Below are positions 1 to 35,160 of a stretch of DNA of 35,160 nucleotides, piece after piece. The stretch covers positions 1 to 35,160 of the forward strand of contig JAEEJM010000021.1 in the NCBI GenBank assembly GCA_016281895.1, written 5' to 3'. The notes below the pieces were generated by a model, which had not been told where the DNA came from, did no database searches, and worked only from the letters and a program-made list of their open reading frames with translations. The stretch is from Clostridiales bacterium. Its GTDB lineage: Bacteria; Bacillota; Clostridia; Oscillospirales; CAG-272. Position 1 is the stretch's first letter. Each line of letters starts with the position of its first letter. The position numbers and the translations under genes are program-made.

Positions 1-100
1 CCCAAGTAAAACAAGAGGTTTTCTCCTTTTTGATTCTTTCCAGTTTTGCAGATCATTCATTGCGTATCGTTTCATATTCATCACCGTCCTTTGCTACGAT

Positions 101-129
101 ATTATAGCCTTCACGGTGTGTATTGTCAA
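101..129 (-). promoter_or_regulatory. SigA-type promoter firing leftward out of the window
   Basis: Minus strand reads TTGACA (plus 124-129), a 17-nt spacer, then TATAAT (plus 101-106). Downstream on the minus strand there is an AAGGAG (plus 23-28) and a TTG (plus 12-14). This suggests a gene starting at the extreme left edge. Confidence 0.5.
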
Positions 130-132
130 GTA

Positions 133-193
133 AAATCACGTTATTTTTAAGAAAAGCGTGATTTCAATCACGGAATTCGTTATTTTTACGTGA
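133..193. promoter_or_regulatory. Operator-like pair of inverted repeats upstream of the leftward promoter
   Basis: AAATCACG (133-140) pairs with CGTGATTT (157-164). AATCACG (166-172) pairs with CGTGA (189-193). Both units contain TTATTTTTA in the spacer. Confidence 0.3.
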
Positions 194-366
194 GACGACC
201 TCCCCAAAAGTTACAAGCCGATAACTGTCTTTTATATATCTGATCTTTCCCGTTATTCTCTCCGGACATTCCCGGTTTTCGTGATATTGTGTTGCTGCCG
301 GCGGGAGACCGCGGCGGAATACATATAAGTGAGGGAAGGCTTATTCTCATAATCCGCCAACGCCCG

Positions 367-412
367 CATAGACCGTTCCGCCCGGGCGGACGCCCGGGCG
401 GAACGGTCTATG
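367..412 (-). terminator. Long perfect hairpin just downstream of the lipoprotein gene
   Basis: catagaccgttccgcccgggcg (367-388) is perfectly complementary to 391-412, giving a 22-bp stem. It starts 3 nt after the stop codon at 415-417. There is no clear U-tract. Confidence 0.55.
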
Positions 413-414
413 AA

Positions 415-1515
415 TCAATCGAGCACGTCCGGTTTCGGGTGCTGCCACTCGTCGCCGGGATATCTTTCTTTGTAATTGAATGATGCGACATCCTCTTTTT
501 GGGAAAGATCATACCTGCCGTTTTCGTCCGGAGCTCCGTAGACTTCTTTTAACAAATAAGCTCTCAAAAGGAACCCGCCGTACAAATTAAGCTTATACAT
601 GTCATAAAAGAGAAAAAAGCCGTAAGGGATCTCTTCTTGAATTTTATAATTCCGGTAGTACGTATGATAAACCATACAGTCATCGAACAGGAAGCGGAAT
701 TCAATTGGAGTTATCTCATCAAAGTCATCATATCTTATAATCTTTTTTTGGTATTCCCGCTGCTTCTCCGTGCGATCCCCCGTTAATCTCAGTTCCAGAG
801 TCACACAGTGATGAGAAGACTCATGCTTGTATTTGGCGGGGTCCGGGTTGTTAAGTCCTCGGTAGGATTGCGATAAAGAATCTCCAAAATATACCTTGAA
901 TTCTTCCAGCCTGATCACCGCCTCCGGATCTCCCGGAGCAACGGAGCCTTGGACGGCGTCTTTTTCCCCCTTATCATCTGCACCGGGGTATACAAAGATA
1001 ATTTCTTCAGTCAGACTCGTCCATCCTTCCGGAGCTGGAAGAAACAAAGAATCGTCAAGCTCGAGCTCCAGGTATCTGATCGTCAGGCGGTTGATGTCGT
1101 CATGGACCTGCATCATGTCCAGTCTGTTCATGTTGTAAAAGCGCCTGTTCAGGAATTCTTCGTTCGGACTGATTCCCAGCTCCCGGCTGACCTCACCGCG
1201 GTTCCTGTAGTCAGCCTCGACCCTGTCCTGAAGTTCCAGCAGATAGTCCGCGTCCCAGCTGTCTCTCTTCGCCTGAACGGGAGGCTCCGTCTGCTCGCCC
1301 GTGTCCGGTCCTCCCGTACCGGTGTCCTGTTCTCCCGTGACCTGGACAGTGCCGGTGTCAGCCGGATCGGAAGTCGCAGACGTTGTGCCTGTCCCGTTCG
1401 TGCCGCGGCCGTCAGCTGTGGTTTCGCCCGGAGCGGTACTGTTGCAACCCGAGAAGACGGAGAAGATCATTATCAAAACTAACGTCAGCGATATATAATA
1501 CTTAACTTTTTTCAT
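415..1515 (-). CDS. Lipoprotein of unknown function (366 aa)
   Basis: N-terminus MKKVKYYISLTLVLIMIFSVFSGC is a signal peptide plus lipobox. It is followed by a T/G/D/P-rich low-complexity linker and a Y/F/D-rich globular part with no motif I recognise. Confidence 0.7.
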   Translation of the reverse strand: MKKVKYYISLTLVLIMIFSVFSGCNSTAPGETTADGRGTNGTGTTSATSDPADTGTVQVTGEQDTGTGGPDTGEQTEPPVQAKRDSWDADYLLELQDRVEADYRNRGEVSRELGISPNEEFLNRRFYNMNRLDMMQVHDDINRLTIRYLELELDDSLFLPAPEGWTSLTEEIIFVYPGADDKGEKDAVQGSVAPGDPEAVIRLEEFKVYFGDSLSQSYRGLNNPDPAKYKHESSHHCVTLELRLTGDRTEKQREYQKKIIRYDDFDEITPIEFRFLFDDCMVYHTYYRNYKIQEEIPYGFFLFYDMYKLNLYGGFLLRAYLLKEVYGAPDENGRYDLSQKEDVASFNYKERYPGDEWQHPKPDVLD

Positions 1516-1585
1516 AATCAGCCGGACCTTTCACATATGAGTTCGATCGGTTGTTTCATAATCCTTTTTGTCGGCAGTGCTGTTT

Positions 1586-4051
1586 TTATGATATCTGGAC
1601 CGAGTATTGCCTGTAAAAATCGACTACAGTCTGATTGGGTGAATAGATCTTAAAATAGTACAGATTGTTTGCCGTGAACTGATAAGAAACACTTCCTGAT
1701 CCGTTGCTCACAGTGCATGTCGACACGACCGTATCCGACGAGTCTCTAATCTCGAGCACGAGCGGGAAGATCTTGGGCTGATTATTCGATGAATTCAATG
1801 TGTTAATGGTTATTGTTCTGTACCCTGTCGTTTTATAATTCAAAGAATAATAATCGATGTCCCCCTTGAAATCGATTTTGCCGGTAAAGGATGCCGCGCT
1901 CAAATGCTTTGAATTGTTCGTATTGCTTCCGGCTCCGTCCAGTGTGGAAAACGGATTCCCCGGAGTATCTCTTAAAAAGCTGTCTCCCGTGATATATGTA
2001 TCTAGAGCGGCAGGGATTCCCACATAATAAAACGAGTAGTCAAAACCGTCTTGCAGAGAATATGGGGGTTCAACGATATGGTCAAGAATAGTCTCATTAG
2101 TTAAAGTGATGCTAGGAGTGCAACTACAATTACATGTTGCAGCAGAAGCTCCGGGTTTGTGCGACCATGAATCATCCTCATTCTGTATGTAAAAATGAAA
2201 ACCAAATTTAGTCGCAATTAGAAGAATCAGCCTTCTGTCGGCGAATTCTGTCGCACTTGGAATTTGTGATGCGGTTGAATACTTGACCGCGCCGTAATAC
2301 TCGACTCCCAGTGTTTCGCAGTCCAGTTCAATAAACTCAAGCAACTGCGGAACTCGATAAGAATCGGAATCATGTTCATACAAAACTGAACTATAATAGT
2401 GCTCCAAGTTGTTGTTGTTCTGTAATTGCCCATTATAGTAGATAATGCTATATCCATCAGCTGGTTGAGGTATAATGCTTTTGTCCCAGATTTCCCCAGG
2501 AAGATGAAAATTTGGCTGCTCCAACTCACATTCTAGGAGGAAGTTAAGCCGCATAGCATATCCATAACAGTTACAACTGTATTGCAGGCTGGTCGTGTCG
2601 GAGTAGCATGCCAGATCATTGGTCGAGACCAGGTACCTGTTGTTGTATATGACTGTCAGACTAGGTTTGTATGATGCCCTGTTGTATGAGGCAAACGTCT
2701 TTCTGTAATATGTATTGCCCGTTTCAAATGAATCAGAAGCCTTAAAGACTAGACCCTTTGCGGCTTCCCCGGCGGACCCTGCCCAACTCCTTACAGTGTC
2801 GGTAATGTTAAAGCGATACCGGTGATTAGCTCCGCTTCCGGATTGATGCCCGTATCCGTAACTTACTTCTCGCTGGTCAAGCAGCTGCCCGACAAACGAT
2901 GAGCCGAGAGAACTCCAGGACGGATTCCCGGACTCCTGCCAAGAGTTTCCGGTATATCTGTGGCAGTAAACTGTAAGAGGCGTCTGATCGCAGATTACGT
3001 CCCTCAGTTCAACATATGCCAGAGCAATGCATTCCGGATCAAGATGGAGAGAGGTTACGGTTGAATCAAAAGTTGGAAACCTCATGAGGGTCCTGCATAT
3101 GCCGTAACTTGAATGAAGGCCGGCAAACAATGAGCCGGATGAGCCCGACGATGATGTGTTGCTGTATACCGTTACGTCTTCTATGGCTCCTGCATCGGAA
3201 GGATCATTGTACTGTATATTGATCGACGGGTCTATTACGACAGGGTATGACGTTGTTTCGGCAGTCAGATAATCCACAGGTACGGTTATAGTTACCGTAT
3301 ACTTCTGCTCAGGAATGATCTCCTCTACCGAAATCGAACCGACACGGCTTTCAGAGCCGTCAAGAGAATAAACCAGGATGTCATCAATGTTTCCGACGCA
3401 TTGACCCGACAAGGTCTCCAGCAGTACGTCTTCTTCCGCACATGTTATGACGAGACCGTTCGTAATGATTTCAAAGGAAAACGTGGAGATCCCGGTGTAC
3501 TCGCTTAATATGATATTTTCTTTTACCCCGGAATGCGAGATGCCGTATTCATATGATACTGAACCGTTCCCCGAGTAAACAACGCTTTTCAGATCCTCAG
3601 AAAGAACGCCCGCGATTTCACCGGGAACGTTGCCTGGAATAACGGAAACGGATGTGTCGTTGAATGAGATCGAATAGCCTTCATCAAGGAACGATCCGAA
3701 GCAGATATGCATTGGATGACTCGATTCTCTGAATCCTTCCTGCGTTTTTTCTATCCTCAGGGAGATATCTCTAATATTACCGTCAGAATCGAGATACTTC
3801 ACAGGATACCCGAACGATCTCAGAACAAATGATCCCGATACAGTCCTGAAGATCAATGAACTCATGTCAGGCTCAAGTCCGTACATGCGTTCGGTATATC
3901 CCGCGGATTCAAATTCCTCTTCGGAGATCACCTCGTTCAACCACTCGCGGTCATCTGGCTTTGACGATGCGAAACCTCCCATAGGCAGAAAAAGCGAAAG
4001 CAATAAGGAAACGTTTATCAGTATGGCCATAAACTTTTTTGCTGTTTTCAT
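1586..4051 (-). CDS. Secreted multidomain protein (821 aa) with a C-terminal PPC-type domain
   Basis: I chose the ATG at 4049-4051 (MKTAKKFMAILINVSLLLSLFLPMGGFASS, a signal peptide) because it follows AAAGGA. The ORF-track start at 4117 is a TTG. The C-terminus (GDIDYYSLNY...YYFKIYS) resembles a bacterial pre-peptidase C-terminal domain. A central SCNCYGYA ... FHFY..DDSWSHKPG stretch looks like a Cys/His hydrolase signature, tentatively. Confidence 0.75.
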   Translation of the reverse strand: MKTAKKFMAILINVSLLLSLFLPMGGFASSKPDDREWLNEVISEEEFESAGYTERMYGLEPDMSSLIFRTVSGSFVLRSFGYPVKYLDSDGNIRDISLRIEKTQEGFRESSHPMHICFGSFLDEGYSISFNDTSVSVIPGNVPGEIAGVLSEDLKSVVYSGNGSVSYEYGISHSGVKENIILSEYTGISTFSFEIITNGLVITCAEEDVLLETLSGQCVGNIDDILVYSLDGSESRVGSISVEEIIPEQKYTVTITVPVDYLTAETTSYPVVIDPSINIQYNDPSDAGAIEDVTVYSNTSSSGSSGSLFAGLHSSYGICRTLMRFPTFDSTVTSLHLDPECIALAYVELRDVICDQTPLTVYCHRYTGNSWQESGNPSWSSLGSSFVGQLLDQREVSYGYGHQSGSGANHRYRFNITDTVRSWAGSAGEAAKGLVFKASDSFETGNTYYRKTFASYNRASYKPSLTVIYNNRYLVSTNDLACYSDTTSLQYSCNCYGYAMRLNFLLECELEQPNFHLPGEIWDKSIIPQPADGYSIIYYNGQLQNNNNLEHYYSSVLYEHDSDSYRVPQLLEFIELDCETLGVEYYGAVKYSTASQIPSATEFADRRLILLIATKFGFHFYIQNEDDSWSHKPGASAATCNCSCTPSITLTNETILDHIVEPPYSLQDGFDYSFYYVGIPAALDTYITGDSFLRDTPGNPFSTLDGAGSNTNNSKHLSAASFTGKIDFKGDIDYYSLNYKTTGYRTITINTLNSSNNQPKIFPLVLEIRDSSDTVVSTCTVSNGSGSVSYQFTANNLYYFKIYSPNQTVVDFYRQYSVQIS

Positions 4052-4181
4052 TCTGACAAATCCTTTCTTTGTTTTTTTCGGCAGTATGCAGTCGGAGTCG
4101 GACTTCTGAACGAGCAATGGAAAAACGAATTGACTGCAGGATAGTCCGTTTAGATTATCCCGATGATCATCTCCGCCCTAT

Positions 4182-4211
4182 ATAATACAATTTTTCTAGC
4201 ACATTTGTCAA
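4182..4211 (-). promoter_or_regulatory. Candidate promoter for the 821-aa secreted protein gene
   Basis: Minus strand reads TTGACA (plus 4206-4211), an 18-nt spacer, then TATTAT (plus 4182-4187). Confidence 0.4.
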
Positions 4212-4268
4212 TAGGCCTGAAAAAACCGGAGAGGTCTGCATCTTCCCGCGGCGGCACCCGCCGATAAA

Positions 4269-4314
4269 GACGGTTCGCCCCCGGCGCCGTTAACGGCGCC
4301 GGGGGCGAACCGTC
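4269..4314 (-). terminator. Perfect 23-bp-arm palindrome downstream of the ABC operon
   Basis: gacggttcgcccccggcgccgtt (4269-4291) is perfectly complementary to aacggcgccgggggcgaaccgtc (4292-4314). It lies 27 nt past the ATPase stop codon and at the GC-content transition. Confidence 0.55.
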
Positions 4315-4340
4315 ATGCAGTCAGTTGCGGCCGATGCGGC

Positions 4341-5129
4341 CTACCTTTCGAGCATGATCCTGTCGACGGCCATCTCCCTGCCGGCGGCCTCGCGGAACCG
4401 CTCGGTCAGGTCAGCGACGGTGAGGGACGCGCGCTCGTCGCCGGCCGCGTCGTAGATGACGCGGCCGCGGTCCATCATTATTGTCCGGTTGCCCAGATCC
4501 AGCGCGTCGCGCATGTTGTGGGTGATCATGAGGCAGGTCAGGCTGTTCTCGGAGATCATCCGCCTCGTGATATCCAGCACCTTCTCGGCGGTGGCGGGGT
4601 CCAGGGCGGCCGTGTGCTCGTCGAGCAGAAGCAGCTTCGGCGGGTTGAACGTCGCCATCATAAGGGTGAGAGCCTGGCGCTGGCCGCCGGAGAGCGAGCC
4701 CACCGGGCTGCGCAAACGGTCCTCGAGCCCCATGCCGAGGCGCGAGAGCCGCTCGCGGAACAGCTCCCTGTCCTGTCTGCGGATGGCGGAGAACCAGCCT
4801 CCGAGGCCGGCCGCAAGGGCCATGTTCTCCTCGATGGTCATGCCGGGAGCGGTGCCCTTCATAGGATCCTGGAACAGGCGGCCGATCTGCCTCGCGCGGA
4901 CGTGCGGCGGGACGGCCGTTATATCGCTTCCGGCAAGCACTATCGTTCCGCTGTCGGGCTCGGCCGTGCCGCAGATGACATTGAGCAGGGTCGATTTGCC
5001 GGCGCCGTTGCTGCCTATGACGGTGACGAAATCGCCCGCCGGCAGATGGAGCGTCACCCTGTCAAGCGCCAGAGCGCAGTCGGGGGTGCCACGGTTGAAA
5101 GTCACGCTTACATCGTTGACGTACAGCAT
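4341..5129 (-). CDS. ABC transporter ATP-binding protein
   Basis: Walker A GSNGAGKST, signature LSGGQRQ and Walker B LLLLDEHTAALD are present. The start codon lies 1 nt after the permease stop. Confidence 0.93.
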   Translation of the reverse strand: MLYVNDVSVTFNRGTPDCALALDRVTLHLPAGDFVTVIGSNGAGKSTLLNVICGTAEPDSGTIVLAGSDITAVPPHVRARQIGRLFQDPMKGTAPGMTIEENMALAAGLGGWFSAIRRQDRELFRERLSRLGMGLEDRLRSPVGSLSGGQRQALTLMMATFNPPKLLLLDEHTAALDPATAEKVLDITRRMISENSLTCLMITHNMRDALDLGNRTIMMDRGRVIYDAAGDERASLTVADLTERFREAAGREMAVDRIMLER

Positions 5130-5130
5130 C

Positions 5131-6060
5131 TTAAGCCTGCCTTCCGGAGCGGCGCGAGAACCGCTTTCTTATAGAAGGATACACTGTCTTGAGGTAAGGC
5201 AGGAAGATGGCAAGCACGACTATGACCGAGGAGATCAGCTTCAGCATGAACGCGGGCATGTTGAAACGGAGGGCGACGGCGTAAACGATCCTGAATATGA
5301 CCGCGCCCAGCACGCAGCCGGCCGCCCTCCACGGGATGCGGCCGCGCGGTATGAAGACCCCGCCTATAAGCAGCGAGGCCAGGGCGATGGTCACCACGCC
5401 GGAGCCTATGTCCACGGTGACCGACCTGTTCATCTGCGAGAGCAGACAGCCGGAAAGGGCTGTGAACGAATTGGCGATACACAGCCCTATTATCGTTGTT
5501 GCCGAGGGGTCGATGGACGACGAGCGGACCATGTCGGGGTTGTTTCCCGTCGCCCGGACGGCCATGCCGAGGCGGGTGCGCAGGAACAGCGACATGAACA
5601 GCACCGTAAGGCAGGCCGCCGCGGTAAGCACCACGAGTTTGTACTGCCCTCCGAGGAAGCTGCCCTCCAGGAACGCCCGGCACCTGGTGAATACGGTCTC
5701 GCAGCGGTTGAGGTTGAGAAGCGACGCTCCCCCCATGACCGCCATGTTGACCGAATACAGACCGGTGTTCACTATAATGCCCGACAGCAGGCTGTCGACG
5801 CCCATCTTCGTCTGCAGCAGGGCCGTCACGAGGCCGGAGGCCATGCCGGCGCCCATGGCCGCCAGGACGGACAGCCACGGGTGGCCTGACAGGGCCACCA
5901 CGGCCCCGACGGCGGCACCGAGGGTGAAGCAGCCGTCGGTGGACAGGTCGCAGACGTTCAGCATCTTATAGCTCAGAAACAGCGCCAGAACGGTCACCGA
6001 AAGCGCAAGGCCGTTCTCGAGCGCGGTCTGAAGCAGGGTCAGAACGCTAGACAGATTCAT
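5131..6060 (-). CDS. ABC transporter permease
   Basis: 309-aa polytopic hydrophobic protein located between the binding-protein and ATPase genes. Confidence 0.85.
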   Translation of the reverse strand: MNLSSVLTLLQTALENGLALSVTVLALFLSYKMLNVCDLSTDGCFTLGAAVGAVVALSGHPWLSVLAAMGAGMASGLVTALLQTKMGVDSLLSGIIVNTGLYSVNMAVMGGASLLNLNRCETVFTRCRAFLEGSFLGGQYKLVVLTAAACLTVLFMSLFLRTRLGMAVRATGNNPDMVRSSSIDPSATTIIGLCIANSFTALSGCLLSQMNRSVTVDIGSGVVTIALASLLIGGVFIPRGRIPWRAAGCVLGAVIFRIVYAVALRFNMPAFMLKLISSVIVVLAIFLPYLKTVYPSIRKRFSRRSGRQA

Positions 6061-6077
6061 AATGACATTCCCTCCGG

Positions 6078-6110
6078 CCGGACCGCGGCGCCTGGGCCGC
6101 CGCGGTCCGG
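6078..6110 (-). promoter_or_regulatory. Intercistronic GC hairpin between the binding-protein and permease genes
   Basis: ccggaccgcggcg (6078-6090) pairs with cgccgcggtccgg (6098-6110), giving a 13-bp stem. This placement is typical of hairpins that stabilise the upstream binding-protein mRNA segment. Confidence 0.4.
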
Positions 6111-6129
6111 GATGCCGGTGATCCCGTGA

Positions 6130-7155
6130 TTATTTATTGAGGTCCTCGAAGCTGTCGGCGGTGGTTATCTTCTCGACCTTGGTGCAGTAAGGCGCGAAGA
6201 CCTTGCTGATCTCGTCGAAGCTGATGCCGAGCTTTGCGCAGACGTCGGTGTTGACGGTGGCCGTGCCGTTGTCGAAGGTCTTCACGGAGACGTTGCCCGG
6301 GTCCTTCTTGTTGATGAGGATGTCGGCGATCATGTCGGCGGTAGCGCGGCCGAGATTGGCGTAGTCGACGCCGTAGCCGAGAAACGCGCCGTTGAGGGCG
6401 AAGGAGTCGGCGCCGCAGTAGTGCGGGATCCTGGCGTCGGAGAAGATCTCATTGATGGCAAGCTCGGACTTCATTATGGTGTTGTCGGTCGGGGTGAACA
6501 CGGCCTCGACGCCCTCGGAGACGAGGGCCTGGGCGGCCAGGGTGACCTCCTCGACGGTGGTCCCGGTGCGCTCGACGACGGCGATGCTGCGGGCGGCCAG
6601 GAACTCCTTGGCGGCGGCTATCGGGGCGGTGGAGGCGTCCTGTCCGACGTCGTAGAGCAGGCCGACCTTCTTGATCTCGGGCTTTGCCGCGACGATGAGG
6701 TTCATGACGGCTCCGGTGTTGAGATAGTCGGAGGTGCCGGTGATGTTATGGCCGGGCTTCTCGAGCGAATCGACCAGCTTGGCGCCGAGGGGATCGGAGA
6801 CGGCGGCAAAGACCACGGGTATCTTGTTGTCTTCGGTGGCCGACTGCATCTGCATGGCGACCGGGGTGGCGACGCCCACCATGAGGTCGACGTTGTCGAC
6901 TATGAAGTTGGAGATGATCTGCGACAATACGGCCGCGTCGGCGTTGCAGTTCTGGAGGCTGACGGCGAAGGTCACGCCCTTTTCTTTGCCGATCTCTTCG
7001 AGGCGGTCCCGGATGTTGTCGACGATCTGGTTGAGCGAGGCGTCATCCACATAGTTGCAGATGCCGATCCTGTAGGTTCCCTTCTTTCCGGAGCAGCCGG
7101 CAAAGAGGCAGAGGAGCATGATCGCAGCGAGAGCCGCGCAAACGAGTTTTTTCAT
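6130..7155 (-). CDS. ABC substrate-binding lipoprotein (ABC_sub_bind / TrpX-like)
   Basis: I chose the start at 7153-7155 (MKKLVCAALAAIMLLCLFAGCSG, a lipobox) because it follows AAAGGA. It is the first gene after a Trp T-box leader. The family assignment is from memory of the binding-protein/permease/ATPase operons of this type. Confidence 0.8.
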   Translation of the reverse strand: MKKLVCAALAAIMLLCLFAGCSGKKGTYRIGICNYVDDASLNQIVDNIRDRLEEIGKEKGVTFAVSLQNCNADAAVLSQIISNFIVDNVDLMVGVATPVAMQMQSATEDNKIPVVFAAVSDPLGAKLVDSLEKPGHNITGTSDYLNTGAVMNLIVAAKPEIKKVGLLYDVGQDASTAPIAAAKEFLAARSIAVVERTGTTVEEVTLAAQALVSEGVEAVFTPTDNTIMKSELAINEIFSDARIPHYCGADSFALNGAFLGYGVDYANLGRATADMIADILINKKDPGNVSVKTFDNGTATVNTDVCAKLGISFDEISKVFAPYCTKVEKITTADSFEDLNK

Positions 7156-7252
7156 GGTGTGTATCCTTTCGTTTTTAAAGATTTTCAGAAACAAAGGTTT
7201 TCGGAAGCAAAGCTTTTCAGAAACAATAAGGCGTTAAAACCTTCTCAGAAAC

Positions 7253-7525
7253 AAAAAACCCGTCCCAACGAAACGCCGGGACAGGAAAGATCCTGCGGTG
7301 CCACCCTGCATGGTACTTGCGTACCCACTCACATACCCTGAGATATGTTTCTGTTGTTGTCGGAGTGCCGTCTCCGTCTCACATACTGGGCCGCAAAAGC
7401 GGCTGTTCAGCTTGCCCTCGGAAGTCCATTCGGAACCGGTCTTTCCTCCGCGATCTCACCGCCCGCGGCTCTCTGTACGAAAGGTTGCCGGACTTACTAC
7501 TCTTCCTCATCGGTTGTATTGATGC
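7253..7525 (-). promoter_or_regulatory. T-box riboswitch leader with probable tryptophan (UGG) specifier
   Basis: On the minus strand I see the stem I elements AGUAGUAA and AGAGAG...GGUGAGA. The specifier-loop context is CCGAA-UGG-A-CUUCC (UGG = plus 7426-7428). The T-box motif AGGGUGGCACCGCAG lies at plus 7293-7307. It is followed by the terminator GUCCC-loop-GGGAC plus UUUUUU (plus 7253-7285). Confidence 0.8.
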
Positions 7526-7529
7526 GCAT

Positions 7530-7558
7530 ATTCTATCACCGTCCGCGCGGCTTGTCAA
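7530..7558 (-). promoter_or_regulatory. Promoter of the T-box/ABC operon
   Basis: Minus strand reads TTGACA (7553-7558), a 17-nt spacer, then TAGAAT (7530-7535), with TGa immediately upstream as an extended -10. Confidence 0.7.
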
Positions 7559-7738
7559 GGGGTTTTTGAATATTTTTTCTTTTTTTCGGAAAAACGGCTG
7601 CCGCCGTCGACGCCGCGGCGCGCGTCTTCCCGCGGAGGAGCACGAACAATGACGAATCCGTTTTCTTCGAAAGCACCATCAACCCCGATCCTTCTTTCGG
7701 GAACCGCGCGGGAGCCCGGCCGCCCGACCGGGAAATAA

Positions 7739-7767
7739 TTGTAAACCGGTCCCGGGTGTGATATAAT
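7739..7767 (+). promoter_or_regulatory. Promoter of the 1486-aa protein gene
   Basis: TTGTAA (7739-7744), a 17-nt spacer, then TATAAT (7762-7767) preceded by TGa. This leaves a leader of about 195 nt. Confidence 0.6.
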
Positions 7768-7782
7768 AATAGGTAATGATTC

Positions 7783-7930
7783 AGTTCATATGATTTCTTC
7801 GCGGCTGCCGCGGTTTTTACGATCCGTCCGCTGTTACCCGAAGTTCATATGATCCGTTTGCCGTTTGCCGCGGCCAATGCGAGCCGCTTGCCGTTGCCGC
7901 GGTCCGCGCGATCCGCTCGCTAAAGCCGTT
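7783..7930 (+). repeat. Degenerate direct repeats and GC hairpins in the 5' leader
   Basis: AGTTCATATGAT occurs at 7783-7794 and 7842-7853. GATCCG(T/C) and (C/T)TGCCGCGG motifs recur every 25-35 nt. Confidence 0.5.
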
Positions 7931-7962
7931 TCTGCTTTACAATTTCCTTTCCGGAGGTCCTT

Positions 7963-10900
7963 ATGTTCGCTTCAGGTCAGTCAGGCCGAAGACGTTTCCC
8001 GGCTCTGTTCCGTATCCGCTTTACGCTGTCCGCGGCCGCTGCCGCGGCGCTGCTCCTCTCTGCCCTTGTCACGGCTCCGGTCGCCGCCGCGGCGGCCGCC
8101 GGAGAAGCCGCCGCGGACGCGTATACGGTCAGTTCTTATGCTGCCGGCGGAGCCGCCGCGGCGGACGCTTACACCGTCAGCTACGACGCCGGCGGCGGGA
8201 CCGGCGCCGTCGACCCCGTCCGCTGCGAAAAGGGCGGCTTCGTCGCCCTGGCCTGGCCCGACGGACTCACCGGACGGGACGGGCTCGCATTCGGCGGATG
8301 GAAGGACGGCGATGGAAAGATACGGCAGCCGGGCGAGATGGTCAGGCCGTCGGGCGACGCCGTGTATACAGCCGTCTGGGTAAGGCCGGTGACGGTGTAC
8401 ATCGACCCCGCGGCCGGAAAGTCGACCAACAGCGGAAAGACTCCCTCGTCGCCGGTCTCTTCGATCACCGACGCCCAGAGCAAGGTAAAATCGACCTACG
8501 GCTACTACGGCAGCGTCTATTCCACCACCTTCGTCTTCATGTCGCCGTTCGAGACCTCCTCCAAGGGGCAGACGATCACGGTCCCGGTGACGATCACCGC
8601 GGCCGAGTCGACGGGCGGCGAGAGCGACGGCGACGCGGCCCTGCTCACGCTGGGCGGCACCGTGCTTGCAAAGGCGCCCGTCTGGTTCCGCGACATCTCG
8701 ATGAAGGACAGCGGCTCGCACAACCTCTGCGCCTGCGGCAATCCAGTGCGCTTCACGGGCATATCGACGCCCGACGGTTATACCGCGGCCAACCTGTTCG
8801 GAGCCGGGAGCTCGGTGAACTATCCGGCAGGCACCGACGTCGGGTCGACGGCGGTGCCGACCTCGCTCTTCATAGAGAGCGGCAGCTTCAACTTCGTATA
8901 CGGGGGAGGCAACACCGTATCCGCCTCCGACGTATGCATCGAGTTCTCGGGCGGACGGGCGGTGAGCCTGTTCGGAGGAGGAAACTCGGCCGGAGTGACC
9001 GGCGACGTCGTTGTCCGCGTCAGCGGAGGCAGCGTGGGGTCGCTCACCGCGGGAGGAAGGGCCTCGGGCGTCGAGGGCGGCTGCAGGCTGTACATCGACG
9101 GCGGCGAGGTGGCATCGGTATCCGAGGGCTGCGGCAACGGCACCTCGGTCATAAAGAACGGCACGACGGTGGGGTGCTCGGGCGAGTTCGTCCCGGTATC
9201 GTACTCGCAGAACGGGGCCGTCGGGACAGTCAAGGTCGACCTGCAGTACAGGTTCGGCGACACGATGAGGCTCGCCTATCCCGACGGGCTCTATCTTGAG
9301 AACCGCGGCCTGTACAGATGGACGCTGGGCGGCAGGAGCTATGCCCCCGGCGACAGATTCGAGACCGGAGACACCTACCTCGTCTTCACGCCCGAATGGC
9401 GCGTCCCGTACAGCGTATGGGTCGACCAGAAGAACGGCAGCGATTCGGCAAAGGGGACTAAGGCCGCGCCGGTCAGGACCCTTGCCGCGGCATACGCCCT
9501 GCTCCGCGACGCGGACGGCGGCGGATCGGTATATACGAACGTTATTCATATAGTCGGTACATATAAGGCCGATGCCGGCGAGCAGACGGGAGGCAAGCCC
9601 GCCTCGCTCACGGACGGGACGCTGGAGCTCTTCGAGCTCACGGCGCACGCTGACCTGAGGGTGGCCTGCGCCGTGACCGGATGGGGCGTGCTGTCGTCCG
9701 CCGGCGGCAATGTGCGCATCGAGCACAGGGACGCCTGCATCGGGCAGATCGTCAGCGCCGGCGGAGTCAGCGTCGCGGCGGGACACGTTAGAACGGTCTC
9801 GGGCGGCGGCGATCTGACGGTGTGCGGAGGAACGGTCGACGCCGCCGGGTTCTGCGGCGACATAAGACTCGGCTCCGGCACGCTCGGCAGGGCCGACGAG
9901 TCGAACGGGGTCCTCACGGTCACCGGAGGGAAGCTGGGGGGCACGTCCTGCGCAAAGACGGAGATACTCCTCACAGCCGGGCGGAGCCTCGAGATAACCG
10001 GGCCGGCCGTCTGCGCGTCTTATACGGGCGGCGGGAAGCTTGCCATCACGGGGTCCGGGAAGCTCGAGATAGGGACTCACAGGGGCTCCCCGACAGAGAT
10101 AACGGCCGTTCCGGAGCTGTCCGGCGCGGTGGCGGTGAGCTCGCCCGGCAGCCGGTCCGGCCTGTTCTACGGGGCCGGAGTGCTGGCCTCGGACGGCGAG
10201 TGGAAGACGGGGACACTCGTCACCTGGCACCTCGACGGTCAGACCGGCCGCGTCTTCGCTGAGCAGGACGGGAGCTTTACCCTGCCGGACATCTCGCCGG
10301 CCGCGGGCTATTCCAACGGAACGTGGTATACCGACGCCGCCATGACCAGGCCGTATACCGGCGCCCCTGCGGCGGGCGCGCTCGAGCTGTGGTCGCCGGC
10401 CGCGCCTAACGGCGCGTGCACGCTGTACCTCTCGACGACATCCGGCAGTGTCGACTTCGGCGGCCGGGAGTATTCCTCCGCACTTTACAGCGACATGTCG
10501 TCGCACAGCCTGCGCGAGGGCTCGACGGTCACGCTGACCGCGAAGGAGACCTCGTCGGCACCCTTCATATGCTGGCTCGACGAGACGGCCGGCAGGGTCG
10601 TGTCGACCGGGGCCGTGCTCGAATACAGACTGTCCGGCGACGTCCGCCTTACGGCGCTCTTCGGGAACGCCGTCGGAAACAACTGCACCGTCCTGTTCTG
10701 CGACGGGGGACGGGTCGTCTCCTCGCTCGGGATAAAGCGCGGCTCGAAGCTGTCTGAGGATCAGATCCCGCAGCCTCTTGAGCTCGTTCCCGGCAGGCGC
10801 TTCTCCGGCTGGGACCGTCCTCTGACCGATCCCGTGACGGACAGCGTCATCATAAGCGCGGTCTATGAGGCCGTGCCGGACCGCGTGACACAGACCTATA

Positions 10901-12423
10901 CCGGCGCTCCCGGCAGCGGGACCGCGTCCGACGGCAACGGCGCGTCCGCCTTCATGACCGCGATCGTCTCGTCCGGCCGCTCGGTCACCTTCGTATGCGG
11001 CTGGAGCATCCCGGACGGCTTTGAGGCAGTGCGTGCCGGCATCGAGATAGAATCGCCCGACGGGCGCCTCTCGTACACCTCCCCGGCTCCCCGGGCGGAA
11101 AACGCCGGGACATATTACCTGACCAAAGGCTCCGCCGGAGGCACCGAGTGGCGGGCACGGGCGTACGCGTGTTACGCATCGCCCGACGGCAGGATATTCA
11201 CGGTCCGCGGCGAGACCGTGACGGGCAGCTGCGGCGCGGCGGCCTCCGATCCGGTATCCGCGTCGGTGCACGCGACTGTCGCCCTCGACGGGGGCGAGAC
11301 CGTGTCGACCTCAATGCGCGAGTTCTACGAGAGCGTCGTCGACACCTCGGACGACCTGTATCTGTACGACGAGATGGCAGATGACCTGCGCCTGCTGGCC
11401 GAGCGCCACGCCGACAAGAACATCCGCCTCGTCTCCATAGGCAAGAGCGTGCTCGGGCGCGATCTGTGGGTCATGGAGGTCGGCAACGCCGGCGCCCCGT
11501 ACCGCATGTTCGTCAGGGGCTCCGACCACGCCAGGGAGTTCATAAACACCGTCATCGTAATGAAGACCCTGGAGTTCTACCTCGAGAACTGGTACAACAC
11601 CGTCGGCGGCGAGCGCGTCTGCGACATCTTCGACAGCCTCTGCATCTGCTTCGAGCCCATGGCAAATCCCGACGGAGTCATGCTCTCGCAGCTCGGCCTG
11701 ACGTCGATCGAAGACCCGGCCCTGCGCGAGAAATACGCCGGGCTGCTGGTGCCCATAATGATGCGCGAGCAGGCAAAGATGGTCCGAGGCATCGACTACG
11801 ACGACGACCTCGACCTCTCCTCGGTGTGCGACGAGAACGGCATCTGGTGGGGCCGCTGGGCCGCCAATATAAACGGCGTCGACCTGCACCGCGACTACTT
11901 CGAAGAGACGCTGAAGATGTACAACACGGCCTTCAGGAACTACCTGGCCAAGCATCAGACGCCCGACATAAAGGACGCCTTCGGCTCCGGGGGGCTGTCG
12001 CAACCCGAGACGCAGGCCGTGGCCGCCTATGTGGCCAGGTACGGCTTCAACATGTCGTTCACCTACCATTCGTACTCGCCCTGCCTGCAGCTGCCCACGG
12101 CCCTCTGCGAGGCCGCACAGCTGGAGAAGAACTATGAGCTGATTGGTCTGCTGTCGCGGATCACCTCGTACAACCTCAACTCCAACACAGGCACATCGAA
12201 GGCCACGGGCACGAACGCCGGCTACAACAACTGGTTCATATGCAAGTACCCGCATACGGCCTGCTTCACGATAGAGACCGGCTACAAGCAGGTTGGAGGC
12301 GCCTCTGACAACACTCCGCTCAAGATGGTCCAGATAGAGCGGCTGTTCCCGCAGAACCGCATGGGACCCGTCATGGTCGCAATGAGCGCCCGCGACAGCA
12401 AGGCGGTCGACGCGCTCGACTGA
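7963..12423 (+). CDS. Secreted mosaic protein (1486 aa): Listeria-Bacteroides-type repeats, Gly-rich beta-helix-like region, C-terminal M14 zinc carboxypeptidase
   Basis: GGAGG lies 5 nt upstream of the ATG, and the N-terminus is Ala-rich and signal-peptide-like. Several segments look like Listeria-Bacteroides repeats (YTVSYDAGGG...FGGWKDG...AVYTAVW; WHLDG...GYSNGTWYTD; RFSGWDRP...ISAVYE). GGGN/SGG-rich repeats follow. The C-terminal domain has the M14 motifs SDHAREF (HxxE), ANPDG, YHSYS and TIETGY. Confidence 0.85.
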   Translation: MFASGQSGRRRFPALFRIRFTLSAAAAAALLLSALVTAPVAAAAAAGEAAADAYTVSSYAAGGAAAADAYTVSYDAGGGTGAVDPVRCEKGGFVALAWPDGLTGRDGLAFGGWKDGDGKIRQPGEMVRPSGDAVYTAVWVRPVTVYIDPAAGKSTNSGKTPSSPVSSITDAQSKVKSTYGYYGSVYSTTFVFMSPFETSSKGQTITVPVTITAAESTGGESDGDAALLTLGGTVLAKAPVWFRDISMKDSGSHNLCACGNPVRFTGISTPDGYTAANLFGAGSSVNYPAGTDVGSTAVPTSLFIESGSFNFVYGGGNTVSASDVCIEFSGGRAVSLFGGGNSAGVTGDVVVRVSGGSVGSLTAGGRASGVEGGCRLYIDGGEVASVSEGCGNGTSVIKNGTTVGCSGEFVPVSYSQNGAVGTVKVDLQYRFGDTMRLAYPDGLYLENRGLYRWTLGGRSYAPGDRFETGDTYLVFTPEWRVPYSVWVDQKNGSDSAKGTKAAPVRTLAAAYALLRDADGGGSVYTNVIHIVGTYKADAGEQTGGKPASLTDGTLELFELTAHADLRVACAVTGWGVLSSAGGNVRIEHRDACIGQIVSAGGVSVAAGHVRTVSGGGDLTVCGGTVDAAGFCGDIRLGSGTLGRADESNGVLTVTGGKLGGTSCAKTEILLTAGRSLEITGPAVCASYTGGGKLAITGSGKLEIGTHRGSPTEITAVPELSGAVAVSSPGSRSGLFYGAGVLASDGEWKTGTLVTWHLDGQTGRVFAEQDGSFTLPDISPAAGYSNGTWYTDAAMTRPYTGAPAAGALELWSPAAPNGACTLYLSTTSGSVDFGGREYSSALYSDMSSHSLREGSTVTLTAKETSSAPFICWLDETAGRVVSTGAVLEYRLSGDVRLTALFGNAVGNNCTVLFCDGGRVVSSLGIKRGSKLSEDQIPQPLELVPGRRFSGWDRPLTDPVTDSVIISAVYEAVPDRVTQTYTGAPGSGTASDGNGASAFMTAIVSSGRSVTFVCGWSIPDGFEAVRAGIEIESPDGRLSYTSPAPRAENAGTYYLTKGSAGGTEWRARAYACYASPDGRIFTVRGETVTGSCGAAASDPVSASVHATVALDGGETVSTSMREFYESVVDTSDDLYLYDEMADDLRLLAERHADKNIRLVSIGKSVLGRDLWVMEVGNAGAPYRMFVRGSDHAREFINTVIVMKTLEFYLENWYNTVGGERVCDIFDSLCICFEPMANPDGVMLSQLGLTSIEDPALREKYAGLLVPIMMREQAKMVRGIDYDDDLDLSSVCDENGIWWGRWAANINGVDLHRDYFEETLKMYNTAFRNYLAKHQTPDIKDAFGSGGLSQPETQAVAAYVARYGFNMSFTYHSYSPCLQLPTALCEAAQLEKNYELIGLLSRITSYNLNSNTGTSKATGTNAGYNNWFICKYPHTACFTIETGYKQVGGASDNTPLKMVQIERLFPQNRMGPVMVAMSARDSKAVDALD

Positions 12424-12482
12424 AAAGCAAGCCTCAATGACCCTCTCCGGCAGACGCGTCCGGAAGAGAAAGGATAACTCCG

Positions 12483-12713
12483 ATGAAAGATGAAAGACGC
12501 TCAGCCATAATGATCCGTGGATCAAAAATACACCTCCGCGCCGCGGCAGCGGCAGCCGCCCTGGCACTGCTCTGCCTTGCCCTGTGTTCGTGCGTCAGGG
12601 GAGGCGGCGACGAGACCTCACAGCAGCCCGCCGACTCCGCCGGGATCTCCGGCTCCGGGACGCTGCCCGAGATCTCCGTCGACATCCCGGACGACGGCGA
12701 CGTCATACCGTAA
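12483..12713 (+). CDS. Small putative lipoprotein (76 aa)
   Basis: AAAGGA lies 8 nt upstream of the ATG. The hydrophobic segment AAAALALLCLALCSC ends in a lipobox-like motif, followed by an acidic tail. It is short and sits in high-GC DNA, so it is uncertain. Confidence 0.35.
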   Translation: MKDERRSAIMIRGSKIHLRAAAAAAALALLCLALCSCVRGGGDETSQQPADSAGISGSGTLPEISVDIPDDGDVIP

Positions 12714-12730
12714 GTTTCCATCCGGCGCGC

Positions 12731-12826
12731 GGCGATACCTTTCCGTAAGACGCCCCTGTGACGGGCGGCGATACATTTCCGTAAAAAACCCCGGTGACGG
12801 GCGGCGACGCCGTTCCGCAAGCCCGG
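12731..12826 (+). repeat. 36-bp tandem repeat, about 2.6 units
   Basis: Unit 1 is ggcgatacctttccgtaagacgcccctgtgacgggc (12731-12766). Unit 2 is ggcgatacatttccgtaaaaaaccccggtgacgggc (12767-12802), matching at 31 of 36 positions. A partial third unit follows. Each unit is TTCCGT plus a short GC hairpin. Confidence 0.8.
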
Positions 12827-12847
12827 CTCCCGGCGCCCGCCGGGACT

Positions 12848-12892
12848 ACAACAGGCCCCGCGCCGCTTCTGCAGCGGCGCGGGGCCTGTTGT
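12848..12892. terminator. Bidirectional terminator between convergent genes
   Basis: A 19-bp perfect stem: acaacaggccccgcgccgc (12848-12866), a 7-nt loop, then gcggcgcggggcctgttgt (12874-12892). Flanking sequence is A/T-containing. Confidence 0.7.
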
Positions 12893-12909
12893 ATTATCTG
12901 CTGCGGGGC

Positions 12910-14436
12910 TCAGTTGCCCTCGACGGCCTTGTAAGAGGTCTCGATAAGAGTCACATAGTCGTTGAACATGCGCAGAGTGCTCTGGATCGGGCGCTTCTGC
13001 GATGCGGCCGCGGACGCCGCGGACGAGCCGCTGAACACGGCCGATATGATGGTGTCGACCGGGTTGAATATGGTATAGAGGTCGGAGATGTAATAGCCTA
13101 TGGTGTCCTTGATGGTGTCGAGCATCTCGGCGGTCTCGGCGTCGCTGGCGCGCTTGGTCTTCATGGTGAGCTCGTAGTAGGCCTCCATGGTGGTCGTGGA
13201 GGAGACGTACCCCCAGTAGTCCATGACGGCCGCCACGCGCTTCTTATCGACCTGGACCGAGTTCGGTATGCAGAACAGGGCGGAGTTGTTGTCGATCTTC
13301 TCGACGTACTCCTCCTGGTCGGAGTTGAACTTCGGGTTCATGACGATGCCGAAGCCGCGGGTCATGCCGACAAGGTCGCTGGAGGAGTCCATCGTGGTCT
13401 GGGTAAACAGGAAGTGGTCCTGAGCGAACAGGGCGCGGCCGCGGGCGAAGCTGTTCGGGAAGTCGCCTTCGATCTGGCCGAGGGTGTTGGCGTCGGAGTA
13501 TGTGATGCAGCTCTCGGGATCGTTCAGCAGGCTGTTGAGCTTCTCGGCGATCAGGTCGAGCCTGTCGATGTAGCCCTCCTCGGCGACGCATATGACCGGT
13601 TTGCCGTCGGCGTCCCTGCCGACCCACGGGATGCCGCAGCCGGTGACCATGAAGTTGCGGTTGGCCGAGGGCTCGGCAAGCATTCCGTAAGTGCCCAGGG
13701 TGCCTTCGGCGGCGTCGTTCTTCACGCTCCTGGCGAGCAGCAGGAAGTTGTCGAGCGTCCACTCGTTATCCTTGACGAACTGGTAGGGGCTCTTGAGGTT
13801 GTAGTCCTCGAGCACGCCCTTGCTGAAGAAGAACGCGCGGCAGGCCGCCACGTTGGCGACCGACACGTCGTTGGGCATTATGAAGACCCTGCCGCCCATG
13901 GTATAGGCCTTCAGAGCGTTGGCGTCCCACCATTTGGACGTCAGGTCGACGTTCTCCAGCGAATAGAAGTCATAGAGCAGGCCGTCCGTGGCGCTGGAGG
14001 AAAGGGTGTTGCGCTGGCAGATCATGATGTCGTAATCGACCTGCTCGCCGGCAATGTCCGTCTTGAGGGTCTTCTGGGGCGATTCCACCTCGCGGAACAC
14101 GAGGTTCACGCGGTACTTCTCCTCGACCATCCGGTTGCGTGAGGTCGACGCCTCGCTGACGATGTCCGTCCCCTCTTCGGTCGTTACGTAGCGGACCTTG
14201 TAGCTGCCGACGGTGTGGCTCCTCATGTAGACCGTGAAGTCCTCTCCGCCGTAGTCGGCGTCCACGAACTGCTTTTCGGTCTGCGCGGGTTCGCCGCTCC
14301 CGTCGCCGCCGGACTGGACGGCCGGTCTCTCCCCTGTCCCGCTGTCCGTACCGGTATCGGTGTTGCCGCACGCGCCGAGCAGCCCCGCGGCAAGGACGGC
14401 CGCGAGGATCAGCAGGGCTGTGATCGTTTTTTTCAT
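12910..14436 (-). CDS. Extracellular solute-binding lipoprotein (family-1-like, 508 aa), paralog 1
   Basis: Signal peptide plus lipobox (LLGACGN), with AAGGAG upstream. The region KWWDANALKAYTMGGRVFIMPNDVSV...NEWTLDNF resembles large sugar-type ABC binding proteins. Confidence 0.7.
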   Translation of the reverse strand: MKKTITALLILAAVLAAGLLGACGNTDTGTDSGTGERPAVQSGGDGSGEPAQTEKQFVDADYGGEDFTVYMRSHTVGSYKVRYVTTEEGTDIVSEASTSRNRMVEEKYRVNLVFREVESPQKTLKTDIAGEQVDYDIMICQRNTLSSSATDGLLYDFYSLENVDLTSKWWDANALKAYTMGGRVFIMPNDVSVANVAACRAFFFSKGVLEDYNLKSPYQFVKDNEWTLDNFLLLARSVKNDAAEGTLGTYGMLAEPSANRNFMVTGCGIPWVGRDADGKPVICVAEEGYIDRLDLIAEKLNSLLNDPESCITYSDANTLGQIEGDFPNSFARGRALFAQDHFLFTQTTMDSSSDLVGMTRGFGIVMNPKFNSDQEEYVEKIDNNSALFCIPNSVQVDKKRVAAVMDYWGYVSSTTTMEAYYELTMKTKRASDAETAEMLDTIKDTIGYYISDLYTIFNPVDTIISAVFSGSSAASAAASQKRPIQSTLRMFNDYVTLIETSYKAVEGN

Positions 14437-14465
14437 TCTGACATCTCCTTTTCAGAATTATTCCA

Positions 14466-14591
14466 GGCCGCCCCGCAGGGCGGCGGCTTCATTGCCGCGA
14501 AGCGGAACTTCATTAGCGCCCGCAGGGCGCGTCTTCATTTGCCGGCCAGCAGGCCGGCAGCTTCATTGCCGCCGCAGGCGGCACTTCATTT
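14466..14591 (-). repeat. Array of five GC hairpins, each preceded (as read on the minus strand) by AATGAAG
   Basis: CTTCATT on the plus strand starts at 14487, 14508, 14533, 14561 and 14584, giving spacings of 21, 25, 28 and 23 nt. Each interval holds a 4-8 bp GC stem with a 3-6 nt loop. The array fills the gap between the two binding-protein genes. Confidence 0.85.
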
Positions 14592-14593
14592 CT

Positions 14594-16123
14594 TCAGTTA
14601 CCCTCTATGGCCTTGTAGGAGGTCTTGAGATACTCGACCTGCTTGTCGTACTGGTTCATCGTGTATGTGATCATACGGGCCTGCTGGGCCGCGGCCGTGG
14701 CCGCCGACGAACCGCCGAACGTCTGGGATATTATGAAATCGACGCTGCCGAAGATGGTGAAAAAGTCCGAGATGTAGTATCCCACGGTGGCCTTGATCGT
14801 GTCGAGCATCTCGGCCGTCTCGGCGTCCGTGGCGCGCTTGAGCTTGAGGGTGAGGTCGTAATACGCCTCCATGGTGGTCCCGTGGGACTCCCAGCCCCAG
14901 TAGTCCATTATGACCGCCACGCGTTTCTTGTCCACCTGGACGGAATTCGGGATGCAGAAGATGGCGGAGTTGTTGTCGATCTTCTCCACGTACTCCTTCT
15001 GGTCGGAGTCGTACTTCGGATTCATGACGACGCCCACACCCTTCGGCATCTCGGTGAACTGTTTCGAGTCGCTGAGCGTGGCGTGCGTGAACAGCATGTG
15101 CCCCTGTGCGAACAGCGCTCTGCCGCGGTCGAACTCGTGGGCGAACGATCCCTCTATGACCCCCAGGGCGTTGGCCTCGCTGAAGGTTATGGCGCACTCC
15201 CTGTCCTTGAAGAGGGAGTTCAGCTTCTCGGCTATGAGGTCGAGCTTCGCGAGGTTGCCCTCCTCGGCGACCGAGATGACCGGCCTGCCTTCGCTGTCCC
15301 TTCCGACCCACGGGATGCCGCAGCCGGTGACCATGAAGTTCTGGTTGGCCGCCGTCTCGACCAGCATGCCGTAGGTGCCGAGCTCGCCGGCCGGCGAGTC
15401 GTTTCTGACGCTCCTGGCCAGGGCGATGAAGTTGTCCAGGGTCCACTGATTCTCCTTCACGTACTGGTAGGGGCTCGTGAGGTTGTAGTCCTCGATTATC
15501 GACTTGTTGAAGAAGAATATGCGGACTGCCGAGATGTTGGCTATGGAGACGTCGTTCGGCATGATGAACACCATGCCGTTGATGTCGTAGGCCTCCCTGG
15601 CGTTCGCGTCCCACCAGACGGTGTCAAGGTCCACGCCCTCCAGGCGGTTGAAGTCATAGAGCAGGCCCTTGGTCATAACCTCGGAGAGGCCGTTCCTGGC
15701 GGCGATCATTATATCGTAGTCGACCTGCTCGCCGGCGATGTCCGAAGCGAGCGTCTTCTGCGGCGATGCGGTCTCGCGGAACTCGAGCTTTACGTTGTAT
15801 TTGTCCTCGACCCTGTGGTTCCTGGTCGTCGAGGCCTCGCTGACGATGTCGGTGCCCTCGTCGGAGGTCACGTACAGCACCTTGTAGCTCTCGGTGTCGT
15901 GGCTGCGCATGTAGACGGTGAACTTTTCCCCTCCGTAGTTCGCCTCCCTGAACTTCGGGCCGGTGTCCTCCTGATCCCCGGACTGATCCTCCGCGGGACC
16001 TGCGGACTCTCCCGGGGGGACGGTGGTGATACCGCCGGCCTCGCCGCTCCCGCAGGATGCAAGAAAAGCAAACAGAACGAGGATCGAAAGAGCCAGAGCG
16101 GCGGCAGCTGTTTTTCTGATCAT
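14594..16123 (-). CDS. Extracellular solute-binding lipoprotein (509 aa), paralog 2
   Basis: Lipobox FLASCGSG. It is collinear with and clearly homologous to the 12910-14436 product along its full length. Confidence 0.7.
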   Translation of the reverse strand: MIRKTAAAALALSILVLFAFLASCGSGEAGGITTVPPGESAGPAEDQSGDQEDTGPKFREANYGGEKFTVYMRSHDTESYKVLYVTSDEGTDIVSEASTTRNHRVEDKYNVKLEFRETASPQKTLASDIAGEQVDYDIMIAARNGLSEVMTKGLLYDFNRLEGVDLDTVWWDANAREAYDINGMVFIMPNDVSIANISAVRIFFFNKSIIEDYNLTSPYQYVKENQWTLDNFIALARSVRNDSPAGELGTYGMLVETAANQNFMVTGCGIPWVGRDSEGRPVISVAEEGNLAKLDLIAEKLNSLFKDRECAITFSEANALGVIEGSFAHEFDRGRALFAQGHMLFTHATLSDSKQFTEMPKGVGVVMNPKYDSDQKEYVEKIDNNSAIFCIPNSVQVDKKRVAVIMDYWGWESHGTTMEAYYDLTLKLKRATDAETAEMLDTIKATVGYYISDFFTIFGSVDFIISQTFGGSSAATAAAQQARMITYTMNQYDKQVEYLKTSYKAIEGN

Positions 16124-16197
16124 GATTCTTCCTTCCGGACCGGCGCCTCCGGTCCCGTTCCCGCCGGCCGCCGCGGATGCGGGGCCGGCGCTTCTGC

Positions 16198-16228
16198 AAA
16201 AACCCGGGGGCCGGAGCCCCCGGGTTTT
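16198..16228 (-). terminator. Rho-independent terminator after surface protein gene P1
   Basis: The stem pairs cccggggg (16203-16210) with cccccggg (16217-16224), extended by A/T pairs. On the minus strand it is followed by TTTTT. Confidence 0.75.
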
Positions 16229-16274
16229 CAGTCTTTTAAACCCTTAGGATCATAGTTTGCCCGAAGGCGATAGA

Positions 16275-17297
16275 TCAGTCCTCTCTTCTTCTCCTGACGG
16301 TGAAGAAGGCAGCGCCGGCGGCCATTATCGCGACCGCTGCGGTGACGAACCAGACGGCGTTGTCGCCGGTGGCGGGAGCGGTGGTCCCGGAACCGGATCC
16401 GCCCTGGGAGGCGTCTCCGCTGGCGGAAGTGGTGGTTTCGGATTCGCTCTGAGAAGCGACCGCTTCATATACGTTGAACTCGGTGAGTCTGGCGCAGTAC
16501 CAGAAGCCATCGACCTTGGGCAGATTGTTCGCGGCATCTCTTCTGGAGCTGACGCAGGCGTAGGCAATGTTGGTGACGCCCTTGTAAGTCTGCTTGAAGT
16601 CCGCGGAAAGCGTCCTGTACCAGTAGAAGTCAGTTGCGGGGTCGCTGCCCTGGACATGTTCCCAGTCGCCGCCTTTGTCTTTGAGCCAGAAAGAAGCCTG
16701 CATACCTTCCGTGGTGTCGTTGCCGTCCGCGTCCTTTTTGATGTTCAGTCTTGTGGACTCATAGGCGACGGTCCAGGTATTGCCGCCGTCCTGGGAAACC
16801 AGGATGTCGAAAGCCGAATCCGCCCACCATTCGGCAATGGGATAATTGATTATGTCTGTTTCTCCGCTCCAGAAGAGCTGGAAGCTGTCGACGTCGCAGG
16901 AAAGATCACTATACTGAATGTCGTAGAGATATTTTTTCGTGGAACCGTCGGCAAGCTTGAATTCAATGGTTCCCCCCTCTTTTTCAATCCGTGTGGCATA
17001 TTGAACTTGAGCTGCATAAGCTGTGCTGCTTGAATCGAGAGCCCAGACCTCGTTAAGATACTGCGCCTTTCTATTATTGTCAGGACTCCAGATAGTGCCG
17101 TCGGTGAGTTTCTTGTCGACCACTCCATTCGGTTTTTCGCCGTAAAGCTTGCCCTCCTTGCCGCTAAGGACGTCGACCTTGGTGCCGAGATCCTCTTTGA
17201 TCGGAGCCGTGGCCCAGTTTACAGTCGCTGCAAAAGCCGCGGGAGCGAAAGCAAGGATCATGAGCGCCGCGAGAATGATGCTGATAGCTCTTTTCAT
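16275..17297 (-). CDS. Surface protein P1: discoidin (F5/8 type C)-like ectodomain with a TGDN-type sortase-like C-terminal anchor
   Basis: Signal peptide MKRAISIILAALMILAFAPAAFA. Motifs AFDILVSQDGGNTWTVAYESTRL and ARLTEFNVYE resemble discoidin/CBM32 domains. The tail is APATGDNAVWFVTAAVAIMAAGAAFFTVRRRRED. Confidence 0.75.
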   Translation of the reverse strand: MKRAISIILAALMILAFAPAAFAATVNWATAPIKEDLGTKVDVLSGKEGKLYGEKPNGVVDKKLTDGTIWSPDNNRKAQYLNEVWALDSSSTAYAAQVQYATRIEKEGGTIEFKLADGSTKKYLYDIQYSDLSCDVDSFQLFWSGETDIINYPIAEWWADSAFDILVSQDGGNTWTVAYESTRLNIKKDADGNDTTEGMQASFWLKDKGGDWEHVQGSDPATDFYWYRTLSADFKQTYKGVTNIAYACVSSRRDAANNLPKVDGFWYCARLTEFNVYEAVASQSESETTTSASGDASQGGSGSGTTAPATGDNAVWFVTAAVAIMAAGAAFFTVRRRRED

Positions 17298-17414
17298 TGT
17301 TTTTCTCCTTATCGTTTATCCGGGATCAGAAACCCGGGAAGAATAAACCGTACGGGCGGAACTGCCGCGGTCGCGCCTTGGCGCGCATCCCGTGCAAGAC
17401 CTTGTGCCACTACT

Positions 17415-17443
17415 AGTATATATCACTATCTTATGATAGTCAA
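17415..17443 (-). promoter_or_regulatory. Promoter of P1
   Basis: Minus strand reads TTGACT (17438-17443), a 17-nt spacer, then TATACT (17415-17420). An ACTATC/GATAGT inverted repeat lies in the spacer. Confidence 0.5.
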
Positions 17444-17662
17444 GACTTTTAATAAAAAACACACCCTCCGATACAGCTTTTTTCACCGTTTTTTCAGTAC
17501 TCTTTCATACTGTTGTCGGACCTGTCCAAATCACGGCCCCGCCGGATGTGCACAGTGAACAAAACAGGCTGAAACAGGCTGAAGCGGCCCATGACCGGAG
17601 GCAGAAACAGATCCCGGGCACGGAAACCAAGGCCGGCGGCTTCGGAAGAGTTCCGTCCGGAC

Positions 17663-17704
17663 GAACGGAGGCCCCGGCGGACGGATCCGCCGGGGCCTCC
17701 GTTC
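17663..17704 (-). terminator. 18-bp GC hairpin downstream of P2
   Basis: gaacggaggccccggcgg (17663-17680) pairs perfectly with ccgccggggcctccgttc (17687-17704). There is no U-tract. Confidence 0.5.
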
Positions 17705-17751
17705 CGCGCTTTGCGCGGGAACGAGTTATCCGGAAGCTTCAGGCTGTCCCG

Positions 17752-18816
17752 TCAGCTTCTTTTTCTGCGGAAGACGACCGCGCCGGCCGCGGCTACCGCG
17801 AGAACGGGGAGCAGGGCAACGGAGTTCTTGCAGCCCTTCTTCTCCTCCTTGGGGGCCTCGGTGGCGGGAGCCTGGGTGGCCGGAGCCTGAGTCTCGGGGG
17901 CCTTGGTCTCGGGGGCCTTGGTCTCGGGAGCCTGGGTCTCGGGGGCCTTGGTCTCGGGGGCCTGGGTCTCGGACTCGGCGGCCAGCTTGTGGTTGGTTCC
18001 GTATACGTCGAACTCGGTGATCCTGGCGATGTAGTAGAAGGCGTTGGAGGTGAACGTGGTGGTTATGCCTTCACGCCTGGGGTTGACGCAGCCGTAGGCG
18101 ATGTTGGTGACGCCGGTGTACTCCTTGTTGAAGTCGGCGACGATATACCTGTACCAGTAGTACTCGGTATCGGTGGCCTTCTCGACATGGGTCCAGTCGC
18201 CGCCCTTGTCAACGGTGAACGCCGACATCTTGTCGACGACAGTTTTGCCCTCGGCGTCGGTGGTCCAGGTGAGTCTGGTGGACTCCCATGCCACGGTCCA
18301 GGTCTGGCCGTTGTCCTGGGAGACCAGGATGTCGAAAGCGGCGTCGGCCTGCCACTCGGCTACGGGCTTGTCACCGACGGAATAGTCGTTCTCGTTGCTC
18401 CACCAGATGGCGAAGCTGCGGACGTCGCAGTCGAGGCCTTCGAAATCCCACTCGTAGAAGTACTTCTTGACGGTGCCGTCGGTCATGGTGAACTCGCAGG
18501 TGCGGATGTCGTTCTTCTCGTCGTTGGTGGCGACTTCGACGGCGGAGGTGTCGCCGTCCTTCTTCTGCCAGGACTTGTTGATGTACTGGGCGGAGCCTTC
18601 CAGAGGCCTGCAGACGATGCCGTCGGTGAGGACGCCGCTTCCGTCGGGGCTGAACTCCTGGGTCGGAGCGTTCACAACGGCGATCTCGCCGTCAAGCACG
18701 TCGACCTTCCCGCCGAGATCAGCGTGGATGTAACCGTCTTCCGCCAGTGCGAAAGCAGGGACAGCCATGGAGAGCGCCAGCACGGCGATAAGAGCGAGAT
18801 AGAGTGCTTTTTTCAT
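17752..18816 (-). CDS. Surface protein P2: discoidin-like ectodomain, ETQAP/ETKAP linker, KKGC-TM-RRKR tail
   Basis: Signal peptide MKKALYLALIAVLALSMAVPAFA with AAGGAG upstream. It has FDILVSQDNGQTWTVAWESTRL and ARITEFDVYG. The tail is KKGCKNSVALLPVLAVAAAGAVVFRRKRS. Confidence 0.8.
   Translation of the reverse strand: MKKALYLALIAVLALSMAVPAFALAEDGYIHADLGGKVDVLDGEIAVVNAPTQEFSPDGSGVLTDGIVCRPLEGSAQYINKSWQKKDGDTSAVEVATNDEKNDIRTCEFTMTDGTVKKYFYEWDFEGLDCDVRSFAIWWSNENDYSVGDKPVAEWQADAAFDILVSQDNGQTWTVAWESTRLTWTTDAEGKTVVDKMSAFTVDKGGDWTHVEKATDTEYYWYRYIVADFNKEYTGVTNIAYGCVNPRREGITTTFTSNAFYYIARITEFDVYGTNHKLAAESETQAPETKAPETQAPETKAPETKAPETQAPATQAPATEAPKEEKKGCKNSVALLPVLAVAAAGAVVFRRKRS
17851..17970 (-). repeat. 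15-nt tandem repeat (8 units) encoding the P2 Pro/Thr/Glu linker
   Basis: Units of the form gggggccttggtctc run in register from 17851 and encode (E/A)T(Q/K)AP. Confidence 0.85.
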
Positions 18817-18893
18817 GTCTTTCTCCTTTTTTTGCTGTTAACTATCGGGCAAAAAGCTACCCGACGTGAGAACAAATATGTTCATACGTAACA

Positions 18894-18922
18894 ATTATAC
18901 ACTCGGAGGGCGGGATTGTCAA
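18894..18922 (-). promoter_or_regulatory. Consensus promoter of P2
   Basis: Minus strand reads TTGACA (18917-18922), a 17-nt spacer, then TATAAT (18894-18899) preceded by TGt. Confidence 0.7.
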
Positions 18923-18983
18923 GGGCGAACGGAAAAAGGGATGATGAAAAAATGAAGACGGGAAGAAGACGGCATGAAGAAGG

Positions 18984-19017
18984 AAAAAAGCGCGGCGCCG
19001 CACGGGGCGGCGCCGCG
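18984..19017 (-). terminator. Rho-independent terminator after P3
   Basis: The stem pairs cgcggcgccgc with gcggcgccgcg (18991-19017). On the minus strand it is followed by TTTTTT (plus 18984-18989). Confidence 0.7.
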
Positions 19018-19040
19018 GATGAGTTTATCCGGCAGTGGGC

Positions 19041-20093
19041 TTATTTCCTTTTTCTGCGGAAGACGGCCGCGCCGGCCGCGGCTGCCGCGAGAACGGGAAG
19101 CAGGGCGGCAAAGCTGCCGCAGCCCTTCTTCTCCTCCTTGGGGGCCTCGGTGGCCGGAGCCTGGGTGGCGGGAGCCTGGGTCTCGTGGGCCTGGGTGTCC
19201 GGAGCCTGGGTCCCGGGGGCCTTGGTCTCGGGAGCCTGGGTATCCGGAGCCTGGGTCTCGGGGGCCTGGGTCTCGGGCTCGGTCTCGACGGCCTTATGGT
19301 TGGTGCCGTACACGTCGAACTCGGTTATCCTGGCGATGTAGTAGAAGGGGTTGTTTGTGAAGACGGGCGTCGCGCTCTCGCGCCTGGCGTTGACGCAGCC
19401 GTAGGCGATGTTGGTGACTCCGGTGTACTCCTTGTTGAAGTCGGCGCTGATGTACCTGTACCAGTAGTACTCGGTGTCGGTGGCCTTCTCGACGTGGGTC
19501 CAGTCGCCGCCCTGTTCGACTGTGAACGCGGACATCTTGTCGACGGTCTTGTTGCCCTCGGCGTCGGTGGTCCAGGTGAGTCTCGTGGACTCCCATGCAA
19601 CGGACCAGGTCTGGCCGCCGTCCTGGGAGACCAGGATGTCGAAAGCGGCGTCGGCCTGCCATACGGCGACCACGGATTCGGGGACGGAGTAATCCTTCTC
19701 GTTGCTCCACCAGATGGAGAAGCTGCTGACGTCGCAGTCAAGGCCTTCGAAGTCCCACTCGTAGTAGTACTTCTTGACGGTGCCGTCTGTCATGGTGAAC
19801 TCGCAGGTGGCGTTGCCGGCGTTCTCGGCCTCGGTGGCCTCGGCGACGCTGCCGATCCAGCTCTTGTTGAAGTACATGGAGCTTTCAAGGGGCTTGCAGA
19901 TGATGCCGTCGGTGAGTCTGTCGTCAGAGTCCGGAGCGAAGTCTTTGTTGGGAGCGTTCAGCACGGCGATCTCGCCGTCGAGGACGTCGACCTTCCCGCC
20001 AAGTTCCGGGTAGACATAGTCGAACGCGGCGGCCGGGACGGCCAGAGACAGAGCAAGCAGCACGGCAAAGGTGAGTAACAGTGCTTTTTTCAT
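19041..20093 (-). CDS. Surface protein P3, a close paralog of P2
   Basis: Long stretches are identical to P2 (TCEFTMTDGTVKKY.YEWDFEGLDCDV.SF.IWWSNE.DYSV; GGDWTHVEKATDTEYYWYRYI.ADFNKEYTGVTNIAYGCVN). The tail is KKGCGSFAALLPVLAAAAAGAAVFRRKRK. Confidence 0.8.
   Translation of the reverse strand: MKKALLLTFAVLLALSLAVPAAAFDYVYPELGGKVDVLDGEIAVLNAPNKDFAPDSDDRLTDGIICKPLESSMYFNKSWIGSVAEATEAENAGNATCEFTMTDGTVKKYYYEWDFEGLDCDVSSFSIWWSNEKDYSVPESVVAVWQADAAFDILVSQDGGQTWSVAWESTRLTWTTDAEGNKTVDKMSAFTVEQGGDWTHVEKATDTEYYWYRYISADFNKEYTGVTNIAYGCVNARRESATPVFTNNPFYYIARITEFDVYGTNHKAVETEPETQAPETQAPDTQAPETKAPGTQAPDTQAHETQAPATQAPATEAPKEEKKGCGSFAALLPVLAAAAAGAAVFRRKRK
19140..19274 (-). repeat. 15-nt tandem repeat (9 units) encoding the P3 linker
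   Basis: Same repeat family as 17851-17970 but with one more unit and different variants. Confidence 0.85.
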
Positions 20094-20196
20094 GGGTCTC
20101 TCCTTTTTTTGTTTTTGTACCGGGCCGAACGGACCCGGCCGGGATGAATGCGCGGCCGCGGGTCATGCTCCCGCGCCGGCGCCCCGGCCGGTATTA

Positions 20197-20219
20197 CGTC
20201 GGACGGAAACCGACGTTTT
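20197..20219. terminator. Short hairpin between P4 and P3
   Basis: cgtcgg (20197-20202) pairs with ccgacg (20210-20215). The T-run is on the plus strand only, so it is at best a weak terminator for the minus-strand genes. Confidence 0.25.
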
Positions 20220-20223
20220 CAGA

Positions 20224-21288
20224 TTATTCGTACCTGCGGCGTCTGACGACGAAGGTCCCTACGGCGGCTGCCATGGCAAGTATGGCGGCGCCGGCGAACC
20301 AGACGGCGTTGTCGCCGGTCGGGGCGGAGGGAGCGGGAGTGCCGGAACCGGAGGAGGCGGGCTGAGCGTTCACGATCTCTTCATAGCTGAGGCCTACGCC
20401 CTCGACCAGCCTGAGGTTGTTGCAGTAATTGTGGCGCTCGTAGCCGTCTCTGCAGGATACGCCGAGCACGATGTCGGCGCCGTCCTCGGCGGTGTAGGTT
20501 ACCGCGCTGCCTTCGCTGTCGGCCTTGACCCATTTGTTCTGACCGTCGAGGTACCAGGCGCTCACGTCGAGGCCCTTGTATTCGACCTTCCAGGCGGTGA
20601 AGAAGACTCCGCCGGGATGGGTCTCGGTGGCATTCTCGTTGTTGATGGAGGAGCAGTTGTCGTTAAAGCCCGCGGGAAGCGCGATGTCGATGCGCTTCGG
20701 GTGTGAGGTGAGGCGGTGATCATCGGAGTAGCCCGTGCCGAGCAGGGTGTCGTCGCAGCTGTTGCGGTCATAGCAGAAGAAGGTCTCGGTCCATCTCTTG
20801 CCGTTGGCGTCCTTGGTGTCGCCCTCGTCGGAATAATGACCGGAGAGCATCACTATGCGCTTGTGGACGGGGATGCTGTCGTTGCCTTTCTCATCGTCGT
20901 CGGTCTTGGGATCGAAGTCGCCCGGCTCGCGCATGATGACTATGCCGGAGTATTTGGTGTGGTGCGGGGAGGCCGCTTCGAAATAAATGGTGTAATTGGT
21001 GTTCGCGGAGATCTTGTAGCCGGTCTCTTCGAAGTAGCAGAGCTGGCCGTCTTTGTCGCCGGTGGATTTCACGGGAAGGAGCAGATCCGAGGTGGAATTG
21101 GACAGGTCGTATTTCTCCTCGAATTTGACGGTCTTTCCCTTCCAGTAGTCGACGGTCACGAATTTGTCCTTGTCGGCTATCCAGTCGACTTTGAACAGGA
21201 GGTCGCCTTTTTTTGCCGAGGCCGTGACCGGAACGAACAGGGCCGCCGCCATGGCAAGAAGGATTACGAAAACGATCGCTTTTTTCAT
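20224..21288 (-). CDS. Surface protein P4: unrelated ectodomain with the same TGDN-type tail as P1
   Basis: I chose the start at 21286-21288 (MKKAIVFVILLAMAAALFVPVTASA) because it follows AGGAG; the ORF-track start at 21426 adds 46 implausible residues. The tail is SAPTGDNAVWFAGAAILAMAAAVGTFVVRRRRYE. Confidence 0.75.
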   Translation of the reverse strand: MKKAIVFVILLAMAAALFVPVTASAKKGDLLFKVDWIADKDKFVTVDYWKGKTVKFEEKYDLSNSTSDLLLPVKSTGDKDGQLCYFEETGYKISANTNYTIYFEAASPHHTKYSGIVIMREPGDFDPKTDDDEKGNDSIPVHKRIVMLSGHYSDEGDTKDANGKRWTETFFCYDRNSCDDTLLGTGYSDDHRLTSHPKRIDIALPAGFNDNCSSINNENATETHPGGVFFTAWKVEYKGLDVSAWYLDGQNKWVKADSEGSAVTYTAEDGADIVLGVSCRDGYERHNYCNNLRLVEGVGLSYEEIVNAQPASSGSGTPAPSAPTGDNAVWFAGAAILAMAAAVGTFVVRRRRYE

Positions 21289-21449
21289 GGTTTCTCTCCT
21301 TGTATGAATGATATTGATGAAAAACATCAATGGGTGACCGGAATGAACGCGGCAGTAAAAAGCATATGACCGCGGAACGGCGGCAGCGGAGCAACGGAAA
21401 AATCCGGAAAGCTGTGCTCCCGGCACGCGCCGTTCTCACTTTTAACACG

Positions 21450-21478
21450 ATTCTATCACAAAAACCACGGGTTGTCAA
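21450..21478 (-). promoter_or_regulatory. Promoter of P4
   Basis: Minus strand reads TTGACA (21473-21478), a 17-nt spacer, then TAGAAT (21450-21455) preceded by TGa. The leader of about 150 nt contains the hairpin ATTGATG-5 nt-CATCAAT (21313-21331) next to the RBS. Confidence 0.65.
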
Positions 21479-21496
21479 GCCGTTCCTGCATCCGTG

Positions 21497-22213
21497 TCAG
21501 ATGGATTTTTTCGAAAGATAGTATACAGGCGGCATGCCCCCGGCGTAGAGATGCCCGATGTCCCCGAACGTGGCGAGCCGCGGCGACGTCACCGTGCCCG
21601 CATCGGCATTGTCGAAGAGGAAGGACGTCACTCCGGTGTAATTGGAGCCTATGGCCGAACCGAAGTAGTTGTAAGGGATGTGCAGCAGATGCGACATGAT
21701 GACCCTGCCCATGCCCGCGTGGGCGAACAGGACCACGTGGCGGTCGCTGCCCCCGGTGACCTCGTAGAAGCCCTCGGGAGTGCGGCGGTAGCCGTTCTCC
21801 GCCAGCAGGGCGTCAAGGCCTTCCGAGATCTCGCGGTAGCGCTCGGGAAAGCCGCTGTCGTTGAGGCCGGGGACCTCCAGCAGCTCCTCGCCGACCGCCA
21901 GGCGGCGGAAGCTCTCCCCGTGCAGATAGGTCACCGGGAGGTTCGATATCGCCTTCGGGACGCCGTCGGGGTAGGTCGTCTTAGACTCGCCGGAGAGCTC
22001 GCGGGCCCACTCGCACACCGTGACCCCGAGACCCAGGGCCTCGGCGAGGGGCGCGGCGGTCTCCCTGGCCCGCCCCATGGGCGACGAGTATATGCGGTCG
22101 GCTCCGCTTATGAGCATCCGCCGCGCGCACAGCCGCGCCTGTTCGATCCCCTCCGGCTTGAGGGTGTCCGTTACGTAATCGGGTTTTCCGTGTCTGATAA
22201 GATAAAAAACCAT
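21497..22213 (-). CDS. Histidine phosphatase family protein (phosphoglycerate mutase-like)
   Basis: The N-terminal LIRHGKP motif (RHG catalytic motif) and a later HAG histidine are present. Confidence 0.85.
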   Translation of the reverse strand: MVFYLIRHGKPDYVTDTLKPEGIEQARLCARRMLISGADRIYSSPMGRARETAAPLAEALGLGVTVCEWARELSGESKTTYPDGVPKAISNLPVTYLHGESFRRLAVGEELLEVPGLNDSGFPERYREISEGLDALLAENGYRRTPEGFYEVTGGSDRHVVLFAHAGMGRVIMSHLLHIPYNYFGSAIGSNYTGVTSFLFDNADAGTVTSPRLATFGDIGHLYAGGMPPVYYLSKKSI

Positions 22214-22304
22214 GTTCAGTCTTCTTTCAGGCCGTTATTTGTAAGGCCGTTATTTCAAAAAATAGAATTCAATAATCGATCTGCCGGCCGTCATACTCGG
22301 CCCG

Positions 22305-22742
22305 TCATTTCCCGCCGTCAGGTCTCCCTGACCCGACGCGCTCGGCGACGTATGCGGCGACGGCGGCGCAAAGCAGGCAGAGACCCGCGGCCGCGTAGAG
22401 GACCATAAGGCGGTTCGATGTGCCGTATATGTCAAGCACTCCCCTCAGCAGGCAGCCGAGCGTCAGCACGGCCACGGCATAGGTCTGGAACCTCGACGAC
22501 AGCCTGCCCGGAGGCGGTATGACTCCGGCCGCGCTCAGGGCCCACGGCAGGGCGCCGCAGAACAGCGGTACGGCGAAGGCGTAGACCATGTAATACGACC
22601 AGACTCCGTGTCCGAAGTGCTCGTAGACCGCGCCGAAGAGGGCAAAGAACGCCGAGGCGCAGACGTAGACGAGCGTCCTGCGCTGCGGCCGCGTGCGGTC
22701 CCGGACCTCGCGCGGAGGGCGAGGCTCAGCCGATATAAACAA
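22305..22742 (-). CDS. Small integral membrane protein, unknown function
   Basis: About four hydrophobic helices follow an Arg-rich N-terminus. The start is a TTG that overlaps the upstream gene's stop by 17 nt, so the exact start is uncertain. Confidence 0.5.
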   Translation of the reverse strand: MFISAEPRPPREVRDRTRPQRRTLVYVCASAFFALFGAVYEHFGHGVWSYYMVYAFAVPLFCGALPWALSAAGVIPPPGRLSSRFQTYAVAVLTLGCLLRGVLDIYGTSNRLMVLYAAAGLCLLCAAVAAYVAERVGSGRPDGGK

Positions 22743-23802
22743 TGTCGCTCACCTTCCTTTCGCTCACCTTGTATCCTCCGGACGAGGTGGTGTTCAGGAC
22801 CCTGCCGTTGAAATACAGCGTGGACGAGCCTCCCCCGTCGAGGTTGTACGCCGTGCGGACCCCGAGCCGGAGCATGAAATCCGCCAGCTCGTACAGCGAC
22901 AGGCCGGCGTTGCCGGTGGTCCTGCCGTCCGAGACGACAAAGACGTAATGCAGCGGCTCAATGATCCCCACCGCCGTCCGCGGGTTGCTGGCAGCCGCCT
23001 TGGCGACCTCGTCCCTGAGGCCGACGGATATCGCTCCGTCCTCTATCAGCCCCGGCCCGAACGACAGGACTTGCAGCGCGCCGGCCGCGGCAAGGGCCTC
23101 GCAGGTAGTCTTGCCCTCGTCGACGATGAGAAAGCTCCCGTCGGACATTATTGCCAGGTCCTCCTGGCCGGCCGTCCCCGATGTTCGGTAGACGCGGCCG
23201 TTCCGCAGGACGAAGCCCCGCTCGCGCGAGCCGTAATAGTCGCCGTTGACCGCCAGGACGGCGCCGCAAGAGGCCGCCATGTCGGAGGTCGTCGCCGTGA
23301 TGTTCCGCCCGTAGGTGTTCCTGGCGAAGGCGGTCTTGAGATAAGACAGGTCCGACAGAGTCACGTCGGCGACGTAGATGTTCGTGCCGTACTCGCGGTC
23401 CCGCGAGATGACGACGCGGATGCTGCCGTCCCGATACTCGTCGTCCGTGATCACGGGCCCGGAGGGAAAGGTCTGCGCTTCGGTCTGCGAGGACGGATGC
23501 TCATTGTCATTCCCGGGCGTCTGCGACGGCTGCTCAGTGTCATTCCCGGGCGTCTGCGACGGCTGCTCGGGGTCCTGTCCGGAGATCTGTCCGGATGACC
23601 TGTCCGTGCCCGGCGCCTGTCCGCTCCCGGCGGCGTCCCGCCCAGGCTGAGAGCCGGAGGGCGATGCCCCGAGCGGCAGACCCGAGGGCTCGCCGCCCTC
23701 GGCCGTCAGCACCCGCTCTATTACGAAGGTGTCGAGGACCACATACAGCGTGAGGGCGGCAAGCAGTATCACGAAAAGAATGTCCCAGCCGTGTTTTCTC
23801 AT
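22726..23802 (-). CDS. Phosphodiester glycosidase (NAGPA/DUF2233) family protein, membrane anchored
   Basis: I chose the start at 23800-23802 (MRKHGWDILFVILLAALTLYVVL) because it follows AGGAGG. Family-like motifs are AVNGDYYG, GPGLIEDG, PRTAVG and YNLDGGGSS. The linker contains a 33-bp direct repeat (23505-23568) encoding EQPSQTPGND twice. Confidence 0.8.
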   Translation of the reverse strand: MRKHGWDILFVILLAALTLYVVLDTFVIERVLTAEGGEPSGLPLGASPSGSQPGRDAAGSGQAPGTDRSSGQISGQDPEQPSQTPGNDTEQPSQTPGNDNEHPSSQTEAQTFPSGPVITDDEYRDGSIRVVISRDREYGTNIYVADVTLSDLSYLKTAFARNTYGRNITATTSDMAASCGAVLAVNGDYYGSRERGFVLRNGRVYRTSGTAGQEDLAIMSDGSFLIVDEGKTTCEALAAAGALQVLSFGPGLIEDGAISVGLRDEVAKAAASNPRTAVGIIEPLHYVFVVSDGRTTGNAGLSLYELADFMLRLGVRTAYNLDGGGSSTLYFNGRVLNTTSSGGYKVSERKVSDIVYIG

Positions 23803-23849
23803 GAGCCCCTCCTTTTCGCGGTCTGCCGGTCGCGCCGGCCGTATAAAAC

Positions 23850-23878
23850 ATTTTATCATAAAACGGCGGGAAATACAA
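23850..23878 (-). promoter_or_regulatory. Candidate promoter of the NAGPA operon
   Basis: Minus strand reads TTGTAT (23873-23878), a 17-nt spacer, then TAAAAT (23850-23855). Confidence 0.4.
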
Positions 23879-23887
23879 AGGTTTTTT

Positions 23888-23975
23888 CCGCGGCTGCGCG
23901 CGGCGATGAAGTTGCCGCTGCGCGGCAAATGAAGTCGCGCGCGGCGCGCGCAAATGAAGTGCCGCCTGCGGCGGG
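23888..23975 (+). repeat. AATGAAG-hairpin array (four hairpins, three heptamers) between divergent promoters
   Basis: (A)ATGAAG starts at 23906, 23928 and 23953 on the plus strand and alternates with GC hairpins. The last unit, AATGAAGTGCCGCCTGCGGCGG, is identical over 22 nt to a unit of the 14466-14591 array read on its minus strand. Confidence 0.85.
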
Positions 23976-23987
23976 CTCCGATTTTTA

Positions 23988-24016
23988 TTGACTTACCCGC
24001 AGAACGGTTATATAAT
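23988..24016 (+). promoter_or_regulatory. Promoter of the ATP synthase operon
   Basis: TTGACT (23988-23993), a 17-nt spacer, then TATAAT (24011-24016). Confidence 0.65.
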
Positions 24017-24069
24017 ATAATAAATATCGGCCGCCGTCGCGCGGCCGGCCCTTCGGGGCGGGGGATGCA

Positions 24070-24924
24070 ATGAAACGGGAAAGAAACAGAAAAAAGACGG
24101 TGTTCCTCATCGTCTGGCTGGCGATCATAGTCGCGCTGCTGGCGGCGGTCCTGATCATCGGACTTCCGGGGGAGCGCGCGGAGACGATAGCCGAGACGAT
24201 GAAGGACGGAGTGCTTCACGACCGCAACCGCGTAAGTCTGTTCGGTCTCCTGGACGTCAGTCCGGCCCTGATCTCAGCCTTCGCGGTAACGGGGATACTG
24301 CTCTTCTGCGCGCTGCTCATAAGGATCTTCGCCGTACCAAGGTTCCGGACCGTGCCCGGCAGGTTCCAGGCGGCCGTCGAAAAGCTCGTCGGCTTCTTCG
24401 GGGACCTGGCCGCGTCCAACAGCCCCCACAAGACGGGGTTCGTCGCCGCCTACATTTTCAGCGCCGGCGTCTACGTGTTCTTCAGCACGCTGTTCGAGCT
24501 CTTCGGCTTCCAGGCGGTGTCGACGGAAGGGACGTCGGTCACGCTGCCGGCGCCGCTGGCCGACATCAACGGCGCGCTGGCCATGGGCATCATGTCCTTC
24601 CTGGTGATACTCGTCGCCGGCTTTGCCGTAAACGGCGTCAAGGGCGGACTGCGGGTGCTGAAGGACTTCTCGCTGCCCGTCTCGATGAGCTTCAGGATCT
24701 TCGGAGCCCTGCTGAGCGGCCTCATGGTGACCGAGCTCGTCTACTACTACAACGCACTGAGCTTCCTGGTCCCCGTCGTGGTGGCCGTCCTGTTCACCCT
24801 GCTCCACGCGATAATACAGACCTACGTCCTCACAACGCTTGTATCCGTGTTCTACGGCGAGGCTGTCGAGCCCCCGGCGCCCTCTGAAAAAAAGAAAAAA
24901 CTGAAAGGTAACATAAAGTCATGA
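24070..24924 (+). CDS. atpB: F0F1 ATP synthase subunit a
   Basis: Polytopic membrane protein in first position of the operon. It carries an essential-Arg-type helix (SMSFRIFGALLSG) and a C-terminal HAIIQTYVLTTL helix. Confidence 0.88.
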   Translation: MKRERNRKKTVFLIVWLAIIVALLAAVLIIGLPGERAETIAETMKDGVLHDRNRVSLFGLLDVSPALISAFAVTGILLFCALLIRIFAVPRFRTVPGRFQAAVEKLVGFFGDLAASNSPHKTGFVAAYIFSAGVYVFFSTLFELFGFQAVSTEGTSVTLPAPLADINGALAMGIMSFLVILVAGFAVNGVKGGLRVLKDFSLPVSMSFRIFGALLSGLMVTELVYYYNALSFLVPVVVAVLFTLLHAIIQTYVLTTLVSVFYGEAVEPPAPSEKKKKLKGNIKS

Positions 24925-25352
24925 AAAGACAGGTCGTGAAAACGCTGTCAGCCGCGGTCGCCGCGCTGATCGTCATACTCTCCGCGCTCTGCTTCTCCGC
25001 AGCCGCCTCGTCCGACGCGAACGTACCTCCGGTGGAGGGCGAATTCGTCCCGGCCGGCTCCGGCGCCCCCGAGGGCGAACAGGCCGGCAGACCCGAGCCC
25101 GGACAGGAGGGCGGATCCGGAGAAGGAGCCACGGGCTCCAAGGCCATGGCCACCGCCATACTGCTCGGCGCCGCCTGCGCGGCCGGAGCCATCGGGATGG
25201 GCCTTGCCATAAGCAAGAGCACCGAGAGCATGGCCCGCCAGCCCGAGGCCGCCGGAAAGATCAACTCGGCCATGATGCTGGGCCTCGTGTTCATCGAGAC
25301 CGTCGTCATATACGCCCTCTTCGTGGCCATCCTCATCATATTCGTACTCTGA
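24921..25352 (+). CDS. atpE: F0F1 ATP synthase subunit c with an approximately 75-aa N-terminal extension
   Basis: The C-terminal 68 aa form a canonical c hairpin (GAIGMGLA...ARQPEA...FIETVVIYALF, with the carboxylate Glu). The ATG overlaps the atpB stop (ATGA). The N-terminus has a signal-peptide-like helix followed by a Gly/Pro/Glu linker. Confidence 0.85.
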   Translation: MKRQVVKTLSAAVAALIVILSALCFSAAASSDANVPPVEGEFVPAGSGAPEGEQAGRPEPGQEGGSGEGATGSKAMATAILLGAACAAGAIGMGLAISKSTESMARQPEAAGKINSAMMLGLVFIETVVIYALFVAILIIFVL

Positions 25353-25370
25353 TCCTTACGGAGCAAGACC

Positions 25371-25892
25371 ATGCCGCTGAACATCGATATCGTGCAGATA
25401 CTTCTGCACATGCTGAATTTCGCAATACTCGCGGGCGGTCTGACGCTGCTGCTCTTCTCTCCCGTCTCAAAATTCCTTGAGGAACGCCGGCGCCACTTCG
25501 AGGAGCTCGAGCGCGAAAACGCCGAAAAGGCCGCCGAGGCGGAACGGCTCCGCGAGGAGTACGAGCGCAAGCTCGCCGAGGCCGGCGACGAGATCGACAG
25601 GATGCGCGCCGAGGCCGAAAAGGAGGCCGCCGAGACCGCCAGACGCTACCTCGACTCCGCGAAAGAAAAGGCCGGAGAGCTCGTCTCGGGCGCCGAGGCC
25701 GAGGCCGAGGCGCGAAAGGCCCAGATCCTCGAATCGGCCCAGACCGAGATAAGCGAACTGGTCCTCACCGCCGCTCAGAAGCTGATCAGCTCCTCCGGCG
25801 ACGAGGAGCACACCAGGGCACTCTACGACGCCTTCCTGGAGGAGGCCGCGGGCGAGGAGCGCGCCTCCGCGGAGAGATCCGATGGGCGCTGA
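25371..25892 (+). CDS. atpF: F0F1 ATP synthase subunit b
   Basis: An N-terminal TM helix is followed by a long charged E/A/R/K coiled coil. It is 173 aa. Confidence 0.88.
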   Translation: MPLNIDIVQILLHMLNFAILAGGLTLLLFSPVSKFLEERRRHFEELERENAEKAAEAERLREEYERKLAEAGDEIDRMRAEAEKEAAETARRYLDSAKEKAGELVSGAEAEAEARKAQILESAQTEISELVLTAAQKLISSSGDEEHTRALYDAFLEEAAGEERASAERSDGR

Positions 25893-27663
25893 GGAATTCG
25901 ACCGCACCGAACCGGCCGGGGAGCCCCTGAGAGTCGAGATACGGTGCCTGGTCCCCCCGACCGATGAGCAGAAGGTCCGCATACGCGACTTCATGTGCCG
26001 CAGGTACGGCCGCTCCGACGTCAATCTGGCCGTCGTGCGCGATCCCTCCGTCGCCGAGGGCTTCAACATCTTCGTCGGCGACGACAACTACGACTGGACG
26101 GCCCTCGGCCGCGTCCGGCAGCTGAGAAGAAAGATCCAGCAGTCCTCCCTCAGGAAGGGCGGCCGGGACTTCATATCGCTGCTGCGCGAGGACATCGAGA
26201 GCTTCACCCTCGACGCGGGCTACCAGAAGGTCGGAAAGGTGCTGACCGTAAGCGACAGCATTGCCGTGACCGAGGGCCTCGCCGAGGCCGCGTACGGCAC
26301 CGTGGTCCTGTTCGAATGCGGGATCAAGGGTATGGTGCAGGACATCCGCGCGGACGGCACCACCGGCATAATCCTCTTCGGAGACCCGTCCGAGATCACG
26401 GCCGGCTCGAGGCTCGTCGACACCGGCCGCACCGCAGGCATCCCAATAAGCAACCGGGTCCTCGGGCGCATGATCGACCCTCTGGGCAGCCCGGTCGACG
26501 GAAAGGGGCCCGTCGAGGCCAAAAAATACTATCCCATTGAGCGGCCCGCGCCCGGCATTATGGAGAGGCGGCCCGTCAGCCGTCCGCTCGAGACCGGTAT
26601 CATGGCCATCGACTCTATGTTCCCCATCGGGCGCGGCCAGAGGGAGCTCATAATAGGCGACCGCCAGACCGGAAAGACCTCCGTCGCGGTCGACACGATA
26701 CTGAACCAGAAGGGAAAGAACGTCGTCTGCGTCTACGTGGCCATAAGCCAGAAGGCCAGCTCCGTCGCCTCGGTCATCCGCACGCTCGAGGCCGCAGGCG
26801 CCATGGAGTACACGGTCGTCGTCACGTCCCCGGCCAGCGACCCCGCCGCCATGCAGTACATCGCGCCGTACACGGGCTGCACCGTGGCCGAATACTTCAT
26901 GCGGCACGGCAGGGACACGCTCGTCATATACGACGACCTGTCGAAGCACGCCGTGGCCTACAGGACCATCAGCCTGCTGCTGGGCCGCGCGCCCGGCCGC
27001 GAGGCCTACCCCGGCGACGTCTTCTATCTCCACTCGAGGCTGCTGGAGCGCTCGGCCCAGCTCTCCGACGAGCTCGGCGGCGGAAGCATGACCGCCCTGC
27101 CGATAGTCGAGACACAGGCCGGAGACGTCTCCGCGTACATACCGACCAACATCATCTCCATAACGGACGGGCAGATCTTCCTTGACAGCGAGCAGTTCCA
27201 CTCGGGCCAGCGGCCGGCGGTGAACGTCGGTCTGTCGGTGTCCCGCGTCGGCGGCGCCGCACAGACGGACGTAATGAAAAAGTCGGTCGGCTCGCTGCGG
27301 CTCGACCTTGCCCAGTTCCGCGAGATGCAGGTGTTCTCGCAGTTCGGCAGCGAGCTCGACGAGCAGACCGAGAAACAGCTTCGCCACGGCAGCGCCCTCA
27401 TGCAGCTGCTGAGGCAGCCCAACCGCAGGCCGCTGGAACTCTGGGAGCAGGCGGTGGTCCTGCTGGCCGCCAGAGAGCGGCTGTTCAGCTCCATGCCCGA
27501 GGCACGGGTGCCGGAGGCCAAGCTCGACCTGCTCACCTGGTTCCGCCAGAACCGCAGTCTGCTCATCATCAGCATTCAGAACTGCAGGAAGTTCACTCCC
27601 GAGCTCGGCGCAGAAGTGACCGGGGCCGCTAAGGAGTTCTTCGCGTCGCACAGATATCAGTAA
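25882..27663 (+). CDS. atpA: F0F1 ATP synthase alpha subunit fused to a delta (OSCP) C-terminal-domain-like N-terminal segment
   Basis: Residues from about 93 onward are a standard alpha subunit (GDRQTGKTS Walker A, full length about 500 aa). Residues about 15-90 (VEIRCLVPPTDEQKVRIRDFMCRRYGRSDVNLAVVRDPSVAEGFNIFVGDDNYDWTALGRVRQLRRKI) align by eye with the C-terminal part of bacterial delta. The operon has no separate atpH. Confidence 0.85.
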   Translation: MGAEEFDRTEPAGEPLRVEIRCLVPPTDEQKVRIRDFMCRRYGRSDVNLAVVRDPSVAEGFNIFVGDDNYDWTALGRVRQLRRKIQQSSLRKGGRDFISLLREDIESFTLDAGYQKVGKVLTVSDSIAVTEGLAEAAYGTVVLFECGIKGMVQDIRADGTTGIILFGDPSEITAGSRLVDTGRTAGIPISNRVLGRMIDPLGSPVDGKGPVEAKKYYPIERPAPGIMERRPVSRPLETGIMAIDSMFPIGRGQRELIIGDRQTGKTSVAVDTILNQKGKNVVCVYVAISQKASSVASVIRTLEAAGAMEYTVVVTSPASDPAAMQYIAPYTGCTVAEYFMRHGRDTLVIYDDLSKHAVAYRTISLLLGRAPGREAYPGDVFYLHSRLLERSAQLSDELGGGSMTALPIVETQAGDVSAYIPTNIISITDGQIFLDSEQFHSGQRPAVNVGLSVSRVGGAAQTDVMKKSVGSLRLDLAQFREMQVFSQFGSELDEQTEKQLRHGSALMQLLRQPNRRPLELWEQAVVLLAARERLFSSMPEARVPEAKLDLLTWFRQNRSLLIISIQNCRKFTPELGAEVTGAAKEFFASHRYQ

Positions 27664-30422
<2,759 letters not shown>

Positions 30423-30478
30423 TAGCGGCGGGTGCACGGAACAGCCGGAGGGAGGCGGAGCATTCCCGCCGGGACGGA

Positions 30479-30527
30479 CACCGGGCCGGAAAGAGCGGCG
30501 CTCTTTCCGGCCCGGTGAGTTTTTTTA
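30479..30527 (+). terminator. Rho-independent terminator of the atp operon
   Basis: A 17-bp stem: caccgggccggaaagag (30479-30495), loop cggcg, then ctctttccggcccggtg (30501-30517). It is followed by agTTTTTTT. Confidence 0.85.
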
Positions 30528-30564
30528 TCCGCGTTTTTTCCCCGGAGAAGATCCGAAAATGGTC

Positions 30565-33402
30565 TCAGCCCTCCGGGACCACTACCCCGTCAGTGCAGAC
30601 GACGCTTTGCGTAAACGGGAAGAAATCGTTGACAGCGACAGAGACCCTGACCCATTCCTTCACCGTTCCGTCGTAATCAATAACAGAGAGAGACGGACAA
30701 CCGCCGAAAACGTTCAGGCCAATATGCGTCAGGGTCCCCGGCAGCGACACTTCCGACAGCGAATGGCAATCTCTGAAAGCAAACTCATCGATACTCTTCA
30801 GGCCTTCTCCGATCACGACCTTGCGCAAAGACGTACATCCCCAGAACGCACTTTGAGACAGATTGCTTATCCCTCCCGGGATCGTGACCGAATCGAGGGA
30901 TGTGCAGGATGAGAAGGCGGACGGCGAGATGGTCTTCACCCCGCTCGGGATCGTGATCTCCTTCATAGAAGAGCACTGGTCAAATGCATTTGCCCCGATA
31001 GAGATCAGCGACTCCGGCAGAACCACCCTCTCCAGAGAACTGCATCCCCAAAAAGCGCGTTCAGGAATCAAACGGATTCCGTCGGGAACCACGACTTCCT
31101 TCAGCGAGACACAATTGCGGAACATCTCTCTTCCAGAGTACTCGGTCGTTGTCAATCCCGCCGGAAGAATCATTCTTTCAAGAGACCCGCAGAAACTGAA
31201 GGCGGAATCACCGATACTGTTGACCCCATCCGGGAGAACGAGTTCGGTCAGTGAACCGCAGTAACAGAACGCATTCCTGCCGATGACTGTAAGAGTTCCC
31301 GGCAGGCTGACGGTCCTGAGCGAGACGCACGAGGAAAAAGCTCCGGTGATTTCCAAAAGCCCGTCGGGCAGCACCACGGTTTTCAGACTGCTGCAGTTGC
31401 TGAAAGTATCGGTGAGGACAAGGACCCCCTCGGGTACAGTCACGCTTTCAAGCGAAGAGCACCCGTAAAAAGTTTCTTTCAGATTTGTATATCCGGATCT
31501 GCCGATGGTCACATTCTTCAGCTTTTTACAATCCCGGAAAGCCCCTTCCCCGAGCTTTCCCCCGTCGGGGACCGTCACAGATGACAGCGATGTGCCGGAG
31601 AAGGCAAAACCGCCTATACTGACAACGCCCGACGGTATCGACGGATCGAACTCGTAACAGGCATAGAACGCCTTGTTCCCGACCGATGTCAGAGTAGCCG
31701 GAAGCTCCAGATCCTTCAGCGAGCCGCATGCGTAAAACAGGGAATCAGCCACTGCCGTGATACCTGCGGGCAGCACGGCCCGCTCAAGGGCTGTGCACGA
31801 TGCGAATGCTCCGGACGAGAGCGTTTTAACGCTGTCGGGAACGGTCACTTCCTTAAGAGAGGTGCACTTTCGGAACGCGTCGGCTCCGATGGCCGCGAGG
31901 CCGTCCGGAAGGCTGACCGAACTCAGCGACGTGCAGCCGCTGAACGCGGCCGCGCCGATCTCCCCGACTTCGCCTCCGAACACGACCTTGTACAGACCCG
32001 TCGCTCCCGAGCATATGTATGCCGGTACTTTTGACCCGGAGAACGTGATCTCCCTGATCGTCTTCAGGTTGAAAAACACCGATTTTGCGTCCTTCGGGCC
32101 GACATCGGACCGGTAAACGATCTTCTCGAGAGAGGAATCGCGGAACGTGTCGGCATCGATCCTGAAAACGCTCCCGGGTATGGTTATTTCCTTGAGAGAC
32201 TGACAGCCGCTGAAAACCAGAGCCTGGATAGCCAGGGACGATGAGACGTCCGATCTCAGCTCCACGCTCCGGAGAGACGGGCAGTCGGCAAATGCTCTTC
32301 TGCATATGAGCGTGACCGTCGACGGGACCACTATGCTCTCCACCGCCGGGTTTCCGGCCAGGGCTTCGGGATAGATCTGATTCACGGTGAAGCCGTTGAC
32401 CTCGGACGGTATGACCACCTTGGTGCCGGAAAACGTACCGTATCCGATAAGGCGGCAGGTCTTTTCCGACTTGCTGAAATAACCGAAGAGCAGCCCCGAT
32501 CCGTCGCTGGCCGTCTCATTGACCTCTTTGAGCGCTCCGCAGATCTTGCAGGCATAGACCGCGTTTCCCAGATCTTCCGATCCGTGAAGGTATTCATATG
32601 AATGCTCGGTCGACTTCGGTATCTGGACCTGGGCCTCGATCACCGCGCCGCACACCGAACAGTGGCTGCCCTTCGTCAGGCCGGGCTCGAGACAGGTCGC
32701 CGGCACGGCTTTATCGGTCACGACCGTGTGTCCCGCCGGGATCGCAACGGTCTCGGTCTTTCCGCACGCGCACGACCTGGTCTTTTCACCGGGCCGGGTG
32801 CACGTGGCCTTTTTTACGGTGACCCATTCGCCGAACGAGCAGACATGGACCGGCTGACCTTCGGTCACAGGCACGGGGCCCGTTGTGTCATCCGTCTCTG
32901 TCTGCACGAGACATGTCTCTGTCACGGGTTCCCTGCCTGTCTGCGGCGCTTCCCCGGTTTCGGACACCTCAGAGATCTGCGGTGCGCCTGACGTATCGCC
33001 GGCCGTCTCGGGCCCGGTCAGGATCACAGTACAGGGAAAACTCTCGCCGTCGTCGCCTGAGCCGATGTCAGAAACACCGCCGCTCTCCGGCTCGGTGTCC
33101 GGGGAAGGCGCGGCCGTCGCGGCCGGATCCGACGACGGATCGGAAGCCGCCGGGCGGTCTATTGCGCCAGTCCCGTTTTCCGGCACGAAGGACATGCGCG
33201 ACGACACGGCCATGCCGGCCGCGACCATGACAGCCAGGACCGCGGTCACCGCCACGACTGCCAGCACGGCCCTCAGCACGGGACGGCCGGCCCTGACGGG
33301 CGCGCAATGCGCCGACGACGAGGCATCTGTAAACTGTACGTCGATCTCCGACATGGCGTCGATGAATTCTTCAGCCTTGCTTCTCTTTCCTTCAGTCTTC
33401 AT
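30565..33402 (-). CDS. Membrane-anchored BspA-type leucine-rich-repeat protein (945 aa) with an anti-sigma-like N-terminus
   Basis: It has a short cytoplasmic N-terminus (EEFIDAMSEIDVQF), one TM helix, a low-complexity linker and Cys-rich modules (ATCTRPGEKTRSCACG; ATCLEPGLTKGSHCSVCG). Many approximately 23-aa repeats of the type F..C.SL..V.IP..V..IG..AF follow. The start overlaps the upstream gene by 11 nt. Confidence 0.8.
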   Translation of the reverse strand: MKTEGKRSKAEEFIDAMSEIDVQFTDASSSAHCAPVRAGRPVLRAVLAVVAVTAVLAVMVAAGMAVSSRMSFVPENGTGAIDRPAASDPSSDPAATAAPSPDTEPESGGVSDIGSGDDGESFPCTVILTGPETAGDTSGAPQISEVSETGEAPQTGREPVTETCLVQTETDDTTGPVPVTEGQPVHVCSFGEWVTVKKATCTRPGEKTRSCACGKTETVAIPAGHTVVTDKAVPATCLEPGLTKGSHCSVCGAVIEAQVQIPKSTEHSYEYLHGSEDLGNAVYACKICGALKEVNETASDGSGLLFGYFSKSEKTCRLIGYGTFSGTKVVIPSEVNGFTVNQIYPEALAGNPAVESIVVPSTVTLICRRAFADCPSLRSVELRSDVSSSLAIQALVFSGCQSLKEITIPGSVFRIDADTFRDSSLEKIVYRSDVGPKDAKSVFFNLKTIREITFSGSKVPAYICSGATGLYKVVFGGEVGEIGAAAFSGCTSLSSVSLPDGLAAIGADAFRKCTSLKEVTVPDSVKTLSSGAFASCTALERAVLPAGITAVADSLFYACGSLKDLELPATLTSVGNKAFYACYEFDPSIPSGVVSIGGFAFSGTSLSSVTVPDGGKLGEGAFRDCKKLKNVTIGRSGYTNLKETFYGCSSLESVTVPEGVLVLTDTFSNCSSLKTVVLPDGLLEITGAFSSCVSLRTVSLPGTLTVIGRNAFCYCGSLTELVLPDGVNSIGDSAFSFCGSLERMILPAGLTTTEYSGREMFRNCVSLKEVVVPDGIRLIPERAFWGCSSLERVVLPESLISIGANAFDQCSSMKEITIPSGVKTISPSAFSSCTSLDSVTIPGGISNLSQSAFWGCTSLRKVVIGEGLKSIDEFAFRDCHSLSEVSLPGTLTHIGLNVFGGCPSLSVIDYDGTVKEWVRVSVAVNDFFPFTQSVVCTDGVVVPEG

Positions 33403-33865
33403 TCTTTTTCTCCTTTTCCGGTCCCGCCTCTAGAAAAGCCCTGAGCTTTTTTCTTGACCTGGACAGGCAGGTCCTGACGGCCCCCTTGCCCATTCCGTAC
33501 CTTTCGGCGATCTCGGCCGGACGCTCCAGAAAGTGGTAGCGGCGGACGAACACGTCGCGCTCCCGCGCTCCGAGCGTCGCAAGAAAGGCCTCGGCGACGC
33601 GAACGGGATCGTCTCCTCCGCTGCCGAATCCCTCCGGTATGCACCGGGAGAGCTCCGCCGCCGCGGACGGGTCTGGCGGGGCTATGCTCTCGGCAGGCAC
33701 GCCGAACAGTTCGGCCATAGCCTCGACGCTGCGCCTGTCGGGCCTGCGCGTGCCGTTCTCCCATCTGGCGACCAGACTCCGCGACACGAAGAGGCGGCCG
33801 GCAAGCGTCTCCTGGGAAAGGCCGGCGTCCGCGCGCAGTCCGGCTATTCTTTTACCGGGATCCAC
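33392..33865 (-). CDS. XRE-family HTH fused to a sigma-70 region-4-like domain (157 aa)
   Basis: GTG start. The N-terminus IAGLRADAGLSQETLAGRLFVSRSLVARWENGTRRP looks like a Cro/C1 HTH. The C-terminus ARERDVFVRRYHFLERPAEIAERYGMGKGAVRTCLSRSRKKLRAFL looks like ECF region 4. No region 2 is visible. Confidence 0.75.
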   Translation of the reverse strand: MDPGKRIAGLRADAGLSQETLAGRLFVSRSLVARWENGTRRPDRRSVEAMAELFGVPAESIAPPDPSAAAELSRCIPEGFGSGGDDPVRVAEAFLATLGARERDVFVRRYHFLERPAEIAERYGMGKGAVRTCLSRSRKKLRAFLEAGPEKEKKNED

Positions 33866-33896
33866 TCAAGCTCACCCCTTTCCCTTTCCGGACCTC

Positions 33897-33925
33897 AGTA
33901 TAACAGACATTCTTTAAGATGTAAA
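33897..33925 (-). promoter_or_regulatory. Candidate promoter of the HTH/LRR gene pair
   Basis: Minus strand reads TTTACA (33920-33925), a 17-nt spacer, then TATACT (33897-33902) preceded by TGt. Confidence 0.45.
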
Positions 33926-33959
33926 GTGACAAACCGTTACGGCGGACCTTCTTCACCTG

Positions 33960-34035
33960 AAAAAAAACAGACCGCCACGTCGGTCTTCCGGATCGTTGAT
34001 ACAGACCGTTACGGCCGGCGCCACGCGCCGGCCGT
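33960..34035 (-). terminator. Two hairpins downstream of the acyl-CoA synthetase gene; the distal one has a U-tract
   Basis: The first hairpin pairs acggccggcg with cgccggccgt (34011-34035). The second pairs agaccg with cggtct (33969-33986) and is followed on the minus strand by TTTTTTTT (plus 33960-33967). Confidence 0.7.
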
Positions 34036-34041
34036 ATCCGT

Positions 34042-35160
34042 TTATTCCTTTTTTGCCGCGTTCATGTCGCGCTCCCTTATGGCGGCGCGCCTCACCTTCC
34101 CGCTGAAGGTCTTCGGCAGCTCGGACACGAACTCGACCACCCTCGGATACTTGTACGGGGCGGTGTTCTTCTTGACGTAGTTCTGAAGCTCCTTGACGAG
34201 CTCGGGCGAGCCCGTAAAGCCCGGTCTCAGGACTACCGTCGCCTTGACGAGAAAGCCGCGTATCCCGTCGGGATCGGGCACGCCGGTGACGGCGACCTCG
34301 AGCACCGCGGGATGCTCCTGAAGCACCGATTCGATCTCGAAGGGCCCTATGCGGTAGCCCGACGACTTGATGATGTCGTCGTTGCGCCCGACGTATCTGA
34401 ATCTGCCGTGCTCGTCGCGGTAGGCGGTGTCTCCGGTGTGGTAGAAGCCGCCGCGGAAGGCGTTGGCCGTCTCCTCTTCGTTGAAGTTGTAGCCGATGAT
34501 AAGTCCGCAGGGATGTTCGGCGCCCTCGGGCATCTTCGCGCAGATCTCGCCCGTCACGCCGCGAGGGACCGGCCGGCAGTCCCCGTCGACAGCCATTACG
34601 TCGTATCCGGGCACCGGGAAGCCGATGGCTCCGGGCTCGGGCTCCGACCAGGGGCGGAGCGTCGCTATAATGACGGGCGTCTCGGACTGTCCGAAGCCCT
34701 CGTAGATCTTAAGTCCCGTCCTGCGCAGCCATTCGTTGTATATGTCGTGGCCGAGCGCCTCGCCGGCCGTGCAGCAGTGCGTGACGCTCGAAAGGTCGTA
34801 TTTCTCCACGTCCGCCTGAAGGAGCATCCTGTACATCGTCGGAGGGACGCAGAAGGTGGTGACTTTGTATTTTTCGATCGCGGCGAGTATGCCGTCCGCG
34901 CGGAATCTATCGAAATCGTAGACGAAAACGGCGCTCTCGGCGAACCACTGGCCGTAGGCCTTGCCCCAGAGGGCCTTCATCCAGCCGGTGTCGGAAACGG
35001 TGAAGTGGAGTCCGCCGTCGACGCACCTGTGCCAGAAGACTCCGGTCATGATGTGTCCGAGCGGATATCTGAAATCGTGCGTTATGATCTTCGGATATCC
35101 GGTCGTGCCGGACGAGAAGCACATCATCATTACGTCGTGCGCCGTCGTGGCTTCGTCGCC
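34042..35160 (-). CDS. AMP-forming acyl-CoA synthetase / AMP-binding enzyme, 5'-truncated by the window edge
   Basis: It has the SSGTTGYPK AMP-binding motif near the window edge, with the frame open to 35160. YHTGD, GR.DD.IK..G and a C-terminal PKT.SGK.RR are also present. Confidence 0.88.
   Translation of the reverse strand, partial: GDEATTAHDVMMMCFSSGTTGYPKIITHDFRYPLGHIMTGVFWHRCVDGGLHFTVSDTGWMKALWGKAYGQWFAESAVFVYDFDRFRADGILAAIEKYKVTTFCVPPTMYRMLLQADVEKYDLSSVTHCCTAGEALGHDIYNEWLRRTGLKIYEGFGQSETPVIIATLRPWSEPEPGAIGFPVPGYDVMAVDGDCRPVPRGVTGEICAKMPEGAEHPCGLIIGYNFNEEETANAFRGGFYHTGDTAYRDEHGRFRYVGRNDDIIKSSGYRIGPFEIESVLQEHPAVLEVAVTGVPDPDGIRGFLVKATVVLRPGFTGSPELVKELQNYVKKNTAPYKYPRVVEFVSELPKTFSGKVRRAAIRERDMNAAKKE

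Follow-up and report, generated by a model that had tools for sequence, protein, structure and literature searches.

The array of short hairpins that separates two paralogous binding-protein genes in this Clostridiales genome is one copy of a multi-copy, dispersed family of palindromic repeats and is not specific to the operon in which it stands. The array was analysed within a window (the whole stretch of DNA studied, 35,160 nt) and is built of units in which the heptamer AATGAAG, called the head, is followed by a GC hairpin. We consider it likely that the family represents REP-like dispersed palindromic repeats, whose head-to-tail heptamer-hairpin arrays colonise the intergenic DNA of rumen and gut Clostridia. 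Such arrays would grow and change quickly, and insertions would persist only where they are harmless, typically just 3' of a stop codon; as the head contains TGA, it could itself end a reading frame.

REP-type repeats are well studied in Proteobacteria and hardly in Clostridia, which are dominant in gut and rumen communities. The structural analogy to REP is sound, and the element can be described as a heptamer-tagged, head-to-tail hairpin family of rumen and gut Clostridia. Compared with classical REPs, the family forms long head-to-tail arrays, has a strict polarity behind stop codons and is kept across genomes of differing GC content. The 7-nt tag, the freely varying perfect palindromes and this differing behaviour therefore point to an as yet undescribed machinery of recognition. 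Furthermore, the arrays are easily confused with regulatory RNAs or with CRISPR-like repeats and, as strong hairpins inside operons, may alter mRNA stability and gene ratios. Additionally, the PF05635 genes that recur beside them could serve as an entry point to a large protein family whose function is not known.

Anatomy of the two window arrays

Read on the minus strand, the gap of 157 bp at 14437-14593 is taken up by five AATGAAG heads, each with a perfect GC hairpin behind it, as the preliminary description had proposed. The heads start at 14590, 14567, 14539, 14514 and 14493, which gives periods of 23, 28, 25 and 21 nt, and the stems of units 1 to 5 measure 7, 8, 6, 4 and 7 bp, with 0-2 nt between head and stem. 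The stem range of 4-8 bp and the period of 21-28 nt given earlier are thereby confirmed, and the loops measure 3-4 nt. All five units are direct repeats in a single orientation. Along the minus strand the gap begins after the TGA stop codon (14596-14594) with AGA, so that the first unit lies 3 nt from the stop and not 4 nt as first described; the five units follow, and then 30 nt with a Shine-Dalgarno sequence lead to the ATG at 14436, in agreement with the earlier estimate of about 30 nt between the last hairpin and the next start.

Unit 1 (14567-14590) has its head at 14584-14590 and the hairpin TGCCGCC-tgc-GGCGGCA at 14567-14583. Unit 2 (14540-14567) reads AATGAAG cTGCCGGCC tgct GGCCGGCA on the minus strand, with the head at 14561-14567 and the hairpin TGCCGGCC-tgct-GGCCGGCA at 14540-14559. 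In unit 3 (14516-14539) the head at 14533-14539 precedes the hairpin GCGCCC-tgc-GGGCGC at 14516-14530, and in unit 4 (14495-14514) the head at 14508-14514 precedes a short hairpin, CCGC-ttc-GCGG, at 14495-14505. Unit 5 (14467-14493) combines a head at 14487-14493 with the hairpin GCCGCCC-tgcg-GGGCGGC at 14467-14484. Tandem Repeats Finder reports this array at 14473-14591 with a period of 25 and 4.8 copies. Directly before unit 1, the minus-strand sequence AACTGAAGA (14591-14598), which holds the TGA stop (14594-14596) of the upstream binding-protein gene, may be a degenerate head; it is so named by analogy, because other loci have the stop codon inside the first head.

The flanking genes are both on the minus strand. 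The upstream one (14594-16123) encodes a lipoprotein solute-binding protein of 509 aa and the downstream one (12910-14436) a paralog of 508 aa that is 65% identical to it; both products have lipoprotein signal peptides, and one gives a weak SBP_bac_1 match. The downstream gene has the Shine-Dalgarno sequence AAGGAG at 14445-14450 (minus strand). Directly 3' of the last hairpin, TGGAATAAT at 14457-14465 (minus strand) resembles an extended -10 element and is a possible promoter for this gene; a consensus scan did not flag it.

A second array stands at 23888-23974 on the plus strand, opposite to that of the first, and contains two exact heads and one GATGAAG. It opens with a leading hairpin, CCGCG..CGCGG, at 23888-23903, followed on the same strand by GATGAAG (23905-23911) with the hairpin TTGCCGC-tgc-GCGGCAA, AATGAAG (23928-23934) with CGCGCG-cgg-CGCGCG, and AATGAAG (23953-23959) with CCGCC-tgc-GGCGG. 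Tandem Repeats Finder places it at 23893-23970 with a period of 24 and 3.2 copies. The recurrence of the element and of an identical 22-mer at this locus, claimed from the first reading of the sequence, is correct: AATGAAGTGCCGCCTGCGGCGG, of which unit 1 forms part, occurs at 14569-14590 on the minus strand and at 23953-23974 on the plus strand. The setting is an intergenic region between divergent genes, with a phosphodiester glycosidase gene on the minus strand and the atp operon on the plus strand. The atp promoter, TTGACT-17-TATAAT (23988-24016, plus strand; 11/12 consensus matches), has its -35 element 12 nt from the end of the array. As the array ends 5' of this promoter, it probably lies outside the atp mRNA, and judged from its position it is most likely outside the glycosidase mRNA as well.

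AATGAAG occurs 13 times in the window against an expected 2.47 +/- 1.58, a count reached in 0 of 100 shuffles. Six exact heads run into a perfect hairpin with 5 bp or more, whereas 60 permuted heptamers gave 0.07 on average and never more than 1.

A dispersed and lineage-restricted family with strict polarity

In a first scan of species-representative genomes for three heads spaced 12-24 nt apart, the matches listed were mostly noise, namely coding NEELQS heptad repeats and plain microsatellites. Among them, at least about a dozen were true look-alike arrays. Apart from one with variant heads in a MAG assigned to Kiritimatiellae (L115), these lay in MAGs of rumen and gut Clostridia. The carriers include Oscillospiraceae SIG561, two Acutalibacteraceae MAGs, Ruminococcaceae RUG11941, Clostridiales RUG041 and several MAGs named 'Clostridia RGIG', one of which has two array loci. 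A stricter pattern applied to metagenome contigs added about 30 further arrays, mostly from rumen assemblies. After noise and duplicates had been taken out, the analysed set comprised 45 arrays in 34 loci, so the motif is not confined to the two window loci.

Every one of the 45 arrays lies in intergenic DNA. Perfect stems with 5 bp or more are present in 78% of the 105 unique inter-head spacers, compared with 10.6% after shuffling. The stems comprise 52 different sequences, the modal period is 24-25 nt, and loops read on the head strand are most often TGC, TTC, GGA, TTGC or TGCG. In genomes of 35-43% GC the head is unchanged and the stems are AT-rich, for example TTATGTCC-ttcg-GGACATAA. Related heads are also seen (GATGAAG, AATGAGG, AATGACG, AATTAAG, GTGAAGT and GTGAAAT), and the unit types that recur form a small set, in which those of the window itself are included (TGCCGCC-tgc, TGCCGGCC-tgc and GCCGCCC-tgcg). 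Arrays contain up to 10 units in tandem. The genes 5' of them are unrelated (infB, prfA, pfk, an ABC/FtsX transporter, EamA, DUF1015 and DUF6320), tRNA or tmRNA genes adjoin them at six loci, and at the second window locus and L016 they lie upstream of promoters. Array ends were inspected with models of target-site duplication and of a 5' tag in mind and gave a mixed result, as the first element is a head in 28 arrays and a hairpin in 17, and a head-like motif stands last in 19 arrays but not in the other 26.

Several observations point to a spread of the units at the DNA level. In two of the three gut metagenomes containing this organism, the depth of unit 1 is 10-15 times that of the flanking gene, with k-mer depths of 69-80 for the unit and 4.7-5.3 for the gene; the third gives about 9 and 3-4, respectively. 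In these metagenomes unit 1 is joined to many different unique flanks, assemblies break inside the array, and other samples have a variant unit content at the binding-protein locus. Two further loci, L239 and L347, have multi-unit blocks of 60-200 nt in common at 85-95% identity between unrelated flanks. The best explanation is a DNA-level copying process, which we infer from these patterns and by which single units and blocks of several units reach unrelated loci. In the genome studied, two arrays occur in about 39.5 kb and a contig extension of 4.3 kb beyond the window holds no further ones; a figure for copies per genome is accordingly an extrapolation from metagenome depth and from these two arrays.

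The same data refute the notion that the arrays are due to chance or are a local product, for example of replication slippage in a GC-rich low-complexity stretch. The two window arrays alone could in principle stem from one local duplication, but the same head is found in 45 arrays at 34 loci in many genomes, the permuted-heptamer and shuffle controls reject chance, and unit 1 is over-represented in metagenome depth.

The arrays are restricted to certain lineages and absent from the relatives compared, which share 60-72% protein identity. Homologous loci, 58 kb in all, were compared for the binding-protein genes and for atpB: the binding-protein loci at 59-61% identity have no array, and neither do three atp loci (atpB 67-72% identity). 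An origin from phages or plasmids was rejected, as BLAST against plasmids and phages gave nothing similar to the arrays, and a pattern scan of viral contigs yielded no true array among the 116 matches listed.

The orientation of the arrays relative to genes is also strict. Reading frames were called with a GC3-based ORF heuristic, and arrays within 50 nt of a stop codon were counted. All 14 such arrays run head-first in the sense of the gene that they follow. No array of opposite orientation abuts a stop codon among the 45, the nearest lying 57 nt away, and in each of five convergent pairs of genes the array stands next to the gene that it matches in orientation. At several loci the stop codon lies inside the first head, as GGAATGAAG, or as GTAATGAAG, which gives TAA. 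Elsewhere it falls in a degenerate head, as with AACTGAAGA in the window and with TGAGG, TGAGT or AATGTAG at other loci, and at L259 and L280 a TAG stop codon replaces the head, the only place where GTAG appears. The tag thus often supplies the stop codon of the preceding ORF, a feature in common with the GTAG REPs, whose tag supplies the TAG stop of the preceding ORF (Di Nocera et al., PMC3733652).

Two readings fit this polarity. Insertion may be seeded at head-like sequences and survive where the TGA of the head ends the frame; CTTCATT holds no stop codon, and the reverse orientation would therefore extend the protein. Selection at the RNA or translation level could equally account for it.

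Known repeat classes and the association with PF05635

The proposal that the arrays are REP/BIME-like stands in part. As in REP/BIME, a short palindrome has a conserved tag at one end, and the family is extragenic, clustered, dispersed, variable between strains and lineage-restricted, besides donating stop codons. Metagenome depth suggests that it is also multi-copy; REPs typically number more than 100 per genome. Units of 21-28 nt with stems of 4-8 bp lie at the short end of the REP palindrome, a stem-loop of about 20-40 nt. Moreover, REPs often lie behind binding-protein genes in transporter operons, as between malE and malF; they bind IHF, DNA gyrase or Pol I and stabilise the mRNA 5' of them. 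The parts that do not hold are the GT[AG]G tag and the alternation. The tag here is AATGAAG, with GAAG as the four bases beside the stem, and not GT[AG]G/CGTC. Unlike the members of a BIME, the window units are direct, and elsewhere blocks flip at most once, as [AATGAAG-hairpin]n followed by [hairpin-CTTCATT]n, with no regular alternation. REP palindromes are imperfect, whereas the stems of this family are perfect and unconserved (the 52 sequences mentioned above), and its hosts are Clostridia. The survey of GTAG and CGTC families reported none from Clostridia and contains 0 mentions of Firmicutes (PMC3733652). REPs are mobilised by RAYT, a Y1 (IS200-like) transposase whose gene usually has REPs on its flanks. 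Two weak tests, covering array loci and single genes, gave no sign of such an enzyme: 277 kb of array loci were negative for a crude regular expression of the Y1 HUH...Y motif, and Pfam scans of the 24 window genes and the array-adjacent genes gave no Y1_Tnp. The gene between duplicated arrays at L088 is not transposase-like on inspection of its translation. Membership in REP/BIME proper is not supported.

Other classes were considered as well. Like CRISPR and ToxI arrays, the units are tandem short repeats containing palindromes. However, the constant part measures 7 nt, compared with 23-47 nt for the identical repeats of CRISPR, the variable parts are palindromes of 14-21 nt and not unique spacers, and the period of 21-28 nt differs from about 60-70 in CRISPR and 34-45 in ToxI arrays. 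No cas or toxN-like gene lies nearby, the window contains no cas domains, and both classes were rejected. AATGAAG at the foot of a hairpin recalls CRISPR 3' handles such as ATTGAAG or ATTGAAAC, which is taken as a lead only. Rfam 15 gave no match at gathering score in the window and none at E<=1 for 14380-14660, with only chance-level matches at the second locus, and the window has no tRNA or tmRNA. A SECIS-like arrangement of UGA plus hairpin was rejected owing to the wrong loops, the units not being in one frame and the presence of arrays also outside genes. Each head carries ATG and TGA, and the last of the resulting mini-ORFs ends in ATGA on the start of the next gene; the frames of such a chain agree at the chance rate (1 in 3), there is no ribosome-binding site, and the chain is regarded as a coincidence. 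A literature search for the heptamer returned primers and unrelated sequences only.

Small genes of the PF05635 family, which encode the 23S-rRNA-IVS protein, an Avd-like four-helix bundle, recur beside the arrays and raise an alternative to free-standing repeats. The arrays could be satellites, flanks or scars of a PF05635-carrying mobile cassette that is bracketed by inverted arrays, and a solo window array would then be a non-autonomous derivative or remnant, as REPs are to RAYT. We regard this as possible but unlikely. In its favour, the arrays at L016, L109, L261 and L275 have a PF05635 gene (E 1e-24 to 1e-28) as their immediate neighbour, and truncated copies are found at L112 and L352. 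At L275 and its orthologs L379-L390, the order is [AATGAAG/AATGACG/AATTAAG-hairpin]n, the PF05635 gene and [hairpin-CTTCATT]n, with a unit content that varies between strains. An HMM built from the PF05635 homologs detects 4 genes across array loci totalling 0.28 Mb and a single one across about 2.2 Mb of other loci, and close homologs are mostly found on contigs of 0.5-1 kb, which are suggested to be so short because repeated flanks break assemblies. In other lineages a PF05635 gene is bracketed by inverted plain heptamer arrays, with AGAGTGA at L370, inside a pur operon, and GGAGTTCA at L117, which belongs to a Bacteroidaceae MAG, and the family has been described as inserted inside operons (PMC3936711). 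At several loci, in contrast to these plain arrays, the brackets consist of exactly the AATGAAG-type head-plus-hairpin units.

The window arrays stand alone, each in a single orientation. No PF05635 gene was found in the window or its 4 kb extension, and hmmsearch of the window and L360 gave none. A PF05635 gene adjoins only about 6 of the 45 arrays, equal to 2-4 independent loci, and the orientation of the array relative to it is inconstant, with L016 differing from L261. Arrays and PF05635 genes may simply gather in insertion-tolerant spots beside tRNA or tmRNA genes, and the control loci for PF05635 come from other taxa. The literature found does not describe a link between this protein family and hairpin arrays.

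A more specific version, which we consider rather less probable still, holds that the units are non-autonomous partners of an unrecognised PF05635 cassette, whose protein or a recruited enzyme would recognise the single-stranded heptamer beside a hairpin and bring about copying. With every insertion the target heptamer would be formed anew, and from this would follow both the head-to-tail arrays and the seeding at head-like stop codons. If true, it would give a function to the large orphan protein family PF05635 and make the cassette a REP/RAYT-like system in Clostridia and other gut phyla.

Predicted effects of the hairpins on transcripts

Whatever its origin, the first array probably lies within the two-gene transcript, where it would form five stable hairpins. 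Folding of the sense RNA of the array gave -75.4 kcal/mol (z = -3.75), and folding of the DNA gave z = -5.9 and -5.2 for the two strands. Terminator scans of the sense (minus) strand at 14437-14593 found no terminator-like site, and since no U-tract follows the sense hairpins, read-through into the second gene is expected. The roles first suggested, namely 3'-end protection, uncoupling of the paralogs or a protein-binding array, are candidate ones. Several stable hairpins behind a first cistron form a classical layout for shielding the preceding mRNA from 3' exonucleases. The array may act as a barrier to 3'-to-5' exonucleases and as a processing platform, so that the upstream binding-protein mRNA would outlive the downstream one. 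The REPs behind malE in E. coli provide a precedent for stem-loop protection and processing. In addition, the first stem starts 10-11 nt 3' of the stop codon of the upstream gene, which is in the range where E. coli REPs disturb termination; work by Liang and Deutscher from 2015 reportedly found ribosome stalling in E. coli where a REP lies within 15 nt of the stop codon. Public runs labelled RNA gave a few low-depth contigs and no usable coverage of the junction between the two genes; two of these runs seem to duplicate DNA runs, and coverage in true metatranscriptomes was confined to gene bodies.

A clostridial parallel is the cip-cel operon of Ruminiclostridium cellulolyticum, in which intergenic stem-loops were found experimentally to set transcript stoichiometry (PMC10311766). 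There, too, GC-rich hairpins occupy an intercistronic gap, and they could shield the upstream 3' end and the downstream 5' end (PMC10311766). The cip-cel stem-loops are, however, single, locus-specific and experimentally mapped, whereas the window array is a dispersed repeat with a conserved linker.

This parallel bears on the idea of a purpose-built cis-regulatory RNA of the operon, either a platform on which an RNA-binding protein would occupy several single-stranded AAUGAAG sites, or a processing cassette of the RNase Y type by which the proportion of the two binding proteins would be fixed. The sense array does fill the intercistronic gap and would show five single-stranded copies of the motif between hairpins, and stem-loop-directed processing has the clostridial precedent just cited (PMC10311766). 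Nevertheless, this idea appears very improbable. The units, including the identical 22-mer, are also present 5' of the atp promoter, there on the opposite strand, and behind unrelated housekeeping genes, and they are therefore not an element designed for the binding-protein operon; an element built for intercistronic RNA would not be expected at the position of the second array. Furthermore, arrays are absent from homologous loci, Rfam has nothing similar at E<=1, and perfect palindromes devoid of wobble pairs make up the stems.

Intrinsic terminators offer another comparison, in that a GC hairpin stands beside a T-rich segment on one strand, and some arrays end in or adjoin true terminators. 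The units differ from them in lacking a sense U-tract, the opposite strand having an interrupted CTTCATT(T), and in combining tandem units with a linker that is conserved across genomes. On the plus strand a lenient terminator scan alone flagged a hairpin followed by CTTCATTT; as every hairpin on that strand runs into CTTCATTT, antisense transcription may be weakly terminated. It is doubtful, though, that the units are selected terminators or insulators on the opposite strand (a hairpin followed by CUUCAUUU) that block antisense or convergent transcription before it runs into the 3' end of the adjoining gene. Scans do flag the units on the CTTCATT strand only at both window loci, the arrays in all five convergent pairs face the incoming transcript of the other gene, and genuine bidirectional terminators with AATGAA...TTTCAT flanks occur in related loci. 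On the other hand, CUUCAUU is a poor U-tract, a terminator needs no heptamer conserved across genomes of 35-65% GC, and five units between co-directional paralogs face no obvious antisense source; arrays also stand side by side in both orientations (L016, L077 and L278).

A family of REP-like dispersed repeats, the reading favoured here, is also in keeping with the state of the stems. Across the family 76 hairpins are perfect and 5 imperfect, with one G.T pair. Near-perfect stems are consistent with palindromes that are young or maintained at the DNA level, and little weight is given to this, because ordinary gene-end hairpins in the window are also perfect over 18-21 bp. As almost all stems are perfect, wobble pairs are uninformative about the strand that folds, and GC skew, tried as an indicator of the replication strand, follows gene orientation only. 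GNA loops are unusually stable in single-stranded DNA. Most triloops on the CTTCATT strand have this form, which is taken as a hint only.

PF05635 genes and hairpin arrays

Hairpin arrays of the AATGAAG type directly adjoin genes for PF05635 (the 23S rRNA intervening-sequence protein, a four-helix bundle) or bracket them in inverted orientation. Such genes are located on the minus strand in the compared loci L275 (1390-1860) and L016 (1556-1912), and on the plus strand in L109 (6064-6504) and L261 (284-640). In L379, L380, L383, and L389, orthologs of the L275-type locus, the arrays surround the gene. Most close homologs are carried by contigs of 0.5-1 kb. In other lineages, the PF05635-type small gene has plain heptamer arrays lacking hairpins on both sides, in inverted orientation; these are of the AGAGTGA type inside a purH-purD operon (L370:2460-2900) and of the GGAGTTCA type in a Bacteroidaceae MAG (L117:4180-4700).

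Plain (AATGAAG/AGTGAAG/AATGTAG)n microsatellites are also present in Bacteroidales and other gut MAGs (L013:779-931, L015:974-1114, and L022:2457-2766, as well as L007, L037, L040, L100, L103, and L107), sometimes as inverted pairs with a few tens to hundreds of nucleotides between the copies. In L088, a composite of about 150 nt, in which three AATGAAG units are followed by inverted CTTCATT units, occurs twice about 1 kb apart (5930-6140 and 6870-7008). Both copies flank a 204-aa ORF, and the surrounding region may hold repeated small-gene cassettes.

Arrays at tRNA genes and terminators

In six loci, tRNA or tmRNA genes with their terminators lie directly upstream of arrays, involving tRNA genes in L016, L077, L106, L112, and L120 and a tmRNA gene in L109 (5419-5759). 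Such positions are classical landing sites of integrating elements. Genuine long-stem terminators adjoining arrays on the minus strand of L257 (about 1650-1720) and L280 (about 5900-5960) are flanked by AATGAA...TTTCAT rather than by simple A and T tracts; judged from this likeness, the AATGAAG head may be related to terminator flanks in these genomes.

Other features of the window

Gene ends in the window carry five very long perfect palindromes (367-412, 4269-4314, 12847-12893, 17663-17704, and 30479-30517) with stems of 18-21 bp, no two of which are alike in sequence. They are probably bidirectional terminators, and their perfection is unusual. A T-box leader (RF00230) at 7274-7519 on the minus strand, scoring 60.7 bits (E 8.8e-13), under the gathering score of 93, is 88% identical to that of the relative L358 and lies upstream of ABC_sub_bind, permease, and ATPase transporter genes (4341-7194).

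Positions 1-4100 form a low-GC block (46.5% vs 60-66% in the rest), which may be acquired DNA; its two large minus-strand ORFs (415-1515 and 1586-4117) had no Pfam matches. The second binding-protein gene has a 36-nt tandem repeat of 2.6 copies (12729-12821) on its downstream side. Two paralogous genes (17752-18816 and 19041-20093), whose DNA sequences are about 81% identical, contain 15-nt and 45-nt repeats (17851-17972 and 19140-19277).

Follow-up and report, generated by a model that had tools for sequence, protein, structure and literature searches.

Why do the C-terminal anchors of four tandem surface-protein genes not follow the ectodomains that precede them? The genes, P1 to P4, lie within a 35,160-nucleotide stretch of Clostridiales DNA (hereafter the window) belonging to an uncultured Clostridium of the gut or rumen, and the initial annotation explained the mismatch by recombination of anchoring modules within the locus, giving rise to a variable coat. 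Our analysis supports a different reading, to which we assign a probability of roughly three in four: three paralogs present one jelly-roll ectodomain through two interchangeable C-terminal modules, P4 is an unrelated neighbour, and the arrangement reflects old, repeated anchor replacement combined with tandem duplication.

Organization of the array and its neighbours

The four genes were confirmed as open reading frames and encode proteins of 340 (P1, 16275–17297), 354 (P2, 17752–18816), 350 (P3, 19041–20093) and 354 residues (P4, 20224–21288), whose assignment as secreted surface proteins is supported. All lie on the minus strand, as do the modules, regulatory signals and flanking genes described below. 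P1, P2 and P4 each possess a near-consensus sigma-70 promoter, as had been proposed: the P1 promoter (17415–17443, read directly from the sequence) matches the consensus at 10 of 12 positions, that of P2 (18894–18922; TTGACA, 17 nt, TATAAT) at all 12 and that of P4 (21450–21478, with an extended -10 TG) at 11 of 12. Nine such near-consensus sites occur in the region, against 2.3 expected. An intrinsic terminator, whose 11-bp stem consists entirely of GC pairs and leads into a T-run, lies 3' of P3 (18991–19017). Direct reading of the P4–P3 intergenic sequence revealed neither a terminator nor a consensus promoter, so transcription of P3 is possibly also driven by the P4 promoter.

The gene order was independently assembled in three other samples and is identical in four assemblies; the locus is therefore not an assembly artefact, a concern that the initial annotation had itself raised. 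Upstream, the array is bordered by a histidine phosphatase gene (21497–22213; PF00300, E 6.5e-18), which occupies a syntenic position in the related loci L004 and L037. Two solute-binding lipoproteins had been described as flanking the array, but both are encoded downstream of P1. The nearer one (14594–16123, 509 residues, lipobox LASC read directly) matches solute-binding family 1 weakly (SBP_bac_1, 27.4 bits, cut-off 26); its 508-residue paralog (12910–14436, lipobox LGAC, 65% identity) scores 14.7 bits, under the same cut-off. Sequence searches found no PDB relative for either protein, and no cognate permease and ATPase genes were found beside them; the nearest ABC system (4341–7194) comes with a binding protein of its own, which belongs to another family (ABC_sub_bind). 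Linkage between array and lipoproteins is conserved mainly among close relatives, with one distant echo; at locus L001, a 61%-identical ortholog of the 14594–16123 lipoprotein follows a paralog array.

A common ectodomain in P1–P3 and an unrelated neighbour

P1, P2 and P3 are paralogs with one shared ectodomain, as first suggested: over their full lengths, P1 and P2 are 42% identical and P2 and P3 74% identical, and an exhaustive profile search recovered P1 (as P0013) with an E-value of 5.6e-101. The ectodomain spans residues 25–279 in P1 (16461–17225), where it aligns with the family, and residues 26–277 in P2 (17986–18741). The string FDILVSQD.G.TW, previously taken as a discoidin-like signature, is actually an Asp-box (S-x-D-x-G-x-T-W), which reads SQDGGNTW in P1, SQDNGQTW in P2 and SQDGGQTW in P3, and whose S, D and G are invariant across 28 family sequences. 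This segment is the route by which the family profile reaches BNR-repeat proteins, and the distant Asp-box matches themselves match Pfam BNR and Reelin_subrepeat-B. On the ectodomains themselves, which carry a single Asp-box copy, Pfam BNR reaches 11.7–13 bits, under its cut-off of 27. A beta-propeller built on repeated Asp-boxes was considered and rejected, given the single copy, the sub-cut-off BNR scores and the sandwich fold of the model.

That model, an AlphaFold2 prediction of the P2 ectodomain from the 28-sequence alignment, is a beta-sandwich of high predicted quality (pLDDT 91.9, pTM 0.91). Its top Foldseek matches are laminin/netrin LN domains, a Bacteroides fragilis F5/8-C domain (3nng; probability 0.99–1.00, E about 1e-2, TM-score 0.30–0.55, with LN domains and CBM51 similar), the EndoS CBM and CBM51; because every E-value is weaker than 1e-3 and TM-scores span 0.25–0.55, these matches give a fold class and not a function. 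The ectodomain of about 250 residues is thus modelled as a galactose-binding-domain-like jelly roll that bears one Asp-box. The lectin-like fold anticipated by the initial annotation is plausible as a beta-sandwich in this model; the sequence models expected to detect it did not do so, F5_F8_type_C matching none of P1–P4 with the threshold relaxed to E <= 1 and the CBM32 models likewise giving no match. P1–P3 belong to a rare, uncharacterised family of Clostridial surface proteins.

P4 stands apart, as had been recognized. Its ectodomain shows no detectable similarity to the P1–P3 family and no match to Pfam or PDB sequences, leaving its fold unassigned; similarity to P1 is confined to the 46 C-terminal residues (59% identity, E 1e-8). 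Homologs of P4 form two clusters only, both at other loci and both ending in xxTGDN tails. Since these orthologs bear the same tail class elsewhere, P4 is not a conserved member of the array, as had been supposed, and its sequence identifies it as a predicted sortase substrate that adjoins the array in this genome only.

Two kinds of tail and the origin of the apparent shuffling

The pairing of tails across the array, P1 with P4 and P2 with P3, was confirmed, the quoted strings being exact. In P1 (16278–16376) the tail consists of PATGDN, a membrane segment and RRRRED, preceded by a short Ser/Gly/Thr linker, and in P4 (20227–20322) of PTGDN, a membrane segment and RRRRYE. Both proteins have a signal peptide and carry motif, hydrophobic segment and basic cluster at the extreme C-terminus, as read directly. 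The LPXTG_anchor model TIGR01167 (curated cut-off 15.9 bits) scores 23.2 bits on full-length P1 and 27.9 bits on its tail alone; the P4 tail alone reaches 19.6 bits and the full protein 13.7 bits, just under the cut-off. Accordingly classified by motif, these tails are predicted LPXTG-class sortase signals of the form xxTGDN, membrane segment, RRRR. No sortase gene occurs within the 35-kb window, so predicted sortase dependence derives from the signal itself.

P2 and P3 end differently. A Pro/Thr-rich stalk of (E/A)T(Q/K)AP repeats in P2 (17839–17985), encoded by 15-nt tandem repeats (Tandem Repeats Finder: 17851–17972, period 15, 8.1 copies), leads into a tail, here termed the GC tail, that comprises KGCKNS, a membrane segment and RRKRS (17755–17838). 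The corresponding stalk of P3 (19128–19292; repeats at 19140–19277, period 15/45) precedes KGCGSF, a membrane segment and RRKRK (19044–19127).

Two tail types side by side, an exact 25-nt stretch shared by P1 and P4 over the codons for TGDNAVWF, and 15-nt stalk repeats open to copy-number variation are what one might expect if these four genes had recently recombined or undergone gene conversion. Comparison of the P1 and P4 tail DNA nevertheless showed no sign of gene conversion or recent tail exchange: agreement covers the conserved motif codons only, the membrane segment diverges, and the four Arg codons read AGG AGA AGA AGA in P1 against AGA CGC CGC AGG in P4. This tail was, moreover, already present on P4 orthologs at other loci. 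P2 and P3, alike in every part, are simple products of tandem duplication, P3 being a recent copy, and their DNA (82.7% nucleotide identity over 989 nt) differs evenly along the whole length. The locus is also unvarying among the four assemblies. Recombination within the locus as the source of a variable coat is therefore very improbable. The P1–P4 likeness would instead arise because both bear the generic sortase signal of their lineage. The motif codons of the two tails are also preferred codons of this GC-rich genome.

What survives of the proposed shuffling is seen across the family, where ectodomain and anchor assort independently among four anchor kinds. Ectodomain-based searches yielded about 35 homolog clusters, with 23 GC tails, 10 sortase tails, two dockerins (confirmed by PF00404) and one N-terminal lipoprotein signal. 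On a rough ectodomain tree, built by neighbour-joining without support values and including one fragment (P0008), sortase-type tails turn up here and there, in at least five clades. Judged from these sequences, anchor switching appears to be a property of the whole family, and the apparent shuffling at this locus would be the product of its old, repeated anchor replacement and of tandem duplication, not of exchange between the four genes.

Anchor type is matched by linker length. In the family, the GC tail is always preceded by a stalk that is rich in Pro, Thr and Glu and no shorter than 50 residues, and linkers measure 50–240 residues (median 63) before GC tails against 8–32 (median 15.5) before sortase tails, with non-overlapping ranges (Mann–Whitney p = 7e-6, related sequences being treated as independent). 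P1, with its short linker and sortase signal, would be attached covalently to peptidoglycan, whereas P2 and P3 would be tethered to the membrane, their stalks of at least 50 residues spanning the wall. One ectodomain is thus most likely displayed in either wall-linked or membrane-tethered form; the final location of each form, like any processing of the GC tail, is what we infer from these signals.

The GC tail as a portable module and its relation to known systems

The GC tail follows the pattern K-G-C-[GS]-S, membrane segment, basic cluster, with the cluster exactly 21 residues beyond the Cys and R-K-K closing the chain. Twenty-one examples, comprising P2 and 20 other family tails, align without gaps, with invariant G-C and fixed spacing to the basic cluster; they were found through their ectodomains and not through the tails. 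In five GTDB Clostridia genomes and one metagenome contig, stalk and GC tail also occur together on secreted proteins, six in all, that are unrelated to one another, and the tail is found on two mini-proteins. In a profile comparison with one of the unrelated proteins, only stalk and tail aligned (probability 97%). The GC tail is thus a portable module; the search for it on other proteins used a consensus-derived DNA pattern and is therefore uninformative on divergent tails.

We consider the GC tail a candidate for a new sorting signal of the Cys type; that it is processed is our proposal. The Cys may be modified, probably by lipidation, with a dedicated intramembrane protease, for which a CPBP/Rce1-like enzyme is the leading candidate, removing the membrane segment and leaving the protein lipid-anchored on its stalk. 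The tripartite architecture, the invariant G-C, the fixed spacing and the strictly C-terminal position are consistent with this, as are the occurrence of the tail on unrelated proteins and the fact that a sortase signal or a dockerin can stand in its place. The G-C-G-S-S context of the Cys resembles the lipobox context of lipoproteins from the same organisms, and the weak sub-threshold matches of the tail are to JDVT-CTERM (18.9 bits against 27) and MYXO-CTERM (11.8 bits against 20), although none of the NCBIfam sorting models reaches its cut-off. Cleavage of MYXO-CTERM by CPBP has experimental precedent (PMC11980579; bioRxiv 10.1101/2023.06.07.544157).

Gene neighbourhoods speak less clearly for such an enzyme. 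At locus L023, a GC-tail gene is followed, about 1 kb downstream, by one Rce1-like gene (PF02517), but an adjacent CPBP gene occurs at one of the six unrelated loci only, the Rce1-like protein of L023 reaches 25.6 bits where the MrtJ model requires 75, and the window and the called genes of related family loci contain no CPBP gene. CPBP genes are common in Firmicutes, so this single neighbour may be a chance association. Cleavage and lipidation are proposed from the tail sequences, and we hold them tentatively, at clearly less than even odds. Such a modification would refine the overall reading of the locus rather than exclude it.

The tail may alternatively be read as a conserved but uncleaved C-terminal anchor of type I membrane proteins, the Cys being structural or incidental. 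Stop-transfer anchoring requires no more than a hydrophobic stretch of some 18 residues and a basic cluster after it, the search for a cognate enzyme gave none, and a long stalk suits a protein that stays in the membrane. A plain anchor, however, needs neither an invariant G-C nor exact spacing nor an end one or two residues past the basic cluster, and one would not expect it to be passed on as a single conserved block among otherwise unrelated proteins in different genera. We regard it as a serious possibility that falls a little short of an even chance.

Compared with known systems, the ectodomain model has its best neighbours among galactose-binding-domain-like jelly rolls (F5/8-C, CBM32, CBM51, laminin/netrin LN and the Asp-box-bearing reelin subrepeat B); no sequence model of these matches it, and the likeness is one of fold class alone. 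The tails of P1 and P4 share motif, hydrophobic segment, Arg cluster and C-terminal position with LPXTG-class signals (TIGR01167 and Clostridial variants such as NCBIfam Rumino_NPXTG), but tails of this type keep only T-G-D-N constant: Pro is not conserved at position 2, as illustrated by SAPTG in P4 and AAETG in one P4 ortholog.

Like the signals of the MYXO-, JDVT-, Synerg- and CGP-CTERM class, the GC tail combines a short signature containing an invariant Cys with a membrane helix and a basic cluster at the C-terminus, and it too is present on otherwise unrelated proteins. It differs in its K-G-C-[GS]-S signature, its Lys-rich basic cluster and the long Pro/Thr stalk that always precedes it; the existing HMMs all score under cut-off on it, and its cognate protease is only a candidate. 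The lineages treated in PMC11980579 and bioRxiv 10.1101/2023.06.07.544157 are Myxococcota and Pseudomonadota, whereas the GC tail was found in Clostridia; the paper defining the four Cys-CTERM signals mentions neither Firmicutes nor Clostridia.

The initial annotation knew of no described system with this layout, but NCBIfam already names families with alternative sorting signals 'choice-of-anchor', in which one homologous extracellular domain carries differing C-terminal signals among members. None of the existing choice-of-anchor models gives a match. In the present case a single genome has both anchor types in tandem paralogs, and the family as a whole draws on sortase signals, dockerins, a lipoprotein signal and a previously undescribed tail.

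Locus layout and gene context

The four minus-strand ORFs at 16275–21288, P1 (16275–17297), P2 (17752–18816), P3 (19041–20093) and P4 (20224–21288), encode proteins of 340, 354, 350 and 354 residues, each of which begins with a typical Sec signal peptide and ends in a hydrophobic stretch capped by a basic cluster. P1 and P2 share 42% identity and P2 and P3 share 74% over their entire length, linker and tail included; P4 aligns with P1 over its C-terminal 46 residues only, at 59% identity (E 1e-8). When profiles were compared, the P4 ectodomain bore no resemblance to the family formed by P1–P3 and their homologs, in agreement with the initial annotation, which had called it unrelated. The tandem arrangement with mixed tails reported there is likewise real and reproducible, P1–P3 being homologous and P1 and P4 ending alike, and the gene order recurs in three independent assemblies, so that an artefact of collapsed paralogs is excluded.

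The near-consensus promoters assigned to P1, P2 and P4 were recovered with 10/12, 12/12 and 11/12 matches, respectively, the last with an extended −10 element. A strong terminator lies 3′ of P3; for P3 itself no consensus promoter was found, and its transcription is therefore probably by read-through from P4. The window has no Rfam matches, and regulation by riboswitches or other known RNAs was accordingly dropped as a candidate.

Two lipoproteins of 508 and 509 residues (12910–14436 and 14594–16123, both minus strand), paralogs with 65% identity, had been described as flanking the array; both lie downstream of P1, and the opposite flank is occupied by a histidine phosphatase. Immediately upstream of the phosphatase is a 145-residue multi-pass membrane protein (22305–22742, minus strand), without a Pfam family and conserved in related loci (L004, 1–420; L037, 6075–6512). 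Related contigs keep the order of small membrane protein, histidine phosphatase, paralog array and ~507-residue lipoprotein, none of them spanning all of it; because the organisms compared are close relatives, this synteny by itself is weak evidence for a functional link.

Further features of the window and its relatives were recorded. The binding lipoproteins are separated from an ABC transporter by the gene for a 1486-residue protein (7963–12423, plus strand) that has a Listeria–Bacteroides repeat and an M14 carboxypeptidase domain; in the related contig L001, lipoproteins and transporter adjoin, and seen against relatives the gene looks inserted. G+C content at 1–4000 is 45–49% versus 58–68% for most of the remaining window, where the single dip is 53.5% at 7001–8000. 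The low-G+C stretch encodes an 843-residue secreted protein (1586–4117) and a 366-residue lipoprotein (415–1515), both on the minus strand and neither with a Pfam match, and may be a horizontally acquired segment. The 593-residue ATP synthase alpha-subunit ORF (25882–27663, plus strand; L037, 1154–2935), with a weak OSCP (delta subunit) match in precomputed annotation, may be a delta–alpha fusion. The P1-like protein P0008 (L003, 9758–10624) is called at only 207 residues, its N-terminal third missing; antisense ORFs cover its upstream region, the gene itself lies at a contig end adjoining feoAB, and it may be frameshifted or a pseudogene.

Ectodomain and anchor types across the family

Pfam and NCBIfam scans assigned none of the four ectodomains to a family. 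AlphaFold2, run from a 28-sequence alignment, modelled the shared ectodomain as a confident beta-sandwich (pLDDT 91.9, pTM 0.91), superseding an unusable model from 10 sequences (pLDDT 67.8). A lectin-like fold is made plausible by this sandwich and its jelly-roll neighbours. Foldseek against the PDB returned no match at E ≤ 1e-3, and the leading matches, each at E > 1e-3, were all galactose-binding-domain-like jelly rolls, among them netrin and laminin LN domains, a Bacteroides fragilis F5/8-C domain, the EndoS CBM, CBM51 and factor VIII C2. The motif read as a discoidin-like signature is an Asp-box, and distant matches of the family profile are BNR/Asp-box repeat proteins, aligned through the Asp-box segment only. 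For the modelled domain, a glycan-binding or adhesive role is plausible. D40, Y216, R222, R240 and E243 (counted along the trimmed P2 ectodomain, 17986–18741; 25 is added for full-length P2) are invariant and might line a pocket.

A word-indexed search returned only nine relatives of the P1–P3 family and three of P4; an exhaustive ectodomain profile search of 1.84 billion representatives gave ~35 family clusters (50% identity). Their C-termini comprise 23 GC tails (K-G-C-[GS]-S, membrane segment, basic cluster, as in P2 and P3), 10 sortase-type tails (xxTGDN, membrane segment, basic end, as in P1), two type I dockerins (PF00404 confirmed) and a few fragments, and one protein combines an N-terminal lipoprotein signal with an extra C-terminal domain. 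Narrow patterns back-translated from family peptides matched nothing in GTDB representative genomes or JGI metagenome contigs, which is weak evidence of absence. When the ectodomains are placed on a rough neighbour-joining tree, sortase-type tails fall into at least five separate clades among GC-type proteins, pointing to repeated replacement of anchors within the family.

The isolated tails of P1 (27.9 bits) and P4 (19.6 bits) exceed the TIGR01167 LPXTG_anchor cut-off of 15.9; scored over the full protein, P1 still exceeds it (23.2 bits) and P4 comes in just under (13.7 bits). The P2/P3 tail stays below the cut-off of every Pfam and NCBIfam model, sub-threshold matches spanning the hydrophobic segment and basic end only; the NCBIfam model ‘lipo-invert’ was rejected as its identity, having matched N-terminal lipoprotein signals only. 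An alignment of 21 family GC tails, all recovered via their ectodomains, is ungapped, with G-C invariant in the consensus K-G-C-[GS]-S, a basic cluster beginning exactly 21 residues past the Cys and the protein stopping 1–2 residues after R-K-K. In P0028, a family protein of 1010 residues, the GC tail (KKSGCKSAISAIAVIAVLVVAAGLILLSGKKGVK) is internal and ~580 further residues follow, the result of either gene fusion or a missed stop codon.

The mixed tails had been ascribed to modular recombination of anchors within the locus, an account that is not supported. Homologs of P4 form only two clusters among 5.8 billion proteins, both at unrelated loci and ending in xxTGDN, a membrane segment and KRRRFE; judged from these sequences, P4 is a separate sortase substrate that adjoins the array in this genome only. 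Over 58 nt the tail DNA of P1 and P4 is 84% identical, and 25 bases coding for TGDNAVWF match exactly; since these bases are preferred GC-rich codons and the membrane-segment and Arg codons differ, the comparison argues against recent exchange, and gene conversion was rejected. The P4 ortholog P0012 (L007, 263–1792) has an additional domain of ~150 residues, without a Pfam match, that follows the conserved ectodomain and precedes the sortase tail.

The GC stalk and tail on unrelated proteins

From the ectodomain end to the signature motif, GC-type proteins span 50–240 residues (median 63, n=23) and sortase-type proteins 8–32 (median 15.5, n=10), without overlap (Mann–Whitney p = 7e-6, not corrected for phylogeny). 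The stalk is rich in Pro, Thr, Glu and Ala, and in P2 and P3 it is coded by 15-nt tandem repeats. On the simplest reading, the wall-linked form would need no spacer, whereas the membrane-held form would need a stalk long enough to cross the peptidoglycan. In this model a sortase would link P1 to the wall, and P2 and P3 would stay associated with the membrane.

Scanning one genome per GTDB species for a DNA pattern encoding K-G-C-G-S, 18 residues, R-K-K, one residue and a stop codon gave 25 matches, against a chance frequency that we estimate at roughly 8–17. Twenty were dismissed as noise because the reading frame contained stop codons or the segment between the motifs was hydrophilic; the other five are clean ORFs of 420–625 codons with Pro/Thr/Glu stalks, all from Clostridia (Ruminococcus, Eubacteriales and a yak-rumen Clostridia MAG). 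Four are complete and carry signal peptides, the fifth (L018) extends past its locus, and the family profile matched none of the five. The identical pattern on metagenome contigs gave one real match in 34, a sixth example. By BLASTP the six ectodomains are mutually unrelated, and when the family profile was compared with the sixth protein, only the stalk and tail aligned (probability 97%, E 8e-11). What underlies the mixed array is a family with alternative anchors, including an undescribed, portable, Cys-containing stalk-and-tail module. The pattern would recover only about one-tenth of the tails within the family, so client proteins probably outnumber those found by an order of magnitude. 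Searched with a tail profile, the 5.8-billion-protein set yielded only five short proteins and fragments; the family itself was not among them, and the result is uninformative on abundance.

The pairing of array and lipoprotein has one distant counterpart. On L063 a homologous lipoprotein (25% identity, E 2e-33) is encoded ahead of an unrelated GC-tail protein, after which comes a lipoprotein of the endonuclease/exonuclease/phosphatase family, itself homologous to the phosphatase adjoining family member P0014; these gene contexts hint at a recurring lipoprotein/GC-tail partnership.

This trio of ~500-residue binding-protein-like lipoprotein, GC-tail surface protein and ~570–600-residue endonuclease/exonuclease/phosphatase-family lipoprotein recurs, at L063 6025–10506 and L008 10001–12891, its homologies spanning distant contigs although the GC-tail ectodomains differ. 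In two mini-proteins of 68–70 residues, P0062 (L011, 368–574) and P0063, a short Thr/Pro linker joins a lipoprotein signal peptide directly to a GC tail and nothing else is present; they may be gene remnants or peptides anchored at both ends.

For gut and rumen Clostridia, display at the cell surface is mostly deduced from sortase signals, S-layer homology domains, dockerins and lipoproteins. Another portable anchoring module, readable from sequence alone as a Pro/Thr stalk (50 residues or more) followed by K-G-C-G-S, a membrane segment and R-K-K, would help to predict more reliably where many functionally unassigned proteins of uncultured Firmicutes are located. The family is also a natural experiment, in which one ectodomain with wall-linked, membrane-stalked and dockerin anchors makes the effect of anchoring depth on function directly studiable.

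Possible processing and comparison with known Cys-type signals

We propose, with a probability of about 0.3, that the stalk and K-G-C-[GS]-S form an undescribed, enzymatically processed C-terminal sorting signal of Clostridia. The invariant Cys would receive a lipid, and a protease, most plausibly of CPBP type, would cut away the membrane helix, leaving the protein lipid-anchored at its C-terminus; tandem sortase/GC paralogs would then show one binding domain in two envelope layers, wall and membrane stalk. That the tail is a plain membrane anchor is a real possibility, which we hold at somewhat short of even. Enzymatic processing of any kind, by cleavage or lipidation, has an experimental precedent in the same architecture class, CPBP-type processing of MYXO-CTERM (PMC11980579), but existing sorting models do not reach their cut-offs and only one CPBP gene adjoins a GC-tail gene; the odds lean somewhat against it. 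That gene, a PF02517 Rce1-like member (L023, 4551–5516, plus strand), lies ~1 kb downstream of an unrelated GC-tail gene and encodes a generic CPBP protein (25.6 bits versus a MrtJ cut-off of 75); none was found near the other GC-tail genes examined or in the window.

The GC tail is comparable in architecture to the class of Cys-containing signals defined by Haft, for which processing by CPBP/Rce1-like intramembrane proteases was predicted in a paper that does not mention Firmicutes or Clostridia (bioRxiv 10.1101/2023.06.07.544157). It differs in that no existing model of the class reaches its cut-off on it, and resembles the class in its short signature with an invariant Cys, membrane helix, basic cluster and unrelated carrier proteins; if it is processed, the recently established Cys-dependent, CPBP-type sorting would extend to Clostridia.

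Follow-up and report, generated by a model that had tools for sequence, protein, structure and literature searches.

How does a secreted surface protein that ends in a Gly-Cys motif, a hydrophobic helix and a few basic residues stay on its cell, and which enzymes handle such an end? The question is raised by two neighbouring genes in the window, that is, the whole stretch of 35,160 nucleotides of clostridial DNA that was analysed. P2, a putative secreted surface protein of 354 aa encoded by an open reading frame on the minus strand (17752..18816), terminates in ...EAPKEEKKGCKNSVALLPVLAVAAAGAVVFRRKRS, and its paralog P3 (19041..20093, minus strand, 350 aa; 74% identical to P2 by BLASTP and 77% in the alignment) terminates in ...EAPKEEKKGCGSFAALLPVLAAAAAGAAVFRRKRK. 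Both tails run from KKGC through about 17-20 hydrophobic residues to RRKR. The preliminary description marked the interval 17752-17865, which corresponds to the final 37 codons of P2 plus its stop codon, and read it as a processed sorting or lipidation signal of a non-LPXTG kind with an invariant membrane-proximal Cys. We consider it probable that the tail is a Cys-type tripartite C-terminal sorting signal that is lipidated by a divergent LGT-family paralog, here called Lgt2, and whose helix is then removed by a CPBP protease, leaving a C-terminal lipid anchor.

P2 is composed of a signal peptide, a β-sandwich ectodomain, a Pro/Thr/Glu-rich linker and the Gly-Cys sorting tail, all read from the minus strand. 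The translation begins with a Sec signal peptide (MKKALYLALIAVLALSMAVPAFAL...; 18745..18816) that is not a lipobox. The leaders of P2 and P3 finish in AFA and AAA and contain no Cys, and both proteins fail the classical N-terminal lipoprotein test. True lipoproteins are encoded nearby in the window, for example at 12910-14436 on the minus strand with LLGACGN. No Pfam or NCBIfam domain was found in P2. Confidence in its AlphaFold model is low to moderate (mean pLDDT 58, 70-95 in the β core), and a Foldseek search with it returned only weak matches to F5/8-type C, CBM32 and CBM51 modules (best E 5e-3). The linker (17842..17976) consists of (A/T)PET(Q/K) repeats, is predicted to be disordered (pLDDT <50 from residue 281 on) and is likely a wall-spanning spacer. 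It leads into the signature motif K326-K-G-C-K-N-S332 (17821..17841), where Gly328, invariant in the ortholog alignment, and Cys329 (codon 17830-17832) form the invariant pair. The hydrophobic helix V333-F349 (17770..17820), delimited by the Cys-to-basic spacing and predicted as helical at residues 337-351, contains Pro337 and a conserved Gly345, and is followed by the basic cytoplasmic end RRKRS and the stop codon (17752..17769), as assigned from the sequence and the tail alignment. The tail of P3 (19041..19130, minus strand) has the same parts: a KKGCGS motif at 19113-19130 with the codon of Cys325 at 19119-19121, a helix at 19059-19112, and RRKRK plus stop at 19041-19058. It scores 56.6 bits with the tail profile described below.

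The genes on either side of this pair carry tails of another type. P1 (16275..17297, minus strand) clusters with P2 and P3 by its ectodomain, which is 43% identical to that of P2, and ends in APATGDNAVWF...RRRRED, a sortase-type tail of APATGD, helix and RRRRED that passes the LPXTG-anchor model TIGR01167 at 23.2 bits (cut-off 15.9). P4 (20224..21288, minus strand), an open reading frame whose ectodomain is unrelated to those of P1-P3 in the clustering, has the sortase-type tail SAPTGD...RRRRYE and in the model scan reaches 15.8 bits against the same cut-off; four further members of its ectodomain family, encoded on other contigs of the genome (three on C105 and one on C127), end in the Gly-Cys tail. 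We propose that P1 and P4 are wall-anchored, sortase-dependent versions of ectodomain families that also use the Gly-Cys tail. LPXTG anchoring thus resembles the case studied here in its tripartite layout and in the readiness of the same ectodomain families to take either tail (P1 and P4 versus P2, P3 and the C105 family). It differs in the xPxTG motif, in the enzyme class and in the end state, which for the Gly-Cys tail is predicted to be a membrane lipid anchor, not a peptidoglycan link.

Since the substrates of sortases, rhombosortases and exosortase/archaeosortase-type enzymes all share this layout, and one sortase is encoded in this genome, one of these enzymes might handle the Gly-Cys tail as well. 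We regard this as very improbable. TIGR01167 matches P1, whereas a search of P2 and P3 with the same model gave no match and their tails lack an xPxTG motif. Sortase is missing from a tail-positive genome that is 96% complete (G360) and present in many tail-negative ones. Neither this genus nor its order yielded a rhomboid, and none of the 20 genomes tested contained an exosortase-family match. The sensitivity of the exosortase search is limited, because the Pfam model detected only one control genome. The likeness to exosortase and archaeosortase signals suggested in the preliminary description is therefore wrong in detail; moreover, the four described Cys-type signals are all paired with CPBP proteases, not with exosortases (Haft 2023, preprint 10.1101/2023.06.07.544157).

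The tail recurs far beyond P2 and P3. A profile of 32 positions, seeded mostly from one genus, gave 17-18 matches in this 1.83-Mb genome (E 1e-16 to 1e-7), and every scored match on a complete frame finishes no more than three residues from the stop codon. As the preliminary description had asked of a genuine signal, the motif recurs in the genome, on 16 complete proteins and one partial one in all. Orthologs that are 47-61% identical retain it, and so does an organism from another order whose genome has 41% GC. Clustering of the 16 complete proteins separated eight unrelated ectodomain families, and all 16 begin with MKK and a hydrophobic leader. Recognisable Pfam domains among these clients are GDSL hydrolase and CBM6; most have none. 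The idea that the tail is a swappable cassette is borne out by these eight families and by P1, which joins the same ectodomain to a sortase-type tail. In 56 aligned tails from about 30 species, the Gly at position -1 and the Cys at position 0 are present in 56/56, position +1 is Gly in 41/56 and +2 is Ser in 43/56, and 19-22 residues separate the Cys from the basic cluster. The general layout can be written as [E/K]-x-[K/E]-[K/G/S]-G-C-[G/K]-[S]-small, followed by ~17-19 hydrophobic residues and then 3-5 Lys/Arg. These observations confirm that the tail lies far beyond chance and is a real, conserved, portable and lineage-restricted domain. The reading as a sorting signal with an invariant Cys is supported by the recurrence of the motif, by its retention in orthologs and by the protease profiling described below; processing itself is still inferred.

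By the general criteria for tripartite C-terminal sorting signals (Haft), the layout and the leaders fit, and the tail is common to otherwise non-homologous proteins. When whole proteins and 18 isolated tails were scanned with NCBIfam, the helix and basic part matched other CTERM models, but always below threshold, and our literature search found no published description of such a system. Cleavage is without direct evidence and the tail by itself would suffice for anchoring, so the helix could simply be kept as a plain transmembrane anchor, the Gly-Cys pair serving for a disulfide, S-acylation or helix capping and the Lgt2-CPBP pair acting elsewhere or in regulated shedding. Such an anchor, however, needs neither an invariant Gly-Cys, nor a fixed Cys-to-basic spacing, nor lineage-specific helix residues in eight unrelated families. 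We consider it a rather unlikely explanation, also in view of the distribution of the tail and its partner genes.

The tail is present in 24/24 congeners and in 0/16 sister families. A sample of the class contained two positives among 301 genomes, this genome and one other, and among 268 high-quality genomes of the class the profile likewise matches only one other. In another order, the genera g124, g194 and g197 are positive and their sister genera negative. The Gly-Cys tail thus belongs to a restricted set of uncultured Clostridia of the gut and rumen. As most seeds of the profile came from a single genus, tails of divergent sequence may have escaped it and been counted among the negatives. 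In addition, the panel contains only about four positive lineages, and therefore few independent gain or loss events.

Profiling for a protease with the same distribution, a check the preliminary description had put forward with CAAX-type enzymes among the candidates, singled out one CPBP clade. Raw-ORF regular-expression and hydropathy screens for CPBP, rhomboid and sortase proteins gave too much noise at the 62% GC of this genome and were replaced by Pfam family searches of the genomes. When 50 CPBP proteins were placed in a tree, a single clade (SH-aLRT 100) contained exactly one protein from each of the eight positive genomes and none from the 12 negatives. Scores with the clade profile are bimodal in an 80-genome panel (279-422 bits versus <=68), with a clade member in 28/34 tail-positive and 0/46 tail-negative genomes; the six positives without one are all MAGs that are 71-85% complete. 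Scores above 400 bits are reached in the class sample by the two tail-positive genomes alone. This matches the sporadic distribution with a dedicated enzyme that is a further Haft criterion. There is no reason to expect that a plain anchor would occur only where one particular protease clade is present.

The clade member of this genome (contig C7, 8193-9476, minus strand) is a CPBP/Rce1-like glutamic intramembrane protease by Pfam PF02517 (62.6 bits, gathering score 22.4). Throughout the clade, F122-E-E-x-x-F-R128, H161 and H205 do not vary, and the motifs FEExxFRG, FGxxH and HxxxD/N are intact. The genome encodes four CPBP proteins, none of which attains a cut-off of any Mrt* or other equivalog model. 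The clade member scores 21.5 bits with Mrt_core NF040914 (cut-off 100), which is not among the matches of two other clade members, and the best NCBIfam match of the clade is the sub-threshold MrtJ at 29.7 bits versus 75. A PDB sequence search with the CPBP profile returned nothing at E up to 1. Two other CPBP groups were set aside: a second clade (C126 type), partly enriched in positives, is missing from G182, G338 and G005 and present in one negative, and an intermediate relative in G259 (189 bits), a genome without tails and without an LGT or client gene nearby, was treated as a sister subfamily.

Directly upstream of this protease gene lies lgt2 (C7, 9473-10393, minus strand), a divergent LGT-family paralog (PF01790, 89.8 bits versus a gathering score of 24.9; 102 bits for the members in g194 and g197). 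A link between the protease and an LGT paralog was not foreseen in the preliminary description. Lgt2 forms a separate LGT clade (SH-aLRT 100), distinct from the housekeeping Lgt of nearly every genome, which here is encoded at C2:3269-3997 and scores 254 bits, and it remains below the cut-off of the lgt equivalog TIGR00544 (88.2 versus 118.9). The two genes are coupled: lgt2 directly precedes the CPBP gene on the same strand in 26/26 panel genomes that have it, and in 72/78 evaluable species loci, with reading frames that often overlap, here by ATGA. In at least 21 of the best 80 loci, all of which come from metagenome bins or uncultured isolates, the gene immediately upstream of lgt2 encodes a client, which would not be expected if clients were plain anchors.

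It is conceivable that the CPBP protease cleaves the tail without Lgt2. The Cys would then receive its lipid from the housekeeping Lgt or some other enzyme, or it would stay unlipidated and the protein might be released; Lgt2 would be accessory or unrelated. The sequence of Lgt2 leaves room for this. It retains equivalents of Y26, R143, G154, Y235, R239 and E243 and has the motif GRIGCxxAGCCYG versus the Lgt signature G-R-x-G-N-F-x-N-x-E-x-W-G, with F(L/Y)GGL in place of HGGL and a much shorter head domain; H103 is replaced by L or Y, and N146 and E151 by C. As H103 and E151 mutants of the E. coli enzyme are inactive (PMC4728403), the chemistry or lipid donor of Lgt2 may differ, or it may be no transferase. 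MrtX handled its substrate in E. coli, where only the housekeeping Lgt is present (PMC11980579), and genus g124 (G182, G338) has tails and the CPBP protease without Lgt2; since this genus and a few other lineages with the protease lack it, Lgt2 is not universally required. An LGT clade termed 'Lgt3' (G000:C24, G182:C12) also occurs in tail-negative genomes and is thus not system-specific; it remains a candidate substitute for Lgt2 in g124. Against an accessory or unrelated Lgt2 stand the tight order of client, lgt2 and CPBP genes and the restriction of the Lgt2 clade to tail-positive genomes in the 80-genome panel. We judge processing by the protease alone to be unlikely, if still a serious alternative.

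For lipidation by Lgt2 followed by cleavage, the following path can be envisaged. After Sec export, the tail helix would hold the protein N-out and C-in, placing the Gly-Cys pair at the outer face of the membrane. Lgt2 would add a lipid to the Cys thiol, and the translationally coupled CPBP protease might then cleave just after the modified Cys. The ectodomain would stay cell-bound through its C-terminal lipid as a 'reverse lipoprotein', with the Pro/Thr-rich linker spanning the wall. What we observe is a conserved, portable and lineage-restricted tail that co-occurs with the Lgt2-CPBP pair, often with client genes adjacent. By analogy to Rce1 and MrtX we infer that the tail is lipidated and cleaved, which kind of lipid is attached, where the cut falls and which step comes first; biochemical or proteomic support for either reaction is lacking. 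A bolder version could equally well prove right or wrong: Lgt2 as a dedicated 'mirror-lipobox' transferase, the first enzyme identified that lipidates the invariant Cys of a Cys-type C-terminal signal, making reverse lipoproteins together with CPBP in Clostridia with sortase-type wall anchors. By extension, the first step that is still missing from the pathways for MYXO-CTERM, JDVT, Synerg and CGP would fall to LGT-family enzymes.

The closest described counterpart is the MYXO-CTERM/myxosortase system of Myxococcota and Bradymonadales (MrtX/MrtC/MrtP; TIGR03901, NF040914; PMC11980579; 10.1101/2023.06.07.544157). Both have a tripartite signal with an invariant Cys after Gly (GCGC in MYXO-CTERM, GCGS in the Gly-Cys tail), numerous clients in each genome, a CPBP/Rce1-type glutamic protease as partner and a proposed order of lipidation, then cleavage. 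MrtX cleaves MYXO-CTERM in a Cys-dependent manner; the same study describes the enzyme that adds the lipid as unknown and names Lgt as the leading candidate (PMC11980579). The Gly-Cys tail meets the MYXO-CTERM feature of an invariant Cys in a Gly-rich signature before the helix, and for the tails of the distant positive genome G182 the sole weak NCBIfam similarity is to the MYXO-CTERM ends of the MXAN_6652 family (E 1e-3 to 0.08). However, TIGR03901 was not reported for any of 18 tails even at E up to 10, the tail has a single Cys, and no model reaches its cut-off. The Gly-Cys tail occurs in Clostridia with sortase-type wall anchors; as these hosts are presumed monoderm, no outer membrane or T2SS step is expected. 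Moreover, operon coupling of the protease to an LGT paralog is unreported for any Mrt system.

The other CPBP-paired Cys-type signals are similar in their invariant Cys, lineage-specific conserved helix residues and cognate CPBP protease, and client and protease genes are often adjacent for MrtJ too. In contrast to them, the Gly-Cys tail lacks a DP motif in its helix, a GP following the Cys and a Ser/Gly cluster that ends in Cys; it is found in other taxa, none of the matches reaches a cut-off, and an LGT partner is undescribed for those systems. The classical lipoprotein pathway (lipobox L-[AS]-[GA]-C; Lgt, then Lsp) likewise involves an LGT-family enzyme and a Cys next to Gly or small residues at the outer face, and follows the same logic of lipidation before a membrane protease removes the helix. 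Read from helix to Cys, the tail becomes helix-[VA]-[SA]-S-G-C, the mirror image of a lipobox. Here, however, the hydrophobic segment is C-terminal of the Cys, hence an inverted topology, CPBP takes the place of Lsp, and a separate housekeeping Lgt is kept.

CPBP-processed Cys-type C-terminal sorting signals are a recently recognised route to cell-surface display. To our knowledge, MrtX is the only protease of such signals tested experimentally. The published model requires an unknown Cys-lipidating enzyme, and Lgt2 is a candidate for it; the coupling of protease and LGT paralog, together with the adjacent clients, reduces the question of lipidation to a three-gene problem. If our interpretation is correct, the system would be a Firmicute counterpart of MYXO-CTERM/myxosortase that extends this signal class to Firmicutes, and sortase and N-terminal lipoproteins would be joined by a third route of anchoring. 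Hundreds of surface proteins in uncultured gut and rumen Clostridia, many of which are likely to bind carbohydrates or to be esterases, would then also be better annotated.

Re-examination of the sequence bore out the preliminary description of the P2 and P3 tails, which had been proposed as processed non-LPXTG sorting or lipidation signals, both in their layout and in their coordinates. P2 (window 17752-18816, minus strand) encodes 354 aa with the C-terminus EAPKEEKKGCKNSVALLPVLAVAAAGAVVFRRKRS, and P3 (19041-20093, minus strand) encodes 350 aa with the C-terminus EAPKEEKKGCGSFAALLPVLAAAAAGAAVFRRKRK; each begins with a Sec-type leader and carries a long (A/T)PET(Q/K) linker before the tail. 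No sorting-domain model matches either protein. P1 (16275-17297) has the same ectodomain and ends in APATGDNAVWF...RRRRED, a tail that scores above the cut-off of the LPXTG-anchor model (23.2 bits vs 15.9), and the tail of P4 (20224-21288, SAPTGDNAVWF...RRRRYE) reaches 15.8 against the same cut-off of 15.9. The P1/P2/P3 ectodomain has no Pfam match. Modelled by AlphaFold from 11 sequences, it shows a beta-sandwich core with pLDDT 70-95 against an overall mean of 58, and the Foldseek matches, F5/8-type C, CBM32 and CBM51 modules, are weak even at the top (E 5e-3 and weaker; TM-score at most about 0.47 normalised by target length). A surface protein that binds glycans would agree with these matches. 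Adjoining the Gly-Cys-tailed genes on the minus strand are two paralogs, each about 508 aa long and with a classical lipobox at the N-terminus (12910-14436, LLGACGN; 14594-16123, FLASCGS), and thus the organism also uses the ordinary lipoprotein pathway.

The assembly that holds the window as contig C31 comprises 1.83 Mb at 62% GC and is 86% complete. It was searched for the Gly-Cys tail, that is, the C-terminal Gly-Cys motif with its hydrophobic helix and Arg/Lys end, using a regular expression and then profile A1, which spans 32 positions and derives from 20 tails. This revealed 16 complete proteins and one contig-truncated protein, all matching at most three residues from the stop codon, and every complete one has an N-terminal signal peptide. 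Without tails and linkers, the 16 client proteins fall into eight clusters that share no detectable similarity; GDSL/SGNH hydrolase and CBM6 are among the domains that can be recognised, and the majority of the proteins have no Pfam domain. The sortase-tailed P1 and P4 group within two of these clusters, so the two tail types have been exchanged on the same ectodomains. The Gly-Cys tail recurs as a portable domain and is not due to chance. Sortase-type tails, of the form [SA]PxTGD(N/x) and not LPXTG, end about 11 proteins of this genome (window 16275-16400 and 20224-20350; also contigs C9, C42, C49, C63, C102, C134, C157 and C176), and there is only one sortase gene (C144:8543-9028).

P2 orthologs from other metagenome bins, at 47-61% identity, retain GC[SG]S followed by the helix and RKK, and unrelated proteins reached via the linker likewise finish in GCGS, helix and KKK. 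In an alignment of 56 tails from about 30 species, anchored on the Cys, both the Gly at position -1 and the Cys at position 0 are invariant (56/56 each). Position +1 is Gly in 41, Lys in 8 and Ala in 4, position +2 is Ser in 43, positions +3 to +5 are small or aliphatic, and positions -2 and -3 hold K, E, G or S. In the 56 tails the basic cluster starts 19-22 residues after the Cys, and the conserved residues of the helix differ by lineage: position +8 is Pro in 8/56, appearing as LLPVL in the genus of the window, and Gln or His (I-A-Q/H) in most tails of G182, a genome of a different order. Read from the helix to the Cys, the tail (helix-[VA]-[SA]-S-G-C) mirrors the lipobox L-[AS]-[GA]-C. Neither the whole proteins nor 10 isolated tails from the genome of the window and 8 from one distant genome matched NCBIfam release 20 above cut-off. 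Sub-threshold matches reached no further than the helix and basic segment of other CTERM models; for the distant-genome tails, these matches (E 1e-3 to 0.08) were to MXAN_6652-family proteins at their MYXO-CTERM ends. Four Cys-type signals have been described, MYXO-, JDVT-, Synerg- and CGP-CTERM, from Myxococcota, Pseudomonadota, Synergistota and Thermococcales (preprint 10.1101/2023.06.07.544157). A full-text literature search yielded no account of either a Cys-type signal in Clostridia or an Lgt-CPBP pair.

The tail is patchily distributed. All 24 other genomes of the genus, whose NCBI labels include 'uncultured Anaerotruncus sp.' and 'Eubacteriales bacterium', have A1 matches (3-24 each), and 16 other families of the same order gave no convincing match, two of them being marginal (E about 0.03-0.04). 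Among 300 genomes (178 genera) drawn evenly across the class, only the genome of the window and G182 were positive, the latter (41% GC) with 10 matches of the form EEGGCGSSMAIAQxMLxLGAAVVxKKRK. Around G182, the genera g124, g194 and g197 are positive, and the same-family sister genera g39, g140, g192 and g193, as well as g150, are negative for A1.

Sortase (PF04203) was rejected, as it occurs in tail-positive and tail-negative genomes alike and is missing from the tail-positive G360 (96% complete). Rhomboid protease (PF01694) was rejected as well: none of the seven tested genomes of the order of the window has it (G000, the genome of the window, and G005, G020, G025, G028, G033, G037; three of the seven are from the genus of the window), and 13/13 tested genomes of the other order do. 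Exosortase (PF09721) was found in 0/20 genomes with a model whose sensitivity is limited according to the control.

One group of Rce1-like CPBP membrane proteases (PF02517) does follow the tail. The genome of the window encodes four CPBP proteins, none reaching an NCBIfam equivalog cut-off. Of 52 CPBP proteins from 8 tail-positive and 12 tail-negative genomes, 50 were placed in a tree (two weak matches omitted), which contains a single clade (SH-aLRT 100, stem length 1.45) with exactly one protein per positive genome and none from the negatives; its member here is C7:8193-9476 (minus strand). Scores of the clade profile (A2) across an 80-genome panel are bimodal (members 279-422 bits, paralogs at most 68), placing the protease in 28/34 tail-positive and 0/46 tail-negative genomes; the six positives without it are metagenome-assembled and 71-85% complete. 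Across the 300 genomes sampled from the class, scores above 400 bits are limited to the two tail-positive ones. An intermediate relative in the tail-negative G259 (C3:123984-124760, 189 bits) has an unrelated context, between dapF-like and CTP-synthase-like genes with no LGT or client close by. The clade retains FEExxFRG, FGxxHLxNL and LHxxxD/NF and has a characteristic insert, GAGxG...LQVGYSxLIGxMC. In the genome of the window the protease is extended in frame at its C-terminus by a domain of about 165 aa (C7:8193-8690, minus strand, not within the window), for which neither Pfam nor NCBIfam gives a match. No other clade member has this extension, the congeners G005 and G020 included, and either a genuine fusion or the loss of a stop codon could explain it. 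In g197, the CPBP gene is followed by a conserved gene of 305-319 aa (L050:3918-4835, L047:4030-4989), whose product is secreted, has a C-terminal helix but no Gly-Cys motif, and matches no family.

The CPBP gene usually has a partner. In G357, G360 and G365, one or more clients are followed by a gene of about 260 aa and then CPBP, and the middle gene belongs to the LGT family (PF01790, about 102 bits). Nearly all genomes of the 20-genome panel also have a housekeeping Lgt (216-275 bits), and the CPBP-linked genes form a distinct clade, Lgt2 (SH-aLRT 100). With its profile (A3), Lgt2 scores at least 300 bits in 26 panel genomes and lies directly upstream of CPBP on the same strand in 26/26. 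In the genome of the window (C7:9473-10393), its TGA stop and the ATG of CPBP overlap as ATGA, closely preceded by a GAGGGA motif. An A2 scan of 185,579 species genomes gave 434 relatives; the best 80 of these are all from uncultured Clostridia of gut, rumen or faeces. Among these 80, Lgt2 immediately precedes CPBP in 72/78 evaluable loci (median gap of 23 nt between the Lgt2 frame end and the point where the CPBP profile match begins), and a tail-bearing gene lies directly upstream of Lgt2 in at least 21.

There are exceptions. Genus g124 (G182, G338) has tails and CPBP without Lgt2, and carries an 'Lgt3'-type paralog found also in some tail-negative genomes. CPBP lacks an adjacent Lgt2 in four further species loci among the best 80 of the 434 relatives, two of which have a predicted glycerophosphodiester phosphodiesterase as neighbour; in one of the two, a WecA/TagO-like transferase lies on the other side. 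These, assigned by eye and not by profile search, belong to a 'Eubacterium sp. CAG:180'-type lineage, where the phosphodiesterase follows CPBP (L155:4813-7442, L165:1345-2878) and the transferase precedes it in L155. Besides Lgt2, a wider set of clostridial LGT paralogs has the motif GRxGCxxxGCCYG, tail-negative genomes included (G000:C24:227-958, G182:C12:63315-64064, G028:C4, G209:C13, G033:C1:1733350-1734036).

Lgt2 scores 88.2 on the lgt equivalog, below the cut-off of 118.9. Compared with E. coli Lgt (5azb), it keeps the equivalents of Y26, R143, G154, Y235, R239 and E243; H103 of the HGGL motif is replaced by L or Y, N146 by C and E151 by C, and Lgt2 has a far shorter head domain. For the E. 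coli enzyme, the head domain is given as E151 to P197, H103 has been proposed to contribute to the site for the lipobox peptide, and PG is bound by E151 at the first site, the one for substrate selection (PMC4728403). As far as sequence can tell, such differences would suit an enzyme whose acceptor is different and inverted; because of them, activity of Lgt2 cannot be taken for granted either.

The authors of the MYXO-CTERM/MrtX work named inverted topology and the missing lipobox as open problems (PMC11980579). By analogy, the gene arrangement described here fits their model step by step and adds a dedicated LGT paralog, so that the P2 and P3 tails are here read as substrates of Lgt2 and then of CPBP. 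The genomic association is observed, and lipidation, helix removal and lipid anchoring are inferred from it. Lgt2 would place a lipid on Cys329 of P2 or Cys325 of P3, CPBP would then remove the helix and basic end, and the ectodomain would remain lipid-anchored behind its wall-spanning linker.

Follow-up and report, generated by a model that had tools for sequence, protein, structure and literature searches.

How is the peripheral stalk of an F-type ATP synthase joined to the catalytic head when no separate delta subunit is encoded? This question is raised by the window analyzed here, a 35,160-nucleotide stretch of DNA from a gut or rumen Clostridiales bacterium whose source is a metagenome-assembled genome (194 contigs, 86% complete). 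The window harbors an ATP synthase operon with the canonical order atpB-atpE-atpF-593-aa fused ORF-atpG-atpD-atpC, in which the fused ORF occupies the place between atpF and atpG (Table 1). An earlier note, made from the sequence alone, had proposed this gene order, a fused ORF whose ATG overlaps the atpF stop behind a ribosome-binding site, a C-terminal segment of delta on the N-terminus of alpha with no ATG or GTG start at the junction, the loss of the delta N-terminal bundle and of atpH, and a stalk-binding module on every alpha. Each of these proposals is borne out below. What the ORF encodes is a true fusion, maintained by selection, that joins the b2-docking delta C-domain to the N-terminal end of a complete F1 alpha. 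We hold with high confidence that the fusion is real and functions as a stator connector.

Table 1. Coordinates of the ATP synthase operon and of the parts of the fused ORF (window positions)
Feature	Position	Strand	Basis or remark
atpB, Fo subunit a, 284 aa	24070..24924	+	Pfam ATP-synt_A, 64.7 bits
atpE, subunit c, 143 aa	24921..25352	+	Pfam ATP-synt_C, residues 77-139
atpF, subunit b, 173 aa	25371..25892	+	Pfam ATP-synt_B, 51.2 bits; sole b gene of the operon
Shine-Dalgarno-like site GGAGAG of the fused ORF	25871..25876	+	5 nt 5' of the ATG; direct sequence reading
Fused ORF, 593 aa	25882..27663	+	ATG at 25882, 11 nt within atpF
Variable N-terminal tail, residues 1-15	25882..25926	+	Mean column identity 0.37, 31 homologues
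Delta/OSCP C-terminal domain, residues 16-85	25927..26136	+	Four-stranded sheet and two helices; Pfam OSCP
Linker from delta C-domain to alpha, residues 86-97	26137..26172	+	Length fixed, sequence variable; column identity 0.55
Complete F1 alpha with N-terminal helix, residues 98-593	26173..27663	+	TIGR00962 and Pfam
atpG, gamma, 299 aa	27692..28591	+	ORF; homologues at the same operon place in 63 loci
atpD, beta, 472 aa	28588..30006	+	PF00006 match 28993-29634; start set at MNTENRKTG
atpC, epsilon, 139 aa	30003..30422	+	ORF; position kept in related loci

A delta C-terminal domain on a complete alpha subunit

Profile searches recovered both parts of the fusion. Pfam OSCP (PF00213) matches residues 16-84, equivalent to model positions 103-171 of 172, with 30.9 bits for the 113-aa N-terminal piece and 26.9 bits for the entire fused ORF (cut-off, 22.3 bits). 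Against TIGR00962 (atpA), residues 96-588 score 686.8 bits (cut-off, 484.45 bits), indicating a complete alpha from approximately residue 96. The Pfam domains ATP-synt_ab_N, ATP-synt_ab and ATP-synt_ab_C are all matched, and the alpha N-terminal helix ISLLREDI is conserved. The Pfam profile found no match in the fused ORF to OSCP model positions 1-102, the delta N-terminal domain, and just 15 variable residues lie upstream of the delta C-domain; the fused protein thus falls short of a full delta. The start region overlaps the atpF stop codon (TGA, 25890-25892). Between the delta module and V120, the window contains no in-frame ATG, GTG or TTG from which a separate alpha could start, and the GTG of V120, the first such codon past the module, already lies within the alpha beta-barrel.

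Predicted structures are consistent with this assignment. In the AF2 domain model of the delta C-domain, pLDDT is 74-84 for most of the domain and in the low 60s in the final helix, and the best 44 Foldseek matches of this model in the PDB are all delta/OSCP chains (top match 6n2y_I, 1.9e-5). Linker residues 86-97 have pLDDT below 50 and are predicted to be disordered. The full-length AF2 model has a mean pLDDT of 68 with poorly placed domains, and is thus uninformative on the geometry of cis-docking. The longest Foldseek alignment to this model is PDB entry 9JC1, whose chain I is the sole PDB chain aligned across the junction, with residues 25-570 of the query collinear with residues 13-558 of the chain.

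The remainder of the genome offers no second source of delta. An OSCP profile search of the assembled genome (86% complete) found no other atpH; the single further OSCP-like match (14.8 bits, contig C183) belongs to a V/A-type ATPase operon, as its E subunit. There is only one F-type alpha/beta pair in this assembly, and each alpha copy of the enzyme would carry the module. Within the 86% complete genome, the F-type ATPase of this organism has no alpha and no delta-like module other than those of the fused ORF. It is reasonable to propose, from the sequence, that the covalent link stands in for the contact between the delta N-domain and alpha.

Distribution and integrity of the fusion

PF00213 and the alpha domains occur together in a single protein of approximately 590-600 aa in more than 200 proteins. 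Uncultured Clostridia of gut and rumen (Oscillospiraceae-like) have the fusion in at least 63 species, which answers the suggestion of the earlier note that related genomes be surveyed. The operon a-c-b-[dCTD-alpha]-gamma-beta-epsilon is common to the 63 species loci, none of which has an atpH separating b from the fused gene. Across 31 homologues, mean column identity is 0.88 for delta residues 54-85 versus 0.91 for the alpha nucleotide-binding domain. In a census of the order, approximately 60 of 401 genomes had C-domain-type matches only, an approximate figure estimated from the best E-value of each genome. A search of a representative library with the 113-aa N-terminus gave 332 matches, mostly contig-truncated fragments that are not usable as a census, and full-length fusions may be masked by plain-alpha representatives in the 50% clusters of that library.

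Could the ORF nonetheless be an artefact, produced when a short delta gene and atpA were run together by a frameshift or the loss of a stop codon? The fragmentation of the metagenome-assembled source would allow it, but the same fusion recurs in the same operon across species and independent assemblies and is thus not an assembly error. The identical protein is also on record from five contigs, and the two strongly conserved sides are read in a single frame through a junction without indels. This explanation is effectively refuted, and we assign it next to no probability. A real ORF might still yield two proteins, by internal initiation or by proteolysis in the linker, giving plain alpha together with some delta-alpha or free delta C-domain, such that each complex has about one delta module. 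The variable linker (predicted disordered, as above) speaks for this view, and in eight clade members the alpha N-helix begins with, or close to, an in-frame Met. Yet a start is lacking not only at the junction in the window; in 11 of the 57 clade members the entire 51-residue junction is devoid of candidate starts, most candidate starts elsewhere lack an upstream Shine-Dalgarno-like site, and a conserved cleavage motif is absent. A conserved internal start for plain alpha was sought across the 57 members and was not found. Moreover, all 57 have 51 aa between the DW motif and the alpha barrel, a constancy that speaks for a covalent connection under structural constraint. The production of two proteins is therefore improbable, and the intact fusion remains the preferred product of the ORF.

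Related operons and known enzymes

Fusions of other kinds occur near the window's clade. One delta-alpha fusion is full length, N-domain included (L096), and groups with the clade in a sister position, and approximately ten further full-length delta-alpha frames were seen in the census of the order. Thus, fusion alone need not mean several stalks. There are also b-dCTD-alpha triple fusions, two in the same genus as the window (G008 and G030) and one in G043, in which each alpha bears its own membrane arm. The atpE product of the window has a signal-peptide-like N-terminal extension of approximately 75 residues, and the canonical hairpin comes after it, from about position 25146. Every listed c ORF of the window's fused clade has such an extension, and it is absent from the canonical, full-fusion and triple-fusion operons compared. 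A signal-peptide c subunit may have a precedent in Aquifex aeolicus.

The fused enzyme may be an accessory one. V/A-type A, B, C, E and K genes are also present in the window's own genome, and V/A-type subunit I is co-present in 11 of 15 carriers of the fusion. Two of the four carriers without subunit I (G033 and G040) have a canonical F-type operon besides the fusion. It is these V/A-type genes and canonical operons that suggest an accessory role. The N-ATPase is likewise an F-type variant that lacks a separate delta gene and often serves as an accessory enzyme (PMC2881411), and its operon begins with the beta and epsilon genes. The window does not encode an N-ATPase, as indicated by the canonical gene order and by a TIGR03324 (alternate alpha) score of 569 against a cut-off of 750.5.

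A joining of delta to another stator subunit is known from the mycobacterial b-delta fusion (PDB 7JG5 chain d), and the delta C-domain folds match. The mycobacterial protein combines b with a full-length delta and is present once per complex, whereas the partner in the window is alpha, three per complex, and b is separate. With b as its own 173-aa ORF and just 13.4 bits to the B/delta model NF009961, a fusion of the mycobacterial type was rejected. The clade N-terminal-module profile has its best PDB match (6.3e-5) in the delta C-domain of Chloroflexus aurantiacus (9ITJ). The F1Fo of this bacterium is b4-delta2-a2-c10, with two peripheral stalks and a shortened delta N-domain (PMC12002316; PDB 9ITJ). 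This natural F-type enzyme with several stalks and several a-subunits thus resembles that of the window in having a reduced delta N-domain, which in the window, judged from the genes, is wholly absent. Chloroflexus delta is a separate 157-aa protein whose shortened N-domain dimerises atop F1, so that there are exactly two stalks, unlike the window's module, which is covalently attached to each alpha.

The closest counterpart is an engineered enzyme. The Bacillus PS3 deltaDeltaN-alpha FoF1 was measured to bind as many as three b2 stalks, with up to three a-subunits, and has an H+/ATP ratio of 5.8 (Ueno et al., Nat Commun 2025, PMC12229609). Like the window's protein, it carries only residues ~105-178 of delta, in frame before alpha, with the alpha N-helix kept and no delta N-domain, and the window organism (86% complete genome) is likewise without a separate delta subunit. 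The delta parts of the two share approximately 25-30% identity. The PS3 protein has a designed Gly/Ser-type linker, whereas in the natural protein of the window a 12-residue linker of fixed length joins the two parts, and epsilon is full length in the window's operon but lacks its C-domain in the engineered enzyme. The earlier note had expected only one b-dimer stalk, an expectation at odds with this engineered enzyme and with the two-stalk enzyme of Chloroflexus.

It had also called the stator architecture unusual, but it is not new to the field. The Discussion of Ueno et al. names natural delta-alpha fusions without the delta N-domain (the Acidaminococcus fermentans operon, UniProt G4Q3K6 and A0A1I2C5T3), and delta-alpha fusions are listed also in a preprint by Mulkidjanian et al. 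(2026, bioRxiv 10.64898/2026.10.01.756066). By these descriptions, the published fusions share the delta-C-on-alpha layout, the lack of a separate delta and the hypothesis of several stalks. The architecture is therefore already named in print, and the window adds a natural carrier and a large clade. As the published fusions are described there, the window differs from them in belonging to a large uncultured Oscillospiraceae-like clade with a signal-peptide-like c subunit, of which no mention was found in the available portions of either source.

How many peripheral stalks?

The fusion suggests a mechanism by which the enzyme might hold more than one stalk. Each of the three alpha copies of the alpha3beta3 head would tether in cis, by the fixed-length linker, the module that joins b2 to the head. 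In ordinary enzymes, the delta N-domain on the three-fold axis would be what restricts the complex to one stalk. A head without this domain would be three-fold symmetric, with room for up to three b2-a stalks, as in the engineered PS3 enzyme. The likeliest consequence is that two or more stalks and two or more a-subunits are in use, in which case the ions moved per turn would equal the c-ring number multiplied by the number of a-subunits. A higher ion count per turn could permit ATP synthesis (or ion pumping) at low ion-motive force, which would fit a fermenter reliant on Rnf. RnfD is present in the genome. We consider this entire mechanism, with the multi-stalk step included, about evenly poised between true and false.

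The main competing view is that the enzyme has a single stalk, the fusion being a mere covalent swap for the grip between the delta N-domain and alpha, with one delta C-domain bound to b2-a and two idle. Subunits a and b are each encoded once in the operon, and the sister full-length fusions, in keeping the N-domain cap, suggest that fusion came first and that the later loss of the N-domain possibly reflects redundancy. Many particles of the engineered PS3 enzyme carried one or two stalks (PMC12229609). The average there was approximately two with the expression of a and b unchanged, so that extra units docked even so, and nothing in the sequence of the window's protein would block more b2-a units at the identical free sites. 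A mixture of ion/ATP ratios in one membrane would lead to futile ion cycling, and a uniform state would be hard to maintain without a cap. The triple fusions of the same genus, in addition, put a membrane arm on every alpha. The single-stalk view is a serious contender that we place somewhat short of even chances. A native enzyme with two or more stalks is plausible, if unproven, and in our estimate only slightly below an even chance. A stronger proposal is that the clade is natively three-fold symmetric, with three b2 stalks, three a-subunits and one c-ring, the loss of delta-N, the delta-C on alpha and the signal-peptide c being one redesign. Such a design would raise the ion/ATP ratio two- to threefold over that of ordinary enzymes, and ATP could be made from very small gradients in Rnf-dependent fermenters. 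We regard this proposal as rather unlikely.

To our knowledge, a single stalk and a single a-subunit were assumed for every F-type enzyme until 2025. Ions per ATP scale with the number of a-subunits, which thereby sets the lowest membrane potential that permits ATP synthesis. The gain from the window alone is modest: one well-documented member, together with a large clade, for a class already in print. The co-occurring features that it adds, namely the signal-peptide c subunit, the fixed junction length and the sister architectures, could guide the choice of an organism for structure determination. If the fused enzymes of this clade, whose members are abundant fermenters of gut and rumen, do have two or three a-subunits, a basic bioenergetic constant would differ across a large part of the anaerobic microbiome, the ATP yield per Rnf-translocated ion would need to be re-estimated, and the clade would provide evolved natural templates for the high-ratio enzymes sought by engineers.

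The fused reading frame and its N-terminal module

The window carries a compact F-type operon on the forward strand, with a single a gene and a single b gene, and a 593-aa ORF whose start codon lies inside atpF. A 945-aa ORF (30565-33402, reverse strand) lies downstream and is convergent with the operon. Inspection of its translation by eye shows a membrane segment at the N-terminus, modules rich in Cys and many leucine-rich repeats in series.

Features of the window's atp operon and fused loci of relatives
Feature	Coordinates	Strand	Remark
atpB	24070-24924	+	
atpE	24921-25352	+	ATG overlaps atpB stop
c N-terminal extension	24921-25146	+	~75 aa
c ion site	25146-25352	+	M32, E65, T66, V67, Y70
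atpF	25371-25892	+	TGA 25890-25892
GGAGAG site	25871-25876	+	precedes ATG of 593-aa ORF
593-aa ORF	25882-27663	+	ATG 11 nt inside atpF
atpG	27692-28591	+	
atpD	28588-30006	+	
atpC	30003-30422	+	
Full-length delta-alpha fusion (genome G050)	L096:4016-6034	+	672 aa; OSCP 12-172
Triple fusion (genome G043)	L085:2806-5067	-	
Triple fusion (genome G008)	L087:4964-7336	-	
Triple fusion (genome G030)	L089:4962-7241	-	

Residues 16-84 of the 593-aa ORF match positions 103-171 (of 172) of the Pfam OSCP model, scoring 30.9 bits in a 113-aa piece and 26.9 bits in the whole ORF (cut-off 22.3), and three alpha domains follow C-terminal to this match. The NCBIfam model TIGR00962 (atpA) covers residues 96-588 at 686.8 bits (cut-off 484). 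The Pfam and NCBIfam profiles gave no match to the delta N-terminal bundle in the ORF; only 15 variable residues lie upstream of the delta C-domain.

The N-terminal module is a delta C-domain, an identification on which three independent lines agree: sequence, predicted structure and fold search. A phmmer search of PDB with residues 1-113 matched PS3 delta (6n2y_I), the mycobacterial b-delta fusion and Chloroflexus delta, with 9jc1_I as the best match, and a profile built from 18 clade members matched only delta/OSCP chains. The AF2 model of residues 1-112 has a strand (16-22), a helix (28-42), three strands (47-53, 60-65 and 68-73) and a last helix (74-88), with pLDDT of 74-84 over most of the delta domain and low-60s values in that last helix. 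PMC12002316 describes delta-C in the same way, as a sheet of four strands with two helices. When the model was compared with PDB by Foldseek, the top 44 matches were all delta/OSCP chains of F-type enzymes, led by 6n2y_I (E 1.9e-5). The earlier note had proposed from the sequence a delta C-domain fused to a complete alpha, translated from its own ribosome-binding site across the atpF stop and with no counterpart of the delta N-terminal bundle, and all of this is borne out.

The note's claim that a separate atpH is missing also holds. In the window's genome, a MAG of 194 contigs that is 86% complete, the OSCP model found no second delta, matching only the fusion and a 14.8-bit ORF on contig C183. 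The latter was rejected as a delta; it is a V/A-type E subunit, with a double-hairpin K subunit and subunit C/d as its neighbours. The alpha/beta nucleotide-binding model matched no subunits other than alpha and beta of the window and A and B of the V/A-type operon, so the genome encodes one F-type and one V/A-type enzyme. Together, these matches make the fusion the only alpha and the only delta-like part of the F-type enzyme in this 86% complete genome.

Conservation and relatives of the fusion

The comparative sequence evidence that the fusion is real is strong. Residues 1-140 as query recovered 201 proteins, nearly all 590-600 aa with precomputed PF00213 and alpha domains, and a protein identical to the window's is recorded from five contigs. 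A survey of relatives, as the note had suggested, with one genome per species, yielded 63 fusion loci in uncultured gut and rumen Clostridia. Many are labelled 'Lachnospiraceae bacterium' MAGs; other labels include Faecousia, Acutalibacteraceae, Oscillospiraceae, Ruminococcus sp. and Clostridium sp. CAG:138. In every sufficiently long locus the genes run a-c-b-[fusion]-gamma-beta-epsilon, and the fusion directly follows b. In 57 clade members the span between the delta DW motif and the alpha barrel measures exactly 51 residues and contains no indel, and the 12-residue linker is variable in sequence despite this fixed junction. Column identity is 0.37 in the N-terminal tail, 0.74 in the delta module (0.88 in its residues 54-85, motif GFNIFVGDDNYDW), 0.55 in the linker and 0.75 in the alpha N-helix; within alpha it is 0.91 in the nucleotide-binding domain and 0.66 in the C-domain. 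These identities indicate purifying selection on the delta module about as strong as on the alpha core.

A plain alpha could in principle be produced from the fused gene by internal initiation, for which only eight of the 57 clade members have a Met at or near the first alpha-helix residue. Eleven of the 57 lack any candidate start at the junction, and a Shine-Dalgarno-like site is absent upstream of most candidates, so internal initiation is not conserved across the clade. In the window's own fusion, no in-frame ATG, GTG or TTG follows the delta module before the GTG of V120, which already belongs to the beta-barrel, in keeping with the note's failure to find a start at the junction. There is also a small chance that the fusion is processed proteolytically in its linker. 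The fusion is almost certainly the functional stator connector.

Operon architecture was compared in 60 relatives from the window's order. Among them are canonical operons whose delta is 180 aa long, delta-C/alpha fusions, a single full-length delta-alpha fusion that retains both N- and C-domains (L096), a separate short delta of 159 aa (genome G041) and triple fusions of 753-790 aa in three genomes, of which G008 and G030 belong to the window's genus. The triple fusion consists of a b-type membrane helix with coiled coil, a delta C-domain and alpha (Pfam ATP-synt_B, OSCP 98-172 and alpha domains), and each is preceded by a free b of 141-147 aa. Each alpha would bear its own membrane-anchored stalk arm. 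The alpha part of L087 has GDRQIGKT in place of GDRQTGKT as its non-catalytic Walker A motif.

In a maximum-likelihood tree of alpha cores rooted with beta, all fused forms fall in one clade (99% SH-aLRT), together with a canonical alpha (L008) and the alpha from the short-delta operon (L084); canonical alphas of the same genus lie outside it. Within it, 31 delta-C/alpha fusions and L096 form the window's clade with 100% support, and the triple fusions are a separate clade, also with 100% support. L096 joins at an unresolved base, a placement compatible with fusion first and loss of the N-domain later. Across the order, an OSCP match was present in 202 of 401 sampled genomes. Full-length fusions number about 10 (open frames of 670-714 aa), and C-domain-type weak matches occur alone in approximately 60 genomes among the matches listed. 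In five canonical operons of the window's genus (L011-L014, L016), delta and alpha share a frame, with a stop and a brief spacer between them, and a single tblastn alignment spans both. Because the frame is shared, loss of the intervening stop(s) could yield a full-length fusion. One 261-aa frame (G183:C94:24916-25644, reverse strand) matches the full OSCP model (1-172) and then directly a second C-domain (100-172), which would make it a delta whose C-terminal domain is duplicated.

The c subunit and other rotary enzymes

The c ORFs of the window's fused clade are 115-230 aa in every one of those listed (loci L019-L094). Their N-termini have a basic stretch, a hydrophobic stretch, an AxA-like site and then an acidic linker, and the extension resembles a Sec signal peptide. 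The c of canonical, full-length-fusion and triple-fusion operons is a plain subunit of 70-98 aa. The ion-site residues of the window's c are shared by the fused clade, and canonical operons of the same genus (L011-L016) have E32, E65, T66, T67 and Y70, in Ilyobacter tartaricus numbering. The window's set reads as an incomplete Na+ signature.

The V/A-type operon of the window's genome (K, E, C/d, A, B; L002, L004, L005) lies on contig C183, and an RnfD gene lies on contig C180 (L082). The V/A-type K subunit has TQG and a helix-4 Glu, presumably resembling the Enterococcus hirae Na+ site, and on this likeness the F-type and V/A-type enzymes may use different ions. V/A-type subunit I is present in 11 of 15 fusion carriers, and a canonical F-type operon accompanies the fused one in genomes G033 and G040.

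Precedents and the number of stalks

The interpretation in the earlier note stands only as to architecture. It expected a single b-dimer stalk, with which published work conflicts, and it called the architecture unusual, which is not without precedent. Ueno et al. (Nat Commun 2025, PMC12229609) removed residues 2-104 from PS3 delta and joined 105-178 to the alpha N-terminus, on the rationale that the delta N-domain, on the three-fold axis, restricts the enzyme to one stalk. The engineered enzyme is reported to carry as many as three b2 stalks (about two on average), every one with an a-subunit of its own, to have H+/ATP of 5.8, and to synthesise ATP at a pmf insufficient for wild type. Among solved chains, only its 9JC1 chain I aligns with the window's protein through the junction (residues 25-570 of the query to 13-558 of the chain). 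The Discussion of the same paper names natural operons with this fusion and no N-domain (Acidaminococcus fermentans, UniProt G4Q3K6, A0A1I2C5T3) and terms a multi-stalk A. fermentans structure 'highly likely'. Mulkidjanian, Kuchevskiy and Dibrova (bioRxiv 10.64898/2026.10.01.756066) likewise mention fusions with 'only its C-terminal part' of delta at the alpha N-terminus. The architecture has therefore already been published, as a bioinformatic observation together with a hypothesis on it, and the window's fusion is a further case, indeed a large clade, of it. In Chloroflexus aurantiacus, a solved natural enzyme has two stalks and two a-subunits, with a separate, shortened delta (PMC12002316). 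Among the papers found, none characterises a natural fused enzyme.

In the window's enzyme each alpha polypeptide has, besides its own N-terminal helix, a delta C-domain, and the delta N-domain is absent. According to PMC12229609 and PMC12002316, b2 docks on a site made up of delta-C and one alpha N-helix, and delta-N sits on the axis, breaking symmetry. The tethered module would dock in cis, on the alpha that bears it, and the constant linker length is consistent with this. Three equivalent b2 sites would result; no block to b2-a binding at all three is evident in the sequence. Complexes with mixed numbers of a-subunits in one membrane would cycle ions futilely, so selection should favour a uniform state, and full occupancy would be the one most easily reached without a cap. 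By analogy with the engineered enzyme, a native enzyme with two or more stalks is a serious possibility, at a little under even chances. The grouping of full-length fusions with the window's clade and the frequent presence of a second rotary enzyme weigh against it.

The question touched here is important, and to it the window contributes context and no new concept. If several stalks are present, ions per turn would equal the c-ring number multiplied by the number of a-subunits. More ions per turn would reduce the ion-motive force that ATP synthesis requires, or that hydrolysis is able to build, and a lower requirement would be useful if Rnf is the main ion pump.
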